Shown: positions 1 to 64,000 of the stretch, piece by piece
Layout of the letters: every line of letters begins with the position of its first letter
Numbering within the stretch: position 1 is the first letter of the stretch
From: Candidatus Daviesbacteria bacterium
Lineage (GTDB): Bacteria; Patescibacteriota; Microgenomatia; Daviesbacterales; UBA10151
Direction: 5' to 3'
Assembly: GCA_041690695.1 (NCBI GenBank)
Contig: JBEPVZ010000002.1
Coordinates: 1,454-65,453 of the forward strand
Length of the DNA stretch: 64,000 bases
The notes under the pieces: model-generated
Database searches by the model: none
Told to the model about the DNA's origin: nothing
The model's input: the letters and a program-made list of their open reading frames with translations, nothing else
Position numbers and translations under genes: made by a program

Positions 1-268
1 TTTTGGTTCGTTTAATTGAAGAAAAGTTTAGTTTAAGTCCTAAAATTGCTAGTACAAGTGTAATTGGTAAAGTTAATAGATCAAGGTGAATTACTAATAA
101 AATATAAGAGATTACCGTAAAGACGACATAACCTAAGGTTACACTTAATATAATCTTGGCCCAGAAATTAATCTGATTAAAAATCTTGTTAATAATTAAT
201 AGTCCTGGTAGGCCAAATAAAACGACGATTAATATAAAAAACAAACTAAATTCGAGAAGAATTTGCAT
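1..268 (-). CDS. hypothetical polytopic membrane protein; N-terminal part only, gene runs past the window start
   Basis: Reverse-strand ATG at 266..268. The frame stays open to position 1 and reads MQILLEFSLFFILIVVLFGLPGLL..., strongly hydrophobic. It is not in the supplied ORF track, which lists complete ORFs only. Confidence 0.4.
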   Translation of the reverse strand, partial: MQILLEFSLFFILIVVLFGLPGLLIINKIFNQINFWAKIILSVTLGYVVFTVISYILLVIHLDLLTLPITLVLAILGLKLNFSSIKRTK

Positions 269-321
269 AGCTGATTAAGCTATTATACGTTAGTTTTACT
301 TCTAGTTGTAAAGCCTGTAAG

Positions 322-1473
322 ATGGGAAAGATGCTTTCTAAAATATCTATTTCTTTGATATTTTCATGTTGTCTTATAATATTCTTTAGTTATTGGATTG
401 GGACTAATTTACATTTAAAATCGCCTACCCCAATAAGTTTTACAATAGCTGATTTATTTGGTAAACACCTTGAAACACCCTTTATCTTGATGATACTAGC
501 TAGTTTGGGGAGTGTTTTCTTACTTTTTTTCGTAGTTCAAAAACTGTTTGATTCAACTCTGGCAAATTTATCGATATTAATCTTTGGACTTAATCCGTGG
601 ACATCTTATGAAAGTGCAAGTAATTCAGTTTATGTCTTATTTACATTTGAGATATTAGCTGTTTTGGGAGCCTTGCTTTTACCGATTAAGAATGTATATC
701 TAAAGAGCCTAATTATCGGGGCGATTAGTTTTATAGCAATAATTTCGAGTTTATGGATGTGGCTAATTATTCCATCTCTAGTTTATTCGGGTTATAGATT
801 GGGTTGGATTAGCTCTAAAGAATTTAAATTCGTTAGCAGCTTGATTGGGCTAGCTCTAATTATTATGTTTATTTTAGGCGTTAAACACGAAAGTTATTTT
901 CTGCGAGTCATTAATCAAAATATTAATCTTTTTCAAAACGCCAAGGTCTTAAATAATATCAATCTATTTCATGATCAATTTAGAATTGGTGGTTATAGAG
1001 TGGGAGAAATTATTGAAAATAAATATTTCTACGATACTCAACATCTCTTTTTTCATTTTGCTGAATATTTCTCCCCAGTCATTTATTTTACCAGCCAAGC
1101 TAAAATAGATGACTTTTCGTTTAGTCCGCCAATTTATCTGGCACTGATCTTCCCCTTTTTTTATGGGTTAGATCTTTTTTTTACTAAATTTAAAATTAAG
1201 TATAAAAAACTACTTTGTATAAATATTATTTTATTGCTGTTACCTGCAACCCTCTCTAATATTCAACCTGATCTAGGTAGATTGTTTCTCATTTTTCCTA
1301 TAATAACTTTTCTAATATCTTTAGGTTTAAGAGGTTTTTATAAGCTATATCATCAATCTCGATCAGCTAAATTTTTGTTAATTTTATTAGCGAGTTTGTT
1401 CTTATTTCAAGTCATTGTGACGATGTCAGATATTGCCAATAGGGAACCAATTAGAATAAAAAACAATGCTTAA
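322..1473 (+). CDS. integral membrane protein; truncated or degenerate paralog of the PMT/ArnT-like GT-C family, lacking the DE loop
   Basis: GLNPWTSY and AEYFSPVIYFTSQ segments align with ISPW... and ...P.FLF.SG... blocks of the 1466, 9013, 10677 and 12245 paralogs. There is no S-L-N-x-D-E motif (ADLFGKH instead) and no C-terminal WQYGYK domain. Confidence 0.5.
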   Translation: MGKMLSKISISLIFSCCLIIFFSYWIGTNLHLKSPTPISFTIADLFGKHLETPFILMILASLGSVFLLFFVVQKLFDSTLANLSILIFGLNPWTSYESASNSVYVLFTFEILAVLGALLLPIKNVYLKSLIIGAISFIAIISSLWMWLIIPSLVYSGYRLGWISSKEFKFVSSLIGLALIIMFILGVKHESYFLRVINQNINLFQNAKVLNNINLFHDQFRIGGYRVGEIIENKYFYDTQHLFFHFAEYFSPVIYFTSQAKIDDFSFSPPIYLALIFPFFYGLDLFFTKFKIKYKKLLCINIILLLLPATLSNIQPDLGRLFLIFPIITFLISLGLRGFYKLYHQSRSAKFLLILLASLFLFQVIVTMSDIANREPIRIKNNA

Positions 1474-3136
1474 ACCATCGAAAAATTTAGTTTTTATAAC
1501 TATATTCATTTTAATTTTTATGTTAGGGACCTTTCTTCGTTTTGTGAACTTTACTAACAACCCAGTCAGCTTGAATATTGACGAGGTGGCTATTGGATAT
1601 AATGCTTACTCGATTTTAAAAACTGGTCGAGATGAATACGGCCTCTTTTTGCCGCTATCATTTAAGTCGGTTGGGGATTATAAACCGCCAGTCTTAATTT
1701 ATTTAACTGTTCCATCAATTGCGATTTTTGGTTTGAATGAATTTGGAGTTAGATTTCCGGTCGCTCTCTTGTCTAGCCTAACAATCTTGTTTGGGTACTT
1801 TCTCTTTAAACGATTAACTGACAATAAAACAATTGCTCTACTCGCGATGTGTCTACTTGCGATTTCACCATGGGGAATTTATTACGCTCGTTATGCTGAT
1901 GAAGCAACGGTAGCATTATTTCTAGTGGTAGTTGGAGCTATTTGTTTTTTTAAAATGATTGATAAGCATAGCTTGTCTTGGCAGGTTCTTTCGGCGGTTT
2001 TTTTAGGAATCTCAATGTATTGTTACTATACCGAACGACTTTTTGTACCAATACTTTTAGGAATACTATTATTTAGTTATATAAAGCAAAGAAAGCTAAC
2101 TTTTAAGGGTTGTTTAATCTTTCTAGTTACTTTGGGATTACTAATTAGTCCGCTTATTCTCTCAACTATTTTTGGTCCTGATAAAACACGGGTAGCTACG
2201 ACATTTATTACCAATGATCCGGAACTACAGCGCCAAGTTTTAACCTCACAAAACCAGATCTTGCCCAATTCATTATTTAGCTTTTTTGATAATAATCTTT
2301 TCCTCTCTATTTTTTATGGCATCCGAAAATATTTGTATTATTTTCATCCAGCCTTTCTTTTTTATAACGGACTAAATATGACAATTGATAATAGCTATGG
2401 GTTAGGAGTTGTCTACTTATTTGAACTGCCATTTCTGCTAATGGGCGGATATATTCTTATTAGAAAAAAGATTAAATCCAAGTTAATTATTTTGAGCTGG
2501 TTATTACTAGGAATTTTACCAGCGGCATTAACTCAAAATGAACAACACTCACTTCGTACGCTAGTGGCATTACCGATCTTTAATTTAATCTCGGCCTTAG
2601 GTGGATACGATCTATTTGGGCGGATTAGAAAAATGAAAGTTAATTACCAGCTGGCGATTGGTTCAGGTTTTACGCTGGTCGTTTTTATTCTTTTAGTCCA
2701 TGCTTATTTTGTTTTTAGTGTTTACTTTAAATATCAAAGGGGAGAAGCCTTTATGGAAGGGACTAAACAAGCCGTTAAATATGCGCTCGATCATAAAGCT
2801 GAGTATAATGAGATTGTTTTTGATCCGGTTAGAGGCGTAGATGGTCCAGATATTGTAAGTATTCCCCATATGTATGTTTTGTTTTACTCTCAATATGATC
2901 CCTCAATTTATCAAACTGAAATGAAAAGATATGGTACAAATAACCAAGATTTGTACGGCTTTGATAAATTTACAATTCGTCATATTGATTGGCCGACTGA
3001 TCACTCCAAAACAAAAACCTTATTTATTGGTAGCCCCTGGTCAATACCCTTGCAAGATATTCCTCAAGATCAAATTCTTCAAAAAATTTATCTGACTAAT
3101 GGCAAACTTGCTTTAATAATTGCCAAATCAGATTAA
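1466..3136 (+). CDS. GT-C fold glycosyltransferase, PMT/ArnT-like (GT39/GT83-type), polyprenyl-phosphate-sugar dependent
   Basis: N-terminal TM, then the SLNIDEVAIGYNAYSILKTGRDEYG loop (DE catalytic motif) and FKSVGDYKPP. Multiple TMs. C-terminal soluble domain ending in the ...PHMYVLFYSQYDP block. Overlaps the upstream gene by 8 bp. Confidence 0.7.
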   Translation: MLKPSKNLVFITIFILIFMLGTFLRFVNFTNNPVSLNIDEVAIGYNAYSILKTGRDEYGLFLPLSFKSVGDYKPPVLIYLTVPSIAIFGLNEFGVRFPVALLSSLTILFGYFLFKRLTDNKTIALLAMCLLAISPWGIYYARYADEATVALFLVVVGAICFFKMIDKHSLSWQVLSAVFLGISMYCYYTERLFVPILLGILLFSYIKQRKLTFKGCLIFLVTLGLLISPLILSTIFGPDKTRVATTFITNDPELQRQVLTSQNQILPNSLFSFFDNNLFLSIFYGIRKYLYYFHPAFLFYNGLNMTIDNSYGLGVVYLFELPFLLMGGYILIRKKIKSKLIILSWLLLGILPAALTQNEQHSLRTLVALPIFNLISALGGYDLFGRIRKMKVNYQLAIGSGFTLVVFILLVHAYFVFSVYFKYQRGEAFMEGTKQAVKYALDHKAEYNEIVFDPVRGVDGPDIVSIPHMYVLFYSQYDPSIYQTEMKRYGTNNQDLYGFDKFTIRHIDWPTDHSKTKTLFIGSPWSIPLQDIPQDQILQKIYLTNGKLALIIAKSD

Positions 3137-3215
3137 ATGAACTTTTGGTAAATAATGTTTTGCTACTTTTATAGCTAAGGGGTTAAAGGTATATTTAGAA
3201 GTATTCCAAATTTCT

Positions 3216-4553
3216 ATGATAATAAAGTTACTTAAAAATAATAAAAAATTACTGATATTAATTGTCCTATTTGTGGCGCTAGTCTTTAGACTTGCCATAA
3301 TAAGTTATGCGACTCATCCTGATATCTTTTCGTTCGCGAGTTGGGGGAAATGGATTTATGATTATGGTACAAAAGGTTTTTATGAGAATAATGTTTGGGT
3401 TTATGAATGGCCGAATCTGCCACCACTATTAAATTTAATTTTTGTGGGTATGAGATGGTTTTATTTGTTTAGTTTGAAAACTGTTCATCTATTTGATTAT
3501 TATCTTATACCATCATTTATTAGCTATAACTTGCCAGGGTGGAAAGACTGGGTGAGCTGGTACGGCGAAACTAATTATTATCCATATACCTTTCTTCCAA
3601 ATGGCTATATTATCTGCCTAAAACTAGTTGGGGTTATTTCTGATCTACTAATTGGCTGGCTTGCCTTTAAGGTGGCCATTAAACACCTTAGTTATAAAAG
3701 CAGTTTAATATTAGCCAGTCTTTTTGTATTACTCCCTTTTAGCTGGTATTTAAGTACCTTATGGGGACAATATGAATCACTTGTCGCCTTATTCTTAATT
3801 GGAGGGATTCTTTTATTAATCAAGAGATCCTTTTTATTATCCGTACTCTTTATAGCAATTAGTATAAGTATTAAACCAACCAGTGGAGTCTATTTACCTG
3901 TTTATCTGGTCTATTTCTTTAGCCTTCGGCCTAAAATATCAACCTTTTTAATCTCAATCTTTTTAGTCATCATTTTGATAATTACTACGGTGGCACCGTT
4001 TGCAAATAAGGACTTATTTACCTACCTTTATAATGATATTTATCCAAAAGTTTTTTCAGAGTATAGATTTAGAATTACAGATCATGCTTTTAATTTTTGG
4101 AGTATTTTTTATCCATCTGGGGTTTGGTTATCTTCAAAGAATATATTGTTTTTACCGGCTTCAACGTGGAGTCTTTTCGTATTTGTTGGATTAATAATTT
4201 GGTCAAGTTTAATAGTTATTAAGGGGAATATTAAAAATGTACTTAAAGGCTTTTATTTAATGGGCGGTGGAAGTTACCTCTTTATGACTGGTATGCATGA
4301 TCGATACTTTTTCAGTGCGGTGGCTCTTTTAGGTTTTTTAACTATTTTTTATTCAAAATTACTTAAATATTGGATTTTGACAACTTTGTTGTTCTTTTTT
4401 AACTTACTTTATTCATGGGGCTACCCGATTTTTACTCCTGGTCAGGTTTGGGATAATAGTCTTGTCATCCAAATTTCAAGTATTGGTCAAGTGGTCTTAT
4501 TTATTATCTGTTTGTATGAGTTAGGTTTATTGTATAAAATAAGAAGAGGATAA
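3216..4553 (+). CDS. polytopic membrane protein, probable GT-C-type glycosyltransferase (family unclear)
   Basis: 445 aa with about 10 predicted TM segments. The first loop is aromatic-rich (EWPNLPPLLN, WKDWVSWYG). The operon context is GT-only. Confidence 0.45.
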   Translation: MIIKLLKNNKKLLILIVLFVALVFRLAIISYATHPDIFSFASWGKWIYDYGTKGFYENNVWVYEWPNLPPLLNLIFVGMRWFYLFSLKTVHLFDYYLIPSFISYNLPGWKDWVSWYGETNYYPYTFLPNGYIICLKLVGVISDLLIGWLAFKVAIKHLSYKSSLILASLFVLLPFSWYLSTLWGQYESLVALFLIGGILLLIKRSFLLSVLFIAISISIKPTSGVYLPVYLVYFFSLRPKISTFLISIFLVIILIITTVAPFANKDLFTYLYNDIYPKVFSEYRFRITDHAFNFWSIFYPSGVWLSSKNILFLPASTWSLFVFVGLIIWSSLIVIKGNIKNVLKGFYLMGGGSYLFMTGMHDRYFFSAVALLGFLTIFYSKLLKYWILTTLLFFFNLLYSWGYPIFTPGQVWDNSLVIQISSIGQVVLFIICLYELGLLYKIRRG

Positions 4554-4557
4554 AATT

Positions 4558-5463
4558 ATGGCACAAAACAAGATCACAGTCGTTATTAATACTTTAAACG
4601 AACAAAAAAATATTGCCCGAGCGATCGAATCGGTTAAGTGGGCGGATGAGATTTTAGTCTGCGACATGCAATCAGATGATGATACGGCTTTAATTGCCAG
4701 GAAGATGGGCGCAGTCGTTATTTTCCATAAGAGGATGGGTTTTGTTGAGCCAGCGCGGAATTTTGCTATTTCCAAAGCTTCACATGAATGGGTTTTAATT
4801 GTTGATGCTGATGAAGAGATCCCGGACTCTTTAGCAAAATACCTACAAGAGATGGTCCAAAAGCCAATTGTCTCGACCTTTGTTGAAATACCTCGCCAAA
4901 ATATTATTTTCAATAAATGGATGAAAGCTTCGATGTGGTGGCCAGATTATAATATTCGATTTTTCAAAAAAGAGGCTGTGACATGGAGTGACCATATTCA
5001 CCGCCCACCTAAAACAGAGGGTCAAGGTCTGACTTTACCCGGAGAAGAACGCTGGGCGATAATTCATCATAACTATACTAGTGTTAGCCAATTTATTGAT
5101 CGTTTGAACCGATATTCGACGATTCAAGCCAAAGAGCTTAAACAATCAGGCACAGAATTTAAATGGACGGATCTATTAACTAAACCGATTGAGGAGTTTT
5201 TAGGGCGTTTCTTTGCTAATCGAGGTTTTGACGATGGCTTGCACGGTTTAATTCTGAGTTTATTACAAGCTTTTTCATTTTTGGTTGTTTATATAAAATT
5301 ATGGGAATTAAACGGTTTTAAGGAAGATCAGATTAAATTGAGTGAAGTCAGAATTGAAACGGATAAGATTGGTCAACAGATTAACTATTGGTTTAACTTT
5401 CAGTCTTTGTCGAAAAATCCGCTTCGTCGAGTTATTCAGAAGGCTCGAGCTAAACTAAAATGA
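4558..5463 (+). CDS. GT2 family glycosyltransferase (paralog group A)
   Basis: ITVVINTLNEQKNI...VKWADEILVCD...DTALIA...LIVDADEEI carries the GT2 DxD signature. Paralogous to 6306, 13866 and 46375. Confidence 0.7.
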   Translation: MAQNKITVVINTLNEQKNIARAIESVKWADEILVCDMQSDDDTALIARKMGAVVIFHKRMGFVEPARNFAISKASHEWVLIVDADEEIPDSLAKYLQEMVQKPIVSTFVEIPRQNIIFNKWMKASMWWPDYNIRFFKKEAVTWSDHIHRPPKTEGQGLTLPGEERWAIIHHNYTSVSQFIDRLNRYSTIQAKELKQSGTEFKWTDLLTKPIEEFLGRFFANRGFDDGLHGLILSLLQAFSFLVVYIKLWELNGFKEDQIKLSEVRIETDKIGQQINYWFNFQSLSKNPLRRVIQKARAKLK

Positions 5464-6305
5464 TTAAAGTTGGAGTAGTTATTCTTAACTACAAAGTTAA
5501 GAATTTAGCTCTTAAATGTCTTAATTCTGTTCTGGCTTCATCGTTTAAACCCACACATGTTGTAATGGTTGATAACAGCTCAGGTGATGATATAGAAAAG
5601 GAACTTCCAAAATCTGAGAGGGTAGAATTTATTCAAACAGGTCAAAATCTCGGATATACGGGTGGAAATAATGTTGGGATTAAGCACTTGCTTAAGTATG
5701 ATCTTGACTATATCTGGATTCTTAATCCAGACTTAACTGTCGATAAGAAGGCTTTGGAAATTTTAACAAACAAGTCCGAGCAATTAGGGGCTGGAATTAG
5801 TTGTCCTAAGATCTACTTTGAAGGCTCGAAAAAATTATGGTATGCCGGCGGAATATTCGATAAAGCAAATGTTTTAGGAAGCCATCGAGGGGTTGATGAG
5901 CAAGATACTGGTAAATATGATACTGATCAAGAAACTGATTATGCGACCGGCGCCGCCATGTTTATCTCAAGACAGGTTTTAGAAAAAGTTGGCTTATTTG
6001 AAGAGCGTTATTTTTTATATTATGAAGATAGTGATCTGTCGCTTCGGGCAAAACAAGCCGATTTTAAGGTTATGTATATACCGGAGGCCGTTGTTTTTCA
6101 TAAAAATGCCCAGTCAACTAAGCTTGGTTCACCAATTCAAGATTACTATATTACTAGAAACCGAATGCTACTGGCTTCTAAGTTCTTGCCATTTCGGACC
6201 AGATTTGCTTTACTGCGAGAAGGAGTTCGTAATATTCAACAGCCCATTCGTCGCAAAGCCTTACTAGATTTTTTGCTGGGTAGATTTGGTCAAGGAAAAA
6301 TATAA
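5460..6305 (+). CDS. GT2 family glycosyltransferase (paralog group B, rhamnosyl/WbbL-like)
   Basis: VGVVILNYK...VVMVDNSSGDD...NLGYTGGNNVG...YYEDSDLSLRA. ATGA overlap with the upstream gene. Confidence 0.7.
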   Translation: MIKVGVVILNYKVKNLALKCLNSVLASSFKPTHVVMVDNSSGDDIEKELPKSERVEFIQTGQNLGYTGGNNVGIKHLLKYDLDYIWILNPDLTVDKKALEILTNKSEQLGAGISCPKIYFEGSKKLWYAGGIFDKANVLGSHRGVDEQDTGKYDTDQETDYATGAAMFISRQVLEKVGLFEERYFLYYEDSDLSLRAKQADFKVMYIPEAVVFHKNAQSTKLGSPIQDYYITRNRMLLASKFLPFRTRFALLREGVRNIQQPIRRKALLDFLLGRFGQGKI

Positions 6306-7112
6306 ATGATTAGCGTAATTATTATTACTAAAAATGAGCAAGATCAGATTAAAACTTGTTTAGAATCAGTAAAATGGGCCGATGAGATTATTGTCTATGA
6401 TAACGGTTCAACGGATCAGACTTTAAAAATTGCTAAAGAATATACAGATAAGATTTTTACTTTTGAAGGTCAAGACTATGCTGAACTTCGCAACCGGGCT
6501 TTTAAAAAAGCCACCGGAGACTGGGTTTTATACGTTGATGCCGATGAAAGAGTCTTGACTGATCTGAAAGATGAGTTAATCCAGATCTCAAAGTCTTCCG
6601 ATAAATCGGCTTTTGCAATTTCTAGGCGCAATATTATTTTCGGGTCTGAACAAAAATATGGTCCTTTTTGGCCAGATTGGATGATTCGTTTTTTTAAAGC
6701 TCAAGAATTTAAAACTTGGGTGGGCAAGATTCATGAATATGGAACCTTTAATGGTCAACTGGGTTACACCAAGAATTCATTTTTGCATTTAACTCACCGC
6801 AATTTAGATCAGATCGTTTTGAAAAGTCTCCATTGGTCAAATTTTGATGCTAAATTAAGGCTTGACTCGAAACATCCCAAAATGACGGGCTGGCGATTTT
6901 TAAGAATCTTTATAACCGAGACCTGGAATCAAGGAATTAAAAGACGCGGTTTTTTTAATGGCAGTATTGGAATAATGGATTGTCTTTTACAAACCTTTAG
7001 TCTTTATATGAGCTACATCCGACTTTGGGAGCTTCAGCAGCCTAAATCTTTAGATCAAGTTTATAAAGATATTGATTTGGAGCTTTTAAAAGATCAATTT
7101 CAATATAAATGA
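6306..7112 (+). CDS. GT2 family glycosyltransferase (paralog group A)
   Basis: ISVIIITKNEQDQIKTCLESVKWADEIIVYDNGSTDQT...YVDADERV. Close paralog of 4558..5463. Confidence 0.7.
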   Translation: MISVIIITKNEQDQIKTCLESVKWADEIIVYDNGSTDQTLKIAKEYTDKIFTFEGQDYAELRNRAFKKATGDWVLYVDADERVLTDLKDELIQISKSSDKSAFAISRRNIIFGSEQKYGPFWPDWMIRFFKAQEFKTWVGKIHEYGTFNGQLGYTKNSFLHLTHRNLDQIVLKSLHWSNFDAKLRLDSKHPKMTGWRFLRIFITETWNQGIKRRGFFNGSIGIMDCLLQTFSLYMSYIRLWELQQPKSLDQVYKDIDLELLKDQFQYK

Positions 7113-8182
7113 AAATCGCAATCTATAGTCCTTATTTAGACACTATCGGCGGAGGTGAGCGGTACATGTTAACTATCGCTGAAACATTAGCTTCCGATCA
7201 TCAGGTTGATGTCCTCTTAGATAATCATTTATCTAGTTTAGATATAAATTTATTAAAAGAAACTTTATCTAAAAGATTAAATTTGGACCTAAAAGCAGTT
7301 AATTTTATTAAAGCTCCACTGGGGTCTGATTCAAAAGCGCTGAATCGATCGTTATTTTTGCGAAAATATGATGTTTTGTTTTGTTTAACGGATGGTAGTA
7401 TCTTTTACTCAACCGCCAGGAAAAGTATTTTGCATATTCAATCGCCTTTAACGAATAACCAAAAAACTAAACTTAAAAATAAAATTAAACTGTCGAGTTG
7501 GGACTTGATAATTTATAACTCTGAATTTACCAAAAAACATGCTGAGAAGAGTTGGCCAATTAAATCTCAAGTTATTTATCCGCCTGTTGATCTTTCCGGG
7601 ATAAAGCCGCTTACTAAAAAGAATTACATTTTGTCCGTTGGGCGTTTTTTTGGATATTTGCGCGAAAAGAAACATGAAGTCTTAATTAGGTCTTTTATTG
7701 AGATGTATCAAAAAAATAATTTAAAAGGCTGGAGTTTACATTTAGTGGGATCGGCTACATCAGGTGATACAAAATATTTAAATGAATTAACAAAGATGGC
7801 TGAAGGTTTCCCAATCTATTTATATCCCAATTTAAATTATCAAAAATTACTTAAATTATATGGTCAGTCTTCAATTTATTGGCATGGAGCTGGTTTTGAG
7901 GAAACCGATCCAACTAAAATGGAGCATTTTGGTATAACTACTGTTGAGGCCATGGCGGGAGGATGTGTACCAGTCGTTATTGGACAAGGTGGTCAAACTG
8001 AAATTATCCAAGACAAAACCGATGGGTTTTTATGGAAGGATTTAGATGAATTAAATAAATTAACTCTAAAGATTATTGAGGATAAGACTCTTCGTCAAAG
8101 GATGACTAAACAAGCGATTATTCGAGCGAAAACCTTTTCTAAAGATAAATTTGAGGACCGGATTCGGGAGGTTATTAAATGA
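7109..8182 (+). CDS. GT4 family glycosyltransferase
   Basis: GT-B architecture. C-terminal FGITTVEAMAGGCVPVVIGQGGQTEII gives the E-x7-E motif. Confidence 0.7.
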   Translation: MKIAIYSPYLDTIGGGERYMLTIAETLASDHQVDVLLDNHLSSLDINLLKETLSKRLNLDLKAVNFIKAPLGSDSKALNRSLFLRKYDVLFCLTDGSIFYSTARKSILHIQSPLTNNQKTKLKNKIKLSSWDLIIYNSEFTKKHAEKSWPIKSQVIYPPVDLSGIKPLTKKNYILSVGRFFGYLREKKHEVLIRSFIEMYQKNNLKGWSLHLVGSATSGDTKYLNELTKMAEGFPIYLYPNLNYQKLLKLYGQSSIYWHGAGFEETDPTKMEHFGITTVEAMAGGCVPVVIGQGGQTEIIQDKTDGFLWKDLDELNKLTLKIIEDKTLRQRMTKQAIIRAKTFSKDKFEDRIREVIK

Positions 8183-8958
8183 CTTTACCTAAAGTTTCGG
8201 TTATTACGGTTACTTATAACAGTGAAAAGGCTATTGGCAATTTAGTAAGCTCTTTATCAAAAAGTTTACCATCAGGCAGTGAAATTATTATTGTCGATAA
8301 CGCTTCAACAGATCGAACAATTCAGATTGCAGAGAAGCAAACTGGAGTTAAAGTTATTCAATCTGAAAAAAACTTAGGTTTTTCAGCAGGTTGTAATCTT
8401 GGAGCAAAACAATCTCGGAATGATTATTTATTATTTTTAAATCCTGATACTCAAGTTAATAAAAATTCAGTGGAAGAGTTAATTAATTACTTAGCCAGCC
8501 ATTCTGAGGTTGGAATTGTGGCCCCAAAATTAATTGAAGATAACGGACGAAATCAGCCCTCCGCTCGAAATTTCCCAACTTTTTGGAAGGCTTTTCAAGA
8601 ATATTATTTGGGAAAGAAGTCGATATATGATGGTTTTTCTCCAAAAGGTCTAGATCCCGTTACTATTGAAAGTGTGGTTGGAGCAGCTATGTTAATTCCT
8701 AAGCATGTTTTCCAAAAAGTGGGTGGATTTAGTGAAAAATACTTTATGTATTATGAAGATATTGATCTTTGTTTGAAGGTCAATAAACTTGGTCTGAAAG
8801 TCGTTTATTTACCAACGGCGACTTTTAAACATCAAGTTGGAGGCAGTTTTTCTCCTCAAAAGCAAAAATGGCTAAAGGATTCAGCCAAAATTTACCATGG
8901 TCTTTGGCAATACTGGTTATTAACCATCCTTCTTAAACTACGTCCAAAGTCAAAATAG
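8179..8958 (+). CDS. GT2 family glycosyltransferase (group B)
   Basis: VSVITVTYNSEKAI...IIIVDNASTDRT...NLGFSAGCNLG...YYEDIDLCLK. Confidence 0.7.
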   Translation: MTLPKVSVITVTYNSEKAIGNLVSSLSKSLPSGSEIIIVDNASTDRTIQIAEKQTGVKVIQSEKNLGFSAGCNLGAKQSRNDYLLFLNPDTQVNKNSVEELINYLASHSEVGIVAPKLIEDNGRNQPSARNFPTFWKAFQEYYLGKKSIYDGFSPKGLDPVTIESVVGAAMLIPKHVFQKVGGFSEKYFMYYEDIDLCLKVNKLGLKVVYLPTATFKHQVGGSFSPQKQKWLKDSAKIYHGLWQYWLLTILLKLRPKSK

Positions 8959-9012
8959 TGCTCATGCCAATTGTTTTTTAGGCTCAGAAAATGAGACAAT
9001 AATTCTAATCTT

Positions 9013-10680
9013 ATGTTTGGACTTTCAAAAGATTGGCTAGTAAAAATTACCCTGGTTTTAATTATCGTTTTAGCTTTTTTCTTGAGATTTTACAAAGTTA
9101 CTGAGGATCCACCTTCACTAAATTGGGATGAAGTCGCGATTGGCTATAATGCCTATTCGATTATGAAAACAGGTCGTGATGAGTGGAATCAGCCCTGGCC
9201 GATTCATTTTAAATCGTATGGAGAATATAAACTCCCGGTCCAAATCTATGGTTCTATTCCCGGTATCGCTATTTTTGGTTTAAACGAGCAAGGCGTCAGG
9301 ATTACACCAGTTGTTTATGGGACGCTAACGGTTTTACTAATGTTTTTCTTAGGTAGGGTTTTATTTAAGAGTCGGGCAGTTGGATTATTGTCAGCGTTTT
9401 GTTTAGCCATCTCTCCTTGGCATATTCAACTAACGCGAGCTTCCTTTGAATCTTCATTTTCAGTTTTTTGGATTGTAATGGCGATGTGGTTTTTAATTAA
9501 AGGTTTTAAAAAGCCGATATGGCTAATTTGGTCGATGATCCCATTTGCGATATCGGTTTATACCTATAACAGTGCCAGAGTTTTTAGCCCGTTATTTATC
9601 TTTGCGATTTTAATTATTTATAGAAAAGAGTTATTTAAATTTAAAAAGTATTTAGCTGGAGCATTTATTTTATTTGCTATTTTAATGTTGCCTCTAATTC
9701 CATTTTTTATTACAACTCATGGCACTTCTCGTTATAAGTTAGTTAGTGTGACCGATGATCCAGGTTTGGTGCCTCGAATTGACGAGGCTCGTGGCAAATC
9801 AACCTTACCAGAACCTTTAAAGAGGTTAGTTTTAAATAGAGCGACATACGTAAGTGTAGCTGTAGTCGGAAATTATTTAGCCCATTTTACCCCCCAGTTT
9901 TTATTCATTTCCGGTGCTCCTCATCATCAACATAATGTTCAAGGAATGGGGGAGTTATATTATTGGCAAGCGCCATTTTTATTAATTGGACTGTTTTTGT
10001 TGTTTAAAAAACGTCACCCAAGTCGAGCTTTGTTAATAGCTTGGATATTATTATCGATTGTCCCGGTGAGCATTACTAATGATAGTATTCCTCATGCTTT
10101 AAGAACTTTAATTGCGGCACCGTTTTATCAGTTAATAATAGCTTTTGGTTTATATCAGTCGTGGCTATATTTGAATAAAAAAGATCATTGGTTTGTGCCA
10201 GTCAGCGTCAGCTTATTATGCGGTACGGTTTTAATAAGTTTAGCGATTTACTTAGCTAATTTTTATTTGATTTATCCTGTTAAATATTCAAAAGATTGGC
10301 AATATGGTTATAAACAAGTTGTTAATTATCTGGTTGCTAATCAATCCAAGTATGATGAGATTGTGTTTTCAAGGACATATGGTGAACCACATATGTTTAC
10401 ACTATTTTATTCACAATATGACCCGGCTAAATTTCAAACGAATCCAAATTTAAATCGCTTTGAAACTTATGATTGGGTCAGAGTTTTAAATTTTGATAAA
10501 TATTATTTTCCAGATTTAGGTGATCTTGGAACTAAATATGCCGATATTGTCAATCAGAATCCTGGCAAAAAGCTACTCTTTATTGGAAAACCTGGGGATT
10601 TCCCAGATAGCTTACCTCGTCTTTTAACCGTTAACTTCTTAAACGGCGATAAAGCTGTCGAAGTTGTAGAATCTCCATGA
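9013..10680 (+). CDS. GT-C glycosyltransferase, PMT/ArnT-like (tandem paralog 1 of 3)
   Basis: SLNWDEVAIGYNAYSIMKTGRDEWNQPWPIHFKSYGEYKLPV, multiple TMs, and a C-terminal DWQYGYKQV...EPHMFTLFYSQYDP domain. Confidence 0.7.
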   Translation: MFGLSKDWLVKITLVLIIVLAFFLRFYKVTEDPPSLNWDEVAIGYNAYSIMKTGRDEWNQPWPIHFKSYGEYKLPVQIYGSIPGIAIFGLNEQGVRITPVVYGTLTVLLMFFLGRVLFKSRAVGLLSAFCLAISPWHIQLTRASFESSFSVFWIVMAMWFLIKGFKKPIWLIWSMIPFAISVYTYNSARVFSPLFIFAILIIYRKELFKFKKYLAGAFILFAILMLPLIPFFITTHGTSRYKLVSVTDDPGLVPRIDEARGKSTLPEPLKRLVLNRATYVSVAVVGNYLAHFTPQFLFISGAPHHQHNVQGMGELYYWQAPFLLIGLFLLFKKRHPSRALLIAWILLSIVPVSITNDSIPHALRTLIAAPFYQLIIAFGLYQSWLYLNKKDHWFVPVSVSLLCGTVLISLAIYLANFYLIYPVKYSKDWQYGYKQVVNYLVANQSKYDEIVFSRTYGEPHMFTLFYSQYDPAKFQTNPNLNRFETYDWVRVLNFDKYYFPDLGDLGTKYADIVNQNPGKKLLFIGKPGDFPDSLPRLLTVNFLNGDKAVEVVESP

Positions 10681-12248
10681 AAAAGTTATTTATTTTTTCC
10701 GTCGGTTTAATTCTAGTAATTGGTATTTTTTTACGTTTTTACAATCTTGGTAATACCCCTCCTTCATTAAATTGGGACGAAGCGTCGATTGGGTATGATG
10801 CCTGGTTAATTAGTCAGACTGGGACGGATCAATGGGGAGCACATTGGCCTTTAATTTTTAAGTCATTTGGAGAATATAAATACCCCTTCCATATTTATGC
10901 GACTGCTTTAGTCATTAAATTAATAGGTTTATCAGATTTTGCGGTTAGACTGCCTTCGGCCGTAATGGGACTTGTCTGTTTAGGGCTACTTTATCTTTTA
11001 GCCAAAAGGTTAACTAACTCAAAAATTATTGCTTTAATAGCCGTTAGCTTATTATCAGTTTCGCCGTGGAGTATTCAATTTTCAAGAATAAATTGGGAAA
11101 CAAATTTTGCCTTATCATTTTTTCTGTTTGGATTATTATTGTTTTATAAGGGTTTAGAAAATAAAAGATTGTTATTTATTTTCTCTTTTTTACTTTTTGG
11201 ATTAACTATTTTTACATATAATGCGGCTAAAGTCTTTACCCCACTCTTTGTTGTCTGCTTAATCCTAATTTATCGGAAGGAATTATGGCAGCAAAAGATA
11301 ATTAGTCTTATTGGCATAGCTGTTTTTGGAATTTTTATTTTAGCTAATATTTTAAATCCTCAAATTTCTGGTTTGGTTAGGTATAGTCAGGTTAGTTTTA
11401 CTGAGGACTCAATTAAGGCCACTAATTTATATAACCTGACACATAAGCATCTGTTTGGAAAAGCTCAATTAGTTGTCGGAAGTTATTTATCTTATTATTC
11501 ACCAAAATTCTTATTTTTATCGGGCGATCCGAGTCTGCAGCATTCGACTCAAGCGGTTGGAGAAATATATTGGCTTGAAGGTCTATTCTTAATAATAGGC
11601 GTTGTCTATTTATTTAAAAACAAAAAATCGAAAATTAATCAAATTCTTCTGGCTTGGCTAATAATCGCACCTCTGGCTGGTTCTTTAACCCAAGAAGCTC
11701 CTCATGCCGGTCGGGCGATGTTTGAATTAGGTGCGCTTCAAATTATTGAGGCGATTGGTGTCTACCAACTGTACGGATTATGCAAAACTAAAGTCGCTAA
11801 ACATATATTTGCAATACTGACTCTGTCACTTTTCTTAATTAATATTAGTTTTTACAGTTATAATTACTTTTATGTTTACCCGCTTGCTGATTCTGTTGAT
11901 TGGCAATATGGATACAAAGCTTTTTATCAAAAGTATAGTCCCATTTTAAGTCAATATAACCAGATTTACTTTTCCCCACAATACGCGGAACCTTATATTT
12001 TTGCACTTTATTATTTAAAAGTTCCTGGAAACGAATTTAGATCGACGGCTATTTATAATAAAGAGAGCGAATGGGGATTTTCAACGGTAACGAGCTTTGC
12101 TAACTTTAATTTTAATAGATTTAGCGATGTTCCACTAGGTAATAATTTAATTGTTTCTGAAAAGCCAGGTCAATTTAAAGGTTACAATTTAACTGATCAG
12201 ATCAAATTTTTAGATCAATCAACCGCCTTTTATATCTATAGTCAATGA
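10677..12248 (+). CDS. GT-C glycosyltransferase, PMT/ArnT-like (tandem paralog 2 of 3)
   Basis: SLNWDEASIGYDAWLISQTGTDQWG...FKSFGEYKYP and a C-terminal DWQYGYKAF...EPYIFALYYLKVP block. 4-bp overlap with both neighbours. Confidence 0.7.
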   Translation: MKKLFIFSVGLILVIGIFLRFYNLGNTPPSLNWDEASIGYDAWLISQTGTDQWGAHWPLIFKSFGEYKYPFHIYATALVIKLIGLSDFAVRLPSAVMGLVCLGLLYLLAKRLTNSKIIALIAVSLLSVSPWSIQFSRINWETNFALSFFLFGLLLFYKGLENKRLLFIFSFLLFGLTIFTYNAAKVFTPLFVVCLILIYRKELWQQKIISLIGIAVFGIFILANILNPQISGLVRYSQVSFTEDSIKATNLYNLTHKHLFGKAQLVVGSYLSYYSPKFLFLSGDPSLQHSTQAVGEIYWLEGLFLIIGVVYLFKNKKSKINQILLAWLIIAPLAGSLTQEAPHAGRAMFELGALQIIEAIGVYQLYGLCKTKVAKHIFAILTLSLFLINISFYSYNYFYVYPLADSVDWQYGYKAFYQKYSPILSQYNQIYFSPQYAEPYIFALYYLKVPGNEFRSTAIYNKESEWGFSTVTSFANFNFNRFSDVPLGNNLIVSEKPGQFKGYNLTDQIKFLDQSTAFYIYSQ

Positions 12249-13861
12249 AAAATTTAACGAAAATCTGCTTATTTTTGATAATTTTGCTAGCTTTTGGCTT
12301 GAGAGTTTATCAGTTGAATACAGTCCCACCGTCGCTTGATTGGGATGAGGTTGATGTTGGTTACAATGCTTTTACAATTGCCAATTATGGACATGACGAA
12401 TGGGGGAAAGCCTTTCCTCTAACCTTTCAATCCTTTGGTGATTATAAAAGTCCAGTTCATATTTACTTAACGGCTTTAGTTGTTAAGCTACTCGGATTAT
12501 CAGATTTTGCTGTTCGCTTGCCAATGGCGTTAGTTGGTACTTTGTCGGTCTTGATGATCTTTTTTCTAGCCAGGGAACTATTTAAAAATGATTATATTGG
12601 GATAATTGCGGCTTTAGTACTTGCGGTCTCACCATATAGTTTACAGTTTTCTCGATTTAATCATGAAGGGGTAGTGGCGGTGTTTGTATTTATGTTGGCG
12701 CTCTACTTGTTCTTAAAAGGAATACGACTAAAAAATTGGCTATTACCACTCGGTTTTATTTGTTTTGGAATTACTTTAATTACATATCATCCGCCTAAAA
12801 TAGTTACCCCGATTTTTTTGGTTTTATTAATCGCAATTTATTTTAAAGAACTTTTAAAAGTAAAAAAACTATTTGTGATTGGACTCTTAGGTTTAGGCCT
12901 AGTCTGTGGTTTATTCTTTCTTGATCCTAATTTAAGCGGTTTGGCTAGATCGGCTCAGACTTCAATACCAGATAGCTATTATATGCAGCAACCGATTTAT
13001 GCGGAGACACATAATCTGTTATTAGCTAAAGTAAAAGTTGATAGCGATCGCTACTTGTCTCATTTTTCTCTCAATTATCTATTTATTCATGGAGATCAAA
13101 TTGCTCGTCATTCGACCCAACTGGTTGGTGAGTTTTATATTATCGATCTATTCTGGTTATTAATCGGTGTTATTAGCTTAATTAAGCTTAAGAATAAATC
13201 AACTTTGGTAGTTTTTAGCTGGGCATTACTTGCTCCTCTTCCAGCCAGCATTACGGGTGGTATTGGAGAAGCTCCCCATGCGGCGCGAGCTATTTTAATG
13301 ATGGGCAGTTGGCATCTTATTATTGCCTTTGGTCTTTATAGTTTTATTATTTTGCTGAAAAGGCCTATTTTAAAGAAAGTTGTTCTTCTCTCGATTGGAT
13401 TGATATATCTTTTTCTAGTTGTAACATATCTAAGAGGTTATTACACGGTTTATCCGATAAAACAGGCTATTGAATGGCAGTATGGGGTAGCTAAAGCGGC
13501 TCAATATGTCAAGGATCACCCTCACCAGTACCAACGGGTTTTTGTAACTGCCGAAAGATCTCAGCCATATATATTCTTTTTATATACGCTCAAGGTACCA
13601 TTACCGGAATATTTAGATAATGTCACTCTTAATCAGGACTCGCATAAAAGTAGTAATTTAGTGTCGATTTTTTGGTTTAATCATACTCAATATAATTTCG
13701 GTAACTGGGATCCGATTGAAAGTATGCCTGATCCTAATGTACTGTACATTTTAACTCCGAGTGAGTACGATGGTTTACGACACAAAACGGATTTTGAAAT
13801 TAAAGATTTAATTAAATATCCGAGTGGAGTCGAAGCATTTTTCTTAGTTAGTAAAAAATAA
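12245..13861 (+). CDS. GT-C glycosyltransferase, PMT/ArnT-like (tandem paralog 3 of 3)
   Basis: SLDWDEVDVGYNAFTIANYGHDEWG...FQSFGDYKSPV and a C-terminal EWQYGVAKAAQYV...QPYIFFLYTLKVP block. Confidence 0.7.
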   Translation: MKNLTKICLFLIILLAFGLRVYQLNTVPPSLDWDEVDVGYNAFTIANYGHDEWGKAFPLTFQSFGDYKSPVHIYLTALVVKLLGLSDFAVRLPMALVGTLSVLMIFFLARELFKNDYIGIIAALVLAVSPYSLQFSRFNHEGVVAVFVFMLALYLFLKGIRLKNWLLPLGFICFGITLITYHPPKIVTPIFLVLLIAIYFKELLKVKKLFVIGLLGLGLVCGLFFLDPNLSGLARSAQTSIPDSYYMQQPIYAETHNLLLAKVKVDSDRYLSHFSLNYLFIHGDQIARHSTQLVGEFYIIDLFWLLIGVISLIKLKNKSTLVVFSWALLAPLPASITGGIGEAPHAARAILMMGSWHLIIAFGLYSFIILLKRPILKKVVLLSIGLIYLFLVVTYLRGYYTVYPIKQAIEWQYGVAKAAQYVKDHPHQYQRVFVTAERSQPYIFFLYTLKVPLPEYLDNVTLNQDSHKSSNLVSIFWFNHTQYNFGNWDPIESMPDPNVLYILTPSEYDGLRHKTDFEIKDLIKYPSGVEAFFLVSKK

Positions 13862-13865
13862 TTTT

Positions 13866-14729
13866 ATGACAAAAATCTCTGTAGTTTTAGCTGTTTATAA
13901 TGAAGAATCAAATCTTGATGTCTGTCTTAAATCAGTTGAGGGCTTAGCTGAGGAAATAGTTATTGTTGATGGTGGCTCGAGTGATAAAACTGTTGAAATT
14001 GCCAATAAATATCGAGCTCGGGTAATTGTGACTGATAACCCGCCTGTTTTTCATATTAATAAGCAAAAAGCTCTTGAAGCAGCCAAATATGAATGGATTC
14101 TTCAACTAGATGCCGATGAGATTATTCCCAAAGCTTTATCTCAGGAAATATTGTTGGTAACAAAGATGGATCAGATTGAGCTTGAAAAATATCAACATTC
14201 GCTACCTAGTCGAAAGTTATTTTTGAGACATCAAGCTTTAGTTGCTGCCCGAGATGGGCGAGTGGGTGATGAAACGGGCAGTTATAATGCCTTCTTTATT
14301 CCTCGCTTAAATTATTTCTTAGGTAAATATTTAAAATATGGGGGTACTTATCCTGATCCAGCTATTCGGTTGGTTAAGAAGGGCTATGCGCATTTTCCAG
14401 CTAAAAGCGTTCACGAGCAGATGCAAGTTGAGGGACAAGTTGGTTGGTTAGAAAGTCCGATGTTACATCGTGATTCACCAACCTTTAGTCGTTATTTAAA
14501 GCGAAATAATCGATATATTGATTTGATGGTTAAAGAATTTAAAATTCAGCATTTGCCGAAAAGTTTTATTAACGGTTTAAACTATTTGGTTATTAAGCCT
14601 GTAGGTTGGTTTTTACTAACTTCAATTCGTCATAAAGGCCTACTAGATGGCTATCAAGGGCTTATTTTTTCGTTTTTTTCATCACTTCGCTTTCCAAGAT
14701 CTTATTGGCGATATTTATGGAGTAAATAA
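13866..14729 (+). CDS. GT2 family glycosyltransferase (group A-like)
   Basis: ISVVLAVYNEESNLDVCLKSVEGLAEEIVIVDGGSSDKT...LQLDADEII. Confidence 0.65.
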   Translation: MTKISVVLAVYNEESNLDVCLKSVEGLAEEIVIVDGGSSDKTVEIANKYRARVIVTDNPPVFHINKQKALEAAKYEWILQLDADEIIPKALSQEILLVTKMDQIELEKYQHSLPSRKLFLRHQALVAARDGRVGDETGSYNAFFIPRLNYFLGKYLKYGGTYPDPAIRLVKKGYAHFPAKSVHEQMQVEGQVGWLESPMLHRDSPTFSRYLKRNNRYIDLMVKEFKIQHLPKSFINGLNYLVIKPVGWFLLTSIRHKGLLDGYQGLIFSFFSSLRFPRSYWRYLWSK

Positions 14730-15769
14730 TGAAAGTTGCGATTCAGGTAGATAAAAATAGTGGCCATAGTTTGAGAGGAATTGGCTATTATACCGACAGC
14801 TTGGTCAAGGCTTTGGAGAAGTGTCCTGATCTAGAGATTAAGCTGTTTAATAAGACAGAAGAAATAACAAATGTAGATTTAATTCATTATCCATCCTTTG
14901 ATCTGTTTAAAAAAACATTACCACTTCATCATAAATACCCCGTAGTTGTCACTATCCATGATTTGACCCCACTTTTATTTCCTAAAAACTATCCACCCGG
15001 ACTTAGAGGTCGACTTAATTTTAATCTTCAAAAGCTGGCTTTAAGAAATGTTAGTCATATAATCACTGACTCTGAGTCTTCGAAAAAAGATATTGTTCGA
15101 ATTTTAAAAATTAATCCCGAAATAGTTAATGTAATCTATCTAGCCCAGCCGGATTTTTTTAAGATAATCTCGGATAAAGCTACGCTTAAAAAGATTCAAA
15201 TTAAGTACAGTTTGCCAGAAAAATTTGGTTTGTTTGTAGGAAGTGTTAATTGGAATAAAAACTTATTGAATATGGCTGAGGCCAGTTTAATGGCGGGATT
15301 GGATCTGGTTTTAGTTGGTAAAGATTTTGAAAAGGCTCATGATCTTAACCATCCAGAGCTAAAATCTTACAAAGAGTTCTTGCATAAATACGTTGATAAT
15401 CCGAAGATTCATAAATTAGGCTTTCTCTCGGATGAAGATCTAGTTAAGGTTACAAATCTGGCGACCGTTCAGCTTTTCCCCTCTTTTTATGAGGGCTTTG
15501 GATTGCCAATCTTACAGGCTCAAGCTTGTGGTGTGCCAGTTATTACAAGTAATGTCTCCTCTATGCCGGAGGTCGCAGGAAAAGGGGCTATTTTAATTAC
15601 CCCAGGCCATGTTGGGGAGATTATCCAAGCTATCACCGATATCCAGAATAATTCTACGGTTCGTCAGAATTTAATTAAATTAGGGTTTATAAATGTAAAT
15701 AAGTTCTCTTGGCAAAAAGCGGCGCAACAGACTATTAATATTTATGAAAAAGCAGTTAAATCAAAATAA
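14729..15769 (+). CDS. GT4 family glycosyltransferase
   Basis: FYEGFGLPILQAQACGVPVITSNVSSMPEVAG is the GT4 E-x7-E region. Confidence 0.7.
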   Translation: MKVAIQVDKNSGHSLRGIGYYTDSLVKALEKCPDLEIKLFNKTEEITNVDLIHYPSFDLFKKTLPLHHKYPVVVTIHDLTPLLFPKNYPPGLRGRLNFNLQKLALRNVSHIITDSESSKKDIVRILKINPEIVNVIYLAQPDFFKIISDKATLKKIQIKYSLPEKFGLFVGSVNWNKNLLNMAEASLMAGLDLVLVGKDFEKAHDLNHPELKSYKEFLHKYVDNPKIHKLGFLSDEDLVKVTNLATVQLFPSFYEGFGLPILQAQACGVPVITSNVSSMPEVAGKGAILITPGHVGEIIQAITDIQNNSTVRQNLIKLGFINVNKFSWQKAAQQTINIYEKAVKSK

Positions 15770-16862
15770 AATTTTAATCTTATTTTTAAGTTGGAGATTA
15801 AGTTTATTTATAGCGGCTTTTATCGGTGGAATTGCTTGGGCATTTCAAGGCAGCTTTCCTTATTTTCAACAAGAACTTATTATAACCGGTTTACCAAATT
15901 GGTTGTGGGGATTTGGTAACTTTGATGGAGTTCATTATTTACGAATTGCCGAATATAGCTATAGTCTAAATTTTACTCAAGTTTTTTTCCCTGTATTTCC
16001 AATCCTGATTAAAAGCTTTAGTTTTATAAGTACCTTTTGGTCAGGGTTAATAATTTCAAATCTAGCATTTTTGGGAGCACTTGGCATCTTATTTAGACTT
16101 TGGAAATTAGATTTTAGTGAAAAAGTTAGCCTTAAAAGCTTACTTTTTTTGATGGCTTTCCCAACTGCCTTTTATTTTGGAGCAATTTATACCGAATCAA
16201 TTTTTTTACTTTGGGTTGTAGCCTGTATATATTCTTTAAGAACAAATCACCTTATTTGGGCGGGTTTGTTCGGAGCTTTAGCATCTGGCACAAGAGTTCT
16301 TGGGGTATTACTTTTTGTGGTGATCTTAATTGAAGCTTGGCCGAAGATCCAAAAACTTAATTTAAAAGCTATCTTAGCTCTACTTTTGGCTCCCTTAGGA
16401 TTAATTATTTATATGGCTTATTTAGGACTCCAATTTAAAAACCCACTTTACTTTTTAACAGCTCAAGTTGCTTTTGGGGCTGATCGAAATGCTACTAAAT
16501 TTGTATTATTGCCGCAAGTTTTATTTAGGTACCTTAAAATTTTATTCTTTTCGGGAAATACCTTAGAAACTTTCTTAAGAGCTTTATTTGAACTTATTAG
16601 TACGCTGGTCGCTTTTGTCCCACTGATTTTGTTATTTCGTAAGGTTAGATTAAGTTACCTGTTATTTAGTTTTGGTTGTCTAATTATCCCAACTTTTACC
16701 GGTACTTTATCGTCAATGCCGAGGTATATTTTGATGGGTTTTTTAATAATCCCGTATTTAGTTACTGGGTTAGGACGATATTATAAAGTAGCGATTACAT
16801 TAATGTGGATATTTCAACTCATTTTGGTTAGTCTTTTTGTGAGAGGTTATTTTATTGCATGA
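15744..16862 (+). CDS. polytopic membrane glycosyltransferase, PIG-V/Gpi18-like (GT-C, mannosyltransferase-type)
   Basis: The first extracytoplasmic loop has FGNFDGVHYLRIAEYSY, matching the D-x-x-H-(F/Y)-L-x-IAE-x-GY signature of the PIG-V mannosyltransferase family. About 9 TMs. Overlaps the upstream gene by 26 bp. Confidence 0.5.
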   Translation: MKKQLNQNKILILFLSWRLSLFIAAFIGGIAWAFQGSFPYFQQELIITGLPNWLWGFGNFDGVHYLRIAEYSYSLNFTQVFFPVFPILIKSFSFISTFWSGLIISNLAFLGALGILFRLWKLDFSEKVSLKSLLFLMAFPTAFYFGAIYTESIFLLWVVACIYSLRTNHLIWAGLFGALASGTRVLGVLLFVVILIEAWPKIQKLNLKAILALLLAPLGLIIYMAYLGLQFKNPLYFLTAQVAFGADRNATKFVLLPQVLFRYLKILFFSGNTLETFLRALFELISTLVAFVPLILLFRKVRLSYLLFSFGCLIIPTFTGTLSSMPRYILMGFLIIPYLVTGLGRYYKVAITLMWIFQLILVSLFVRGYFIA

Positions 16863-18097
16863 AAAAATTAAAAACTGCTTTCGCTAATCCACTTTTTTCG
16901 GGAAGTTTGTTAATGATTATCGGTAGTTTAGGGGCCAGTTTTTTTAGTTATCTTTACCACCTGATTATGGGCAAAATGCTTGGGCCTGAAAGTTATGGAA
17001 TTATCGCTGCAATTTTAACATTGGCTGGATTAATTGGTCTTTTGCCAGCCTCGCTTGGGTTAGTTGTGACTAAGTTTATTTCTAGTTCTCAAACTGATCA
17101 AGATAAAAAAAACTTTATTACTTACTTTTATCGCCGGGTTGTCATTATTGGAATAATATTTGTAATTCTTCTGGTATTTTTGGCTCCCATAATTGGGACT
17201 TTTTTACACATTAATCAAACGGCATATCTTGTGATTAGTTTTTTGATGTTTTTATTTTTTATTCCAACAATGTTTTTAAGAGCCGCCCTGCAGGGTCTAC
17301 TTAAATTTAAAGAATACGTAATTAGTTTTACGCTCGAGAATTTTGCTAAAGTTTCAATCGCTACTCTTTTAGTTTTACTCGGTTTTAAGATTACCGGGGC
17401 GGTTTCGAGCCTAGTCTTAGGATGTTTTGTTGGTTTTATATTTGCATATATTTACTTAAAAAGATTTATTAAGAAGCATGAACGGACAACTACTTTTAAT
17501 TTAAAACCCGTTGCTATTTATGCAATGCCGGTTTTAATTCAGTCGCTGGCGACAACTTCAATGTATTCGACGGATCTCTTGTTAGTTAAACATTTTTTCT
17601 CATCGTTTGACGCAGGAATTTATGCGGCATTATCATTTTTAGGTCGGATTATCTTTTTTGGAGCAAGTCCGATTGCGGCAGCAATGTTCCCGATTGTCGC
17701 CAAGCGACATACCGAAGGTCAATCTTATAAAAAACTTCTTTTTTATAGTATGACCGCGACTTTGATTTTGTCATTTGGGATTTTATTAATCTATGGGTTG
17801 TTTCCAAAACTGGCGCTTGGTTTACTATATAGTTCAGCTTACTTAACCGGCGCAGGCTCTTTATTTATATTCGGAATTTTTATTACGATATTTACGCTCT
17901 CATACCTGCTCTTAAATTTCTATTTAGCGATCGGAAGGATTAAGGTTGTAATAATTCCAGTTGTTACGGCTGTCGTTCAAATTGTTGGAATTATTCTTTT
18001 TCATAATACTTTAGAAATGGTTATTGAAGTATCTTTATTTTCAAGTTTAATGTTATTTATCTCATTAGTTATTTATTACATTTTGGCAAAAATCTAA
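16859..18097 (+). CDS. Wzx-like oligosaccharide flippase (MOP superfamily, polysaccharide biosynthesis protein)
   Basis: 412 aa with about 12 TMs. The N-terminal block SGSLLMIIGSLGASFFSYLYHLIMGKMLGPESYGIIAA is typical of Wzx. Confidence 0.55.
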   Translation: MKKLKTAFANPLFSGSLLMIIGSLGASFFSYLYHLIMGKMLGPESYGIIAAILTLAGLIGLLPASLGLVVTKFISSSQTDQDKKNFITYFYRRVVIIGIIFVILLVFLAPIIGTFLHINQTAYLVISFLMFLFFIPTMFLRAALQGLLKFKEYVISFTLENFAKVSIATLLVLLGFKITGAVSSLVLGCFVGFIFAYIYLKRFIKKHERTTTFNLKPVAIYAMPVLIQSLATTSMYSTDLLLVKHFFSSFDAGIYAALSFLGRIIFFGASPIAAAMFPIVAKRHTEGQSYKKLLFYSMTATLILSFGILLIYGLFPKLALGLLYSSAYLTGAGSLFIFGIFITIFTLSYLLLNFYLAIGRIKVVIIPVVTAVVQIVGIILFHNTLEMVIEVSLFSSLMLFISLVIYYILAKI

Positions 18098-18100
18098 TCT

Positions 18101-18129
18101 TTGACTTGATGATGAGGCGTTTGTATACT
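18101..18129 (+). promoter_or_regulatory. candidate sigma70-type promoter (TTGACT-17 bp-TATACT) for the 18138.. gene
   Basis: TTGACT at 18101..18106, a 17-nt spacer, and TATACT at 18124..18129. Only 8 nt separate the -10 from the ATG at 18138. Confidence 0.35.
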
Positions 18130-18137
18130 CTTATTTA

Positions 18138-18920
18138 ATGTCACAACCGCTTTTATCAGTAATTATTCCAGCCTTTAAGCAAGCGAAGACAATTAAGGAA
18201 GATATACTTGCTATTTCAGCGGCGTTAGATCAACTCGGTCTTTCCTATCAAATGATTATTGTCGATGATGGTTCGCCAGATAAGACTTTTCAAAAAGCTC
18301 GTCAAGTTAAAAACTCTCATATTCAAGTCGTTGGTTATCCAGTTAACAAAGGTAAAGGTTATGCCGTCCGGTATGGAATGTCACGAGCAAAAGGGGATTT
18401 AATTGCTTTTATGGATGCTGGAATGGACTTAAATCCAGCCGGAATATCAATGTTACTTGAACACTTCCGATGGTATGATGCGGATATTGTGGTTGGTTCT
18501 AAGCGTCATTTAGCTTCACAAGTTAATTACCCTCCTCTTAGGCGAGTTTACAGCTTTTTTTACCAACTCATGGTTCGCTACTTATTTGGATTAAAGATTA
18601 AAGATACTCAAGTTGGCTTAAAGTTATTTAAAAGGAAAGTCCTCGAAGATGTTTTACCAAGACTTTTAGTTAAAAAGTATGCTTTCGATATTGAGATATT
18701 ATCCGTTGCTAATAAGTTAGGTTATACAAAAATATATGAAGCTCCTGTTCAACTTCGACATCAATTTTCCTCGTCAGTTAACATTAACGAGGTTTTAAAA
18801 ATGTTTAAAGATACCTTAGCGGTCTTTTATAGACTAAGAGTTCGTCACTATTATGACGATGGTAATAAAAGAAGATGGAAGCTCGATCCGGATTTAAACT
18901 TTAGAGTGAACTTAGGATGA
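18138..18920 (+). CDS. polyprenyl-phosphate sugar synthase, DPM1/GtrB/ArnC-like GT2 (soluble form)
   Basis: LLSVIIPAFKQAKTI...MIIVDDGSPDKT...NKGKGYAVRYGM..AKGDLIAFMDAGMDLNP. No C-terminal TM. Confidence 0.6.
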   Translation: MSQPLLSVIIPAFKQAKTIKEDILAISAALDQLGLSYQMIIVDDGSPDKTFQKARQVKNSHIQVVGYPVNKGKGYAVRYGMSRAKGDLIAFMDAGMDLNPAGISMLLEHFRWYDADIVVGSKRHLASQVNYPPLRRVYSFFYQLMVRYLFGLKIKDTQVGLKLFKRKVLEDVLPRLLVKKYAFDIEILSVANKLGYTKIYEAPVQLRHQFSSSVNINEVLKMFKDTLAVFYRLRVRHYYDDGNKRRWKLDPDLNFRVNLG

Positions 18921-20944
18921 AGCCTGTCCCAATTTTAGTTGCTCTGGGACTTTTTTTTATTCTTTGCCTGATGCCGAGCCGAGTTTTGGCTGATCAATCA
19001 AATTCCTTTGTAACAATTGTTAATCCTGTTCGGATATCGACTTACAATAAAGATCCTCAAGCTAGCTTACTAGCTGAGTACTCAGAAGTTCAAAAGCGGT
19101 CACTTCCGGCAACTTGGTTATTAACAGATGATGTTTTAAATAACTCTAGCATGGTCACAACCTTAAAAAGTTTTGATCCGAAGCAGGAGTTCGGAATATT
19201 TTTAGAGATATCACCAGCTTTAGCTAAAGAAGCTCAAGTCGATTATCCTAAATCTGTTCAGTGGTACTTTGCGAATGCTGTTTTTTTAAGTGGTTATAGT
19301 CAAGGTGATCGAAAAAAGTTAATTGATACGGTTTTTAGTGATTTTAAAAACCAATTTGGATTTTATCCCAAAGTGGTTGGTTCCTGGTGGACAGATAGTT
19401 ATTCTTTAAATTATTTACATCAAAAATACCAAATCACAACAAATTTAGGTTTGGCAGATCAATATTCAACTGATGGATATCAAGTTTGGGGGAGTTATTG
19501 GTCGACCGCCTTTTATCCAAGTTTATTAAATGTGGGTATTCCTGCTAATTCTTTAAGCAATAAGCTTGATGTCGTTAATCTAGAGTGGGCGCCACGTGAT
19601 CCATTAAATGGTTATGGACCAGGGGAGGCTAGTAAATATAGTACTCAAGATTATCAAACATTAAATTTGGGTGATGATTATTTCGCCAAATTATTTAATC
19701 TTTATGCCGTATCACATAATAATAGTTTTGGTCAGATAACTGTCGGCTTAGAAGCTGATCTTTCGCCAGAAGTTTTTCAGCAAACTTTTGCTCGCCAACT
19801 TAACTTAATCTCAACGCAGTCGCAAGTCCAGGTGGTTTTAGCTAGCCAATTTGCCAGTTGGTATATTCAGCATTTCCCGAACCTGTCACCGCCTCAGATA
19901 ATTGTTAGTCAAGATTTATTAGGAGGTAATAAACAAGCTATTTGGTATCAAAGTCCAAACTTTAGAGCAGGTTTAACTTATGATCCTTTGACCAATCAAA
20001 CTAAAATTATCGATCTAAGAACTTATCAACCTGAGATTGAGGATCCATATTATTTAACCCCAAATTCGGAGATGAAGTTACATGTAAATACGCCATCTTT
20101 AATTGACTCAGTTAACGTTCCGAATGATGGTTGGTTAATTTCGACAAGCCTTTTAAATTCAATTAATCAAAACGAGTCTGGGCTTAAAATTACTTATCAA
20201 AACGGTCAGACAATTAATATGAGTGATCAAGGTATAAATTTAACTGGCCAATTATCTCAGCCAGTACCTAAAACCATTACTTCCGGAAAAGTTATCAAAA
20301 TAGATAGTGACGGAAAATCATTGTTAATGACACCAGTTTCAATGTGGCTGGCTCCACCAGCTGGTAGGGTCATAAATACTTTTTTGCCAGAATTACCACT
20401 CCTTTTGCGTCAACGACGCGGCGTTATTGAGATTGCTCTGATTGGTGGACTATTAGTAGTCGGCCAACTTCTAATTTTTGGAAAAATAAAAAGAAAAAGG
20501 CGACCTTTTATACTTATATCGAGTTTAACGATTTTATCTCTACCGTTAATCTGGATATTAATTCATAACCGACAATTCATGGTTACACAGGGTGAAGTAG
20601 ATGGTTTATTTAGACTTTCTCAAATGCCTGTCGGTAAAGTTGTAGTTTATGATCATGAGTGTTTAAATTGTCAGTGGCAAACTATATCTAAACCAGCTAT
20701 TTATGCTAATAAGCGTGGCTATGTGGCTGATTTAAGCCATGATCCAATTATTTATAATAAAATTATATTTGAAACTAAATCACGTGCTGAAGGTCGAAAA
20801 GCCTTGGTCGATTTAAAGGCAAAGTATATTTATTTAGCTAAATATGGAAACTATATTGAAACACTACCATTTTCGCCAGGGGACTATAATATAGAGATGA
20901 TTTTTGAAAATGCCAATTGTCAAATTTGGCAAGTAAAGTCTTAA
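18917..20944 (+). CDS. exported, membrane-anchored hypothetical protein with a large N-terminal ectodomain and a Cys-containing C-terminal domain
   Basis: Signal-peptide-like N-terminus (MKPVPILVALGLFFILCLMPSRVLA). A roughly 480-aa soluble domain (..TWLLTDDVL.., WWTDSYSLNYL) and two TMs near residues 500-550. A C-terminal roughly 120 aa carries the CLNC...C...C pattern. Confidence 0.5.
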   Translation: MKPVPILVALGLFFILCLMPSRVLADQSNSFVTIVNPVRISTYNKDPQASLLAEYSEVQKRSLPATWLLTDDVLNNSSMVTTLKSFDPKQEFGIFLEISPALAKEAQVDYPKSVQWYFANAVFLSGYSQGDRKKLIDTVFSDFKNQFGFYPKVVGSWWTDSYSLNYLHQKYQITTNLGLADQYSTDGYQVWGSYWSTAFYPSLLNVGIPANSLSNKLDVVNLEWAPRDPLNGYGPGEASKYSTQDYQTLNLGDDYFAKLFNLYAVSHNNSFGQITVGLEADLSPEVFQQTFARQLNLISTQSQVQVVLASQFASWYIQHFPNLSPPQIIVSQDLLGGNKQAIWYQSPNFRAGLTYDPLTNQTKIIDLRTYQPEIEDPYYLTPNSEMKLHVNTPSLIDSVNVPNDGWLISTSLLNSINQNESGLKITYQNGQTINMSDQGINLTGQLSQPVPKTITSGKVIKIDSDGKSLLMTPVSMWLAPPAGRVINTFLPELPLLLRQRRGVIEIALIGGLLVVGQLLIFGKIKRKRRPFILISSLTILSLPLIWILIHNRQFMVTQGEVDGLFRLSQMPVGKVVVYDHECLNCQWQTISKPAIYANKRGYVADLSHDPIIYNKIIFETKSRAEGRKALVDLKAKYIYLAKYGNYIETLPFSPGDYNIEMIFENANCQIWQVKS

Positions 20945-20953
20945 TAAAAAATC

Positions 20954-22078
20954 ATGAACATATTAATTTTTTCTTGGCGCGATCTAAAGCATCCTCTTTC
21001 TGGAGGAGCTGAGCAAGTTATGCACGAGCATGCTAAAGGCTGGATTGCGGCTGGACATTCGGTAACTTGGTTTTCATCAACTTATAAAGATGCCCCGCAA
21101 AATGAGATTTTAGATGGCATAACAATTTTTCGTAGGGGAGGACAGCTATTAGATGTTCAGGTTCGAGGTTTTATCTGGTATTTATTTGGCAAACACTCAA
21201 AGTTTGATTTAGTTGTTGACCAATTTCATGGGATATCTTTTTTTACGCCTCTTTATGTCAGAGTTAAAAAACTAGCAGTTTTACAAGAGGTTGCTCGCGA
21301 AATTTGGTTAGCTAATTATCTTCCCAAACCTTTTAATTGGATTATTGGTACGATCGGTTATCTTGGTGAACCATTTATCTTTTTACTTTATAAGAATGTA
21401 TCATTTATGGTTGGATCTCAATCAGCTAAAAAAGATTTAACAACTTATGGGATTGCGGGCAATCACATAACTATTATTCCGCACGGGGTTATCATTGAGC
21501 AGCCTGATCTTAAAATAAAAAAAGAAGCTAAAAAAACTATTATTTTTTTAGGAGCTTTACAGCAGGATAAAGGTACATCAGATGCTATTAAAGCCTTTTC
21601 ACTTTTAAAAGATATAAATAATTCTCAACTGTGGATTATTGGACGAGGTAGTATAGATTATACAAACTACTTAAAAAAACTCTGTAAAGACTTAAAGGTT
21701 ATGAATAAAGTTAAATTTTGGGGATTTGTCTCTCAACATCAAAAGTTTGAACTTCTTAGAAGGTCTCATTTATTGGTAAACCCATCTATTCGTGAAGGGT
21801 GGGGGTTAGTTAATATTGAAGCAAATAGTATGGGTATTCCAGTTGTCGCATATAAATCGGCTGGATTAATCGATTCAGTTAAAGATGATGAAAGTGGCGT
21901 TTTTGTAGATAAAAATACCCCCGAGGAATTGGCGAACAAGATTAATCTTCTATTAGACGATAATTCTTTATATAAACGCCTAAGTTTAGGAGCTCTAAAC
22001 TGGAGTAAGCAGTTTAATTGGCAAAAGTCTAAAGAATTAAGCCTAAAATTAATTGAATCACTTACTTCCGAGCAATAA
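20954..22078 (+). CDS. GT4 family glycosyltransferase
   Basis: ILIFSWRDLKHPLSGGAEQVMHEHAKGW...REGWGLVNIEANSMGIPVVAYKSAGLIDSV. Confidence 0.7.
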   Translation: MNILIFSWRDLKHPLSGGAEQVMHEHAKGWIAAGHSVTWFSSTYKDAPQNEILDGITIFRRGGQLLDVQVRGFIWYLFGKHSKFDLVVDQFHGISFFTPLYVRVKKLAVLQEVAREIWLANYLPKPFNWIIGTIGYLGEPFIFLLYKNVSFMVGSQSAKKDLTTYGIAGNHITIIPHGVIIEQPDLKIKKEAKKTIIFLGALQQDKGTSDAIKAFSLLKDINNSQLWIIGRGSIDYTNYLKKLCKDLKVMNKVKFWGFVSQHQKFELLRRSHLLVNPSIREGWGLVNIEANSMGIPVVAYKSAGLIDSVKDDESGVFVDKNTPEELANKINLLLDDNSLYKRLSLGALNWSKQFNWQKSKELSLKLIESLTSEQ

Positions 22079-22817
22079 TTAAATAATTAACCGTAAATAT
22101 ATTGGGATATTTGGGAAAGAGTTGAGAGATTAGATTGAAAATTATGCATAAAATATTTAATGGAATAATTAGACTAATAGCGATTATTCCAAACAGTCCA
22201 CTAAATAGTTTGGCAGATAAGCTTTTCTTATGAAGTTGTAATTTAAGGTTTTTAAATAAGCAAACGAGTATCGATAAAAATATAAAATCTGAGAATGTTC
22301 CTTGGGATTTAACTTCAACTACTTTTAGATTAGCTTTTTTAATAAAATCAACTAAGGCGTAACTCGTAAATCTATTTCTATCATAGGGAATGTCATGAAT
22401 TGAGTACATGAATGGGGATGACAAAATTAAAATTCCGCCTTTTTTTAAAATTCTTGAGATCTCATTTAATGATTTCTGAGGGTCATCGACATATTCCATG
22501 ACTTGTATGAAAAGAGCCGTGTCATATTGGGAATCTTTTATGGGAAGTTTTTCTACAGGAGCTAAAATATCGGCTTTATTTTTTGATAAATATAACTTAA
22601 CAGTTTTAGGACTATCGATTCCAGTATAAGATTTAATATGTTCTTTTAAATATTCTTTATACTCCATTCGACCACAACCAATATCAATCAGATCTCCTCG
22701 ACTGTACTTTTGGGCGGCGGCAATAATTTCTTTTCGGTAACGATTATAAATAAATTGTGGATGAATAATAGTTTCACCGAAGCCTCCGCTAAATTTAATC
22801 CAAAAATCTTTTAACAT
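22062..22817 (-). CDS. class I SAM-dependent methyltransferase with a C-terminal membrane anchor
   Basis: Motif I LIDIGCGRMEY plus ISRILKKGGILILSSPF. A C-terminal hydrophobic helix (LFSGLFGIIAISLIIPLNILCIIF). The 3' end overlaps the convergent GT4 by 17 bp. Confidence 0.7.
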   Translation of the reverse strand: MLKDFWIKFSGGFGETIIHPQFIYNRYRKEIIAAAQKYSRGDLIDIGCGRMEYKEYLKEHIKSYTGIDSPKTVKLYLSKNKADILAPVEKLPIKDSQYDTALFIQVMEYVDDPQKSLNEISRILKKGGILILSSPFMYSIHDIPYDRNRFTSYALVDFIKKANLKVVEVKSQGTFSDFIFLSILVCLFKNLKLQLHKKSLSAKLFSGLFGIIAISLIIPLNILCIIFNLISQLFPKYPNIFTVNYLIIARK

Positions 22818-22818
22818 T

Positions 22819-23763
22819 TTAATTTAAAACTTCAACCGCGATCTCGTTCATAGATTTTATATTTAATAATCCCTTTTTGTTTTGAATCGCCGCATATTTA
22901 ATAATCTCTTCTAAGCCTTTTAATAGTTGAATTGAATTGTCAGTTAAATCTATGGGGTGAAACCATAAATGGAAAACTTGATGTTTCCTGATGGCTTGTT
23001 GAATACTAAATTTAGCTTTCATAACGCGCAGATTGATTGGTATGAACCTTCTGAATCCTCTGGCAGATAAATAATACATATTTCCAGGGATGTTAACTAG
23101 TCCTTCTTCAATATGAGGATTTGAAGTATGTGGAATTAATAACAGGAGATCAATTAATAATAATAATTTATTAACTAGTTTAAAACGTGAGGCTTGTGTG
23201 GTGAAGCTATCAAGTCCGCGGAAGGATTTAAAACCTAATTTATGTAATAACTTTAGTTGACCGATGAGATTGCATGGAAAAACAAATGATTTAAGTTTAA
23301 TATGCTCCTTACTCGCTAGTTTAATGCATTCCTTAATCTCAGATTCAGCACATTTTTTACTGCAACCTGAATGTCCAATCAGAACATGTGAAAAACTATG
23401 ACTCCCGATCTCTTGTTTTTTACTTTTTTTAATTAACTGGACAATATCTTTACCATACCATTCTGGATTGTCTTTTATTGAGGTTGCAGGGTCATATAGG
23501 AACCAATCGACTTTTCTCCAAGGATAGTTTGGTCTAATTATTTCAGGATGTTTAATTGAGTTTTTAGATGAGCATTGATCTAAAAAAAGATGACCAACAA
23601 TTGCCCATGTGGCGGAAATATTATATTTTTCAAACATTAATAAAAGGCTTTTGATAACAGGTCTTGTCCTCTGAGCTCGAGTTATAAATGGGTGGTAATT
23701 AAAGTCGTGTCTACCCCATAACAGTTCAGTATCTAGCGAAATACAAAACGTCCCTTTATTCAT
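22819..23763 (-). CDS. NodB-homology (CE4-type) polysaccharide deacetylase, divergent
   Basis: CE4 motif 1 variant ISLDTE (for TFDDG), motif 2-like ISATWAIVGHLF, and the His motif EIGSHSFSHV. Confidence 0.55.
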   Translation of the reverse strand: MNKGTFCISLDTELLWGRHDFNYHPFITRAQRTRPVIKSLLLMFEKYNISATWAIVGHLFLDQCSSKNSIKHPEIIRPNYPWRKVDWFLYDPATSIKDNPEWYGKDIVQLIKKSKKQEIGSHSFSHVLIGHSGCSKKCAESEIKECIKLASKEHIKLKSFVFPCNLIGQLKLLHKLGFKSFRGLDSFTTQASRFKLVNKLLLLIDLLLLIPHTSNPHIEEGLVNIPGNMYYLSARGFRRFIPINLRVMKAKFSIQQAIRKHQVFHLWFHPIDLTDNSIQLLKGLEEIIKYAAIQNKKGLLNIKSMNEIAVEVLN

Positions 23764-23810
23764 AAATGCATTATATAATAAGCTCGATCATTTGCTATGA
23801 TACATACTTA

Positions 23811-24965
23811 ATGAGAATTGGTATTTTAACCCATAATTATCCGCAAACATCAGGCCAGCGCAAAGACGCTGGGACATTTATCTACGACTTTGCGGAAGAG
23901 TTATCAGGTCGAGGTCATAAGATTTACGTTTTTTCCCCAAAGTTTATTGGTAAAAAAGAAGCGTATAAAAAAGTCCCAGTAGAGTGGTTTAACTGGAGTG
24001 GCGGAGATAAAAAATTAGCAAATATTAATTTAAAAAGTAGTTCTGGTTTATTTAGCATTTTTAGTTTGCTCTGGAATGGACAAAATCAATCAATACAGTT
24101 TGCTAAAGATCATAATCTCGATTTTTGCTTAGCATTTTGGTCATTCCCGAGTGGGTTATTTGCTTGGTGGATACATAAACGACTAAAAATTCCCTATGGG
24201 ATTATGACAATGGGTTCAGATATTTTTGTCTATGGCAAAAACCCTTTATTAAATTTTCTAAATACTTATCTGTTAAGGCGAGCAGATATTATTTTTGGAG
24301 ATGGTAAAAAAATATCCGAAGTAACAGCTCGTTTGGCAAAAAAAGAATGTACTTACATCCCGATTATTACCGCCATTAGCTTTAATAATGTTAAACCCTT
24401 GAAAAGATCTAAAAATACGTTTAATTTTTTATATGTTGGCCGACTCGAAAGTGTTAAGGGTCCAGATCTTTTAATTGAGGCCGTCAAAATACTTAGCCAG
24501 ACTAATCCTAATTTTAAAGTTAATATAGTCGGGGATGGGTCAATGTTAGAGGATCTACAAGAAAAGGTTCGTAAGTATAACTTAGGAGATAAAGTCACAC
24601 TTTTAGGAAATATATCGGATAAGAAAAGATTAGCAGCCTTTTATTTATCAGCTGATTGTTTAATCGTTCCTTCGCGGAGCGAGAGTCTATCAATGGTTAT
24701 TCCTGAAGCCATAAAAGCTGACCTACCCGTAATTGCGAGCAATGTCGGAGATATGGGTGAGTTTGTTAGAAAAAATAAAATTGGTTATATCTTTCCCTCA
24801 CAAAAAACTAATATATTGGCGAGTAAGATGTTACTTGCCATGAAAGAAGGTCATAATTTTAAAAAAAGACGAAAAGAAAATCTAAGAAAACTAAGTGCAA
24901 TATTTAGCATTGAAAATTGTGTCGATATTTTTTTAAAGCAATTAAAATTAATAAATAAAGAATGA
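23811..24965 (+). CDS. GT4 family glycosyltransferase
   Basis: MRIGILTHNYPQ...DAGTFIYDFAEELSGRGHKIYVF and a C-terminal SESLSMVIPEAIKADLPVIASNVGDMGEFV. The track ORF starts at 23766, but the ATG at 23811 is the likelier start. Confidence 0.65.
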   Translation: MRIGILTHNYPQTSGQRKDAGTFIYDFAEELSGRGHKIYVFSPKFIGKKEAYKKVPVEWFNWSGGDKKLANINLKSSSGLFSIFSLLWNGQNQSIQFAKDHNLDFCLAFWSFPSGLFAWWIHKRLKIPYGIMTMGSDIFVYGKNPLLNFLNTYLLRRADIIFGDGKKISEVTARLAKKECTYIPIITAISFNNVKPLKRSKNTFNFLYVGRLESVKGPDLLIEAVKILSQTNPNFKVNIVGDGSMLEDLQEKVRKYNLGDKVTLLGNISDKKRLAAFYLSADCLIVPSRSESLSMVIPEAIKADLPVIASNVGDMGEFVRKNKIGYIFPSQKTNILASKMLLAMKEGHNFKKRRKENLRKLSAIFSIENCVDIFLKQLKLINKE

Positions 24966-27106
24966 TAAAGTTTAAGTTTAATATAAAAATAACTGCAATT
25001 ATTTTAGGAGTTATTTTTTTTATTTTAGGAATAATTACGTTACCAGATTACGGAATTAATTGGGACACGATTAATCATCTCCCCAGAGGCCAGGCATATT
25101 TACACTATATGTTAACAGGTCGAAAGGACTATAAAGATTTACCGAACTTCTTTAATGGTTGGCAAGTCCCGGGACAATGGTACTGGCAAAATCCGAGCAG
25201 TCTAGGTATTGATACAAATATTCCGTATAACAATATTCCTAAAAGGAGCTTGTATCAGTTAGATAGCCAAGATTTTCAATATAATATGAAAACTGATGGT
25301 TATGGGCATCCTCCGACGAGTGATATTATATCGGCCCTTTTTAATACCGTTCTATTTCAACATCTTCATTGGATTAATGATATTGATTCGTATCACGTTT
25401 ATGGAATTTTATTAGCAGCGGCTTTAGTCGGATTAATCTTTTGGTGGGTTTCAAAAGTTTATGGTCTATTTGCAGGATTTATAGCTGCAATATCTTTATC
25501 TCTATATCCGTTATTTTGGTCAGAATCACATTTTAATACTGAAAAAGATGTTCCGGAAACAGTCTATTGGTCTTTCATGTTTTTTGCTATCTGGCGGGGT
25601 ATCACAACTAAAAGTTGGAAGTGGATTCTAACTTCAGGAGTATTTTTTGGATTAGCACTAGGAACAAAATTTAATATTTTGTTTGCCGGTCCAATTATTT
25701 TGGTCTGGCTCTCGGCATATCTAATCACACAATACTTGAATTCGAAAACAAAAAAAATATCTGTCATCAAAAAATGTATTAGAAGTAATATCAAGTTGAT
25801 TTTAGCCTGCTTAATAGCTCCAATAATTGGTTTTGTTATTTTTGTTGGAACTTGGCCATATCTTTGGACCAATACTTTGAATGGCCTTCAAACGGTCGTG
25901 AGCTTTTATAAAGATATTGGAACTTCGCCATCTATCGATTCTCGGTTTATTTGGCATTTTGGATTAAATCTTTATCCTTCAAAGTGGATTGTTTATACCA
26001 CTCCTTTAATTATTCTTGGATTAAGCCTGTTTGGGTTTGTTGTTGCTATTAGCCGGGTAAGACGAGATAAAGATCAAGTTAGCTTCCTTTTTTTGCTTTG
26101 GCTGTTAATACCGATCGTTCGGGTGACCTTGCCCGGTACGGATATTTATGGAGGAGTCAGACAAATTATGGAATATATTCCTGCACTGGCTATTCTTTCG
26201 GGTCTTGGAGCTTATCAGGTAAAAAAGATGCTTGAGGTTATTTTAAAGAAGTTTTTTATAAAAACTTCTTTTGCCTCGAATTTATCAGGCTTACTTATTA
26301 TTTTAATGTTTATTCCAATTACTCTAAAATTAATTCAAATTCACCCAAATGAAAATGTTTATTTTAATCCTCTTATCGAAGGTTTAGCTGGTGCTAAATC
26401 TAAAGATATCCCTTATTGGGGTGATTCTTTTGGTGCTGCGTATCGCCAAGGGGTTGTTTGGCTAAATCAGCATGCTGAGAAAAACGCTAAGTTAGTTTAT
26501 GCTAATGAATTAATTCCAAATATTCCAAGAATTTGGTTGAGAACTGATTTAGATCTTCAAAATATTTATCGAAGTGGTTATCTTAGAGAAGGTGAGTACG
26601 CTATTACTTTAACCTATCAAGGTACTAATACGCGTTCATATTATGATATGTATTTATCGACTTTTTTGGTACCAGTTTATGAGGCTAAAGTGGATGGTGT
26701 TTCCGTTTTAAGCATTTGGAAAAACGATGATATGCATTTAAAACGTCCTTATACTGAAAAGGCTCTCCTAAATATTCAGATAAGTAAAAATAATAATGAT
26801 TTGATTTTGAATCTAGGAGCAAATTATCCACTTTCTCGATTAGTTGCAACTTACGGTTCTTCTGATTGTTCTGATTTAAAAACTGGGGTCGTTTCGATCT
26901 CACCAAATGATGTTAACTGGGTAAACTTACCCGGAGTTTTACCTGATGATTGGCAAATAACTGCTTTGGGACAACAACCAAAAGGAGGTAATTTTATTGA
27001 ACCTTTTGCTGGTCAGCAGGCTCAATATATAAAATTGTCGGTTGATTCTGCAAAGACCTGTTTAATGAAAAATCTCACCAGTGCGAAGGTTTATGTTTTA
27101 AATTAA
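24962..27106 (+). CDS. large GT-C-type membrane protein with a C-terminal extracytoplasmic domain
   Basis: 714 aa. The N-terminal half has about 11 TMs and a DE/D-rich first loop (YGINWDTINHLPRGQAY). The C-terminal roughly 230 aa are soluble. The stop codon directly abuts the stop of the convergent gene. Confidence 0.5.
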   Translation: MIKFKFNIKITAIILGVIFFILGIITLPDYGINWDTINHLPRGQAYLHYMLTGRKDYKDLPNFFNGWQVPGQWYWQNPSSLGIDTNIPYNNIPKRSLYQLDSQDFQYNMKTDGYGHPPTSDIISALFNTVLFQHLHWINDIDSYHVYGILLAAALVGLIFWWVSKVYGLFAGFIAAISLSLYPLFWSESHFNTEKDVPETVYWSFMFFAIWRGITTKSWKWILTSGVFFGLALGTKFNILFAGPIILVWLSAYLITQYLNSKTKKISVIKKCIRSNIKLILACLIAPIIGFVIFVGTWPYLWTNTLNGLQTVVSFYKDIGTSPSIDSRFIWHFGLNLYPSKWIVYTTPLIILGLSLFGFVVAISRVRRDKDQVSFLFLLWLLIPIVRVTLPGTDIYGGVRQIMEYIPALAILSGLGAYQVKKMLEVILKKFFIKTSFASNLSGLLIILMFIPITLKLIQIHPNENVYFNPLIEGLAGAKSKDIPYWGDSFGAAYRQGVVWLNQHAEKNAKLVYANELIPNIPRIWLRTDLDLQNIYRSGYLREGEYAITLTYQGTNTRSYYDMYLSTFLVPVYEAKVDGVSVLSIWKNDDMHLKRPYTEKALLNIQISKNNNDLILNLGANYPLSRLVATYGSSDCSDLKTGVVSISPNDVNWVNLPGVLPDDWQITALGQQPKGGNFIEPFAGQQAQYIKLSVDSAKTCLMKNLTSAKVYVLN

Positions 27107-28039
27107 TTATAAGATTTGTTTAATAATCTTTTGTTCATTTTTTTGGTTAGTTCTCGCCAACATCATTTCTGCGAGCAGTCCAGTCGAAATAAGTTGAACG
27201 CCAACAATCATTAGTAAGAGTCCAAATATTAAAAGAGGTTGATGTGAGGCAATTCCACCTGTTGTCACCCTTAGGTAAGTGATATATAAACCAACTAAAA
27301 AGCCAATTGTAAAGCTACTGAGTCCGAGTGTTCCGAAAAAATGACCTGGTCTTTTCATATAACCGGTAATAAATACAATTGTTAATAAATCAAGGATACC
27401 TTTCACTCCACGAGTCCAACCATATTTGGTTTTTCCATATTTTCTTGGTCGATGGTCGACAATAATCTCCCCAACCAGATAATTTTGTTTTGAAGCGATG
27501 ATTGGGATGAATCTATAAAGTTCCCCGTATAAATTAAGGTTCTTCACAACTTCTTTTTTGTATGCTTTAAACCCACAATTGGTGTCATGGATCGGAACTT
27601 TAGTTAAGTAGCGCGTAAGTGAGTTTAAAATTCTGGAGGGCAAAACTTTACTCAGTGAGGGATCATGTCTAACTTTTTTCCATCCGGAAACCAGATCGTA
27701 GCCCTCACTAATTTTCTTTAGAAATCGACCAATCTCGCGGGGATTGTCCTGGAGATCGGCATCAAGTGTGAAAATGATATCACCCCGAGCTTCATCAAAA
27801 CCGGTTTGCAATGCTATTGATTTTCCAAAGTTTCCTCTTAATCTAACAACTTTAACACGCCGATCTTGTTTTTTAATCTTTTTTAAGTTTTGGAAAGTTT
27901 TATCTTGTGATCCATCATCGACAAATATAATTTGATAAGGAAGCTTGATTTTTTTCATAACTTCCGAAATCTCTTTATATAATGGACCGACAGAACCTTC
28001 TTCGTCCTTGGCTGGAATAACGAATGATAACGATTGCAT
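27107..28039 (-). CDS. polyprenyl-phosphate glycosyltransferase, GtrB/ArnC/DPM1-like GT2 with two C-terminal TMs
   Basis: LSFVIPAKDEEGSV...IIFVDDGSQDKT...GNFGKSIALQTGFDEARGDIIFTLDADLQDNP, then the C-terminal hallmark LLMIVGVQLISTGLLAEMMLAR. The track ORF begins at a TTG (28078); the ATG at 28039 is the likelier start. Confidence 0.7.
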   Translation of the reverse strand: MQSLSFVIPAKDEEGSVGPLYKEISEVMKKIKLPYQIIFVDDGSQDKTFQNLKKIKKQDRRVKVVRLRGNFGKSIALQTGFDEARGDIIFTLDADLQDNPREIGRFLKKISEGYDLVSGWKKVRHDPSLSKVLPSRILNSLTRYLTKVPIHDTNCGFKAYKKEVVKNLNLYGELYRFIPIIASKQNYLVGEIIVDHRPRKYGKTKYGWTRGVKGILDLLTIVFITGYMKRPGHFFGTLGLSSFTIGFLVGLYITYLRVTTGGIASHQPLLIFGLLLMIVGVQLISTGLLAEMMLARTNQKNEQKIIKQIL

Positions 28040-28113
28040 TTTGGGGTTAAGTATATGAATTCTCTTACACAGTTGCAATCTGCTATTTATTACCGATAAA
28101 ATAACTCAAGTTT

Positions 28114-28941
28114 ATGAAAGTCACGCGTCTAATAAAACCGTTAGTCTCAATTATTATTACTACGAAAAATGAGCAGGCAAATATTGAAGCTTTGCTAAAG
28201 AGTATAAAAATTCAATCATATAAAAACTTTGAAATAATAGTTGTTGATAATAATTCAACTGATAAAACAAAACTTATTGCTAAAAAATATACCAAAAAGG
28301 TTTTTAATTTTGGTCCTGAAAGAAGTGCTCAAAGAAATTTTGGTGTCGATAAATCCGAAGGCATTTATGTTTTAATACTAGATGCGGATATGGTTTTAGA
28401 TCGGAAAGTTTTGGAGGACTGTGTAAAGCAACTTGAAATTAATTCTAAAGCTAAGGCATTAGTTATTCCGGAAAAATCCTTCGGAACTAGTTTTTGGGCA
28501 ACTGTCAAAGGATTTGAAAAAAGTTTTTATTTAGGAGATTCAACTATAGAAGCGGCTCGTTTCTTTGATCACAAAGTATTTAATCAATTTAAAGGTTATG
28601 ATTTAAAAATTACCGGTCCGGAAGATTATGAGTTACCATATCGGATTAGCAAAAAATATTCTATTGATAGAATTCCATCTTTTATCATGCATAATGAGGG
28701 GAATCTCTCACTTTGGAGAACAATGAAGAAAAAGTATTATTATGCGTCCAAGGCATCAAGTTATTTAAAGAAGCATCCTGAAATGCTATTTAAACAAGGA
28801 AATTTATTATTTAGGCCGGCATTTTTCAAGAAATGGCCACTGCTATTAGCTCATCCGTTTTTATCCCTCAGTTTATTTTTTATGAGAGCCATGGAAATGT
28901 CCGCCGCCATGTTAGGTTTTATAAAAGGCAGATATTTATGA
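28114..28941 (+). CDS. GT2 family glycosyltransferase
   Basis: VSIIITTKNEQANIEALLKSI...IIVVDNNSTDKT...VLILDADMVLD. Confidence 0.65.
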   Translation: MKVTRLIKPLVSIIITTKNEQANIEALLKSIKIQSYKNFEIIVVDNNSTDKTKLIAKKYTKKVFNFGPERSAQRNFGVDKSEGIYVLILDADMVLDRKVLEDCVKQLEINSKAKALVIPEKSFGTSFWATVKGFEKSFYLGDSTIEAARFFDHKVFNQFKGYDLKITGPEDYELPYRISKKYSIDRIPSFIMHNEGNLSLWRTMKKKYYYASKASSYLKKHPEMLFKQGNLLFRPAFFKKWPLLLAHPFLSLSLFFMRAMEMSAAMLGFIKGRYL

Positions 28942-29939
28942 TGCCGCTTGTGACGATTTCAATTACGGTTTGGAATGGTTTAGAAGATACTAAAAAATGT
29001 CTAAAAACTCTATCGGCGATAACTTATAAGCCAACTGAAATAATAATTGTTGATAATGGCTCAGCTGATGGAACCGTTGAGTATATTCGTAAGAATTATC
29101 CTAAAGTTAAAGTGTATGAAAATGGATTAAATCTTGGATTTACTGGAGGACATAATCGAGCTATTCAATATGCTAAAGGTAAATACTTCTTGCTTTTAAA
29201 TAATGATATTGAAGTTGAGCCCGGCTTTCTGGAACCACTGGTTAAAGATCTTGAAGGTAATAAAAAACTAGCTGCTGTCCAAAGTAAGACCTATTTATCT
29301 AAAAATCAGCTGGATAACACTGGATCTTTTCTAACTCCACTTGGTTTTTTAAAGCACTATGGTTTTAAACAAACCGATAGCCCCGAATATGATATAGCCA
29401 AAAAAGTCTTTTCACCAAAGGCGGCTTGTTTACTAATCACCAAACAAGCTATTGATAGATTCGGATTATTTGATAACGATTATTTTGCTTATTTTGAAGA
29501 AACAGATTGGGCGTGGAGAATTTATCTGACAGGCTTAGAAATTATGTTTGAACCTCAGTCAAAAGTTTTACATAAGCTAGGTAAAACTAGTACCAGGCTT
29601 CCATATAGTTTTATTTATTTTCATTCCTCTAAGAATACTATTCGATCAATTATTAAAAATACGGGATTTAAATCGTTATTATATATGTTACCCTTGCACC
29701 TGCTAGCCCTAAATTTTATTGGTCTGACATTCTTACTTCAAGGTAAGACTGGGATGTTTTTTAGCGTCATTAAAGCTCAGATTTGGAATATAAGTCATCT
29801 TTTTCGGACTTTAAAGCTAAGAGCGAATGTTCAAAACATCAGAAAAGTTTCAGATAAAGAGCTTTTTAATTTTATTATGGAACCTTTAAATCTTAAAAAT
29901 AGTTTTAAACAATACCTTCAGATTCGTAAAAATTCCTGA
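28938..29939 (+). CDS. GT2 family glycosyltransferase (group B)
   Basis: MMPLVTISITVWNGLEDTKKCL...IIIVDNGSADGT...NLGFTGGHNRA...YFEETDWAWR. The real start is ATG 28938, overlapping the upstream TGA; the track ORF from 28833 is an upstream extension. Confidence 0.65.
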   Translation: MMPLVTISITVWNGLEDTKKCLKTLSAITYKPTEIIIVDNGSADGTVEYIRKNYPKVKVYENGLNLGFTGGHNRAIQYAKGKYFLLLNNDIEVEPGFLEPLVKDLEGNKKLAAVQSKTYLSKNQLDNTGSFLTPLGFLKHYGFKQTDSPEYDIAKKVFSPKAACLLITKQAIDRFGLFDNDYFAYFEETDWAWRIYLTGLEIMFEPQSKVLHKLGKTSTRLPYSFIYFHSSKNTIRSIIKNTGFKSLLYMLPLHLLALNFIGLTFLLQGKTGMFFSVIKAQIWNISHLFRTLKLRANVQNIRKVSDKELFNFIMEPLNLKNSFKQYLQIRKNS

Positions 29940-29947
29940 GAATTAAT

Positions 29948-31249
29948 ATGGCAAAATCCTCTCAGACAGTTGCGATTATTGGAGCCGGCTTTACCGGGTT
30001 AAGTGCCGCTGTTCGATTAAGTAAGTTAGGCTATAAAGTCAGTATTTTTGAATTTTCTGACCAACCAGGAGGTTTGGCACTGGGCTTTAAAGACCGTAGG
30101 TGGAAATGGACACTTGAGCATCATTATCATCACCTTTTTGCAACTGATAAATCTATTCAAAATTTGGCTAAAGAAGTTGATTACAAAATTCATTATGTCA
30201 GACCAAAAACTTCAACTTATTCGCAAAATGTCATCTCTCAGATTGATTCACCGATAAGTTTACTTTGTTTTAGTGGTTTATCGCTTGTGAGTAGGGTAAG
30301 AACTGGTTTAATATTATTTTTACTAAAAATTACACCAATTTGGCAGCCGCTCGAAAAAATTACGGTTAAAGTATTTGTCTTAAAAACAATGGGTAGAGAA
30401 TCTTGGAGGGTACTTTGGCAACCTCTCATGGATAAAAAGTTTGGCAACTTCTCAAATCGGATTCCGGCCTCTTGGTTCTGGGCTAGAATAAAATCTCGGA
30501 CAGCCAGCCTTGGTTATCCGGACCGTGGGTTTTTATCATTTGCACAATCAATTGCTAAAGTTGTCAAAAATAATAATGGACAAATATTTTATTCAACTGC
30601 GATTACGAGCATTTCTGAATTTGAAGATAAAATTAAATTAACGACTCAAACCAATAAACAATATTACTTTGATCAAGTAATTTGTACTTTACCGACAGGA
30701 TTATATCTAAAGATTACCGATGGCTTACCAACAAAATATAGACGTCAGATTAAAAAACTTGAAGGAATTGGGGCAGCCAATCTAGTTTTGTCATTAAAAA
30801 AGAAATTTTTAAATGATGGGACTTACTGGTTAAATATTAACGATCGAAAATTTCCGTTTTTGGCCGTTGTGGAACACACCAATTTCATGGACGCTAAAAA
30901 TTATAACAATGAAAAGATTATTTATGTAGGAAGTTATTTAAACACCACTAGAAAAAACTTTCAAAAATCAGACAAAGATTTATTAAAGATTTATCTACCA
31001 TATTTAAAAATTATTAATCCAGAATTTAATTTATCCTGGATTAATAAATCGTGGTTGTATAAAGCCAATTTTGCGCAGCCAATTATTTCGAAAGGTTATT
31101 CAAAGCAAATCCCAGCTATACAAACACCAATTGATCGATTATATTTAGCTAATATTCAGCAGGTCTATCCGTGGGATAGAGGAACAAACTATGCTGTCCA
31201 ATTAGGTGAAAAGGTTGCAAAAATAGTCCATGACAAAAATTATAACTAA
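29948..31249 (+). CDS. FAD/NAD(P)-binding oxidoreductase (amine-oxidase/UGM-like Rossmann fold)
   Basis: N-terminal dinucleotide-binding motif VAIIGAGFTGLSAAVRL..G..V.IFE...QPGG. 433 aa. Sits inside a glycan locus. Confidence 0.6.
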   Translation: MAKSSQTVAIIGAGFTGLSAAVRLSKLGYKVSIFEFSDQPGGLALGFKDRRWKWTLEHHYHHLFATDKSIQNLAKEVDYKIHYVRPKTSTYSQNVISQIDSPISLLCFSGLSLVSRVRTGLILFLLKITPIWQPLEKITVKVFVLKTMGRESWRVLWQPLMDKKFGNFSNRIPASWFWARIKSRTASLGYPDRGFLSFAQSIAKVVKNNNGQIFYSTAITSISEFEDKIKLTTQTNKQYYFDQVICTLPTGLYLKITDGLPTKYRRQIKKLEGIGAANLVLSLKKKFLNDGTYWLNINDRKFPFLAVVEHTNFMDAKNYNNEKIIYVGSYLNTTRKNFQKSDKDLLKIYLPYLKIINPEFNLSWINKSWLYKANFAQPIISKGYSKQIPAIQTPIDRLYLANIQQVYPWDRGTNYAVQLGEKVAKIVHDKNYN

Positions 31250-31985
31250 ACGTCCGAGTCAATCTTTTGAAATCTTAAATGGCTTGATGAAAGAGTCCAT
31301 TAAATTATTTTTTAAGCTACCCATTATTCAAGATAAAACGATTAACGATAAACCTGCTCAAAAAATAGTTAAACTTTACTCGAAAGGTGAGTATGCTGGG
31401 TTATCAACAAAAATTCGTTTTTGGGATGCTCCTCTTAATGAAATTGAAAAAAGGGTACCAAAACAGGGGACAATTTTAGATTTAGGATGTGGTGAGGGGA
31501 TTTTTAGTAACTATTTGGGGTTATCATCTCCAAGGCGCAAAGTAATTGGTATCGAATTTAATAAAATTAGAGTTAAAACGGCTGACCATGGGGTTAAAAA
31601 TGTGAAATTTCAGTATGGTAACGTTATAACTAAACCATTACCAAAATCTGACTCAATCGTTTTAGGCCATATGTTACATCACCTTCAATCTAAGAAGGAT
31701 CAAGTTAACGTACTGAAAAGGTGTTATCAAAGCCTTAATAAAAAAGGTTATCTAGTAATTGCTGAAGTTGATAAAAGCTTAACTTTAAAATATTTATTAG
31801 GTTGGATTACAGATGTTGTGATTGTACCAATCTTATTTGAAAAACAATTTTATGATCATAATATATTTCATAGAAGTCAAAAAGACTGGAAACAACTTCT
31901 TGAAAAAACGGGTTTTAAAGTAACGAGTATGGAATTGATTAAAAGTGGTCCTTTTCCTGATCTAATAATTGTGGCCAGAAAGTGA
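31230..31985 (+). CDS. class I SAM-dependent methyltransferase
   Basis: Motif I ILDLGCGEGIF. The C-terminus ...PFPDLIIVARK is paralogous to 36207..36950. Confidence 0.65.
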   Translation: MTKIITKRPSQSFEILNGLMKESIKLFFKLPIIQDKTINDKPAQKIVKLYSKGEYAGLSTKIRFWDAPLNEIEKRVPKQGTILDLGCGEGIFSNYLGLSSPRRKVIGIEFNKIRVKTADHGVKNVKFQYGNVITKPLPKSDSIVLGHMLHHLQSKKDQVNVLKRCYQSLNKKGYLVIAEVDKSLTLKYLLGWITDVVIVPILFEKQFYDHNIFHRSQKDWKQLLEKTGFKVTSMELIKSGPFPDLIIVARK

Positions 31986-34207
31986 ATAAGGTTTGGCAGT
32001 TTTTTGTATCAATAGATAGATGGTTAGTTGCTATTCTTCTTTTGGCAATATTTCTCCGATTCGATGGTTCTCGGCCAGGTTATAACTTATTTCATAGTGA
32101 TGAGCCTTTTATTTATGGGAATGCTGTCGAAATGTTTTTGGCGAGTTCGATTAAGCCTGACCGATTTGATTATCCAGCAACAACAGCAATAATTAATACT
32201 TTTTTTTATCGGATAATCTTTGTGCCTTTAAACCTAGGTTCATATTATATTCAACATATTTCGGAAATTAGAGAGCATAGTTTGCATTTCAGAATGTCCT
32301 CAACCGAATTTGATCATTTTTTTAAAACAAAGATCTTAGGGGAGAGAGAAGCCAACGCCATTTATTGGTCACGTGATATTACCGGCCTATTTGGAATTGG
32401 TGTAGTTTTAATTATTTACTTAGTTGCGAAAAGGTTATTTACAAAAAAAGTGGGTTTAATTGCAAGTTTATTAACTGCAGTTAATTACCGCCAAGTTTTA
32501 AATAGCCATTTAGCTTTGCCAGATATTTATAATGCTTTTTTTCTACTACTAGCCCTATATACCGCATTAAACTTATTAACGAATAGAACCACTAAAAACT
32601 TTGTAGTAGCAGGTATTACTGCTGGTTTATCTTTTTCAATAAAGTATCAAATCTTTAGTTTTATACCATTACTTTTAATTTGTCTTTTTAACGCTTTTGA
32701 GAAAAGAGCATGGTCTGATAAATTTAAAACGTTTTTTGACTGGCGAGTCCTATTCATGCCACTGATTGGCATCATAGTTTTTGCTATTTTTAATCCATAC
32801 TTTTTTAAGGATTGGCAAACTGCGCACCAACAACTTAGTTATCTAGCAATTAAATATAGAACAGGAAAAGACTTTTTAGATTTTTATCCGCTATCATATC
32901 TTTATTATATTGGGATTGGCCAATTAACTTCTTTGTTAGTCCTGTTTGGGCTTGGCATCGGATTTTATAAGCATTTAAAAAAGACACTAATCGTTTTGTC
33001 CTTAATAATACCTTTCTTTTTTGTGACTATTTTTTATACCGGTGGTGGGTTTTATACTAGAAACTTTGTTACGATAACACCTTTATTACTACTTTTTGCT
33101 TCTGTGGGGTTAGTCCAGATTAGCTCTATTTGGAAAACTAAAATAAATATAATTTTAGTTGGATTGTTACTTTTAGGACTGACTTATGAAAATATCGCTA
33201 AAGATTTAATTTTAGATCAAGAATATAACAAACCCTGGAATAATCAGTTAATAAATGACTTTATAAAAAATGATATCCCAAATGGATCGGTTATTGCAGC
33301 CGGATCTTTAATTTCTATACCTGATTCGGATCAGAAACTTCAATATGATTATAATAATTTATTTTCAGTAGATGAATTCCGTGACGCGGGGGCGACTTAT
33401 GCCGTAACTAATTTAGAAGCAATTAATGATAGATTTTATTGGTGGATGACTCAATCGACAAAGATTTCACTTAAGTTTTGGAATAAACCTGTGAATATTT
33501 TAGAAAATACCTATCCAGCAATGACAATCAGGGAATTACAGTCCTCAGCTATTTTTGAAGCAATTAAGCCTTGGATGGCTCCCGATACAACTTATATTGC
33601 GGCAAAAGTTCCGCGATATAGTTCAGATTTACTCGGATCACCAATTGATTTTAGTTTTAATAAAGATACGGATGGTTGGACTCAGTCGGGTAAGCTTTGG
33701 TATGGTGACACCAATTTAGGGCTAGGTAACGATAGTTTGTCTATTCAAAAAGTTAACACTATTAGTTCACCGAACTTGGGTTGGCAATCTCCGATAGTTG
33801 ATGTGACTGATTGGCCCGGTTTTACAATTAACTATACAATTGAAACATCCTCATCAAATAGTCAGGCTAAAGATGGTATTGTCGTTGCCCAGTTTTACCT
33901 TAATAAGGATGATGCGCTGAATTCAGTTAATAGAATTGGAGTCAGATTAAGCAGTCGCAATAATAAGTTAAATAGCTGGGTTAATAAGCAGTTAGTTGGG
34001 TTAGTACCATCGGTGGCTAAATTTATGACTATAAAATTTATTGCTTATCCAACATATAGCGTTGATCCTGATGGATATTCAAATATTTACTTAAAAAATA
34101 TCACAATATATAAGTCAAAAACAGCAGTTAATTATAATGGCTGGAAAGTAACACCAGTTAATTTAAGTTCAGATGATCTTTTCTACTTTAGTCAAAGCAA
34201 TTTATAG
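31982..34207 (+). CDS. large GT-C-type membrane protein with a C-terminal extracytoplasmic domain
   Basis: 741 aa. About 12 TMs in the first roughly 430 aa, then a roughly 300-aa soluble domain. The first loop has SDEPFIYGNAVEM. Confidence 0.5.
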   Translation: MNKVWQFFVSIDRWLVAILLLAIFLRFDGSRPGYNLFHSDEPFIYGNAVEMFLASSIKPDRFDYPATTAIINTFFYRIIFVPLNLGSYYIQHISEIREHSLHFRMSSTEFDHFFKTKILGEREANAIYWSRDITGLFGIGVVLIIYLVAKRLFTKKVGLIASLLTAVNYRQVLNSHLALPDIYNAFFLLLALYTALNLLTNRTTKNFVVAGITAGLSFSIKYQIFSFIPLLLICLFNAFEKRAWSDKFKTFFDWRVLFMPLIGIIVFAIFNPYFFKDWQTAHQQLSYLAIKYRTGKDFLDFYPLSYLYYIGIGQLTSLLVLFGLGIGFYKHLKKTLIVLSLIIPFFFVTIFYTGGGFYTRNFVTITPLLLLFASVGLVQISSIWKTKINIILVGLLLLGLTYENIAKDLILDQEYNKPWNNQLINDFIKNDIPNGSVIAAGSLISIPDSDQKLQYDYNNLFSVDEFRDAGATYAVTNLEAINDRFYWWMTQSTKISLKFWNKPVNILENTYPAMTIRELQSSAIFEAIKPWMAPDTTYIAAKVPRYSSDLLGSPIDFSFNKDTDGWTQSGKLWYGDTNLGLGNDSLSIQKVNTISSPNLGWQSPIVDVTDWPGFTINYTIETSSSNSQAKDGIVVAQFYLNKDDALNSVNRIGVRLSSRNNKLNSWVNKQLVGLVPSVAKFMTIKFIAYPTYSVDPDGYSNIYLKNITIYKSKTAVNYNGWKVTPVNLSSDDLFYFSQSNL

Positions 34208-34248
34208 ATGACTATTCTTTTGGAATAAAGAAAGGTAAACTTGAAAAA

Positions 34249-35214
34249 ATGAAAGGCTATCCGAAAGTCTCAATAATTATTCCTTTATACGTTATTGAAG
34301 ATCGTTTTTTTGACGATCTTAAAAAATTTGAGAAACTAAAATATCCTAATTATGAGATTTTAGTGGTTTGTCATAAAAATATTAAACTAACAAACTCAAA
34401 AGCTCGTCTAATTAAAACTGGTTCAAAGCCAACTGGACCAGCTGAAAAACGAGATCTAGCCTTAAAGTATGCCAAGGGTTCATTTTGTGCTTTTATTGAT
34501 GATGATGCCTATCCCGATCCCGGTTGGCTGACTGATTTAGTTCGTGAGTTTAAAAATCCCAACATTGCAGCTGTTGGTGGACCAGGATTAACACCTCCTG
34601 AAGATTCCTTTTGGTCACAGATGACGGGTTTAGTTTACCAATCTTTTTTTTGCGGTGGACCTACTCAACATAGATTTACGAAGTCTAAAAAAAGATATGT
34701 TAACGATTACCCAGCCTACAATTTAATTGTTAGAACAGCAATTTTAAAAAAAGTCGGGGGTTATGGGAGCTATTTCTATGGTGGGGAAGATACGTTCTTA
34801 TGTTTAAAAATTATCAAGGCAGGTTATAAAATTTTATATAGTCCTAAATTTGTTGTTTATCACCATCGCCGACCTTTATTCAAATCTTACTTGAAGCAAA
34901 TTGCAAATGTTGGAAAACATCGGGGTTATTTCGCTAAAAAATTTCCAGAAACTTCACGTCATTGGGCATACTTTATACCCTCGATCTTAACACTTGGTTT
35001 TATTTGTTTGTTACTGCTGTCTCTTTTTAATATAAGATTCCTGTTTTTATTTGGGTTAATATTTATACTCCTATTTTTAATAGGAATTTTACCTGAAGTT
35101 AGAAAGGTTAAAATTTGGGAATTGCCAATAATTGGAGTAAGTATTGTTTTGACTCATTTGGCGTATGGCTGGTCTTTCATGAAAGGTTTGGGGGTTAAAA
35201 AACTAGATGTCTAA
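34249..35214 (+). CDS. GT2 family glycosyltransferase, membrane-anchored by C-terminal TMs
   Basis: VSIIIPLYVIEDRF...FIDDDAYPDPGWL...GGEDTFLCLK...YHHRRP, then about 3 C-terminal TM helices. Confidence 0.6.
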   Translation: MKGYPKVSIIIPLYVIEDRFFDDLKKFEKLKYPNYEILVVCHKNIKLTNSKARLIKTGSKPTGPAEKRDLALKYAKGSFCAFIDDDAYPDPGWLTDLVREFKNPNIAAVGGPGLTPPEDSFWSQMTGLVYQSFFCGGPTQHRFTKSKKRYVNDYPAYNLIVRTAILKKVGGYGSYFYGGEDTFLCLKIIKAGYKILYSPKFVVYHHRRPLFKSYLKQIANVGKHRGYFAKKFPETSRHWAYFIPSILTLGFICLLLLSLFNIRFLFLFGLIFILLFLIGILPEVRKVKIWELPIIGVSIVLTHLAYGWSFMKGLGVKKLDV

Positions 35215-36196
35215 TATATTAAAGATTGATATTTCAGTAATAATTCCCGTTTTTAATGAAGCAGAAAGGATTGCTCGATGTTTAGAAAGCATTAGAAATC
35301 AGAATTACTCTCAAAATAGAATTGAAATAATTTTAATCGACGATTTCTCAACAGATCAAACATTAAAAATTGCTAAGAAGTATCACGTCAAAGTTTACAA
35401 GAATGGTTCACACAATATTGAAAAAGGGAAAAGCATTGGACTTGAACATGCTGGTGGAGAATTCGTCTTTTTTATTGATGCAGATAATTATTTAACTTCT
35501 CGAGATTGGTTTCAGAATGCTAGCTTAATTTTGAAAAAAAACTCAAAAGTTGTGGGTGTCCAATCGTATAAATACTTATATAAGTCGTCAGATCCTATTG
35601 TAAACCGATATTGTGCTTTGTTTGGTATAAATGATCCATTAGTGTTTTATCTTGGTAAGAGAGGTCAACTCCAAGCATATGAAAATAGTTGGATTTACCC
35701 GGAAACGCTATTAAAAGAAAACAAGCTTTTTTACTTAGCTAAATTTAATTCTGATAATTTACCAACAGTTGGTTCCCAGGGATATTTGACTAGAAAGAAT
35801 TTACTTTCAAAAACTGATTGGAAACCTTATTTATTTCATTTAGATTCGGCCCATGATTTAGTGTCCCAAGATAAAAATACTTTTGCATTTATTAAATATG
35901 AGATTGGACATGATTATGTTACTTCAATCGGTGATTTGATTAAAAAGTGGCAACGTAATATAAATCTTTATTATAAGTATGCTGAATTGCGAAGATATAA
36001 ATATCAGATTGATAAATTAAAATTAATCTTAATTCTTTTAATGATGATAACGATTGTTGGTCCGTTAATAGATAGTTTAAAAGGTTTTATCAAAAAAAGA
36101 GATCTAGCTTGGTTTTTACACCCATTGCTCTGTTTAATTGTGGTATTCATATATGGAAAAGAGACTATAAAAGCGTTAAACTATAAGTCAAATTGA
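35207..36196 (+). CDS. GT2 family glycosyltransferase
   Basis: ISVIIPVFNEAERIARCLESI...ILIDDFSTDQT...FFIDADNYL. One C-terminal TM. Confidence 0.6.
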   Translation: MSNILKIDISVIIPVFNEAERIARCLESIRNQNYSQNRIEIILIDDFSTDQTLKIAKKYHVKVYKNGSHNIEKGKSIGLEHAGGEFVFFIDADNYLTSRDWFQNASLILKKNSKVVGVQSYKYLYKSSDPIVNRYCALFGINDPLVFYLGKRGQLQAYENSWIYPETLLKENKLFYLAKFNSDNLPTVGSQGYLTRKNLLSKTDWKPYLFHLDSAHDLVSQDKNTFAFIKYEIGHDYVTSIGDLIKKWQRNINLYYKYAELRRYKYQIDKLKLILILLMMITIVGPLIDSLKGFIKKRDLAWFLHPLLCLIVVFIYGKETIKALNYKSN

Positions 36197-36206
36197 GTTT
36201 AGAACA

Positions 36207-36950
36207 ATGATTAATAAATTAAACGATAAATTTTATACAGATATCTATAGTCAGCAGACCGAAGACAAAAGTGATTTTCGCCAGATGGAATATTTATATC
36301 AGAGAATTCGATCGGTCTTGAAAAATCCAAAAACTATTTTAGATGTAGGTTGTGGTATTGGAACTTTTGGAGTAATTATAAAAAATCATCTACACAGTAA
36401 TGTATCCGGATTAGATATTAATAAAAAGGCTGTTGATACGGCTAGAAAAAGAGGTATTAAAGCTAGTATCTCTGATATTGAGGGCAAGTGGCCGATCAAA
36501 AATAACCAATTTGAACTTGTGTCACTTGTTCAAGTGATTGAACATGTTATGAATCCCGATCATTTGCTTCAAGAAGCGAATAGAGTTCTTAAAAATAATG
36601 GCTACTTAGTTATCGCAACTCCTAATTTAGCAGCTTGGTATAATCGGATCTTACTCCCTCTTGGTTTTCAGCCTTTTTTAACAGAAGTAAGTACTTTAGA
36701 TAAAACTTTAGGAATGAAGTTCATTCGTAAATTAACAAGTAACCGTCAACCATTAGGACATTTAAGAGTCTTTACACTCAGAGGCCTAAAAGATCTATTA
36801 GAGCATCATGGTTATAAAATTATATTGATTAAGGGTGGTAAACAAAGTTATTTTCCCCGTCTAATGCAAGGTATCGATTGGTTAATGTCTTTTTATCCTG
36901 CGCTGTCAACCGATCTAATTATTGTTGCCCAGAAAATCCGAGTAAAATAG
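36207..36950 (+). CDS. class I SAM-dependent methyltransferase
   Basis: Motif [13 protein letters not shown], then [11 protein letters not shown]. The C-terminus ...[10 protein letters not shown] matches 31230..31985. Confidence 0.65.
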
Positions 36951-36964
36951 GTGACTTCAAGGCT

Positions 36965-37546
36965 ATGAAACTTAAATATTTCGTCGGGCGGATTATCTTT
37001 AAAGTTCAGGCTGAGTATAAAAAAAGTCAATTAATTGAAGTTGGAAAGTATACCTATGGTCGACCAAAAGTAATTTATTACGGTGGGCCGGGCAAGGTTA
37101 TCGTTGGAAGCTTTTGCTCCATTGCTAAAAATACAACCTTTATTCTGACCGGAGGACATCGTCCGGAATGGATATCTGCGTATCCTTTCCCAAGCTTAAG
37201 TAATATCTGGCCATCTGCAAGAACAATTAAAAACTCAGTTTGTTATAAAGGAAATATTGTTATTGGTCATGATGTCTGGATAGGTTATGGTGCCACTGTC
37301 TTAGAGGGGGTTACGATAGGGGATGGAGCGATTATTGGAGCGATGTCTGTTGTTACAAAAGATGTCGCATCGTATTCTATAGTGGGGGGGAATCCCGCCA
37401 AGTTAATTAGAAAAAGATTTAGCGACCAGCAAATTAAAAAATTGATTAGATTAAAATGGTGGAATTGGCCAACGCGTAAGATTCTAAAAAGTATTCCATT
37501 ACTATGTAATTCAATCGATAATCTTGAGAAGCTGAGCCATGTTTAA
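36965..37546 (+). CDS. hexapeptide-repeat acetyltransferase of the XAT class (Vat/CatB-like)
   Basis: [13 protein letters not shown] matches the XAT HRxDWVSTYPF signature. LbH repeats ([32 protein letters not shown]) and a C-terminal [18 protein letters not shown] motif. The start is taken as ATG 36965; the track ORF from 36878 overlaps the upstream gene. Confidence 0.7.
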
Positions 37547-39158
37547 TAAATATTTAAAATTTTTTGTAGGTGGAGCGATCCTTTTAGGTATTCTTGTTTA
37601 TCTTCCTTTATGGAATGGATACTTCATTCAAGATGAGTGGCAACTTTTTTCAATTTTTGATTCATATAATAATCAAGGAGTTTTTCAGACTTTTTTATCA
37701 TTTATTATTCCACAACCTGGTCAATATGTACCAATTGCCCAAATTTTGGCATATGGAACATTCTTATTTTTTAAACTCAATTATTTAGGCTATTTTTTAA
37801 TCGGTATTGCTTTGCACTTTATTGTGGCTACATTACTTGCATATCTAGTCTATAGGTTAACTTTAAAGAAAGGATTTGGTGTATTGGCTGGATTATTATT
37901 TTTAATCTCACCTAGTCATTTTCAAGCTACTTCTTGGATTATCGCTAATTTTGGCTATAGCGGGGCAATGATCTTATTTTTATTAGGGCTAATTTTTTAT
38001 TTTAAATGGCTAGATTCAAATAATTTTAAAGATGCAATCCGAGCAGCCTTATTTTTATTTGGATCTTTATTGGCTAAGGAAATTACTATTTTTATTTTTA
38101 TTGCTTTACCGATCTTAACTTATGTATGGACCCAAAATAGGAAGAAAACTCTTCAAACTTTTTGGATTATTATCCCCGTTTTCTTATTTGCAATTTGGCA
38201 TTTTCTTTTTTTGAAGTTTAATCCAACTCCAGACTTGTCGGTCCATCCTTTAAATTTAGGCAATTTATTATCTCTTCCTTTTCGGGCAGTAGCCCAATCT
38301 TTGATTCCTGATCAATGGATTTACCACATTGCGGTTTATCTTGGTCGTCAGCACTTTCTCTTAAATCATATTGCTGCACTCAGAACTAACTTTGATACAG
38401 TTACTCAATCGACGGGCGCGTTAATAATTGTTTTAATTATTAATTTAATTATGTTTATTGGAGGAGTATTTATATATCGGAAAAATCGTTTATTGTTTAA
38501 AATGTATCTCTCTGGGATTATTTTGACAGCTTTATCAAGCTTTCCTTATATTTATGTAGATACAGCCAGATTCTCACTATTGCAGCCACGCTATGTGTAT
38601 ATGGGGGTAGCCTGTATGAGTTTGTCCGTGATTGCATTACTTGAGACGCTTTTAAAAGTAAATCGAAAAGCTACCTTTTTATTGGGTTTTATAATTATCA
38701 TGAGTTTTAGTTTGGCGACTTATAATAATTCACGGGGCTTGGCGAATGAGGGTATTATTAGAAAATCTTTACTAAAAGCCATTTCAAATTCTATTCCACA
38801 AAATTCAAATCAAACAATTATTTATATTGAATCAGATTCACCATATTATGGACTGGTCGAGAGTGTTCATATTTTGCCATTCCAAAATGGTTTAGGAAAA
38901 ACTTTAGCTATATATTTAGCAGATAAAGTTTATATTCCTCCAGTTGTTTATGTTTCAAATACATTATGGCCTATTCAAAGTCAAGGTGTTTTTTATAATC
39001 AATACGGTGCTTTTGGATACTTTAGAGACTACAACACCCTTAAAGAAGCTGTTTTGATACAAAAGCTCTCCCCCGAAAACATTTACGCTTTTTCATGGCA
39101 TGATACAACTCAAGCCTTACAGAATATTAGTCAACAAGTCAGAGAATCTTTAAAATGA
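37539..39158 (+). CDS. polytopic membrane protein (GT-C or polymerase-like, family unclear)
   Basis: 539 aa with about 12 TMs. QDEW in the first loop. No soluble catalytic domain recognised. Confidence 0.4.
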
Positions 39159-42082
39159 TTATTTTTTTGAAATGGTTTAAATATATTTTGCTACTATGTT
39201 TTTGTCTTACTCCACTAGTCTGGTTTAAGGGCCACCCCTTAGCTATTATTGATGGAGTTGATACCAACTTTCCTTTGAATCCTTTGGTCTGGTTTCTTCG
39301 GCGATTTTATGATTGGAATGATATTGGTAATGCCGGGAGCGACTTCTCTTCTTCTGTTGCCGGATTATTCTTTCATTTTATTCAACTTGTACCTTATCTT
39401 TTAGGATTTAGTCTTCATTGGGTTGAATTAATTAGCTTAATATTTTGGTTTAGTGCAATTGTCTTAGGATCATATTTCTTCGCCCGCGTAATTTTACCCA
39501 AAAATAGTCTAGCACAGCTAATTTTAGTTAGCCTTTATTCTTTTAATATCTATTTATTTAATACTTGGGAGAATGTTAAAGTTTCAAATTTATGTTTAGC
39601 TGCAGTTTTACCTGCCTTTTTAGCTCTTTTGCTTGCATTTGATAAAAGGCTACTTAATTTGTCTCGTTTAATCTTTTTAGCAACATTATTCGCAATTATA
39701 GCTTCTGGTACGGGTATTAATCCGGCTTATTTTTTGACCTTAATTATGGCAATTTTTATTTTAAGCGTTATGAGGCTATTATATGTTCCTCAAAAGCTAG
39801 AGAGAATCTTAATCTTAAAAAGTACATTTTTAGTTTTAGCAATTCTTTTTTTTGTTAACCTATTTTGGATTTTACCAACAATTAACCATTTATTATTTTC
39901 AGGCAATAAACTCACTCAAATTAGTGATATTGGATTTAATGATTGGGTTGATAGTCTGTCAGCGAATACTAGTTTATTAAATACTTTTAGATTCCAAGGA
40001 GCATGGGACTGGTATACGATTGATACTGGGTCGAGCTTACCCCTTTATATTCCATATGCAGTTAGCTATTTTAATCGATTATCCTTTTTAAGTTATAGCT
40101 TTTTATTAACAGGCTTAGCTCTCGTAGCCTATCTTTTTAGAAGGAAAGACCAGGCGGTTTTATATAGTTTTTTGGGGGTAATGGGAGTATTAGCAATCTT
40201 CCTCGGATCTGGTAGCCATCCACCAACTGGTACTTTATTCAATCTGTTAGATCGACATGTGCCTTTTTTCTCGTTTTTTCGCAGCCCTTGGTATATATTT
40301 ACTCCGCTATGGATTTTGGCAGAAGCGGGGTTAATTGCTTTACTCATTTCAAATTTAAAAATAAAATCTTCGAGATGGGCAATCGGATTATTTACTGTTC
40401 TTGTATTGGGGAATATTATTTATTGTTATCCGCTTTGGACCGGTAAAATTTTTCGTCCAAATCGACCAGATGGCTTTTATATAAACTTCCCAAATTATGT
40501 AAATCAATCAGCTAATTGGTTAAATGATAATTATAGTTCGACGAGTCCCCAACGAATCATCGCTTATCCTAATGATGAAATTGAACAGTTCAAGTGGGGA
40601 TATCGAGGAATTGAATCCATTCTTGAGCTTTTTGCTAAAAACGAGGTTTTGTTTGCTTCTATTAATGGTATTCAATCTCCGCTGGATGGTGTCGTGAACT
40701 TATTTTATCAGACTGCTGCAAAAGGCCAAAGGGAGGCTGCTTCTAATTTAGGAGAAAAGCTTAATTTAGGGCTAATCTTTCAAAAGAACGACCAGAGTTC
40801 TCTCTCACAAAAATTACCCGACAATTTTTTAGTGACAAAAGTTACTCAGTTTAATGCTTGGAGCTTCTATAAGTTTCCAAACGCGCTTCAACCTAAAATA
40901 TTTACAGCTACTAATTTAATGGCTAACTATTCGGTTAGCCCGGCCGTGATCGAGCCCTTATCGGTTTTACCGATCGATAGTTTGCTTATAAATCCTCATG
41001 ATCAAGTTGTTGCAGGAATTCCCCAGTCAAGCGATTTTACAGGCCAGGTTATTTTAACGACTAACTCTCAATTAACGGATATGACAGGGGTTAAATCAGT
41101 TGGTCCAGAATTAAACTTTCAACAAAAGGATCTATCTGTTGTTAAATTTAGTTTTAATATTCCGCAAAAAGGTTCATATCAAGTGGTTTTAGATAGATAT
41201 CAGGTCGAGCAGTTTGGAATTGACTTAAATAATAATCTTAAGATAACGCTTGATGATAATGATACCTTCTTACATCCGGATAAAGTAACAGATAGTTTTA
41301 TTTATTTTTCAGATTTAGATTTGAGCGAGGGGAATCATCAATTATCCTTTAATTTGACAGAGTCAAGTCCGATTCTTAACCAAGGCATTTTTAAGTACCA
41401 ACTAGCGACTCTAGACCCGCTATCAAGTTATTTGATTCAATTTGAATATAAATCTGACTATGCTCAAAGTAATCAATTGAAGTTAGAACAATTTAGCCCC
41501 TCATCGCCAGTTCAGTTTGTTAGTAAGCAACTTCCTTTTTCTTCAGATTGGCAGGTTTATAATCAATACTTTACACCAATCCAAACAAATTCAAAATTAA
41601 ATATTGAATTTACCAGTTTGAACACTTTGGGAAGGACGGGCAATAAAGCAATCTATCAAGGGTTAACAGTTAAAAAGGTGTTTTTAAATAACCTGTTTTT
41701 AATTAATAAATCAGATATTAAACCGCTCCAAACTTCAATAATTAATTTTAATCAGGTTTCACCTGTACTTTATACGGGAGAAGCTAAGAACGCAGATCAT
41801 CCCCAACTGCTTGTTTTCTCAGAGAATTATTCACCAAATTGGAAATTAAGTCTTTATGATGATAATGGAGAGTCACTTATTGTTAAGCCGCTTCATTTCA
41901 CAGCCAATAATTATGCAAATGCTTGGTATATCGAAGGAGTTCCTTCGAGCTATCATTTTAAAATTTATTATACTCCTCAAAGTATTTTAAACCTTGGATT
42001 TTTAATTTCAGGTTTAACAGTTCTTATTAGTTTGGTTTTTGCTCTTCTGCAGATTAAAAAACACAAGTTAAGCAAAAAATGA
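39155..42082 (+). CDS. very large membrane protein with YfhO-like architecture (N-terminal TM bundle, large ectodomain, single C-terminal TM anchor)
   Basis: 975 aa. About 13 TMs in the first roughly 430 aa and about 500 aa of hydrophilic domain. A C-terminal TM (GFLISGLTVLISLVFALL) is followed by basic residues KKHKLSKK. Confidence 0.45.
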   Translation: MIIFLKWFKYILLLCFCLTPLVWFKGHPLAIIDGVDTNFPLNPLVWFLRRFYDWNDIGNAGSDFSSSVAGLFFHFIQLVPYLLGFSLHWVELISLIFWFSAIVLGSYFFARVILPKNSLAQLILVSLYSFNIYLFNTWENVKVSNLCLAAVLPAFLALLLAFDKRLLNLSRLIFLATLFAIIASGTGINPAYFLTLIMAIFILSVMRLLYVPQKLERILILKSTFLVLAILFFVNLFWILPTINHLLFSGNKLTQISDIGFNDWVDSLSANTSLLNTFRFQGAWDWYTIDTGSSLPLYIPYAVSYFNRLSFLSYSFLLTGLALVAYLFRRKDQAVLYSFLGVMGVLAIFLGSGSHPPTGTLFNLLDRHVPFFSFFRSPWYIFTPLWILAEAGLIALLISNLKIKSSRWAIGLFTVLVLGNIIYCYPLWTGKIFRPNRPDGFYINFPNYVNQSANWLNDNYSSTSPQRIIAYPNDEIEQFKWGYRGIESILELFAKNEVLFASINGIQSPLDGVVNLFYQTAAKGQREAASNLGEKLNLGLIFQKNDQSSLSQKLPDNFLVTKVTQFNAWSFYKFPNALQPKIFTATNLMANYSVSPAVIEPLSVLPIDSLLINPHDQVVAGIPQSSDFTGQVILTTNSQLTDMTGVKSVGPELNFQQKDLSVVKFSFNIPQKGSYQVVLDRYQVEQFGIDLNNNLKITLDDNDTFLHPDKVTDSFIYFSDLDLSEGNHQLSFNLTESSPILNQGIFKYQLATLDPLSSYLIQFEYKSDYAQSNQLKLEQFSPSSPVQFVSKQLPFSSDWQVYNQYFTPIQTNSKLNIEFTSLNTLGRTGNKAIYQGLTVKKVFLNNLFLINKSDIKPLQTSIINFNQVSPVLYTGEAKNADHPQLLVFSENYSPNWKLSLYDDNGESLIVKPLHFTANNYANAWYIEGVPSSYHFKIYYTPQSILNLGFLISGLTVLISLVFALLQIKKHKLSKK

Positions 42083-42447
42083 TCAAAACTTTTCTAAAAT
42101 CCCTTAATATTTGGAAACCTACAATTGAAGATTGGGCACGAAATCATGTTTTAGGGTTATTTATTTTTAACTTAATTTTAATGTTATTAATATTGCTACA
42201 TTCAGCGGGTTATTTTGCGCCATATCTTGAAATTACAATTAACCTCATTTTCTTTATATGCTTACTTGCCTTAATTTTATTATTAAAAGCTACGAGCAAA
42301 GTTATCTTTATTATTGCGATTGCCTTTTGGATATTTGCGGGAGTACTTAGAATTATTGGAATCGATATTTGGGCAGAGCGAACAGCTATTTATACTTTTG
42401 AGGGTTTTTTAGTAGGGGTCTTTCTCCAAATAATCGAGGATAAATAA
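42079..42447 (+). CDS. small 4-TM membrane protein, GtrA-like in size and topology
   Basis: 122 aa with four hydrophobic helices. It sits between two YfhO-like genes with 4-bp overlaps. No sequence motif confirmed. Confidence 0.4.
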   Translation: MIKTFLKSLNIWKPTIEDWARNHVLGLFIFNLILMLLILLHSAGYFAPYLEITINLIFFICLLALILLLKATSKVIFIIAIAFWIFAGVLRIIGIDIWAERTAIYTFEGFLVGVFLQIIEDK

Positions 42448-42468
42448 GTCTAATGATTTATTTTTTTA

Positions 42469-45123
42469 TTGCGGGTAGTGAATCTTTTAGCTACAATTGA
42501 GATCACCAAAATGAAAAAATGGATTCTAGTAATTATCCCATTCCTAATTATTTTTCAATCTTTTTTTAGTGGCTCACATCTAGTATGGGGCGATTCACCA
42601 TACTTTTATCCTGAAAATTTAAAAGAATTATTCTCTTTGCCGCAAGCATGGGATAATCGTACTGATAATTTTGGTGGGCCGCAGAACTTAGTTTTATGGT
42701 TATATTTTCCAACTTTTTTGTACGGTCTCATTAACCACTTTTTAGGATTAAGTAATGATTGGTTAATTAGAATAATTTTTTACTTTCCGGCTACGATTCT
42801 TGGTATAAGTGGCTGTTATTTCTTTTTAAAGCGCTATACCCAAAATACTATCTCCCAACTTTTCGGAAGTTTAATCTATTTATTTAATAGCTATTTTTTA
42901 TTATTGATCGATGGAGGACAAGTTGGTGTTGCGCTCGCATATGGATTATTTCCATGGGTGGTATATTTAGGATTAAGTTTTTTAAACAAAAATAAACTCC
43001 AAAGTTATCTGGCGAGTTTAATGGCTCTAATTCTCATAACGAATATTGATTTAAGAGTTGCGATATTGTCGGTTGGGATGATTATCGTATTAAGCCTGTT
43101 TGATTTTAAAATTCCAAAGCGTTGTATCTTAAAAGGTCTGACACTTTTATTTGTTCCAATTATTTTAATAGATGCTTTTTGGCTTATACCACTTCTTCAG
43201 GCGACGGTATCATCACAGATTATCGCTATTCCACTTGTACAAGACTTAAAAACGACGACATTACTCGATAGTTTAGTACTTTTTCAACCACATTTCCCTT
43301 TGAATGAATTTGGGCATATCTTTCCGATCCCATTTTATTATTTTGTCTTACCGCTGTTGTTAATTATTGGTGGACTATTAAAAAAGGATAATAAGTATTT
43401 ACTCATTTTATTTTTGTGTTTCGCCTTTTTAGCCAAGGGTTCTACCTTTCCGTTTGGCAAAATTTATGATTTTTTGGTAACTAAACTTCCATTCGGAATT
43501 GCATTTCGTGATTCAACTAAGTTTTATATTCCTTTAATAATGTTGGCCAGTATTCTATTAGCATTTTTTGTTGATTATCTTAAAAAGTTAAAATATTGTG
43601 GAGTTTATTTAGCGCTGTTATATATTTATTTACTTATTCTAATTTACCCAAGCTTAATCGGAGGTCTGACAGGAGTTTTAAGTAAAAATACCACCAATAC
43701 TGATCAAGACACCATGATCTATCAATTGCTAAAGACCAAAAGTGATGTTAGAAGTTTATGGTTTCCTGAAAAATTACCGTTAGCTTTTAGTAGCCAGCAA
43801 GTTCCGGCTATTTCGGCGGATAGCTTGTATTTAGAAAGACCATTTGCATCCATGATCGATGGCACATATGATTTATACAACTATCTAAATAGTCCTCAAC
43901 TTATTCCCTGGCTTAAATTAGTTGGCACTCAGTATTTATTCTTTCCGGAAAATGATCGTAAAAAAACTTGGTCAAATCAAGATGTCTTAGAGAGACAGCA
44001 GTTTATAAGCTTTGTTGATAAAGTATTCTCCACCGAGCAAAGGCTTAGTTTAAATTATCCGGCTTTTAAATTAGATCAGGTTGCATCTCACTTTTTTACG
44101 GTTCCTAAAGTTTATTTTGTGCTGGGCGGGGAAGAGCTTTATAATCAGATTTTTAGAGATAAACCTAATTTTAATTTAGCTAATCAAGGTTTTGTCTTTT
44201 TAGAAGATCCTCGGTTAAACCTTAATCAGTTAAATATGATTAAACAGGGTGATGCTTCAACAATTATATTGGGTAATAAGACTCGAGATGACTTGGCGAT
44301 GGTTTACCTTAACCAAAGCTTATTGAGTGACAAAGCTGTTGTAACTAAAAAGTGGGGTCAAAGATCTGGGGCAGAATATTTAGATTGGAAAAGTGAGTTA
44401 TTAAAAGGTGGAGTTAGAACATATGATTTTGCCAATTCAAGCTCAGTTTATTTTTCTTCAATTAATGGTGAGCTACTGAGTTACAAAAGTAATTTGAGAG
44501 AGGGAGATTATGAGTTGGCGATAAGAAATACTTCAGCTTCAGATAGCGCTAAGTTAAGATTAGAAATTAACAATCAATCTTTCGATGTGAAGGCAAAAAG
44601 TTCAAATCAGTTTACTTGGCAAATAATTGGGCCGATTCATTTATCAGGTAATCAAAAATTAGATATTACCAATCTAGGTGGTTTTCAGGCTATTAATGGA
44701 GTGGCAATTATTAATCAAGATAGTTTGAGTTGGGCTAGAAGCCAAGCAGATCAGCTCCTCAGCCGTTTGCCGCCAGCTCAACTAACAGATATTGAGGCAA
44801 GCTCCGATAAATTTGGTTTGGCTGATGATCAATTTATTAATCTTACGGAACATCGACTTAATTTAAGATCTTCAGATAATTGGTTAATTATGACCGATCA
44901 TTATGATTCTGGTTGGAAGATCAATCCAAGTTCAATCAATTTACCTGGATATGCCATGTTTAATGCCATTTATTTAAGTTCGCACACAGCAGACCAGCTG
45001 ATTGATTTAAAATATCAGCCTCAAAGGACCGTTGATCTTGGTTTAAGAGTATCTTTATTGTCAGCTGTCGTTTTACTATTATGTTTAGGTGGATATTATT
45101 TAAAAAAAAGACATGAATATTAG
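42469..45123 (+). CDS. very large membrane protein with YfhO-like architecture
   Basis: 884 aa. N-terminal TM bundle, roughly 400-aa ectodomain, and a C-terminal TM (LLSAVVLLLCLGGYYL) followed by KKRHEY. The true start may be the ATG at 42511 (MKKWILVII). Confidence 0.45.
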   Translation: MRVVNLLATIEITKMKKWILVIIPFLIIFQSFFSGSHLVWGDSPYFYPENLKELFSLPQAWDNRTDNFGGPQNLVLWLYFPTFLYGLINHFLGLSNDWLIRIIFYFPATILGISGCYFFLKRYTQNTISQLFGSLIYLFNSYFLLLIDGGQVGVALAYGLFPWVVYLGLSFLNKNKLQSYLASLMALILITNIDLRVAILSVGMIIVLSLFDFKIPKRCILKGLTLLFVPIILIDAFWLIPLLQATVSSQIIAIPLVQDLKTTTLLDSLVLFQPHFPLNEFGHIFPIPFYYFVLPLLLIIGGLLKKDNKYLLILFLCFAFLAKGSTFPFGKIYDFLVTKLPFGIAFRDSTKFYIPLIMLASILLAFFVDYLKKLKYCGVYLALLYIYLLILIYPSLIGGLTGVLSKNTTNTDQDTMIYQLLKTKSDVRSLWFPEKLPLAFSSQQVPAISADSLYLERPFASMIDGTYDLYNYLNSPQLIPWLKLVGTQYLFFPENDRKKTWSNQDVLERQQFISFVDKVFSTEQRLSLNYPAFKLDQVASHFFTVPKVYFVLGGEELYNQIFRDKPNFNLANQGFVFLEDPRLNLNQLNMIKQGDASTIILGNKTRDDLAMVYLNQSLLSDKAVVTKKWGQRSGAEYLDWKSELLKGGVRTYDFANSSSVYFSSINGELLSYKSNLREGDYELAIRNTSASDSAKLRLEINNQSFDVKAKSSNQFTWQIIGPIHLSGNQKLDITNLGGFQAINGVAIINQDSLSWARSQADQLLSRLPPAQLTDIEASSDKFGLADDQFINLTEHRLNLRSSDNWLIMTDHYDSGWKINPSSINLPGYAMFNAIYLSSHTADQLIDLKYQPQRTVDLGLRVSLLSAVVLLLCLGGYYLKKRHEY

Positions 45124-46375
45124 TCAGATTTTAAAAACTAAAACTATTTCCCATATTTCAATTAGTACTTTCGGGACTCTTTTAAATGGAATTTTGGGTG
45201 CATTATTTTTTATTATCTTAGCCAAAGCTTTGGGCCCTTCAGATTTTGGGTTATTTGCTGTGGCTATCGCAACCTTAACTTTAATCTCGGATATTGCTGA
45301 CTCGGGAATTAATACAGGACTAATTAATTTTATAAGTAGGCATTTATCATCAAATACTGATCAAGCCTATCGTTTCTTAAAACTCGGTTTAGAAATCAAG
45401 ATAATAATCTGGTTAATCATTTTGCCAATTGGGTGGTTACTGGCACCTTTCCTGTGTCAGACTATTTTTCAAAAACAGGAATTAATTAATCCAATTCGGG
45501 TGATGATGATCGGGGTTGGAGGAGCACTTTTATTCTCCTTTGCAACCAATGCCCTCCAAGCTCTTCAGAAATTTTGGGCATGGAGTTTTCTAAATATTCT
45601 AAGTAATGGGTTACGCTTAATCCTAATTGGTTATCTTGTCTTAATTGGTCGACTTAGTCTCCCTAATGTTTTGTGGGTTTATGTGGGTATTTTATTCCTG
45701 GGGTTTTTTATAGGCTTGAAGTTTCTACCTTTAAGATTCTTAAAAGTTACTAATGAAAAATCAGTTGGCAGAGAATTCTTTCACTATAATAAATGGATTG
45801 CTTTATTTACGATTTTAGCAGCACTTTCTTCAAGATTAGATACTTTTTTAACGGCCCGCTTAGTCACAACTGCTCAACTTGGAATCTATTCAGTGGCTGT
45901 TCAATTATCTTCGGCAGTTCCACAACTAGTTTTTGCGATAGCAGCGGCGATTGCGCCTAAACTGGCTAGTTTTACGACTGATCAACAAGCTAAAAGTTAT
46001 TTAATGAAACTTCAGCTACTTGTTATTGGTATTGCCTTACTTGGAACTGTTAGTTTCCCAATCGCTTACTACTTCTTCCCTTGGCTTGGTCCAGTTTATC
46101 AAGCAAGTATTATGCCATTTATTATTTTAATGGTGGCTCAATTAATATTCTTAATTGCCATCCCGACTCATCAAGTGATCTTCTATTACTTTCAGAAACC
46201 TAACTTCTTTTTTAAGGTCTCATTAATTAGATTTTTTCTAACCCTTGGAGCAGGTTACTTCTTAATTTTAAATTATGGAATTATTGGGGCAGCTTTAGCG
46301 GTTCTAATTGGTAGTTTATCGGATTTCATTTTACCCGCGGTTTGGGTTATTTATCGATTCAATAGACGTAAATAA
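45113..46375 (+). CDS. Wzx-like oligosaccharide flippase (MOP superfamily), second copy
   Basis: 420 aa with about 12 TMs. The N-terminus LLNGILGALFFIILAKALGPSDFGLFAVAIA is Wzx-like. Confidence 0.55.
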   Translation: MNISQILKTKTISHISISTFGTLLNGILGALFFIILAKALGPSDFGLFAVAIATLTLISDIADSGINTGLINFISRHLSSNTDQAYRFLKLGLEIKIIIWLIILPIGWLLAPFLCQTIFQKQELINPIRVMMIGVGGALLFSFATNALQALQKFWAWSFLNILSNGLRLILIGYLVLIGRLSLPNVLWVYVGILFLGFFIGLKFLPLRFLKVTNEKSVGREFFHYNKWIALFTILAALSSRLDTFLTARLVTTAQLGIYSVAVQLSSAVPQLVFAIAAAIAPKLASFTTDQQAKSYLMKLQLLVIGIALLGTVSFPIAYYFFPWLGPVYQASIMPFIILMVAQLIFLIAIPTHQVIFYYFQKPNFFFKVSLIRFFLTLGAGYFLILNYGIIGAALAVLIGSLSDFILPAVWVIYRFNRRK

Positions 46376-47196
46376 TGAAAAAACTTTGGGCAAATGTTTT
46401 AGTTAAGAATGAGGATCGCTATCTCTGGTTTGCGATCATGAGTGTTATTGAGCATGTTGATAAGGTTTTAGTCTGGGATACTGGAAGTTATGATCAAACA
46501 ATATTTATTATTGAGGAGCTTCAAAAGAAATATCCCCAAAAAATTATATATGCTAAAAAAGGTCTTCATTCTCCAGAGGGGGTCTCAAAACTTAGACAAG
46601 AGATGCTGGAAGCTAGTCTTTCAGATTGGATTTTAATTTTAGATGGTGATGAGGTTTGGTGGAAAGATTCTTTAGAAGAGATCCACAAAATTATTAATAA
46701 TTCTAACAATAATCTCTACGCATTAGTTAATCCAACGATTAATTTAATAGGCGATATTTACCATTATCAACCGGCTGAAGCGGGGCAGTATCAAATTTTG
46801 GGTAAAAAGGGTCATTTAAATATTAGATTTATTAATAAACGTACGCCTGGGCTACATGTTAGTGGAATTTATCCGAATGAAGGATTTTATAATAGTGATA
46901 ATATTTTAATTCAAAACTTGGATAGTCATTTAAAATATGTGGATTTGCCATTATTACATTTTACTCACCTGGCACGTTCAACAAAATTTAATAATCCTAA
47001 ACAAAAATATGAACTTGGTAAGACATTTCCCTCTACATTTAAATATCCTGAATCATTAAATCAAAACCGACCGGTATTTGTAATTAGCCCATGGAAAACG
47101 AGAACAAAAGGCTATATTATGAGGGCAGGTTTTGAGACACCGTTAAAAAAGCTTAAAAGGAGAGCGGTTAAGGTTAAACTTAAGATTTTGAAGTAA
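46375..47196 (+). CDS. GT2-like glycosyltransferase (group A-like)
   Basis: ANVLVKNEDRYLWFAIMSVIEHVDKVLVWDTGSYDQT...ILDGDEVW parallels the 4558 and 6306 paralogs. Confidence 0.55.
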   Translation: MKKLWANVLVKNEDRYLWFAIMSVIEHVDKVLVWDTGSYDQTIFIIEELQKKYPQKIIYAKKGLHSPEGVSKLRQEMLEASLSDWILILDGDEVWWKDSLEEIHKIINNSNNNLYALVNPTINLIGDIYHYQPAEAGQYQILGKKGHLNIRFINKRTPGLHVSGIYPNEGFYNSDNILIQNLDSHLKYVDLPLLHFTHLARSTKFNNPKQKYELGKTFPSTFKYPESLNQNRPVFVISPWKTRTKGYIMRAGFETPLKKLKRRAVKVKLKILK

Positions 47197-47199
47197 AAT

Positions 47200-47949
47200 A
47201 TGTACCGCGGAAAATCAGTTTCAATTGCAATCGCGACTTACCGCGAAAAAAACTCGATCAGGCAAGTTATTGATAATTTTTTTGAGACTGGTTTTGTTGA
47301 TGAAGTTATTGTGGTTAACAATAATGCTGAAAAAGGTACTGACCAGGAAGTTAAAAAAACTAAGGCTAAAATAATCTATGAGACCAGGCAAGGATATGGT
47401 TATGCCTTTCAAGCGGCTATTAAATCGGCCACTGGAGACTATGTTGTTGTTTGTGAACCAGATGGGACATTTTTAGCAAAAGATTTAGAACGATTTTTAA
47501 TTTATGCTGAAGATTTCGAAGTAGTTTTAGGAACAAGGACAAGCCAGATCGGTTCGTTATCTGGTCGGGGAATGGGTCTGGCTCGAAAGTTTGCTAATGT
47601 TATTGAGGCAAAAACGATAGAAGTTTTATTTAATAGTTTTGCTTTAACCGATGTTGGTTGTGCCTATAAATTATTTAGACGTCAAGCTTTAAAAAAGATT
47701 ATTCCTTTGTGGAAAAATGAAAAGTCCCCTTTATTTAATACTGAATTAATTTTATTAACGGTCAGCCTAAAACTAAAGTTCGTTGAAATTCCAATCTCTT
47801 ATAATAAGCGTATTGGAACCTCATCAATTGTTGGTAAACGCTACCAAGTTATCAAATGGGCTTTTGTTATCCAATTTTATATTTTTATATTTTGGCTAAA
47901 ATGGTTGATTTTAAAAATGGAGAAGACTAGTAAAAGATCTAAAATTTAA
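47200..47949 (+). CDS. GT2 glycosyltransferase, DPM1/GtrB-like with a C-terminal TM (probable polyprenyl-phosphate sugar synthase)
   Basis: VSIAIATYREKNSI...VIVVNNNAEKGT...QGYGYAFQAAIKSATGDYVVVCEPDGTF. A C-terminal hydrophobic helix (WAFVIQFYIFIFWLKWLIL). Its stop shares a TTAA with the stop of the convergent gene. Confidence 0.55.
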   Translation: MYRGKSVSIAIATYREKNSIRQVIDNFFETGFVDEVIVVNNNAEKGTDQEVKKTKAKIIYETRQGYGYAFQAAIKSATGDYVVVCEPDGTFLAKDLERFLIYAEDFEVVLGTRTSQIGSLSGRGMGLARKFANVIEAKTIEVLFNSFALTDVGCAYKLFRRQALKKIIPLWKNEKSPLFNTELILLTVSLKLKFVEIPISYNKRIGTSSIVGKRYQVIKWAFVIQFYIFIFWLKWLILKMEKTSKRSKI

Positions 47950-49415
47950 TGTTGATAAACATAAGCTTTAAAACCACCTTGTTCGAGCATATATTTATAG
48001 TTTAGGGGAGCTATCGTTGGGGCTCTTTTTTCCGTCATTAAAACTGAGTACTCCGTTGCGCTGGATGAAACTTCTTGGGGATAAAGCCAACTAAAAACTG
48101 AATCTTCGGAACTATGAGCTGGCTTTCGAGCATAATTACTAAAAAGATATCTCCAACCTTCATATTTATGACATGCTCCATCTTGATCTAAATCGTAACT
48201 ATTTTGTCCGACAATATTCATGACTTGTCCGATGAGCTTATTTTTAGTAGCGAGACCAAAATCTCCGCTAGCTGTAAAAACAGTAAAGATGCCATGGATA
48301 ACAAATAAGATGATTACAATATAAGCTAGAATCCTTATTTTTTTAGAAAATGATTCTATAAGTGATGCCATAACTAAAAAGAGGAGAGGAAAAAATCCGA
48401 GTAGATAATATTCAATCGGATGAATAACTGGTAAGGCAATGAATGGAATAAGAAATGACAAACTAAGTAAAACGATTAATCTTGTTTTTGGATTAGTCCA
48501 GGTCGCCTTTTTAATACTAAAGTATAACAAGCCGATTAGAGTTATGGCTGATAATACTAAGCTGCCTTGAGTAGTTGTCGAAAGGGGATTTGTAATACAC
48601 GGATATAAAATTTCATCGGCATTATTTCGATTAGGTGTTAAATACCAGACTCGACTGAAAGATTGAAGAAGGCTATTAAAACGAAGTCCAAGATCTATGT
48701 TGACATGATATTTACTGGAAGATTGTAGAATTCTAATAGGGGTAGTTATATTGCTAGCCTTATGAAAGTAATCAAAAGCGATTAAAGGCGAAATCGTTAT
48801 GATAAATGCCAGAAAACTGAGGATTAAGATTTTTTTATTCAATTTTTTTCTTTGAATAAATGCCCAATAAAGGGCGACTATGATAATGAGAAAAAGAGAC
48901 AAGTGGATATGGAAGACCATTCCGTATGAAATAGCGAAAACAATCCACCATTTATTAGAGCGACTGGTCAGATAAAGTGATATGGCCATCAGTAAAGATA
49001 AAAACGGAACTCCGGGGGGATAAGGCTGCTGGTCATAATAGACCATTAGTGCTGAGCTGGCGTAGAGAAGGGCTGCAACTAGGCCAACTTTTTTATTAAA
49101 AATATATGTGCCAAGTAGATATAGTAAAAAAACTGCTCCAACCCCAAGTAAGCTGGAAATTACTCCCAAAACCAGCGGATTACCTTGGAACAAGGCTACA
49201 AATGGATAGATAATATATATCCAGAGAGGCCCCATGTAAAAATCAAAGCCTAAGGCGCTAACACCAATCCAAATAATATGGAAATGTTTAACAATCGTTT
49301 GAGTAATATAAAGCAAATATTCTTCATCTGGAGTAAAAACCATCAACTTAGAAAGAGTTACTAATCTGATGATTGCTGCCAATAATAAGATGACAATCAA
49401 GGCGTATTTTTGCAT
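47946..49415 (-). CDS. GT-C glycosyltransferase, ArnT/PMT-like (GT39/83-type)
   Basis: The N-terminus AIIRLVTLSKLMVFTPDEEYLLY carries the DE(E) loop motif. About 12 TMs, 489 aa. Confidence 0.6.
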   Translation of the reverse strand: MQKYALIVILLLAAIIRLVTLSKLMVFTPDEEYLLYITQTIVKHFHIIWIGVSALGFDFYMGPLWIYIIYPFVALFQGNPLVLGVISSLLGVGAVFLLYLLGTYIFNKKVGLVAALLYASSALMVYYDQQPYPPGVPFLSLLMAISLYLTSRSNKWWIVFAISYGMVFHIHLSLFLIIIVALYWAFIQRKKLNKKILILSFLAFIITISPLIAFDYFHKASNITTPIRILQSSSKYHVNIDLGLRFNSLLQSFSRVWYLTPNRNNADEILYPCITNPLSTTTQGSLVLSAITLIGLLYFSIKKATWTNPKTRLIVLLSLSFLIPFIALPVIHPIEYYLLGFFPLLFLVMASLIESFSKKIRILAYIVIILFVIHGIFTVFTASGDFGLATKNKLIGQVMNIVGQNSYDLDQDGACHKYEGWRYLFSNYARKPAHSSEDSVFSWLYPQEVSSSATEYSVLMTEKRAPTIAPLNYKYMLEQGGFKAYVYQH

Positions 49416-49422
49416 AAAATAA

Positions 49423-49440
49423 TTGTACCATTTGGTACAA
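49423..49440. promoter_or_regulatory. 18-bp palindrome TTGTACCA-tt-TGGTACAA in a 32-bp divergent intergenic region (candidate operator)
   Basis: Perfect 8-bp inverted arms separated by 2 bp, centred between the minus-strand gene start (49415) and the plus-strand start (49448). Confidence 0.3.
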
Positions 49441-49447
49441 TGTTTAA

Positions 49448-50263
49448 ATGAAATGTTTCTTTCATAAGCAAGACGACTCAGCGCTTTTGTTTATGGCTAA
49501 GGGTTTGCCTATTAAAAAATGTAAAATCGATCAGCTAGTCTTTACTGACAAAAGTTTTGATTTTAGTTATAAAAAATACCATCGTGATTTTGAATATAAT
49601 CAATCAGATCGGCAGTTTAAAAATATTTTCTTAAAAAGAATTAACAAGATAAAAAAATTTAAATTAGATGGTAAGGCTTTGGATATCGGTTGTTCAACGG
49701 GGGCTTATTTAGGTTTATTAAAGGAACTTGGATGGGACGTTACTGGGATTGAAACTTCGAAGCAAGCTGCTAAGATAGCAGCAGACAAAGGTATCCGAGT
49801 CTTGACCCAGTCTTTTGAATCAACTAATTTTAAAGATCAGAGATTTGATCTGATTATCCTAAACCATACCTTAGAGCATCTCGAAAATCCTCTTGATGTC
49901 TTTCAAAAAATCTATAAACTTTTAAATCCTTCAGGAATGGTCATTGTTGACTTGCCAAACTTCGATTGCTTGTCAGAAAAGTATCGCCGCGATAAATGGA
50001 AGTTACTTTTACCAAACGAACATCCCTGGCAATTTACACCTCAAACATTAAGACTATTATTTGAGAAAGCTGGGTTAAAAGATATTCAATATGATACCTC
50101 ATCCGGTTTACTCGATTATGCAAACCCTATTTTTGAATTATTGCTCGCGTTAGTTACTTTTAAAAAACGGTTTTTTAATGAGTTGGCAATGTTACCTTGG
50201 AACTTGGTTGAAACGATCTTGAATAAAGGTAGCGATCTATCGATGGTCGGCTTTAAAAAATGA
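49448..50263 (+). CDS. class I SAM-dependent methyltransferase
   Basis: Motif I ALDIGCSTGAYLGLL; post-I GWDVTGIE; LNPSGMVIVDLPN. Confidence 0.65.
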   Translation: MKCFFHKQDDSALLFMAKGLPIKKCKIDQLVFTDKSFDFSYKKYHRDFEYNQSDRQFKNIFLKRINKIKKFKLDGKALDIGCSTGAYLGLLKELGWDVTGIETSKQAAKIAADKGIRVLTQSFESTNFKDQRFDLIILNHTLEHLENPLDVFQKIYKLLNPSGMVIVDLPNFDCLSEKYRRDKWKLLLPNEHPWQFTPQTLRLLFEKAGLKDIQYDTSSGLLDYANPIFELLLALVTFKKRFFNELAMLPWNLVETILNKGSDLSMVGFKK

Positions 50264-51666
50264 AAAAGTGCATAAGTTTGGGGCCGGTAGTATTGATTTT
50301 GTTATTTCACCTTTGGCTACTTAGTAATTTAATATTTACGGCTTGGCCCGAAATGTTAAGTTATCCATTTTTACTAAATTCCGGTTTTGTAATTTATCGC
50401 GATTTTGTGATGCCTTATCCACCACTATTACCTTTATTTCTTGAATTGTGGTTTAAGTTATTCAATTTTGATGTTCATTCTTTGCGTTTGCTGACTTGGC
50501 TTTTAATTATGATCGTTGATTTCAACTTATTTTATTTAATTAAAAGGATTTCTAAAAGCCAAAAAATAAGTCTAGGTCTTTTAGCGATATATGTACCGAT
50601 CCAAGCTTTATTGGATGGCAACATGTTATGGTTTGATTTTGCGACGCTTGTGCCCTTATCCTTTGGTTTAATAACATTGTTTAAATGGCTAAATAATCAA
50701 AAAGGATCCTACCTTTTTTCTACCGTCGCGTTCTTTGGAATAGCGACGGCTATTAAGCAAACTACGATCCTATACTTTATACCTTTAGCACTTTGCTATC
50801 TAATTTATAAAAAAAAGCTTTACTCGAAAGATTTATTGACCGGAGCATTAGCTTTAGGTTTAATTTGGGTGCCATTAATTAGTTATTTACTTGTAAAAGG
50901 TTCTATTTTGTCGTTCTGGCTATGGAATTTTGTTTATCCATTAACGGAGTGGTCAAAGTTTCCAGGCTATGTTGCGCTATCCTTAACCCGCGATCAAAAG
51001 CTAATTTTAATAATACTGATCGCCTCTATCGTTGTGACAATGATGGGACTCTCCAAAAAAATATGGACTGACTTAAAGTTTTGGACTCTACTGGGATTTG
51101 TATTAGTTGCTGGTATAACCGTTTATCCAAGATTTTCTTTTTTTCATTTACAGCCGGCCTTATTTTTAATCATTTTGCTGTTGGGCTATAGTCTCAGTCG
51201 ACTAAAAAGTAGTTTCCAAGTGATTGTTTTTGGATTATTGGTGATTAATCTTATTTTGATTGTTAAATTTGAGCTTCCAACTACTTTAGGTTCAAATCAA
51301 ATACGTTTTGATGGGCCGGAAGATCAACAATTGACGAAAAGTTTAAAGTCTTATTTAAAGCCAGGCGATAGGGTTTACTTTTTAGGATTATCATCTTTGG
51401 AGTATGTTCAAACTCAAACTTTACCGACCAAGCCTTGGGTAGATAATTTTGGTTGGTACTTAGAAATGCCTGATGTTCAGCGGCAAGTTATTAACGGGTT
51501 AATTAAGAATAAACCTCAGTTTATTTTTTGGCAGAAACCATCAAGCGGTATGTGGTATGAATTGGGAGTTTATCAGCCAAAACAAATAGTATCTTTTATT
51601 AATCAATCTTATATACAATCAGGACAACTAAATAATGGAATAGAAATATGGACCAGAAAAGATTAA
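50260..51666 (+). CDS. polytopic membrane protein, probable GT-C-type glycosyltransferase
   Basis: 468 aa with about 11 TMs and a C-terminal roughly 120-aa soluble segment. Operon context. Confidence 0.45.
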   Translation: MKKCISLGPVVLILLFHLWLLSNLIFTAWPEMLSYPFLLNSGFVIYRDFVMPYPPLLPLFLELWFKLFNFDVHSLRLLTWLLIMIVDFNLFYLIKRISKSQKISLGLLAIYVPIQALLDGNMLWFDFATLVPLSFGLITLFKWLNNQKGSYLFSTVAFFGIATAIKQTTILYFIPLALCYLIYKKKLYSKDLLTGALALGLIWVPLISYLLVKGSILSFWLWNFVYPLTEWSKFPGYVALSLTRDQKLILIILIASIVVTMMGLSKKIWTDLKFWTLLGFVLVAGITVYPRFSFFHLQPALFLIILLLGYSLSRLKSSFQVIVFGLLVINLILIVKFELPTTLGSNQIRFDGPEDQQLTKSLKSYLKPGDRVYFLGLSSLEYVQTQTLPTKPWVDNFGWYLEMPDVQRQVINGLIKNKPQFIFWQKPSSGMWYELGVYQPKQIVSFINQSYIQSGQLNNGIEIWTRKD

Positions 51667-52610
51667 AGATCGCGTTTTTAAGCCGATATAGTGGGATAGT
51701 CGAACGAGGGGCTGAAACCTATGTTCTAGAACTTGCCAAAAGACTAGAAGCCTTTCATCAAGTCGATATTTTATCAGGTCTTGATTCAGATAATTTTTGG
51801 AAGATAGTTCAAGGACATTATGATATTGTCATTTCAACTAATGGTCGCATTCAAGCCTTAAAGGTCAGTTTAGGAAGATTGTTTAGTAATTATAAGTTAA
51901 TTATTTCCGGTCAAGCTGGTATTGGCCGCGATGATATTTGGAATATAGCGATCGCTTGTCCAAATGTATTTGTAGCTCTAACTGATGTCGAGCTTAATTG
52001 GGCTAAAAAGTGGGCATGGTTTAGTAAATTAATAAAGATTCCGAATGGGATTGATTTAAAAAAATTCTCATCGACTGGACAAAAAATCAAACTAGATTTA
52101 GAGCCGCCAGTCATTCTCAGTGTTGGAGCTCTGAGTTGGTATAAACATCACGATAGAACAATTGAAGCAGTTAGTAAGTTAAAAAAAGGGTCGCTATTAA
52201 TTATTGGCCAAGGGCCTCTCAAATCAGAATTGACCAAATTAGGAAATGAGAAACTTGGTAAGACACGTTTTAAGGTTATCAGTGCTCCTTATTCTGAAAT
52301 TGCTAAGTATTATAGAAGTTGTGATCTATTTACTTTACCATCTTGGGACAGAGAAGCTTTTGGGATAGTTTATTTAGAAGCAATGGCTTCAGGTTTAGGA
52401 GTGGTTGCGCCAGATGACTTGTCAAGGCAAGAGATTATTGGGCAGGCTGGAATTTTAGTTGATACTTCAGATCCGGAAAAATTTAGTCAGGCCCTAGAAG
52501 GAGCATTTAAAAAAGACTGGTTAAAAGTTGCTCGACTACAAGCCGAGAAATTTTCATGGGATAAGGTCGCAAATAGTTATTTAGAATTATTTAAGGATTT
52601 AAAGTCATGA
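51648..52610 (+). CDS. GT4 family glycosyltransferase
   Basis: REAFGIVYLEAMASGLGVVAPDDLSRQEIIG is the E-x7-E motif. Confidence 0.65.
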   Translation: MDQKRLKIAFLSRYSGIVERGAETYVLELAKRLEAFHQVDILSGLDSDNFWKIVQGHYDIVISTNGRIQALKVSLGRLFSNYKLIISGQAGIGRDDIWNIAIACPNVFVALTDVELNWAKKWAWFSKLIKIPNGIDLKKFSSTGQKIKLDLEPPVILSVGALSWYKHHDRTIEAVSKLKKGSLLIIGQGPLKSELTKLGNEKLGKTRFKVISAPYSEIAKYYRSCDLFTLPSWDREAFGIVYLEAMASGLGVVAPDDLSRQEIIGQAGILVDTSDPEKFSQALEGAFKKDWLKVARLQAEKFSWDKVANSYLELFKDLKS

Positions 52611-53446
52611 AAGTCTCTGTTATTATTCCTGTTTTTAATGAGGCCAAGGTTTTAGGTGACTGTTTAAAATCTCTTTTAGCTGAAAACTTCCAAGATTATG
52701 AAATTATAGTAGTTGATGATGGTTCAAAAGATCGAAGTTTAGATATTGCAAAACAATTTAAAACTAAAATCTTTCACCAAAAACATAAGGGTCCGGGAGC
52801 CGCTCGAAATTTAGGTGTTAAACATGCTCGGGGGCAAGTAATTGTTTTTGTTGATGCCGATATGACTTTTGATAAAAACTTTATAAAAAAGTTAACTGAG
52901 CCCATTTTTAAAGGCCAAACGATAGGGACATTTAGCAAAGAAGAATATGTTACCAATCCCAAAAAACGTTGGAGCCAAGCGTGGAATATCAACAAGAAAT
53001 TACCAATAGAGCGAATGCATCCTGAGAATTATCCGAGTGAGCAAGCAGTTTTTCGAGCGATTTTAAAATCTGAATTTGAAAAGGTTGGTGGATTTAAAAC
53101 GATTGGTTATATTGATGACTATACATTAAGTGAAAAACTGGGTATTAAAGCTATTGCTGCTCCAGGGGCTATTTTTTATCATCGTAATCCTGAAACTTTC
53201 GGAGAAGTTTGGCGACAAGCCAGGTGGGTGGGTAAAAGTGAATTTAAAAGACGAAAAATTCGGATTGAATTTATCATGAGATTTATTGCCATCTTTAGAT
53301 ATTCTTTGCCAGTCAGTTTAATAAAGGGGATTTTAATTGCGATTAAAAACAAAAAGCTATTTTTTATCTGGTTTAAAGTTATTTACGATTTGGCCGTTGA
53401 AGTTTCTTTATGGAGATCCTTTTTAAGAGAACAACGTTACCGATGA
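52607..53446 (+). CDS. GT2 family glycosyltransferase
   Basis: VSVIIPVFNEAKVLGDCLKSL...IIVVDDGSKDRS...VIVFVDADMTFD. Confidence 0.65.
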   Translation: MKVSVIIPVFNEAKVLGDCLKSLLAENFQDYEIIVVDDGSKDRSLDIAKQFKTKIFHQKHKGPGAARNLGVKHARGQVIVFVDADMTFDKNFIKKLTEPIFKGQTIGTFSKEEYVTNPKKRWSQAWNINKKLPIERMHPENYPSEQAVFRAILKSEFEKVGGFKTIGYIDDYTLSEKLGIKAIAAPGAIFYHRNPETFGEVWRQARWVGKSEFKRRKIRIEFIMRFIAIFRYSLPVSLIKGILIAIKNKKLFFIWFKVIYDLAVEVSLWRSFLREQRYR

Positions 53447-54867
53447 TTTGGATAATTTTATTATTTAGTTTTGCACTCCGATTAATATCGCTAAATCAAT
53501 CGCTTTGGTTAGATGAAGCTATCAGCGTTTTAGCTGTTCGGGGACATGATTTAGCTTATATTTGGAGTCATTTCTTTGCTGTTGATGTTCATCCCCCTGG
53601 ATTTTACTTATTACTCTGGTTAACTGGTAATTTATTTGGCTGGAGTGAGATCATAATTCGTTTACCGTCCGTACTATTGGCGATTGGAACAATTTATTTA
53701 ACTTTTAAAATTGGTCAACTACTTTTTTCAAAACCAGTTGGTTTAATTGCGGCATTACTTTTGGCGGTTAATCCACTTGATCTTTATTATTCGGAGGAGG
53801 CCAGAATGTACTCGTTAGCTACTTTTGGGGTAGCTTTGTCTTTTTACTGTTTTTTTAAATATTTAAAGGGTTTAAGAGTCCGTTGGTGGTTATATGCGAT
53901 TAGCTTGGTGATTATCTTCTGGTCAGATTATCTGCCATATATCGTGGTTTTAATTCAATTGGGCGGCTTTGTATTGTTTAGAAAAAATACTAAAAATAGA
54001 AGTTTTATTTCTGGGCTACTAGTTGGTTTATTGAGTTTGTTACCTTTGATTCCACTAGCTTGGCAACAATTTGTCGGTGGATTAAAAGTTGCTACGGACT
54101 TACCCACTTGGGGAAAGATTGTCGGAGGAGCTGGCTTTAAAGAGCTGGCATTGTTACCACTAAAAACTGAAACTGGTCGAATATCTTTAGCGGGTAACCC
54201 GTTATTTAAAGTTCTAGCTGGGTTTACAAGTTTAATTTATCTTTATCTGTTAGTTTGTCTATGGAGGAGGTTTAATAAACCGGTTGTGGTGTTATTTGCG
54301 TGGCTAATCATTCCACCCGTTTTGACATTCTTGGTTTCATTTTGGATCCCATTATTTTCTTATTATCGTTTTATCTTCATTCTGCCAGCCTTTTGTCTCT
54401 TAGTAGCTATCTCTATTAACAGTCAAAAGCGGGTGGTCCAAAAATTATTAGGATTAGTACTGATTTTTCTTGAATTAACTTTCTGCTTTATTTATCTGAT
54501 TAATCCAACTTTCCATCGTGAAGATTGGCGTGGGGCTGTTAATTTTACGGATCAATTTAAAAATTCTGACCAAATAATTTTATTTGATGATAATAATCTT
54601 GAGGCGCCATTTATCTATTACAGTCAGAATTTAAGTCCGGCTAAACCTGGGTTAGATAAGATCCCAGCCGATTCATCAAATATAAATTCATTAGTGGCTA
54701 AGCTTGAAGGTAAAAATCAGGTTTATTTATATGATTATTTGGTTGATATAACAGATCCAAACCGAATCTTAGCTCAGAATTTAAATAGCTTAGGTTTTAA
54801 ACAAACTCAAACTTATAATTTCAATGGGGTTGGGTTTATCTATTTGTATACTCGAGTTAATCAATAA
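53443..54867 (+). CDS. GT-C glycosyltransferase, ArnT/PMT-like (GT39/83-type)
   Basis: LISLNQSLWLDEAISVLAV has the DE loop. About 12 TMs. The start is taken at ATG 53443 (ATGA overlap with the upstream stop); the track ORF begins at 53410. Confidence 0.6.
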   Translation: MIWIILLFSFALRLISLNQSLWLDEAISVLAVRGHDLAYIWSHFFAVDVHPPGFYLLLWLTGNLFGWSEIIIRLPSVLLAIGTIYLTFKIGQLLFSKPVGLIAALLLAVNPLDLYYSEEARMYSLATFGVALSFYCFFKYLKGLRVRWWLYAISLVIIFWSDYLPYIVVLIQLGGFVLFRKNTKNRSFISGLLVGLLSLLPLIPLAWQQFVGGLKVATDLPTWGKIVGGAGFKELALLPLKTETGRISLAGNPLFKVLAGFTSLIYLYLLVCLWRRFNKPVVVLFAWLIIPPVLTFLVSFWIPLFSYYRFIFILPAFCLLVAISINSQKRVVQKLLGLVLIFLELTFCFIYLINPTFHREDWRGAVNFTDQFKNSDQIILFDDNNLEAPFIYYSQNLSPAKPGLDKIPADSSNINSLVAKLEGKNQVYLYDYLVDITDPNRILAQNLNSLGFKQTQTYNFNGVGFIYLYTRVNQ

Positions 54868-54904
54868 ACACTTCCAGGTCCAACAATTTGTTACAATAAA
54901 AAGT

Positions 54905-55918
54905 ATGAAAGTTGGAATGGATATTTCTCAAACAGCCCATGGCGGAGGAGTGGCGACTTATACTGAAAATTTAGCCAGTCATTTACTTAGTCAGCCTGAG
55001 TTGGAGATGGTTTTCTTTTATTCATCTCTTCGGAAACGCTATCCTGGAAATTTACCTAAATCAAAGTTAAAATCATTTAATTTACCTCCTAGCTTGTTTG
55101 AAGTTCTGTTTAATAAGATTCGTAACTTTCCAATAGAAAAGTTTGTTGGTGAGGTTGATATATTTCATTCGTCAGATTGGGTTCAGCCACCTTCTAAAGC
55201 TCGGAAGGTCACAACTTATCACGATGTTATACCGTTAAAATACCCGGAATGGTCAACTCCTAAAATAGTCAGTGTTCATAAACGTCGGTTACAACTTGTT
55301 GAAAAAGAGATCGATATGGTGATTGCGGTTTCTGAAACAACTAAAAAAGATCTACTAAGTCTATCAAGTATTCCTGAAAATAAGATTACGGTTATTTATG
55401 AAGCAGCCTCCGACGATTTTAAAATTATGGGTGAGTCAAAAGTAGTCGAGTTTAAGAAGAAATATAAATTGCCTGATCAGTTTATATTGGCAATCGGTGG
55501 AATTGGTATTAGACGTAACCTCGCTCGAGTTAAAGAGGCGGCTGATAAGATACCAGTTATTATAACTGGTCAAGATTTACCATTTTTAAAAATGGATGAA
55601 ATGGTCCTACTTTATAATGCAGCTTCGGTTTTAGTTTACCCTTCACTTTATGAAGGTTTTGGTTTGCCAATTTTAGAAGCCATGCAATCAGGTACATCAG
55701 TTGTAACATCAAACTTATCATCAATGGCTGAAATTGGTAAAGATGCAGCTGTTTTAGTCGACCCAACAAAAACCGATTCAATTAGAGAAGGTATTAAGCA
55801 AGCTTTGGCTGATCAAAAACAACTTCAGAAAAAAGGTCTCGAGCGCGCTAAACAATTTAGCTGGCAAAAAGCGGCTCAGCAAACTGCCAAACTTTATGAG
55901 CAGGTTTATGAATCTTGA
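54905..55918 (+). CDS. GT4 family glycosyltransferase
   Basis: MKVGMDISQTAHGGGVATY...YEGFGLPILEAMQSGTSVVTSNLSSMAEIG. The track ORF from 54824 is an upstream extension. Confidence 0.65.
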   Translation: MKVGMDISQTAHGGGVATYTENLASHLLSQPELEMVFFYSSLRKRYPGNLPKSKLKSFNLPPSLFEVLFNKIRNFPIEKFVGEVDIFHSSDWVQPPSKARKVTTYHDVIPLKYPEWSTPKIVSVHKRRLQLVEKEIDMVIAVSETTKKDLLSLSSIPENKITVIYEAASDDFKIMGESKVVEFKKKYKLPDQFILAIGGIGIRRNLARVKEAADKIPVIITGQDLPFLKMDEMVLLYNAASVLVYPSLYEGFGLPILEAMQSGTSVVTSNLSSMAEIGKDAAVLVDPTKTDSIREGIKQALADQKQLQKKGLERAKQFSWQKAAQQTAKLYEQVYES

Positions 55919-57449
55919 TAGATTTTTAATCATTGGTTTACTGGGGTTGGGAATTATTCTTCGATTAGTTTTAACTTCAAATGGTAATTTTTTGTTTAAT
56001 CTTGATAGTGCTCGAGATATGGTTGATGTTCGGGAGATGGTCGAACTTCATAAATTCAGATTAACCGGTCCAACATCGGGTATTGATGGAGTTTATGATG
56101 GGCCAGCTTGGTATTACCTTATGGCAATTCCATATATTTTATCGGCGGGTGATCCTTATTCGATGATTTTGATGGAAATTATCTTTTGGGCGATTGGTGG
56201 CTGGTTTTTATTAAAAATTGTTAGCCGCTATGGCCGAAATATGATAGTTTTAGTGGGTATTCTTTGGATATTTTCAGATTTAACGTTTTTAGCAACTCGT
56301 TATTCTTTAAGCCCAAATTTAGTTTTATTATTATTTCCTGTCCTTTTTTATGTTTTAGAAAAATCACTAAATCTAAAAACTAAAAAAGTTTATCTTTACA
56401 CAATTTTAGTTTGGGGATTAGCAGGTTTTATTTTTAATTTAGAGATGGCTTTTGGATTAGTTGTGCCAATCTTACTTTTGTTTATTTATTGGCTATATGA
56501 CCATAAATTTTATTTAAGATTAGCTAATTATTTCGGAGTTGTAGTTTATGGCTTATTTCTCCTTCCTCAAATAATTTTTGATTTAAAACATCAAAACATG
56601 ATGGGCCAAGCATTAGTTAATTATTTACATCAACCAGGTGGTGGGTCCGCCAGATCTAATCTAATTAATTTATGGAGAGAAACAGTTTCGGGCATCTTGC
56701 TTAATAATCACTTTTTAATTGACTTAAGTTGGGTTTTAGTCGTTTTAACAGTCGTCATAATTATCAAGAAGTTAAAATTGTCGGATAAATATTTGATAAT
56801 CAGTTTAGTCTTTTTTCTTGGTCCGTTATTAATTTATTTTCTAATTCCGATCAACATTATGCTTTGGCATTTACTTAGCTTAAGTGTTGGTTTTTTAATT
56901 TTAATGGCTGGGGGACTAGGACAGCTTAAAAAAGGACAAATTGGTCGATTGCTAGGGGGATTGTTGATAGTTATTTCTGGTTACTTTGGAATAGTGGGCT
57001 TTTTAGATAACTTAAATCAGCTTAGTAATGACGTCTCACTGTTTAAAAATGAATCAGCAGCTATCGATTATGTTTATGCGTCGGCGAATCATCAAAACTT
57101 TAAAGCCTATGTTTATATGCCCTCGGTGATTGATTATCCTTATCAATATTTATTCTGGTGGCAAGGTATTAAAAAATATGGTTATACACCATCAGATTAT
57201 GCTTATTTACCCAATAAACCAGCGTATATTTCGTCTCAACAATCTTTTATAAAACTTAGTTCAGGTGGAGCGAGTGATCGGGTCTATCTCATTAAAGAGC
57301 CAGATCGAATTTATATGCGACAAGCTTGGGAGAATAGTTTTAATGATTTGCCAGTCGTTGAGACGGTAATGGTCGGACCGCTTGAAGTTGAAATTAGGCA
57401 GGACTTGAGTCAGATGAACGCATCTGCTACGCTTGAGATGAATTTATGA
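55896..57449 (+). CDS. polytopic membrane protein, probable GT-C-type glycosyltransferase
   Basis: 517 aa. The first loop is NLDSARDMVDVREM...GPTSGIDGVYDGPAWYY. About 11 TMs and a C-terminal soluble tail. Confidence 0.45.
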   Translation: MSRFMNLDRFLIIGLLGLGIILRLVLTSNGNFLFNLDSARDMVDVREMVELHKFRLTGPTSGIDGVYDGPAWYYLMAIPYILSAGDPYSMILMEIIFWAIGGWFLLKIVSRYGRNMIVLVGILWIFSDLTFLATRYSLSPNLVLLLFPVLFYVLEKSLNLKTKKVYLYTILVWGLAGFIFNLEMAFGLVVPILLLFIYWLYDHKFYLRLANYFGVVVYGLFLLPQIIFDLKHQNMMGQALVNYLHQPGGGSARSNLINLWRETVSGILLNNHFLIDLSWVLVVLTVVIIIKKLKLSDKYLIISLVFFLGPLLIYFLIPINIMLWHLLSLSVGFLILMAGGLGQLKKGQIGRLLGGLLIVISGYFGIVGFLDNLNQLSNDVSLFKNESAAIDYVYASANHQNFKAYVYMPSVIDYPYQYLFWWQGIKKYGYTPSDYAYLPNKPAYISSQQSFIKLSSGGASDRVYLIKEPDRIYMRQAWENSFNDLPVVETVMVGPLEVEIRQDLSQMNASATLEMNL

Positions 57450-58561
57450 AAATTTGGATTGATGGATATGAAGCGAATTCACCAGATCGACTTGGTTCTT
57501 CTCAAGTTGGTTTTGAACTACTGAAAAGCCTTGCCAAGATTGATAAAAAAAACGATTTTACAATTCTTTTGCCATCAGAACCTTTAGCTGATTTACCAAA
57601 GTCTCGAGCTGGCTGGGCATATCAAGTAATTAATCCAAAACGACTTTGGACGAGATTATCTTTACCAAAATTTATTAACCAATCAAAAGATAAGCCAGAT
57701 GTAGTTTTTTCACCAACCCATTATATTCCCCATACTGGAAAAGTCAGACGAGTTAATATGATCTTTGATCTATCCTTTTTGAAATTTAAAGATATGTTTA
57801 AAAAACGTGATCTCTGGCAGTTAACAATTGGTACAAAATATGGAGCTAAGAACTCCAGTCAAATTATTACGATCTCAGAATCTTCGAAAAAAGATATTAT
57901 GGAGGCGTATAAGGTTGACGGCTCAAAAGTGATGGTTAGTTATCCAGGTTATGACAAAGAGATGTTTTATCCTCGTAATGACCGGAAGCAAGTTGTCAAA
58001 ATTTTAGATAAATATAAGATAGTAGGCGATTATGTTATTTATATCGGGACGATTCAACCTCGTAAGAATTTAGAGCGATTAATTGAAGCTTTTAAAGAGA
58101 TCGAAAACTTAAAGCTGGTTATTGTTGGAAAAACTACGGGTCAGGGTCGACAGGGCTGGATGTTTGAGCAAATTTTAAATAAGCCCAAAGATCTTGGGAT
58201 ATCCGACAAGATTATTTTTACTGGCTTTGCTCCAACTGAAGATTTACCCTATCTTTTAACAGGCGCTAAAGCTTATATTCTGCCGTCCCTTTGGGAGGGT
58301 TTTGGAATACCAGTTGTTGAGGCGATGGCTTGCGGAACGCCGGTAATTGTATCCAGAGTGTCTTCACTGCCTGAAGTTGTTGGTGAGGCTGGATTACAAA
58401 TTGATCCCTACTCAATTTTGGATATTAAAAATGCCATTTTGAAAATAGTCAAAGATCGTGAGCTCGCTCAAACTTTATCTAAAAAAGGCTTAGTTCAAGC
58501 CCGCCAATTTTCGTGGGATAAAATGGCCGAACAAGTTTTAAGCGTTTTAGAAAAATCATGA
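57446..58561 (+). CDS. GT4 family glycosyltransferase
   Basis: [31 protein letters not shown] is the E-x7-E motif. Confidence 0.7.
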
Positions 58562-59433
58562 AGATATCAATTGTCATCCCAAATTGGAATGGAGCGGACA
58601 GGTTAACCAAAAATTTACCTCAAGTTTTAAAGACCGATGACGTTAATGAAGTTATAGTAGTTGATGATTATTCAACTGATAATTCACTTGAAGTTTTAAA
58701 ACGGGATTTCCCGGAAGTTAAAGTTATTAAAAAAGATAAAAATAGTGGCTTTTCCACAGCCGTTAATTTGGGAGTTAAAAATGCTAATGGCGATTTAGTT
58801 TTTATTTTAAATAGTGATGCGGTTCCGGAAAAAGATTGTTTGAAGTTTGTGATTCCAAATTTTAAAGATCCGAAGGTTTTTAGCGTTGGTTGCAACGTTG
58901 GGGGAACATGGGCCTGGATTAAATTTAAAAATGGCTATTTTTGGCATTATCAGGGCGAAAAATCTGAGAGTACGCATCAAACTTTATGGTCTTCCGGTGG
59001 AAGTGGAGTCTTTAGAAAAGATTTATGGGAAGAATTGGGTGGTTTAGACGAATTATTTAATCCGTTTTATGAAGAAGATACCGATTTAGGGTATCGGGCA
59101 ACTAAACGGGGTTATCTTAATCTTTGGGAGCCAAAAGCCAAAGTTGAGCACTATAAAACTCCTGGGGTAATCTCGACTAACTTTTCCAAAAAAACGATCT
59201 CAAATACTGCTCAGAGAAATCAGCTCTATTTCACCTGGAAAAATCTCCATGACCGAAAATTAATGAAAGAACATATTCGATATCTGATAAATATGTTATT
59301 TACTCATCCAAAATATTGGTTGGTTTTCTTAGCAGCGTTTAAAAACCTGTCGGTCGTTTTAAGAAAAAGAAAGATTGAAAAGGTTAATTTAAAGGTTTCT
59401 GATCGGGAGATTTTAAATAAGGTTTGGGGATAA
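58558..59433 (+). CDS. GT2 family glycosyltransferase (group B)
   Basis: ISIVIPNWNGADRL...VIVVDDYSTDNS...NSGFSTAVNLG...FYEEDTDLGYR. Confidence 0.6.
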   Translation: MKISIVIPNWNGADRLTKNLPQVLKTDDVNEVIVVDDYSTDNSLEVLKRDFPEVKVIKKDKNSGFSTAVNLGVKNANGDLVFILNSDAVPEKDCLKFVIPNFKDPKVFSVGCNVGGTWAWIKFKNGYFWHYQGEKSESTHQTLWSSGGSGVFRKDLWEELGGLDELFNPFYEEDTDLGYRATKRGYLNLWEPKAKVEHYKTPGVISTNFSKKTISNTAQRNQLYFTWKNLHDRKLMKEHIRYLINMLFTHPKYWLVFLAAFKNLSVVLRKRKIEKVNLKVSDREILNKVWG

Positions 59434-59524
59434 TCAGAGGGTAATTAGCCTGACTCTGGTGCGGCTAGAATCAATTATCAGAGGGATTTCTGATATGAGG
59501 CTAGTATTTCAAGAGATTTAACTT

Positions 59525-59860
59525 CTATAAGATTGTAATTAATTTGCATACATTTCGTAGAATAATCTTCCTTTTACTTGATGTTAATTCTCCAGCCTTA
59601 CCACTAAGTATGGACATATCTGCTGTAAACAGCTTATCTGGTCTCACAAAGCTTTTTAAGGGAAGACCTCCTTTTGCAAAATCGGATTGTTCTATACTTA
59701 TCGCTGTTTTACTTGAATAAGATTTTGAGGTGATTTGGCATAAAATCAAATTATCAAATTCAACTTGAGCTAATACTAATGCTGGACGAATTTTCTTCCC
59801 TTTCAGATTAGAAAATGGAAAAGAAACTAAAACAATACTACCTACTGTAAACTTTTCCAT
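59525..59860 (-). CDS. mazF: MazF/PemK-family type II toxin (mRNA interferase)
   Basis: 111 aa. GSIVLVSFPFSN..GKKIRPALVL is the PemK/MazF N-terminal signature. It overlaps the upstream antitoxin gene by 19 bp. Confidence 0.7.
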   Translation of the reverse strand: MEKFTVGSIVLVSFPFSNLKGKKIRPALVLAQVEFDNLILCQITSKSYSSKTAISIEQSDFAKGGLPLKSFVRPDKLFTADMSILSGKAGELTSSKRKIILRNVCKLITIL

Positions 59861-60081
59861 GCCTCGTCCTCTTCTGGCCTATTCCAGTCAGTTCCCAGAG
59901 ATTTCTCGGATAATAGTGAGGTGTTATTTACCATATTCTTTGTTATTTTTGCTTGAATAATTCTGATCTCGCCTTTTTTAACTTCCAATTCAACTTCATT
60001 GTCTAGTCCACTTTCATCAAGCAATAGCTTTGGAATACGAATCCCTCGAGAATTTCCTATAGAAATAATTGTCGTAATCAT
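59842..60081 (-). CDS. mazE: MazE-type antitoxin (SpoVT/AbrB swapped-hairpin domain)
   Basis: IGNSRGIRIPKLLLDESGL..VELEVKKGEIRI is the AbrB/MazE fold motif. The C-terminus DWNRPEEDEAW parallels the acidic Trp-containing tail of E. coli MazE. The start is taken at ATG 60081 (MITTIISIGNS); the track ORF extends to 60120. Confidence 0.65.
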   Translation of the reverse strand: MITTIISIGNSRGIRIPKLLLDESGLDNEVELEVKKGEIRIIQAKITKNMVNNTSLLSEKSLGTDWNRPEEDEAWKSLQ

Positions 60082-60151
60082 ATGTAATAACATTGTAGAT
60101 ACATATAAAGATGATGTCAATATTTAATTTTGGATTAGAAAATTTAAATAT

Positions 60152-60163
60152 CTCAGATCTGAG
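60152..60163 (-). promoter_or_regulatory. perfect 12-bp palindrome CTCAGATCTGAG upstream of mazE (candidate TA operator overlapping the promoter)
   Basis: Lies about 70 bp upstream of the antitoxin start. On the minus strand it is preceded by TTGTCC-17 nt-TATGCT, a -35/-10-like arrangement whose -10 overlaps the palindrome. Confidence 0.4.
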
Positions 60164-60251
60164 CATATGGTTCGCAGTCCGTGCGGACAATATTTGATAT
60201 TAAACGATAGAATAGATTATTAACTCATTTTAAATAGTTAGAAAACTAGTC

Positions 60252-60911
60252 TTGACAAGGAGTCTTTTAAAACTGAAATTTAGTGACTTAGTTGCTATAA
60301 TAATCCTAATGAGCGTCTTTAAGGATCGAAATGGTCGGAGTTTAACGCTAGCTACGGCTTTTCGAAAAATTGGCCGGAGATTTTTTAGCTATATTGAGGA
60401 TATTGAACTTCTACTTATTAACACCTTAAGTTGGGTGCCTTCGCATTTTTTTAGACTAGCTCTGTATGCTGGCTGCGGAGTGACGGTTGGACGCAAGAGC
60501 AGAATTCATATTGGTGCTCGATTTTTTGAGCCAAAAGGCGTCAAGATTGGTTGGGGGACGATTGTTGGAGAATTGGCCTTTTTAGATGGTCGGGGAGGTT
60601 TAAAAATTGGTAATCATGTCGATATCGCCTCTCAAGTTATGATTTATACTTCAGAACATAATATTCATTCCGAAAGTTTTGAACCAATCTGTCAGCGAGT
60701 TGAGATTGGTGATTATGTTTTTATTGGTCCTAGAGTGATTATTTTACCAGGAGTTAAGATTGGAAATGGTGCGGTGGTTGGTGCTGGGGCAGTTGTCACT
60801 AAAGATGTTTCGGAACTCGCGATTGTCGGAGGTGTTCCAGCTCAAGTTATTGGTACTCGTAAAGTTTCTAGTCTTCACTACCGTTTAGGTCGAGCTCGAT
60901 TATTTCAATGA
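60252..60911 (+). CDS. hexapeptide-repeat (LbH) sugar O-acetyltransferase-like protein
   Basis: LbH repeats IHIGARFFEPKGVKIGWGTIVGELAFLDGRGGLKIGNHVDIASQVMIY...IGPRVIILPGVKIGNGAVVGAGAVVTKDV. The track ORF starts at a TTG; the ATG at 60309 (MSVFKDRNG) is an alternative start. Confidence 0.6.
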   Translation: MTRSLLKLKFSDLVAIIILMSVFKDRNGRSLTLATAFRKIGRRFFSYIEDIELLLINTLSWVPSHFFRLALYAGCGVTVGRKSRIHIGARFFEPKGVKIGWGTIVGELAFLDGRGGLKIGNHVDIASQVMIYTSEHNIHSESFEPICQRVEIGDYVFIGPRVIILPGVKIGNGAVVGAGAVVTKDVSELAIVGGVPAQVIGTRKVSSLHYRLGRARLFQ

Positions 60912-61477
60912 TTAAAAAATTTCTAATTGTTATTGTCAGCTTAATTTTTGTTTTAGGAATAGTTTATTTAGTTTTGCCATATCCGTCGTCAATTAATAGT
61001 TTTCCAGGTTTACCTTATTCAACTAAATCGGATCTAGATGGTGATACCTGGCAACATCCCAATATTAGTGCCTATTTTTCTCAGTTAACTCGAGATGAGG
61101 TAACCGCTTTTTATCGCCAGCAACTTCAAAGTCAATTTTGGGTTGGCAAAATAATTTCTCCTTTAACTCAAAATCGACCACCCGAAGAGGCTTATCAATA
61201 TATTCGTGATCAGCAGCAAAGTACATTTCTTGAGGAATATGTCTATCCTTTTAAAGGAGCCTTATTTGTTAATGGCTACGAACCGATTGTCGAAAATGGC
61301 GGGTCAATAGATTTCGTTTCTGACCATATCGAATTTAAAAATCAATATTATATTTCTAAAACCACTCTCCGGTTTTATCCGACTTCTCGAAAGTATTCAA
61401 TTGCCATTTATTTAGGAATTTGGTTAGCCTTGTTTGGTTTATATAAGATGGGTCGAATAATACTCAAGTTGAAATGA
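60908..61477 (+). CDS. hypothetical bitopic membrane protein
   Basis: 189 aa with N- and C-terminal hydrophobic helices and no recognisable motif. 4-bp overlaps on both sides. Confidence 0.4.
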   Translation: MIKKFLIVIVSLIFVLGIVYLVLPYPSSINSFPGLPYSTKSDLDGDTWQHPNISAYFSQLTRDEVTAFYRQQLQSQFWVGKIISPLTQNRPPEEAYQYIRDQQQSTFLEEYVYPFKGALFVNGYEPIVENGGSIDFVSDHIEFKNQYYISKTTLRFYPTSRKYSIAIYLGIWLALFGLYKMGRIILKLK

Positions 61478-62367
61478 AAGTTGCAATTATCATTGTTGAG
61501 TTTAATACCCGAGATATTTTAAAGAACTGTTTAGAATCGATCTATAAATATAAGTGGCAAAACCAGTTTGAAGTTTTAGTAGTCGATAACGCTTCAACTG
61601 ATGATTCAGTCGAAATGGTCAAAAAAAACTTCCCAAAAGTCAAAGTTATTTCAAGTTCAAAAAATTTAGGTTTTGGAGGAGGTAATAATCTTGGATTAAA
61701 GTCTTCAGATGGCGATTATTATTTACTTCTTAATTCGGATACTATTGTTTTAGATAACTCGCTTGATAATTTAGTTGAGTTTGCTAAAACTCACGACTAT
61801 GGTCTTTCGTCTTGTAAACTACTAAATGCTGATAAAACCTTGCAGCCTAACGTCGGTGATTTACCAATTGGACTGGCTTTATTTAACTGGTTATCCGGTT
61901 TAGATGATTTATTGTCTAAATTTGGTTTTAATCTGTCTTCTTTTCATCAAAGATCATCTGCCTTTTATAAAAAGTCCCGCCAAGTTGGTTGGGTCCAGGG
62001 GGCTGCCATGTTAATTAGAAAAGATGTTTTCGAAAAAATTGGCGGGTTGGACGAGGGTATCTTTATGTATGCTGAAGACGTCGAGTACTGTATGAGAGCT
62101 CAAAAAGCTAAATTTAAAATCGGATTTACAAATAAAGCTGAGATTATTCATTTAGGTGGTGCGAGTTCTTCGGACCCTAGTCTAAAACAGTGGTCTGGCG
62201 AATTTATCGGTTTAATCTATATCTACAAAAAATATTTTAGTAGCTTGGCACAACTAATTTTAAAAGTCTTATTGTATATCTTTATTATTATGAGGATAAT
62301 TATCTTCTTAGCCTTAGGCAAATTTAAAATTGCCTCAACCTATGCAAAAATTATATCAACTTTATAA
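61474..62367 (+). CDS. GT2 family glycosyltransferase (group B)
   Basis: VAIIIVEFNTRDIL...VLVVDNASTDDS...NLGFGGGNNLG...MYAEDVEYCMRA. Confidence 0.65.
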   Translation: MKVAIIIVEFNTRDILKNCLESIYKYKWQNQFEVLVVDNASTDDSVEMVKKNFPKVKVISSSKNLGFGGGNNLGLKSSDGDYYLLLNSDTIVLDNSLDNLVEFAKTHDYGLSSCKLLNADKTLQPNVGDLPIGLALFNWLSGLDDLLSKFGFNLSSFHQRSSAFYKKSRQVGWVQGAAMLIRKDVFEKIGGLDEGIFMYAEDVEYCMRAQKAKFKIGFTNKAEIIHLGGASSSDPSLKQWSGEFIGLIYIYKKYFSSLAQLILKVLLYIFIIMRIIIFLALGKFKIASTYAKIISTL

Positions 62368-63778
62368 TAAATACTTTTTTTGGGTGATAGTTGCCTTAAT
62401 GGCTTTTATCCCTCTTTATCCCAAATTGCCATTATTAAATGTCTCAGGGACTTTCGTGGCGATTAGATTAGAAGACTTTTTAATTGCGGCGACATTAATT
62501 ATTTGGGCGATCTTCTCGGTACCGAAGATTAAAACTTATCTTCATCAGCCGATTCTTCAGGCAATGATCTTATTTTGGTTAATTGGGGGTTTAGGAGTTT
62601 TGTCGGGGGTTTTTATTACCAATAGTGTTAACTTTCATTTAGGTTTTTTTAACTGGTTAAGACGGATCGAGTTTATGTCCTTATTTTTAGTCGGAGCCAC
62701 GGTTTTTCGGACACTTAAACAGATCAGAATATTGGTTGGAACGATTGTTCTAACAACAATTTTAGTTAGTCTGTATGGTTTTGGACAGGTCTGGTTACAT
62801 TTCCCTGTCATTTCAACCAGTAACAACGAATATTCCAAAGGCTTAATCTTAACTTTGACTCCGGGGACTCGGGTTAATTCAACGTTTGCTGGTCAATATG
62901 ATTTAGCGATTTATTTAAATATCGCTTTGGCTATTTTAAGTAGTTTATTTTTTTATTATAAAAAGCTTTTTCAAAAAATTGTTGTTTTAGTCGCTTCCGG
63001 GTTGGGATTTGTGTTGTTAACAATGACGACCGCCCGAATGTCTTTTGCCGCAACCATGACTAGTGTGGCCCTAGCCTTTTGGCTAACCGGTAAAAAGCTC
63101 TTAATTGGCTTATTAATTTTAGGCGGGATAGCGGCCTTAATTATCAGTCCAGATTTAAGGCATCGGATTGTGGCAACAGTAACGGTTAATCTGTTAAACG
63201 GTGGTGGCCCGAAATATAATCCGCCTGCGGGAACTGTTAATATCTTTACCCCAATTCAAAAGATTCCACCGGCTGAGCGCAATCAATACTTAGCTCAAGC
63301 TTTAAAAGAATCGACTTTATCAGCTAGTCAATCATCAAAGATTCCACGAGATATTAGTGCCGGTGAACCGATTAATTCAACTGAGCTTGGGGTTTATCGC
63401 TCACTCGGTATTCGAACGAATGTTGAATGGCCGAGAGCCATTCGGGCTTTTAAAGAAAATCCATTGTTGGGTACTGGATACTCATCAATTACCTTAGCTA
63501 CTGATAATGATATTTTAAGATCTTTAGGTGAAACTGGATTACTTGGAACACTCAGTCTAATCTTTGTGTTTGCGATTTTAATTAAAGGGATGTGGAGGTT
63601 TATAAGACTTGGTCGTGGGCTTAAAAAACTGTTTACAATTGGAGTCTTTACTGGATTTATTGGTTTACTTATGACCAGTACTTTTATTGATGTTTTTGAA
63701 GCTTCAAAAATTGCTGAAGTATTTTGGTTAATATTAGGTGTAAACTGGGCTTTAATAACTCAAGCTGAAGATGATTAA
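62330..63778 (+). CDS. O-antigen ligase/polymerase-family membrane protein (Wzy_C-like)
   Basis: About 11 TMs. The periplasmic-loop block LLTMTTARMSF resembles the Wzy_C (T/S)QSRG motif with its conserved Arg. The downstream DNDILRSLGETGLLG resembles the HN..L..L.E.G..G block, with Asp in the His position. Start uncertain (62330 or 62342). Confidence 0.5.
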   Translation: MPQPMQKLYQLYNKYFFWVIVALMAFIPLYPKLPLLNVSGTFVAIRLEDFLIAATLIIWAIFSVPKIKTYLHQPILQAMILFWLIGGLGVLSGVFITNSVNFHLGFFNWLRRIEFMSLFLVGATVFRTLKQIRILVGTIVLTTILVSLYGFGQVWLHFPVISTSNNEYSKGLILTLTPGTRVNSTFAGQYDLAIYLNIALAILSSLFFYYKKLFQKIVVLVASGLGFVLLTMTTARMSFAATMTSVALAFWLTGKKLLIGLLILGGIAALIISPDLRHRIVATVTVNLLNGGGPKYNPPAGTVNIFTPIQKIPPAERNQYLAQALKESTLSASQSSKIPRDISAGEPINSTELGVYRSLGIRTNVEWPRAIRAFKENPLLGTGYSSITLATDNDILRSLGETGLLGTLSLIFVFAILIKGMWRFIRLGRGLKKLFTIGVFTGFIGLLMTSTFIDVFEASKIAEVFWLILGVNWALITQAEDD

Positions 63779-64000
63779 AAAGATACTTTTAGTTTTAATT
63801 ATTGTGCTGGCTTTCGTTGTCAGACAATACAAGATTGATAATGCCATTGCTGATTGGCATTCTTGGCGCCAAGCCGATACTGCGGCCGTAGCACGAAACT
63901 TTTATAAAGAAGGTTTCAATCCATTTCTTCCAAAATATGATGATATGTCGAGAGTTTCTGAGACCTCGCTTCCTAACCCCAATCGTTATCGATTTGTGGA
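63771..64000 (+). CDS. GT-C glycosyltransferase, ArnT-like; N-terminal fragment, gene runs past the window end
   Basis: MIKKILLVLIIVLAFVVRQYKIDNAIADWHSWRQADTAAVARNF. SWRQADTA is a recurrent first-loop motif of ArnT/PMT_2-type enzymes. 8-bp overlap with the upstream gene. Confidence 0.5.
   Translation, partial: MIKKILLVLIIVLAFVVRQYKIDNAIADWHSWRQADTAAVARNFYKEGFNPFLPKYDDMSRVSETSLPNPNRYRFV

Follow-up and report, generated by a model that had tools for sequence, protein, structure and literature searches.

The region at 37539-47949 of the window, the whole 64-kb stretch of DNA analyzed here, belongs to a very large gene island for the assembly of cell-surface glycans in a Patescibacteria bacterium of the Microgenomates type. 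The reading we prefer, with a probability of roughly 55%, is that the island comprises two modules built around GT-C glycosyltransferases, which are each conserved separately and happen to adjoin here, and that a small four-helix protein in the first module is the dedicated partner of the AftD-like GT-C encoded directly upstream. Module A (37539-42447) consists of a 539-aa PMT_2-like GT-C, a 975-aa AftD-like GT-C and the 122-aa four-helix protein, and Module B (42511-47196, reaching 47949 in this window) of an 870-aa GT-C, a MOP/Wzx-like gene and a GT2 gene. Most Patescibacteria (CPR) have never been cultured, and very little is known of their cell envelopes. With 13 GT-C-like genes in 64 kb and two MOP flippases, the window shows a large coding share for extracytoplasmic glycan assembly. 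The parts of the island are known enzyme kinds plus one uncharacterized accessory family, and its taxonomic placement follows from relatives in Daviesbacteria, Woesebacteria, Blackburnbacteria and Microgenomates. The analysis corrects two tempting annotations, YfhO and GtrA, and defines Module A as a conserved unit of three genes, in which an orphan four-helix protein follows a PMT_2-like GT-C and an AftD-like GT-C.

The open reading frames at 39155-42082 (975 aa), 42079-42447 (122 aa) and 42469-45123 (884 aa from a TTG), all on the forward strand, are exactly those listed in the preliminary description, and since each of the three proteins has many homologs none of them is a chance ORF. For the last of these the NCBI product call is 881 aa, while the start favored by the family alignment, in which M1 is invariant, is the ATG at 42511, corresponding to an 870-aa protein. 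The 4-bp overlaps that had been described on both sides of the 122-aa gene hold for the first junction, where its start overlaps the stop of the 975-aa gene (ATGA at 42079-42082) in a manner consistent with translational coupling, but not for the second, where the two genes are separated by 21 nt if counted to the TTG or by 63 nt if counted to the ATG at 42511. A scan of 36000-48500 for promoters and terminators gave counts equal to the shuffled expectation and found neither element in the 42447-42511 gap.

The 975-aa protein (39155-42082) starts with a TM bundle (residues ~1-430), continues with a hydrophilic domain (~430-940) and has a single C-terminal TM segment (941-974) followed by KKHKLSKK, as seen both by hydropathy and in its AlphaFold model. 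The model is confident and contains approximately 11 N-terminal TM helices, a soluble GT-C domain, CBM-like beta-sandwiches and the single C-terminal TM anchor, which was also present in every relative examined. Its best solved structural match, by a wide margin, is AftD, and CBM-like matches were detected in the ectodomain as well. Judged by this predicted fold, the protein is an AftD-like GT-C with CBM-type ectodomains. The GT-C_AftD profile (PF11847) scored 14.8 bits against a cut-off of 26 on the window protein itself and matched 12 of 26 orthologs (best E 3.7e-11), while a search of the AftD-like family profile against PDB chain sequences returned nothing, AftD included. Compared to mycobacterial AftD (PF11847; PDB 6W98, 6WBX, 6WBY), the protein comes from another phylum, is only ~12-14% identical and is shorter (975 aa as opposed to ~1400 aa). 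It also lacks the C-terminal four-helix bundle of AftD within its own chain; a separate four-helix protein, for which homology to the bundle was undetected, is encoded next to it. In AftD, D41 in the first outer loop is essential; D36 of the 975-aa protein, located in the motif GVDTNFPL and invariant across 90 sequences, is equivalent to it by position only, in the outer loop that follows TM1. No UbiA-type phosphoribosyltransferase or DprE-like match was obtained among the ORFs scanned in the 64-kb window, and because no genes of the decaprenyl-phospho-arabinose (DPA) pathway were seen there, the sugar transferred by this enzyme is probably not arabinofuranose. Our literature search yielded nothing relevant on the family in Microgenomates or on DUF3367 outside mycobacteria.

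The gene at 37539-39158 (forward strand) encodes a 539-aa polytopic membrane protein, and its stop overlaps the start of the 975-aa gene (ATGA at 39155-39158). Even though the window protein had no match in Pfam or NCBIfam, PMT_2 was matched by five of the 27 members of its family (best E 5e-6), nine of the 27 carried an extra F5/8 type C domain, and the family alignment (A7) revealed an invariant D32-E33 pair directly after TM1. Searches of the family profile against PDB chains gave nothing meaningful, and a relationship to the 870-aa family was absent when the single 539-aa sequence was compared by hhalign. Homologs were present in 28/28 related loci, in ~21 of which the gene abuts the start of the AftD-like gene. 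From these family matches we classify the 539-aa protein as a putative, divergent PMT_2-like GT-C that opens the conserved three-gene unit. An invariant acidic residue right after TM1 is common to all three GT-C families (539, 975 and 870 aa), with D28 occupying this place in the 870-aa family. As suggested by their fold, the 539-aa and 975-aa enzymes would move sugars from polyprenyl-phosphate-linked donors to a glycan acceptor at the outer face of the membrane.

The third gene of the unit (42079-42447, forward strand) encodes the 122-aa membrane protein, whose AF2 model (pLDDT 85) consists of four helices at residues 2-43, 54-69, 73-93 and 96-121. Its family, aligned in A1, A4 and A6, is narrow, with 62 cluster representatives among 1.84 billion proteins, all of 52-206 aa. 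Two motifs are conserved, SAGYFxP in the TM1-TM2 loop and WAERTxxY in the TM3-TM4 loop, and the charge distribution across the 62 sequences indicates that both termini lie inside (N-in/C-in) and both motifs outside. In 26 of the 28 related loci, which come from different genomes, the small gene came immediately after an AftD-like gene, and the same adjacency was observed on two further short contigs as well as for those members of the small family that have diverged most. The offset between the two genes ranged from -61 to +20 nt, with the 4-nt overlap being the commonest. One close locus (L029) contains the AftD-like gene and lacks the small one, and a small partner gene is also missing for the more remote AftD-like proteins of Omnitrophota, Saccharibacteria and Berkelbacteria; the AftD-like fold therefore does not require the 122-aa protein. 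The small gene is tied only to the AftD-like gene upstream, the second GT-C downstream being a variable arrangement with one to four genes inserted ahead of it in other genomes. Most likely, the AftD-like enzyme has in the 122-aa protein a membrane partner of its own; linkage and topology suggest a subunit whose conserved motifs would be exposed, like the GT-C active site, on the outer side. AftD itself operates in a complex with a separate membrane protein, TmaT (bioRxiv 10.64898/2026.07.31.741767). The adjacency of the two genes would also be compatible with a dedicated flippase.

The preliminary description had assigned the 122-aa protein to the GtrA family (PF04138; E. coli YfdG, mycobacterial Rv3789), whose members are likewise ~120 aa long with four TM segments and are encoded beside a GT-C. 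For Rv3789, an alternative proposal is that of an anchor recruiting the GT-C AftA. While the agreement in size and helix number (~120 aa, 3-4 TM) is real, it is generic, and the assignment itself was not borne out: no GtrA match was found by Pfam in the window protein or the 62 members at E<=1, and hhalign of the family against E. coli GtrA (YfdG) gave a probability of 0.14%. The conserved motifs differ from those of GtrA proteins, and the gene follows a GT-C instead of lying ahead of a GtrB-type synthase. Foldseek of the model against the PDB returned nothing below E=3. Membership in the SMR family was considered and rejected, with only 17 bits to the NCBIfam BcrC model (cut-off 225), no Multi_Drug_Res match in the 62 members and no SMR structure among the PDB Foldseek results. 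The 122-aa family is an uncharacterized orphan family with no GtrA, SMR or PDB similarity.

Flipping could still be its function, in that the 122-aa protein might act as a polyprenyl-phosphate-sugar flippase that brings the donor specifically to the AftD-like GT-C and represent a non-homologous analogue of GtrA, Rv3789 or ArnE/F, a reading that we regard as unlikely though not negligible. Its size and its topology, with four helices and both termini inside, would suit such a flippase, its linkage is tight with a GT-C whose lipid-linked donor has to be flipped, and conserved polar residues (N31, N55) inside the helices could line a path. There is no GtrA-family gene in the window, and the proposed flippases of classical systems are small proteins (PMC8035078; PMC11127046). 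GtrA proteins are proposed to flip polyprenyl-phosphate sugars, with direct evidence for flipping lacking even there (PMC11127046). The missing sequence similarity to GtrA or SMR and the lack of an SMR-like fold match in the PDB argue against this function, however, as does the position of the conserved motifs in outer-face loops and not within the membrane. Furthermore, the family is linked to a single GT-C subfamily despite the 13 GT-Cs and two MOP flippases of the island, whereas known GtrA-type flippases are often common to several systems or located beside the synthase (PMC8035078). If the 122-aa protein were a flippase, it would represent a new family for a step that is unproven even for GtrA.

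Somewhat more doubtful is the notion of a split AftD, in which the 122-aa protein would correspond to the four-helix bundle (TM13-16) found at the C terminus of actinobacterial AftD but detached from the main chain, with the equivalent of TM12 retained in the large gene and the bundle encoded by the next one. The chain of AftD re-enters the membrane by the single helix TM12, which is followed by a cytoplasmic loop and then by the bundle, which packs on TM8/9 and has both termini in the cytoplasm. This layout is paralleled by the 975-aa protein, which crosses the membrane exactly once at its C-terminal end and finishes in the cytoplasm, and by the overlapping next gene, whose product begins with a basic segment in the cytoplasm and continues with four helices in N-in/C-in orientation. 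On the other hand, the profile of the small family (A6) did not match AftD among the PDB sequences, where a chance-level match to a TM segment of yeast Ste2 was the only result, and Foldseek of the small model did not match 6W98. A fused protein combining the AftD-like chain with the small-protein helices was absent from the 62 exhaustive matches and from the distant homologs, and every distant AftD-like protein carries only one C-terminal TM segment and lacks a bundle. The AftD bundle acts at the cytoplasmic face, where it binds ACP, whereas the motifs of the 122-aa protein face outward, and the paralogous 870-aa family has the same single C-terminal anchor as the AftD-like proteins without any such small partner. 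It would be similarly doubtful to describe the 122-aa family as a hitherto undescribed obligate subunit of Microgenomates AftD-type GT-Cs that replaces the TM13-16 bundle and presents its conserved surface outward, where it could help to position the lipid-linked donor or the acceptor glycan. If the 122-aa protein were a subunit of an AftD-type enzyme, it would provide a simple two-chain system to probe the purpose of the AftD C-terminal bundle. Neither of these outcomes for the 122-aa protein would overturn the present understanding of GT-C systems.

Module B opens with the 870-aa GT-C (42511-45123, forward strand; open from the TTG at 42469). Hydropathy places a TM bundle at residues 1-391 of this protein and, beyond an ectodomain, a single TM segment at 840-865 that precedes KKRHEY. 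It shares with the 975-aa protein the plan of TM bundle, ectodomain and Lys/Arg-tailed C-terminal TM that had been described for both giant proteins. A marginal match to Pfam PTPS_related (PF10131; 27.6 bits against a cut-off of 26.4), which was also obtained for seven of 26 relatives (best 1.6e-9), together with a match to NCBIfam MmpA (E 9.5e-11) points to a GT-C of a PTPS_related/MmpA-like family, and the ectodomain gave a weak CBM-like match. Both models (PF10131; NF053599) match the protein in its TM domain. MmpA, which is linked to trehalose-lipid export in Corynebacterineae, differs from it in being ~540 aa long and in having neither a large CBM-like ectodomain nor a C-terminal anchor, and the score of the 870-aa protein (41 bits) lies far below the equivalog cut-off of 210. 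BLASTP aligned the 870-aa and 975-aa proteins within the TM domain only (26% identity over 330 aa, E 7e-11), and hhalign of the two family alignments (A2 and A3) gave a probability of 99.8% (E 8e-29) over 768 columns. The two are distant full-length paralogs, and their paralogy is ancient. Each paralog has its own conserved gene context, so that of the duplication at the GT-C step described previously the paralogy stands, while the grouping of both enzymes in one module does not.

Both giants had also been attributed to the YfhO family (PF09586), GT-Cs that glycosylate LTA/WTA in Bacillus, Staphylococcus and Listeria and follow the same general plan. The wider claim of a GT-C superfamily membership with large ectodomains and a C-terminal anchor is supported, and judging by Pfam clans YfhO and the giants presumably belong to the same superfamily. 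YfhO uses C55-P-sugar donors in a multi-component system (PMC8035078). No YfhO match was obtained at E<=0.1 in either giant or at E<=0.01 in 26 relatives of each, the best family matches being AftD and PTPS_related instead, and because the plan of TM bundle, ectodomain and TM is common to AftD-like proteins, it is not diagnostic of YfhO. A module of the lipoteichoic-acid type in which GtrB synthases and a GtrA flippase serve a YfhO pair, the GT-C step being duplicated, is hardly credible and is refuted at the family level by the checks that the preliminary description itself suggested: it agrees with the YfhO-like overall architecture, with the GT-C type and paralogy of the giants and with the presence of ArnC/GtrB-like GT2 genes, but conflicts with the lack of YfhO or GtrA HMM matches at permissive thresholds in the window proteins and their families, with AftD as the best structural match, and with an ancient paralogy in separate conserved contexts.

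The next gene of Module B (45113-46375, forward strand), whose first 11 nt lie within the 870-aa gene, encodes a 420-aa MOP-superfamily protein with multiple TM segments that matches Pfam Polysacc_synt (PF01943) with 82.1 bits (cut-off 28.2) and Polysacc_synt_3 with 63 bits. A MOP gene directly follows the 870-aa family gene in loci L002, L005, L007 and L008, and in the wider set in 10/13 loci. While the proposed logic of synthase, flippase and GT-C is retained, the identification of its flippase as a GtrA protein is not, and this Wzx-like protein is the flippase candidate with real homology support. It is followed at 46375-47196 (forward strand) by a 273-aa GT2 (Pfam Glycos_transf_2, E 1.4e-11) with no hydrophobic segment, a homolog of which is found after the MOP gene in eight loci. 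Module B would represent a set of synthase, flippase and GT-C comparable to three-component systems in the literature. The GT136 system of Citrobacter youngae consists of a polyprenyl-P-ribose synthase, a MATE-family flippase and a GT-C with a CBM (PMC11127046). At the level of genes only, Module B offers equivalent components, namely a GT-C whose ectodomain is CBM-like, a multi-TM flippase of the MOP/MATE superfamily and a cytoplasmic transferase, but its GT-C belongs to a different family and its synthase is a GT2 and not a PRPP-dependent enzyme.

Synthases had been described nearby, and two candidates for this role were identified. The 249-aa GT2 at 47200-47949 (forward strand) is DPM1/AglJ-like, with matches to NCBIfam AglJ (E 5e-22), dolichyl-phosphate hexose transferase (3e-15) and PpgS (4e-6) and one C-terminal TM segment at 220-240, and is a candidate polyprenyl-phosphate sugar synthase on the basis of these matches. 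The 323-aa ArnC/GtrB-type GT2 at 27107-28078 on the reverse strand matches NCBIfam ArnC over its full length (E 1.9e-48) as well as PgfS (4e-38), has two C-terminal TM helices (248-269 and 276-308), and as a candidate polyprenyl-phosphate sugar synthase could supply donors for the many GT-Cs.

The three ORFs of the trio were recovered at 39155-42082 (975 aa), 42079-42447 (122 aa) and 42469-45123 (884 aa from a TTG start), where the preliminary description had placed them, and the architecture proposed for both giant proteins, an N-terminal bundle of transmembrane (TM) helices, a hydrophilic domain and a single C-terminal TM helix, was borne out by hydropathy. In the 975-aa protein the bundle covers approximately residues 1-430 and is followed by a hydrophilic domain of about 500 residues, a C-terminal TM helix (942-968) and Lys-rich residues, with an equivalent plan in the second giant protein (TM bundle 1-391, C-terminal TM helix 840-865). 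For the latter, ATG 42511 is the start backed by the family alignment, in which M1 of the resulting 870-aa protein is invariant, while an 881-aa product is given in the NCBI calling. The 4-bp overlaps claimed at both junctions held for the first (ATGA) but not for the second, where the stop at 42447 precedes the TTG at 42469. Four helices in the 122-aa protein were likewise supported by its structure model (mean pLDDT 85).

Both giant proteins had been assigned to the YfhO family. Neither matched YfhO in Pfam/NCBIfam scans, and the Pfam scan returned no YfhO match among 26 orthologs of the 975-aa protein or 26 orthologs of the 870-aa protein. The 975-aa protein itself matched GT-C_AftD (PF11847) below threshold (14.8 bits vs a cut-off of 26), and this model was matched by 12 of the 26 orthologs (best 3.7e-11). 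An AlphaFold model built from 90 sequences was confident (pLDDT 90.8, pTM 0.88), and its top PDB match in Foldseek was AftD of M. abscessus (6W98, E 4.7e-20, TM 0.54), with AglB (8e-6), DPY19 (4e-4) and ArnT (1.5e-3) far behind. An Asp shortly after TM1 (D36, GVDTNFPL) is invariant across the 90 sequences and corresponds, by position only, to D41, which is essential in AftD. By its modelled fold and family matches, the 975-aa protein is placed with the AftD-like GT-Cs. Each giant protein has hundreds of full-length homologs with approximately 35-45% identity, which, where a source was named, belong to the Microgenomates group of the Patescibacteria (Daviesbacteria, Woesebacteria, Blackburnbacteria); annotations among them include 'alpha-(1->3)-arabinofuranosyltransferase family protein' and 'DUF3367 domain-containing protein'. 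Both giant proteins add members to kinds already known, and NCBI already annotates some orthologs as AftD-family proteins.

Gene context was read in eight loci obtained via exact-protein look-ups and 34 obtained via a scan of species-representative genomes, using ORF calling and HMM searches. Excluding the window, a homolog of the small protein started -61 to +20 nt from the AftD-like stop in 26 of 28 loci with a close AftD-like gene, most commonly with a 4-nt overlap; the two remaining loci comprise a truncated contig (L022) and a genuine absence (L029). P0303 and P0308, which diverge most within the small family, are likewise encoded immediately behind an AftD-like C-terminus, on short contigs. 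Upstream of the 975-aa gene and joined to it by an ATGA overlap, 37539-39158 encodes a PMT_2-like GT-C of 539 aa, whose homologs were present in 28/28 loci and adjoin the AftD-like start in about 21. Asp-Glu just after TM1 is invariant in this family, and PMT_2 was matched by 5 of 27 members. The presence of the 539-aa homologs in all 28 loci and of the small gene in 26 defines a conserved unit of PMT_2-like GT-C, AftD-like GT-C and small four-helix protein.

A word-based search yielded 13 homologs of the small protein, and searching 1.84 billion representatives exhaustively with an HMM gave only 62 clusters, all of 52-206 aa and none fused to a larger protein. Two motifs are strongly conserved, SAGYFxP in the segment joining helices 1 and 2 and WAERTxxY in that joining helices 3 and 4. 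The charges counted across the 62 sequences (N-terminus +3.4, helix 2-3 loop +1.4, C-terminus +1.9) assign these three segments to the cytoplasm, which places both motifs on the outer face, the side of the GT-C active site. Foldseek found no PDB fold match of the small-protein model below E=3, and the family profile matched PDB sequences at chance level only. The reality of the small family, its topology and its strict linkage to the AftD-like gene are demonstrated by these analyses; the family and the three-gene unit appear to be undescribed in the searchable literature, but amount to an accessory variant of something already known.

We favor a reading of the small protein as a dedicated membrane partner of the AftD-like enzyme (probability roughly 0.55), because the family was found only beside this one GT-C subfamily, because its start codon overlaps the stop of the AftD-like gene, and because its conserved surface faces outward. 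Polyprenyl-phosphate donors would provide the sugars that the GT-Cs attach to a surface glycan, itself bound by the CBM-like domains of these enzymes; the AftD-like enzyme and the small protein would act together. The 122-aa protein had been likened in size and topology to GtrA-family flippases, an identity that did not hold: it had no GtrA match in Pfam/NCBIfam scans, none of 62 relatives matched a GtrA or SMR model at E<=1, the hhalign probability against E. coli GtrA (YfdG) was 0.14%, and profile scans of the ORFs found no GtrA-family gene in the 64-kb window. That it is a flippase non-homologous to GtrA seems unlikely. Slightly less likely again is a 'split AftD', in which it replaces, as a separate gene, the four-helix bundle TM13-16 which in AftD is set apart by a cytoplasmic loop from the single helix after the ectodomain (TM12): the 975-aa protein does end with one helix, and its downstream neighbour encodes a basic cytoplasmic segment and four helices with the topology of that bundle, but sequence and fold comparison gave no support, no fused intermediates were found among the 62 clusters or distant homologs, more distant AftD-like proteins lack the small partner, and AftD's own bundle works at the cytoplasmic face.

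The second giant protein belongs to a different conserved block. The 870-aa protein matched PTPS_related (PF10131) marginally (27.6 vs a cut-off of 26.4; 7 of 26 orthologs matched) and the MmpA model weakly (E 9.5e-11); MmpA is reported to be similar to the first 11 TM helices of AftD. BLASTP aligned 330 TM-domain residues of the two giant proteins at 26% identity (E 7e-11), and profile-profile comparison of their families gave 99.8% probability over 768 columns, including ectodomain and C-terminal anchor, which makes them ancient paralogs within the AftD/MmpA/PTPS_related branch of GT-C enzymes. Between the three-gene unit and the gene of the 870-aa family there are mostly one to four intervening genes; the 870-aa gene comes right behind the small gene in some genomes only (the window, L025, L037 and L041). 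What comes after it is consistent: an overlapping Polysacc_synt (MOP/Wzx-like) gene, then a GT2 gene. The giant-small-giant order is thus a junction of two separately conserved blocks.

The whole window (1-64000) is a glycan island with 13 GT-C-like genes (starts 1466, 9013, 10677, 12245, 15744, 24962, 31982, 37539, 39155, 42511, 47946 on the minus strand, 50260 and 53410), two MOP/Wzx-like flippases (16859-18097 and 45113-46375), about twenty GT2/GT4 genes, several methyltransferases and hexapeptide acyltransferases/acetyltransferases, and a Wzy_C-like protein (62330-63778; weak, sub-threshold match). Synthases had been proposed near the GT-Cs, and candidate polyprenyl-phosphate sugar synthases were found at 27107-28078 (minus strand; full-length ArnC match, E 1.9e-48, two C-terminal TM helices), 47200-47949 (AglJ/DPM-like, one C-terminal TM helix) and 18138-18920 (PpgS/PgfS-like). 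The general synthase-flippase-GT-C logic is therefore reasonable and, like the superfamily, stands, while the families and the flippase candidate first proposed do not. The strongest case for such a scheme is the 870-aa GT-C together with the MOP flippase and the GT2, a set that parallels the Citrobacter GT136 system, in which a CBM-bearing GT-C is combined with a MATE-family flippase (PMC11127046), as well as the Wzx-type variant noted for streptococci (PMC8035078). The island also contains, on the opposite strand, a PemK/MazF-type toxin of 111 aa (59525-59860, minus strand; Pfam E 1.5e-10). The 222-aa hexapeptide acetyltransferase ORF at 36878-37546 (plus strand, TTG start) has its first 73 nt in common with the methyltransferase gene before it and probably starts at an internal Met (MKLKYF...).

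Several further observations concern individual loci. L029:8995-11841 was the only close AftD-like gene without a small partner despite enough downstream sequence, and the next gene, which lies on the opposite strand, encodes a polytopic membrane protein of 613 aa. In the distant lineage of L032, a 368-aa membrane protein (12393-13499) directly follows an AftD-like gene; its last ~45 residues weakly match the small-protein profile in the WAERT/helix-4 region (E 1.7e-7), and the small partner may have a larger relative here. An extra F5/8 type C lectin-like (discoidin, galactose-binding-like) domain was found in 9 of 27 members of the 539-aa family (L004:4927-7017, L005:5044-7017 and seven others) and is absent from the version in the window. 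Single ORFs of 1802 and 1960 aa in L036 (35-5443, Saccharibacteria label) and L039 (3779-9661, Berkelbacteria label) contain a tandem of two complete AftD-like units, both of them including TM bundle, ectodomain and anchor, and side-by-side AftD-like gene pairs occur in L032, L037 and L042; AftD-like GT-Cs may therefore work in pairs, by analogy with Pmt1-Pmt2 or EmbA-EmbB. Many species-representative records carrying the Microgenomates-type gene unit were titled 'uncultured Gammaproteobacteria bacterium' (L009-L012, L014, L016, L017 and others) and one 'Candidatus Woesearchaeota archaeon' (L023), titles that conflict with gene content and named relatives, and these look like mislabelled MAG records.
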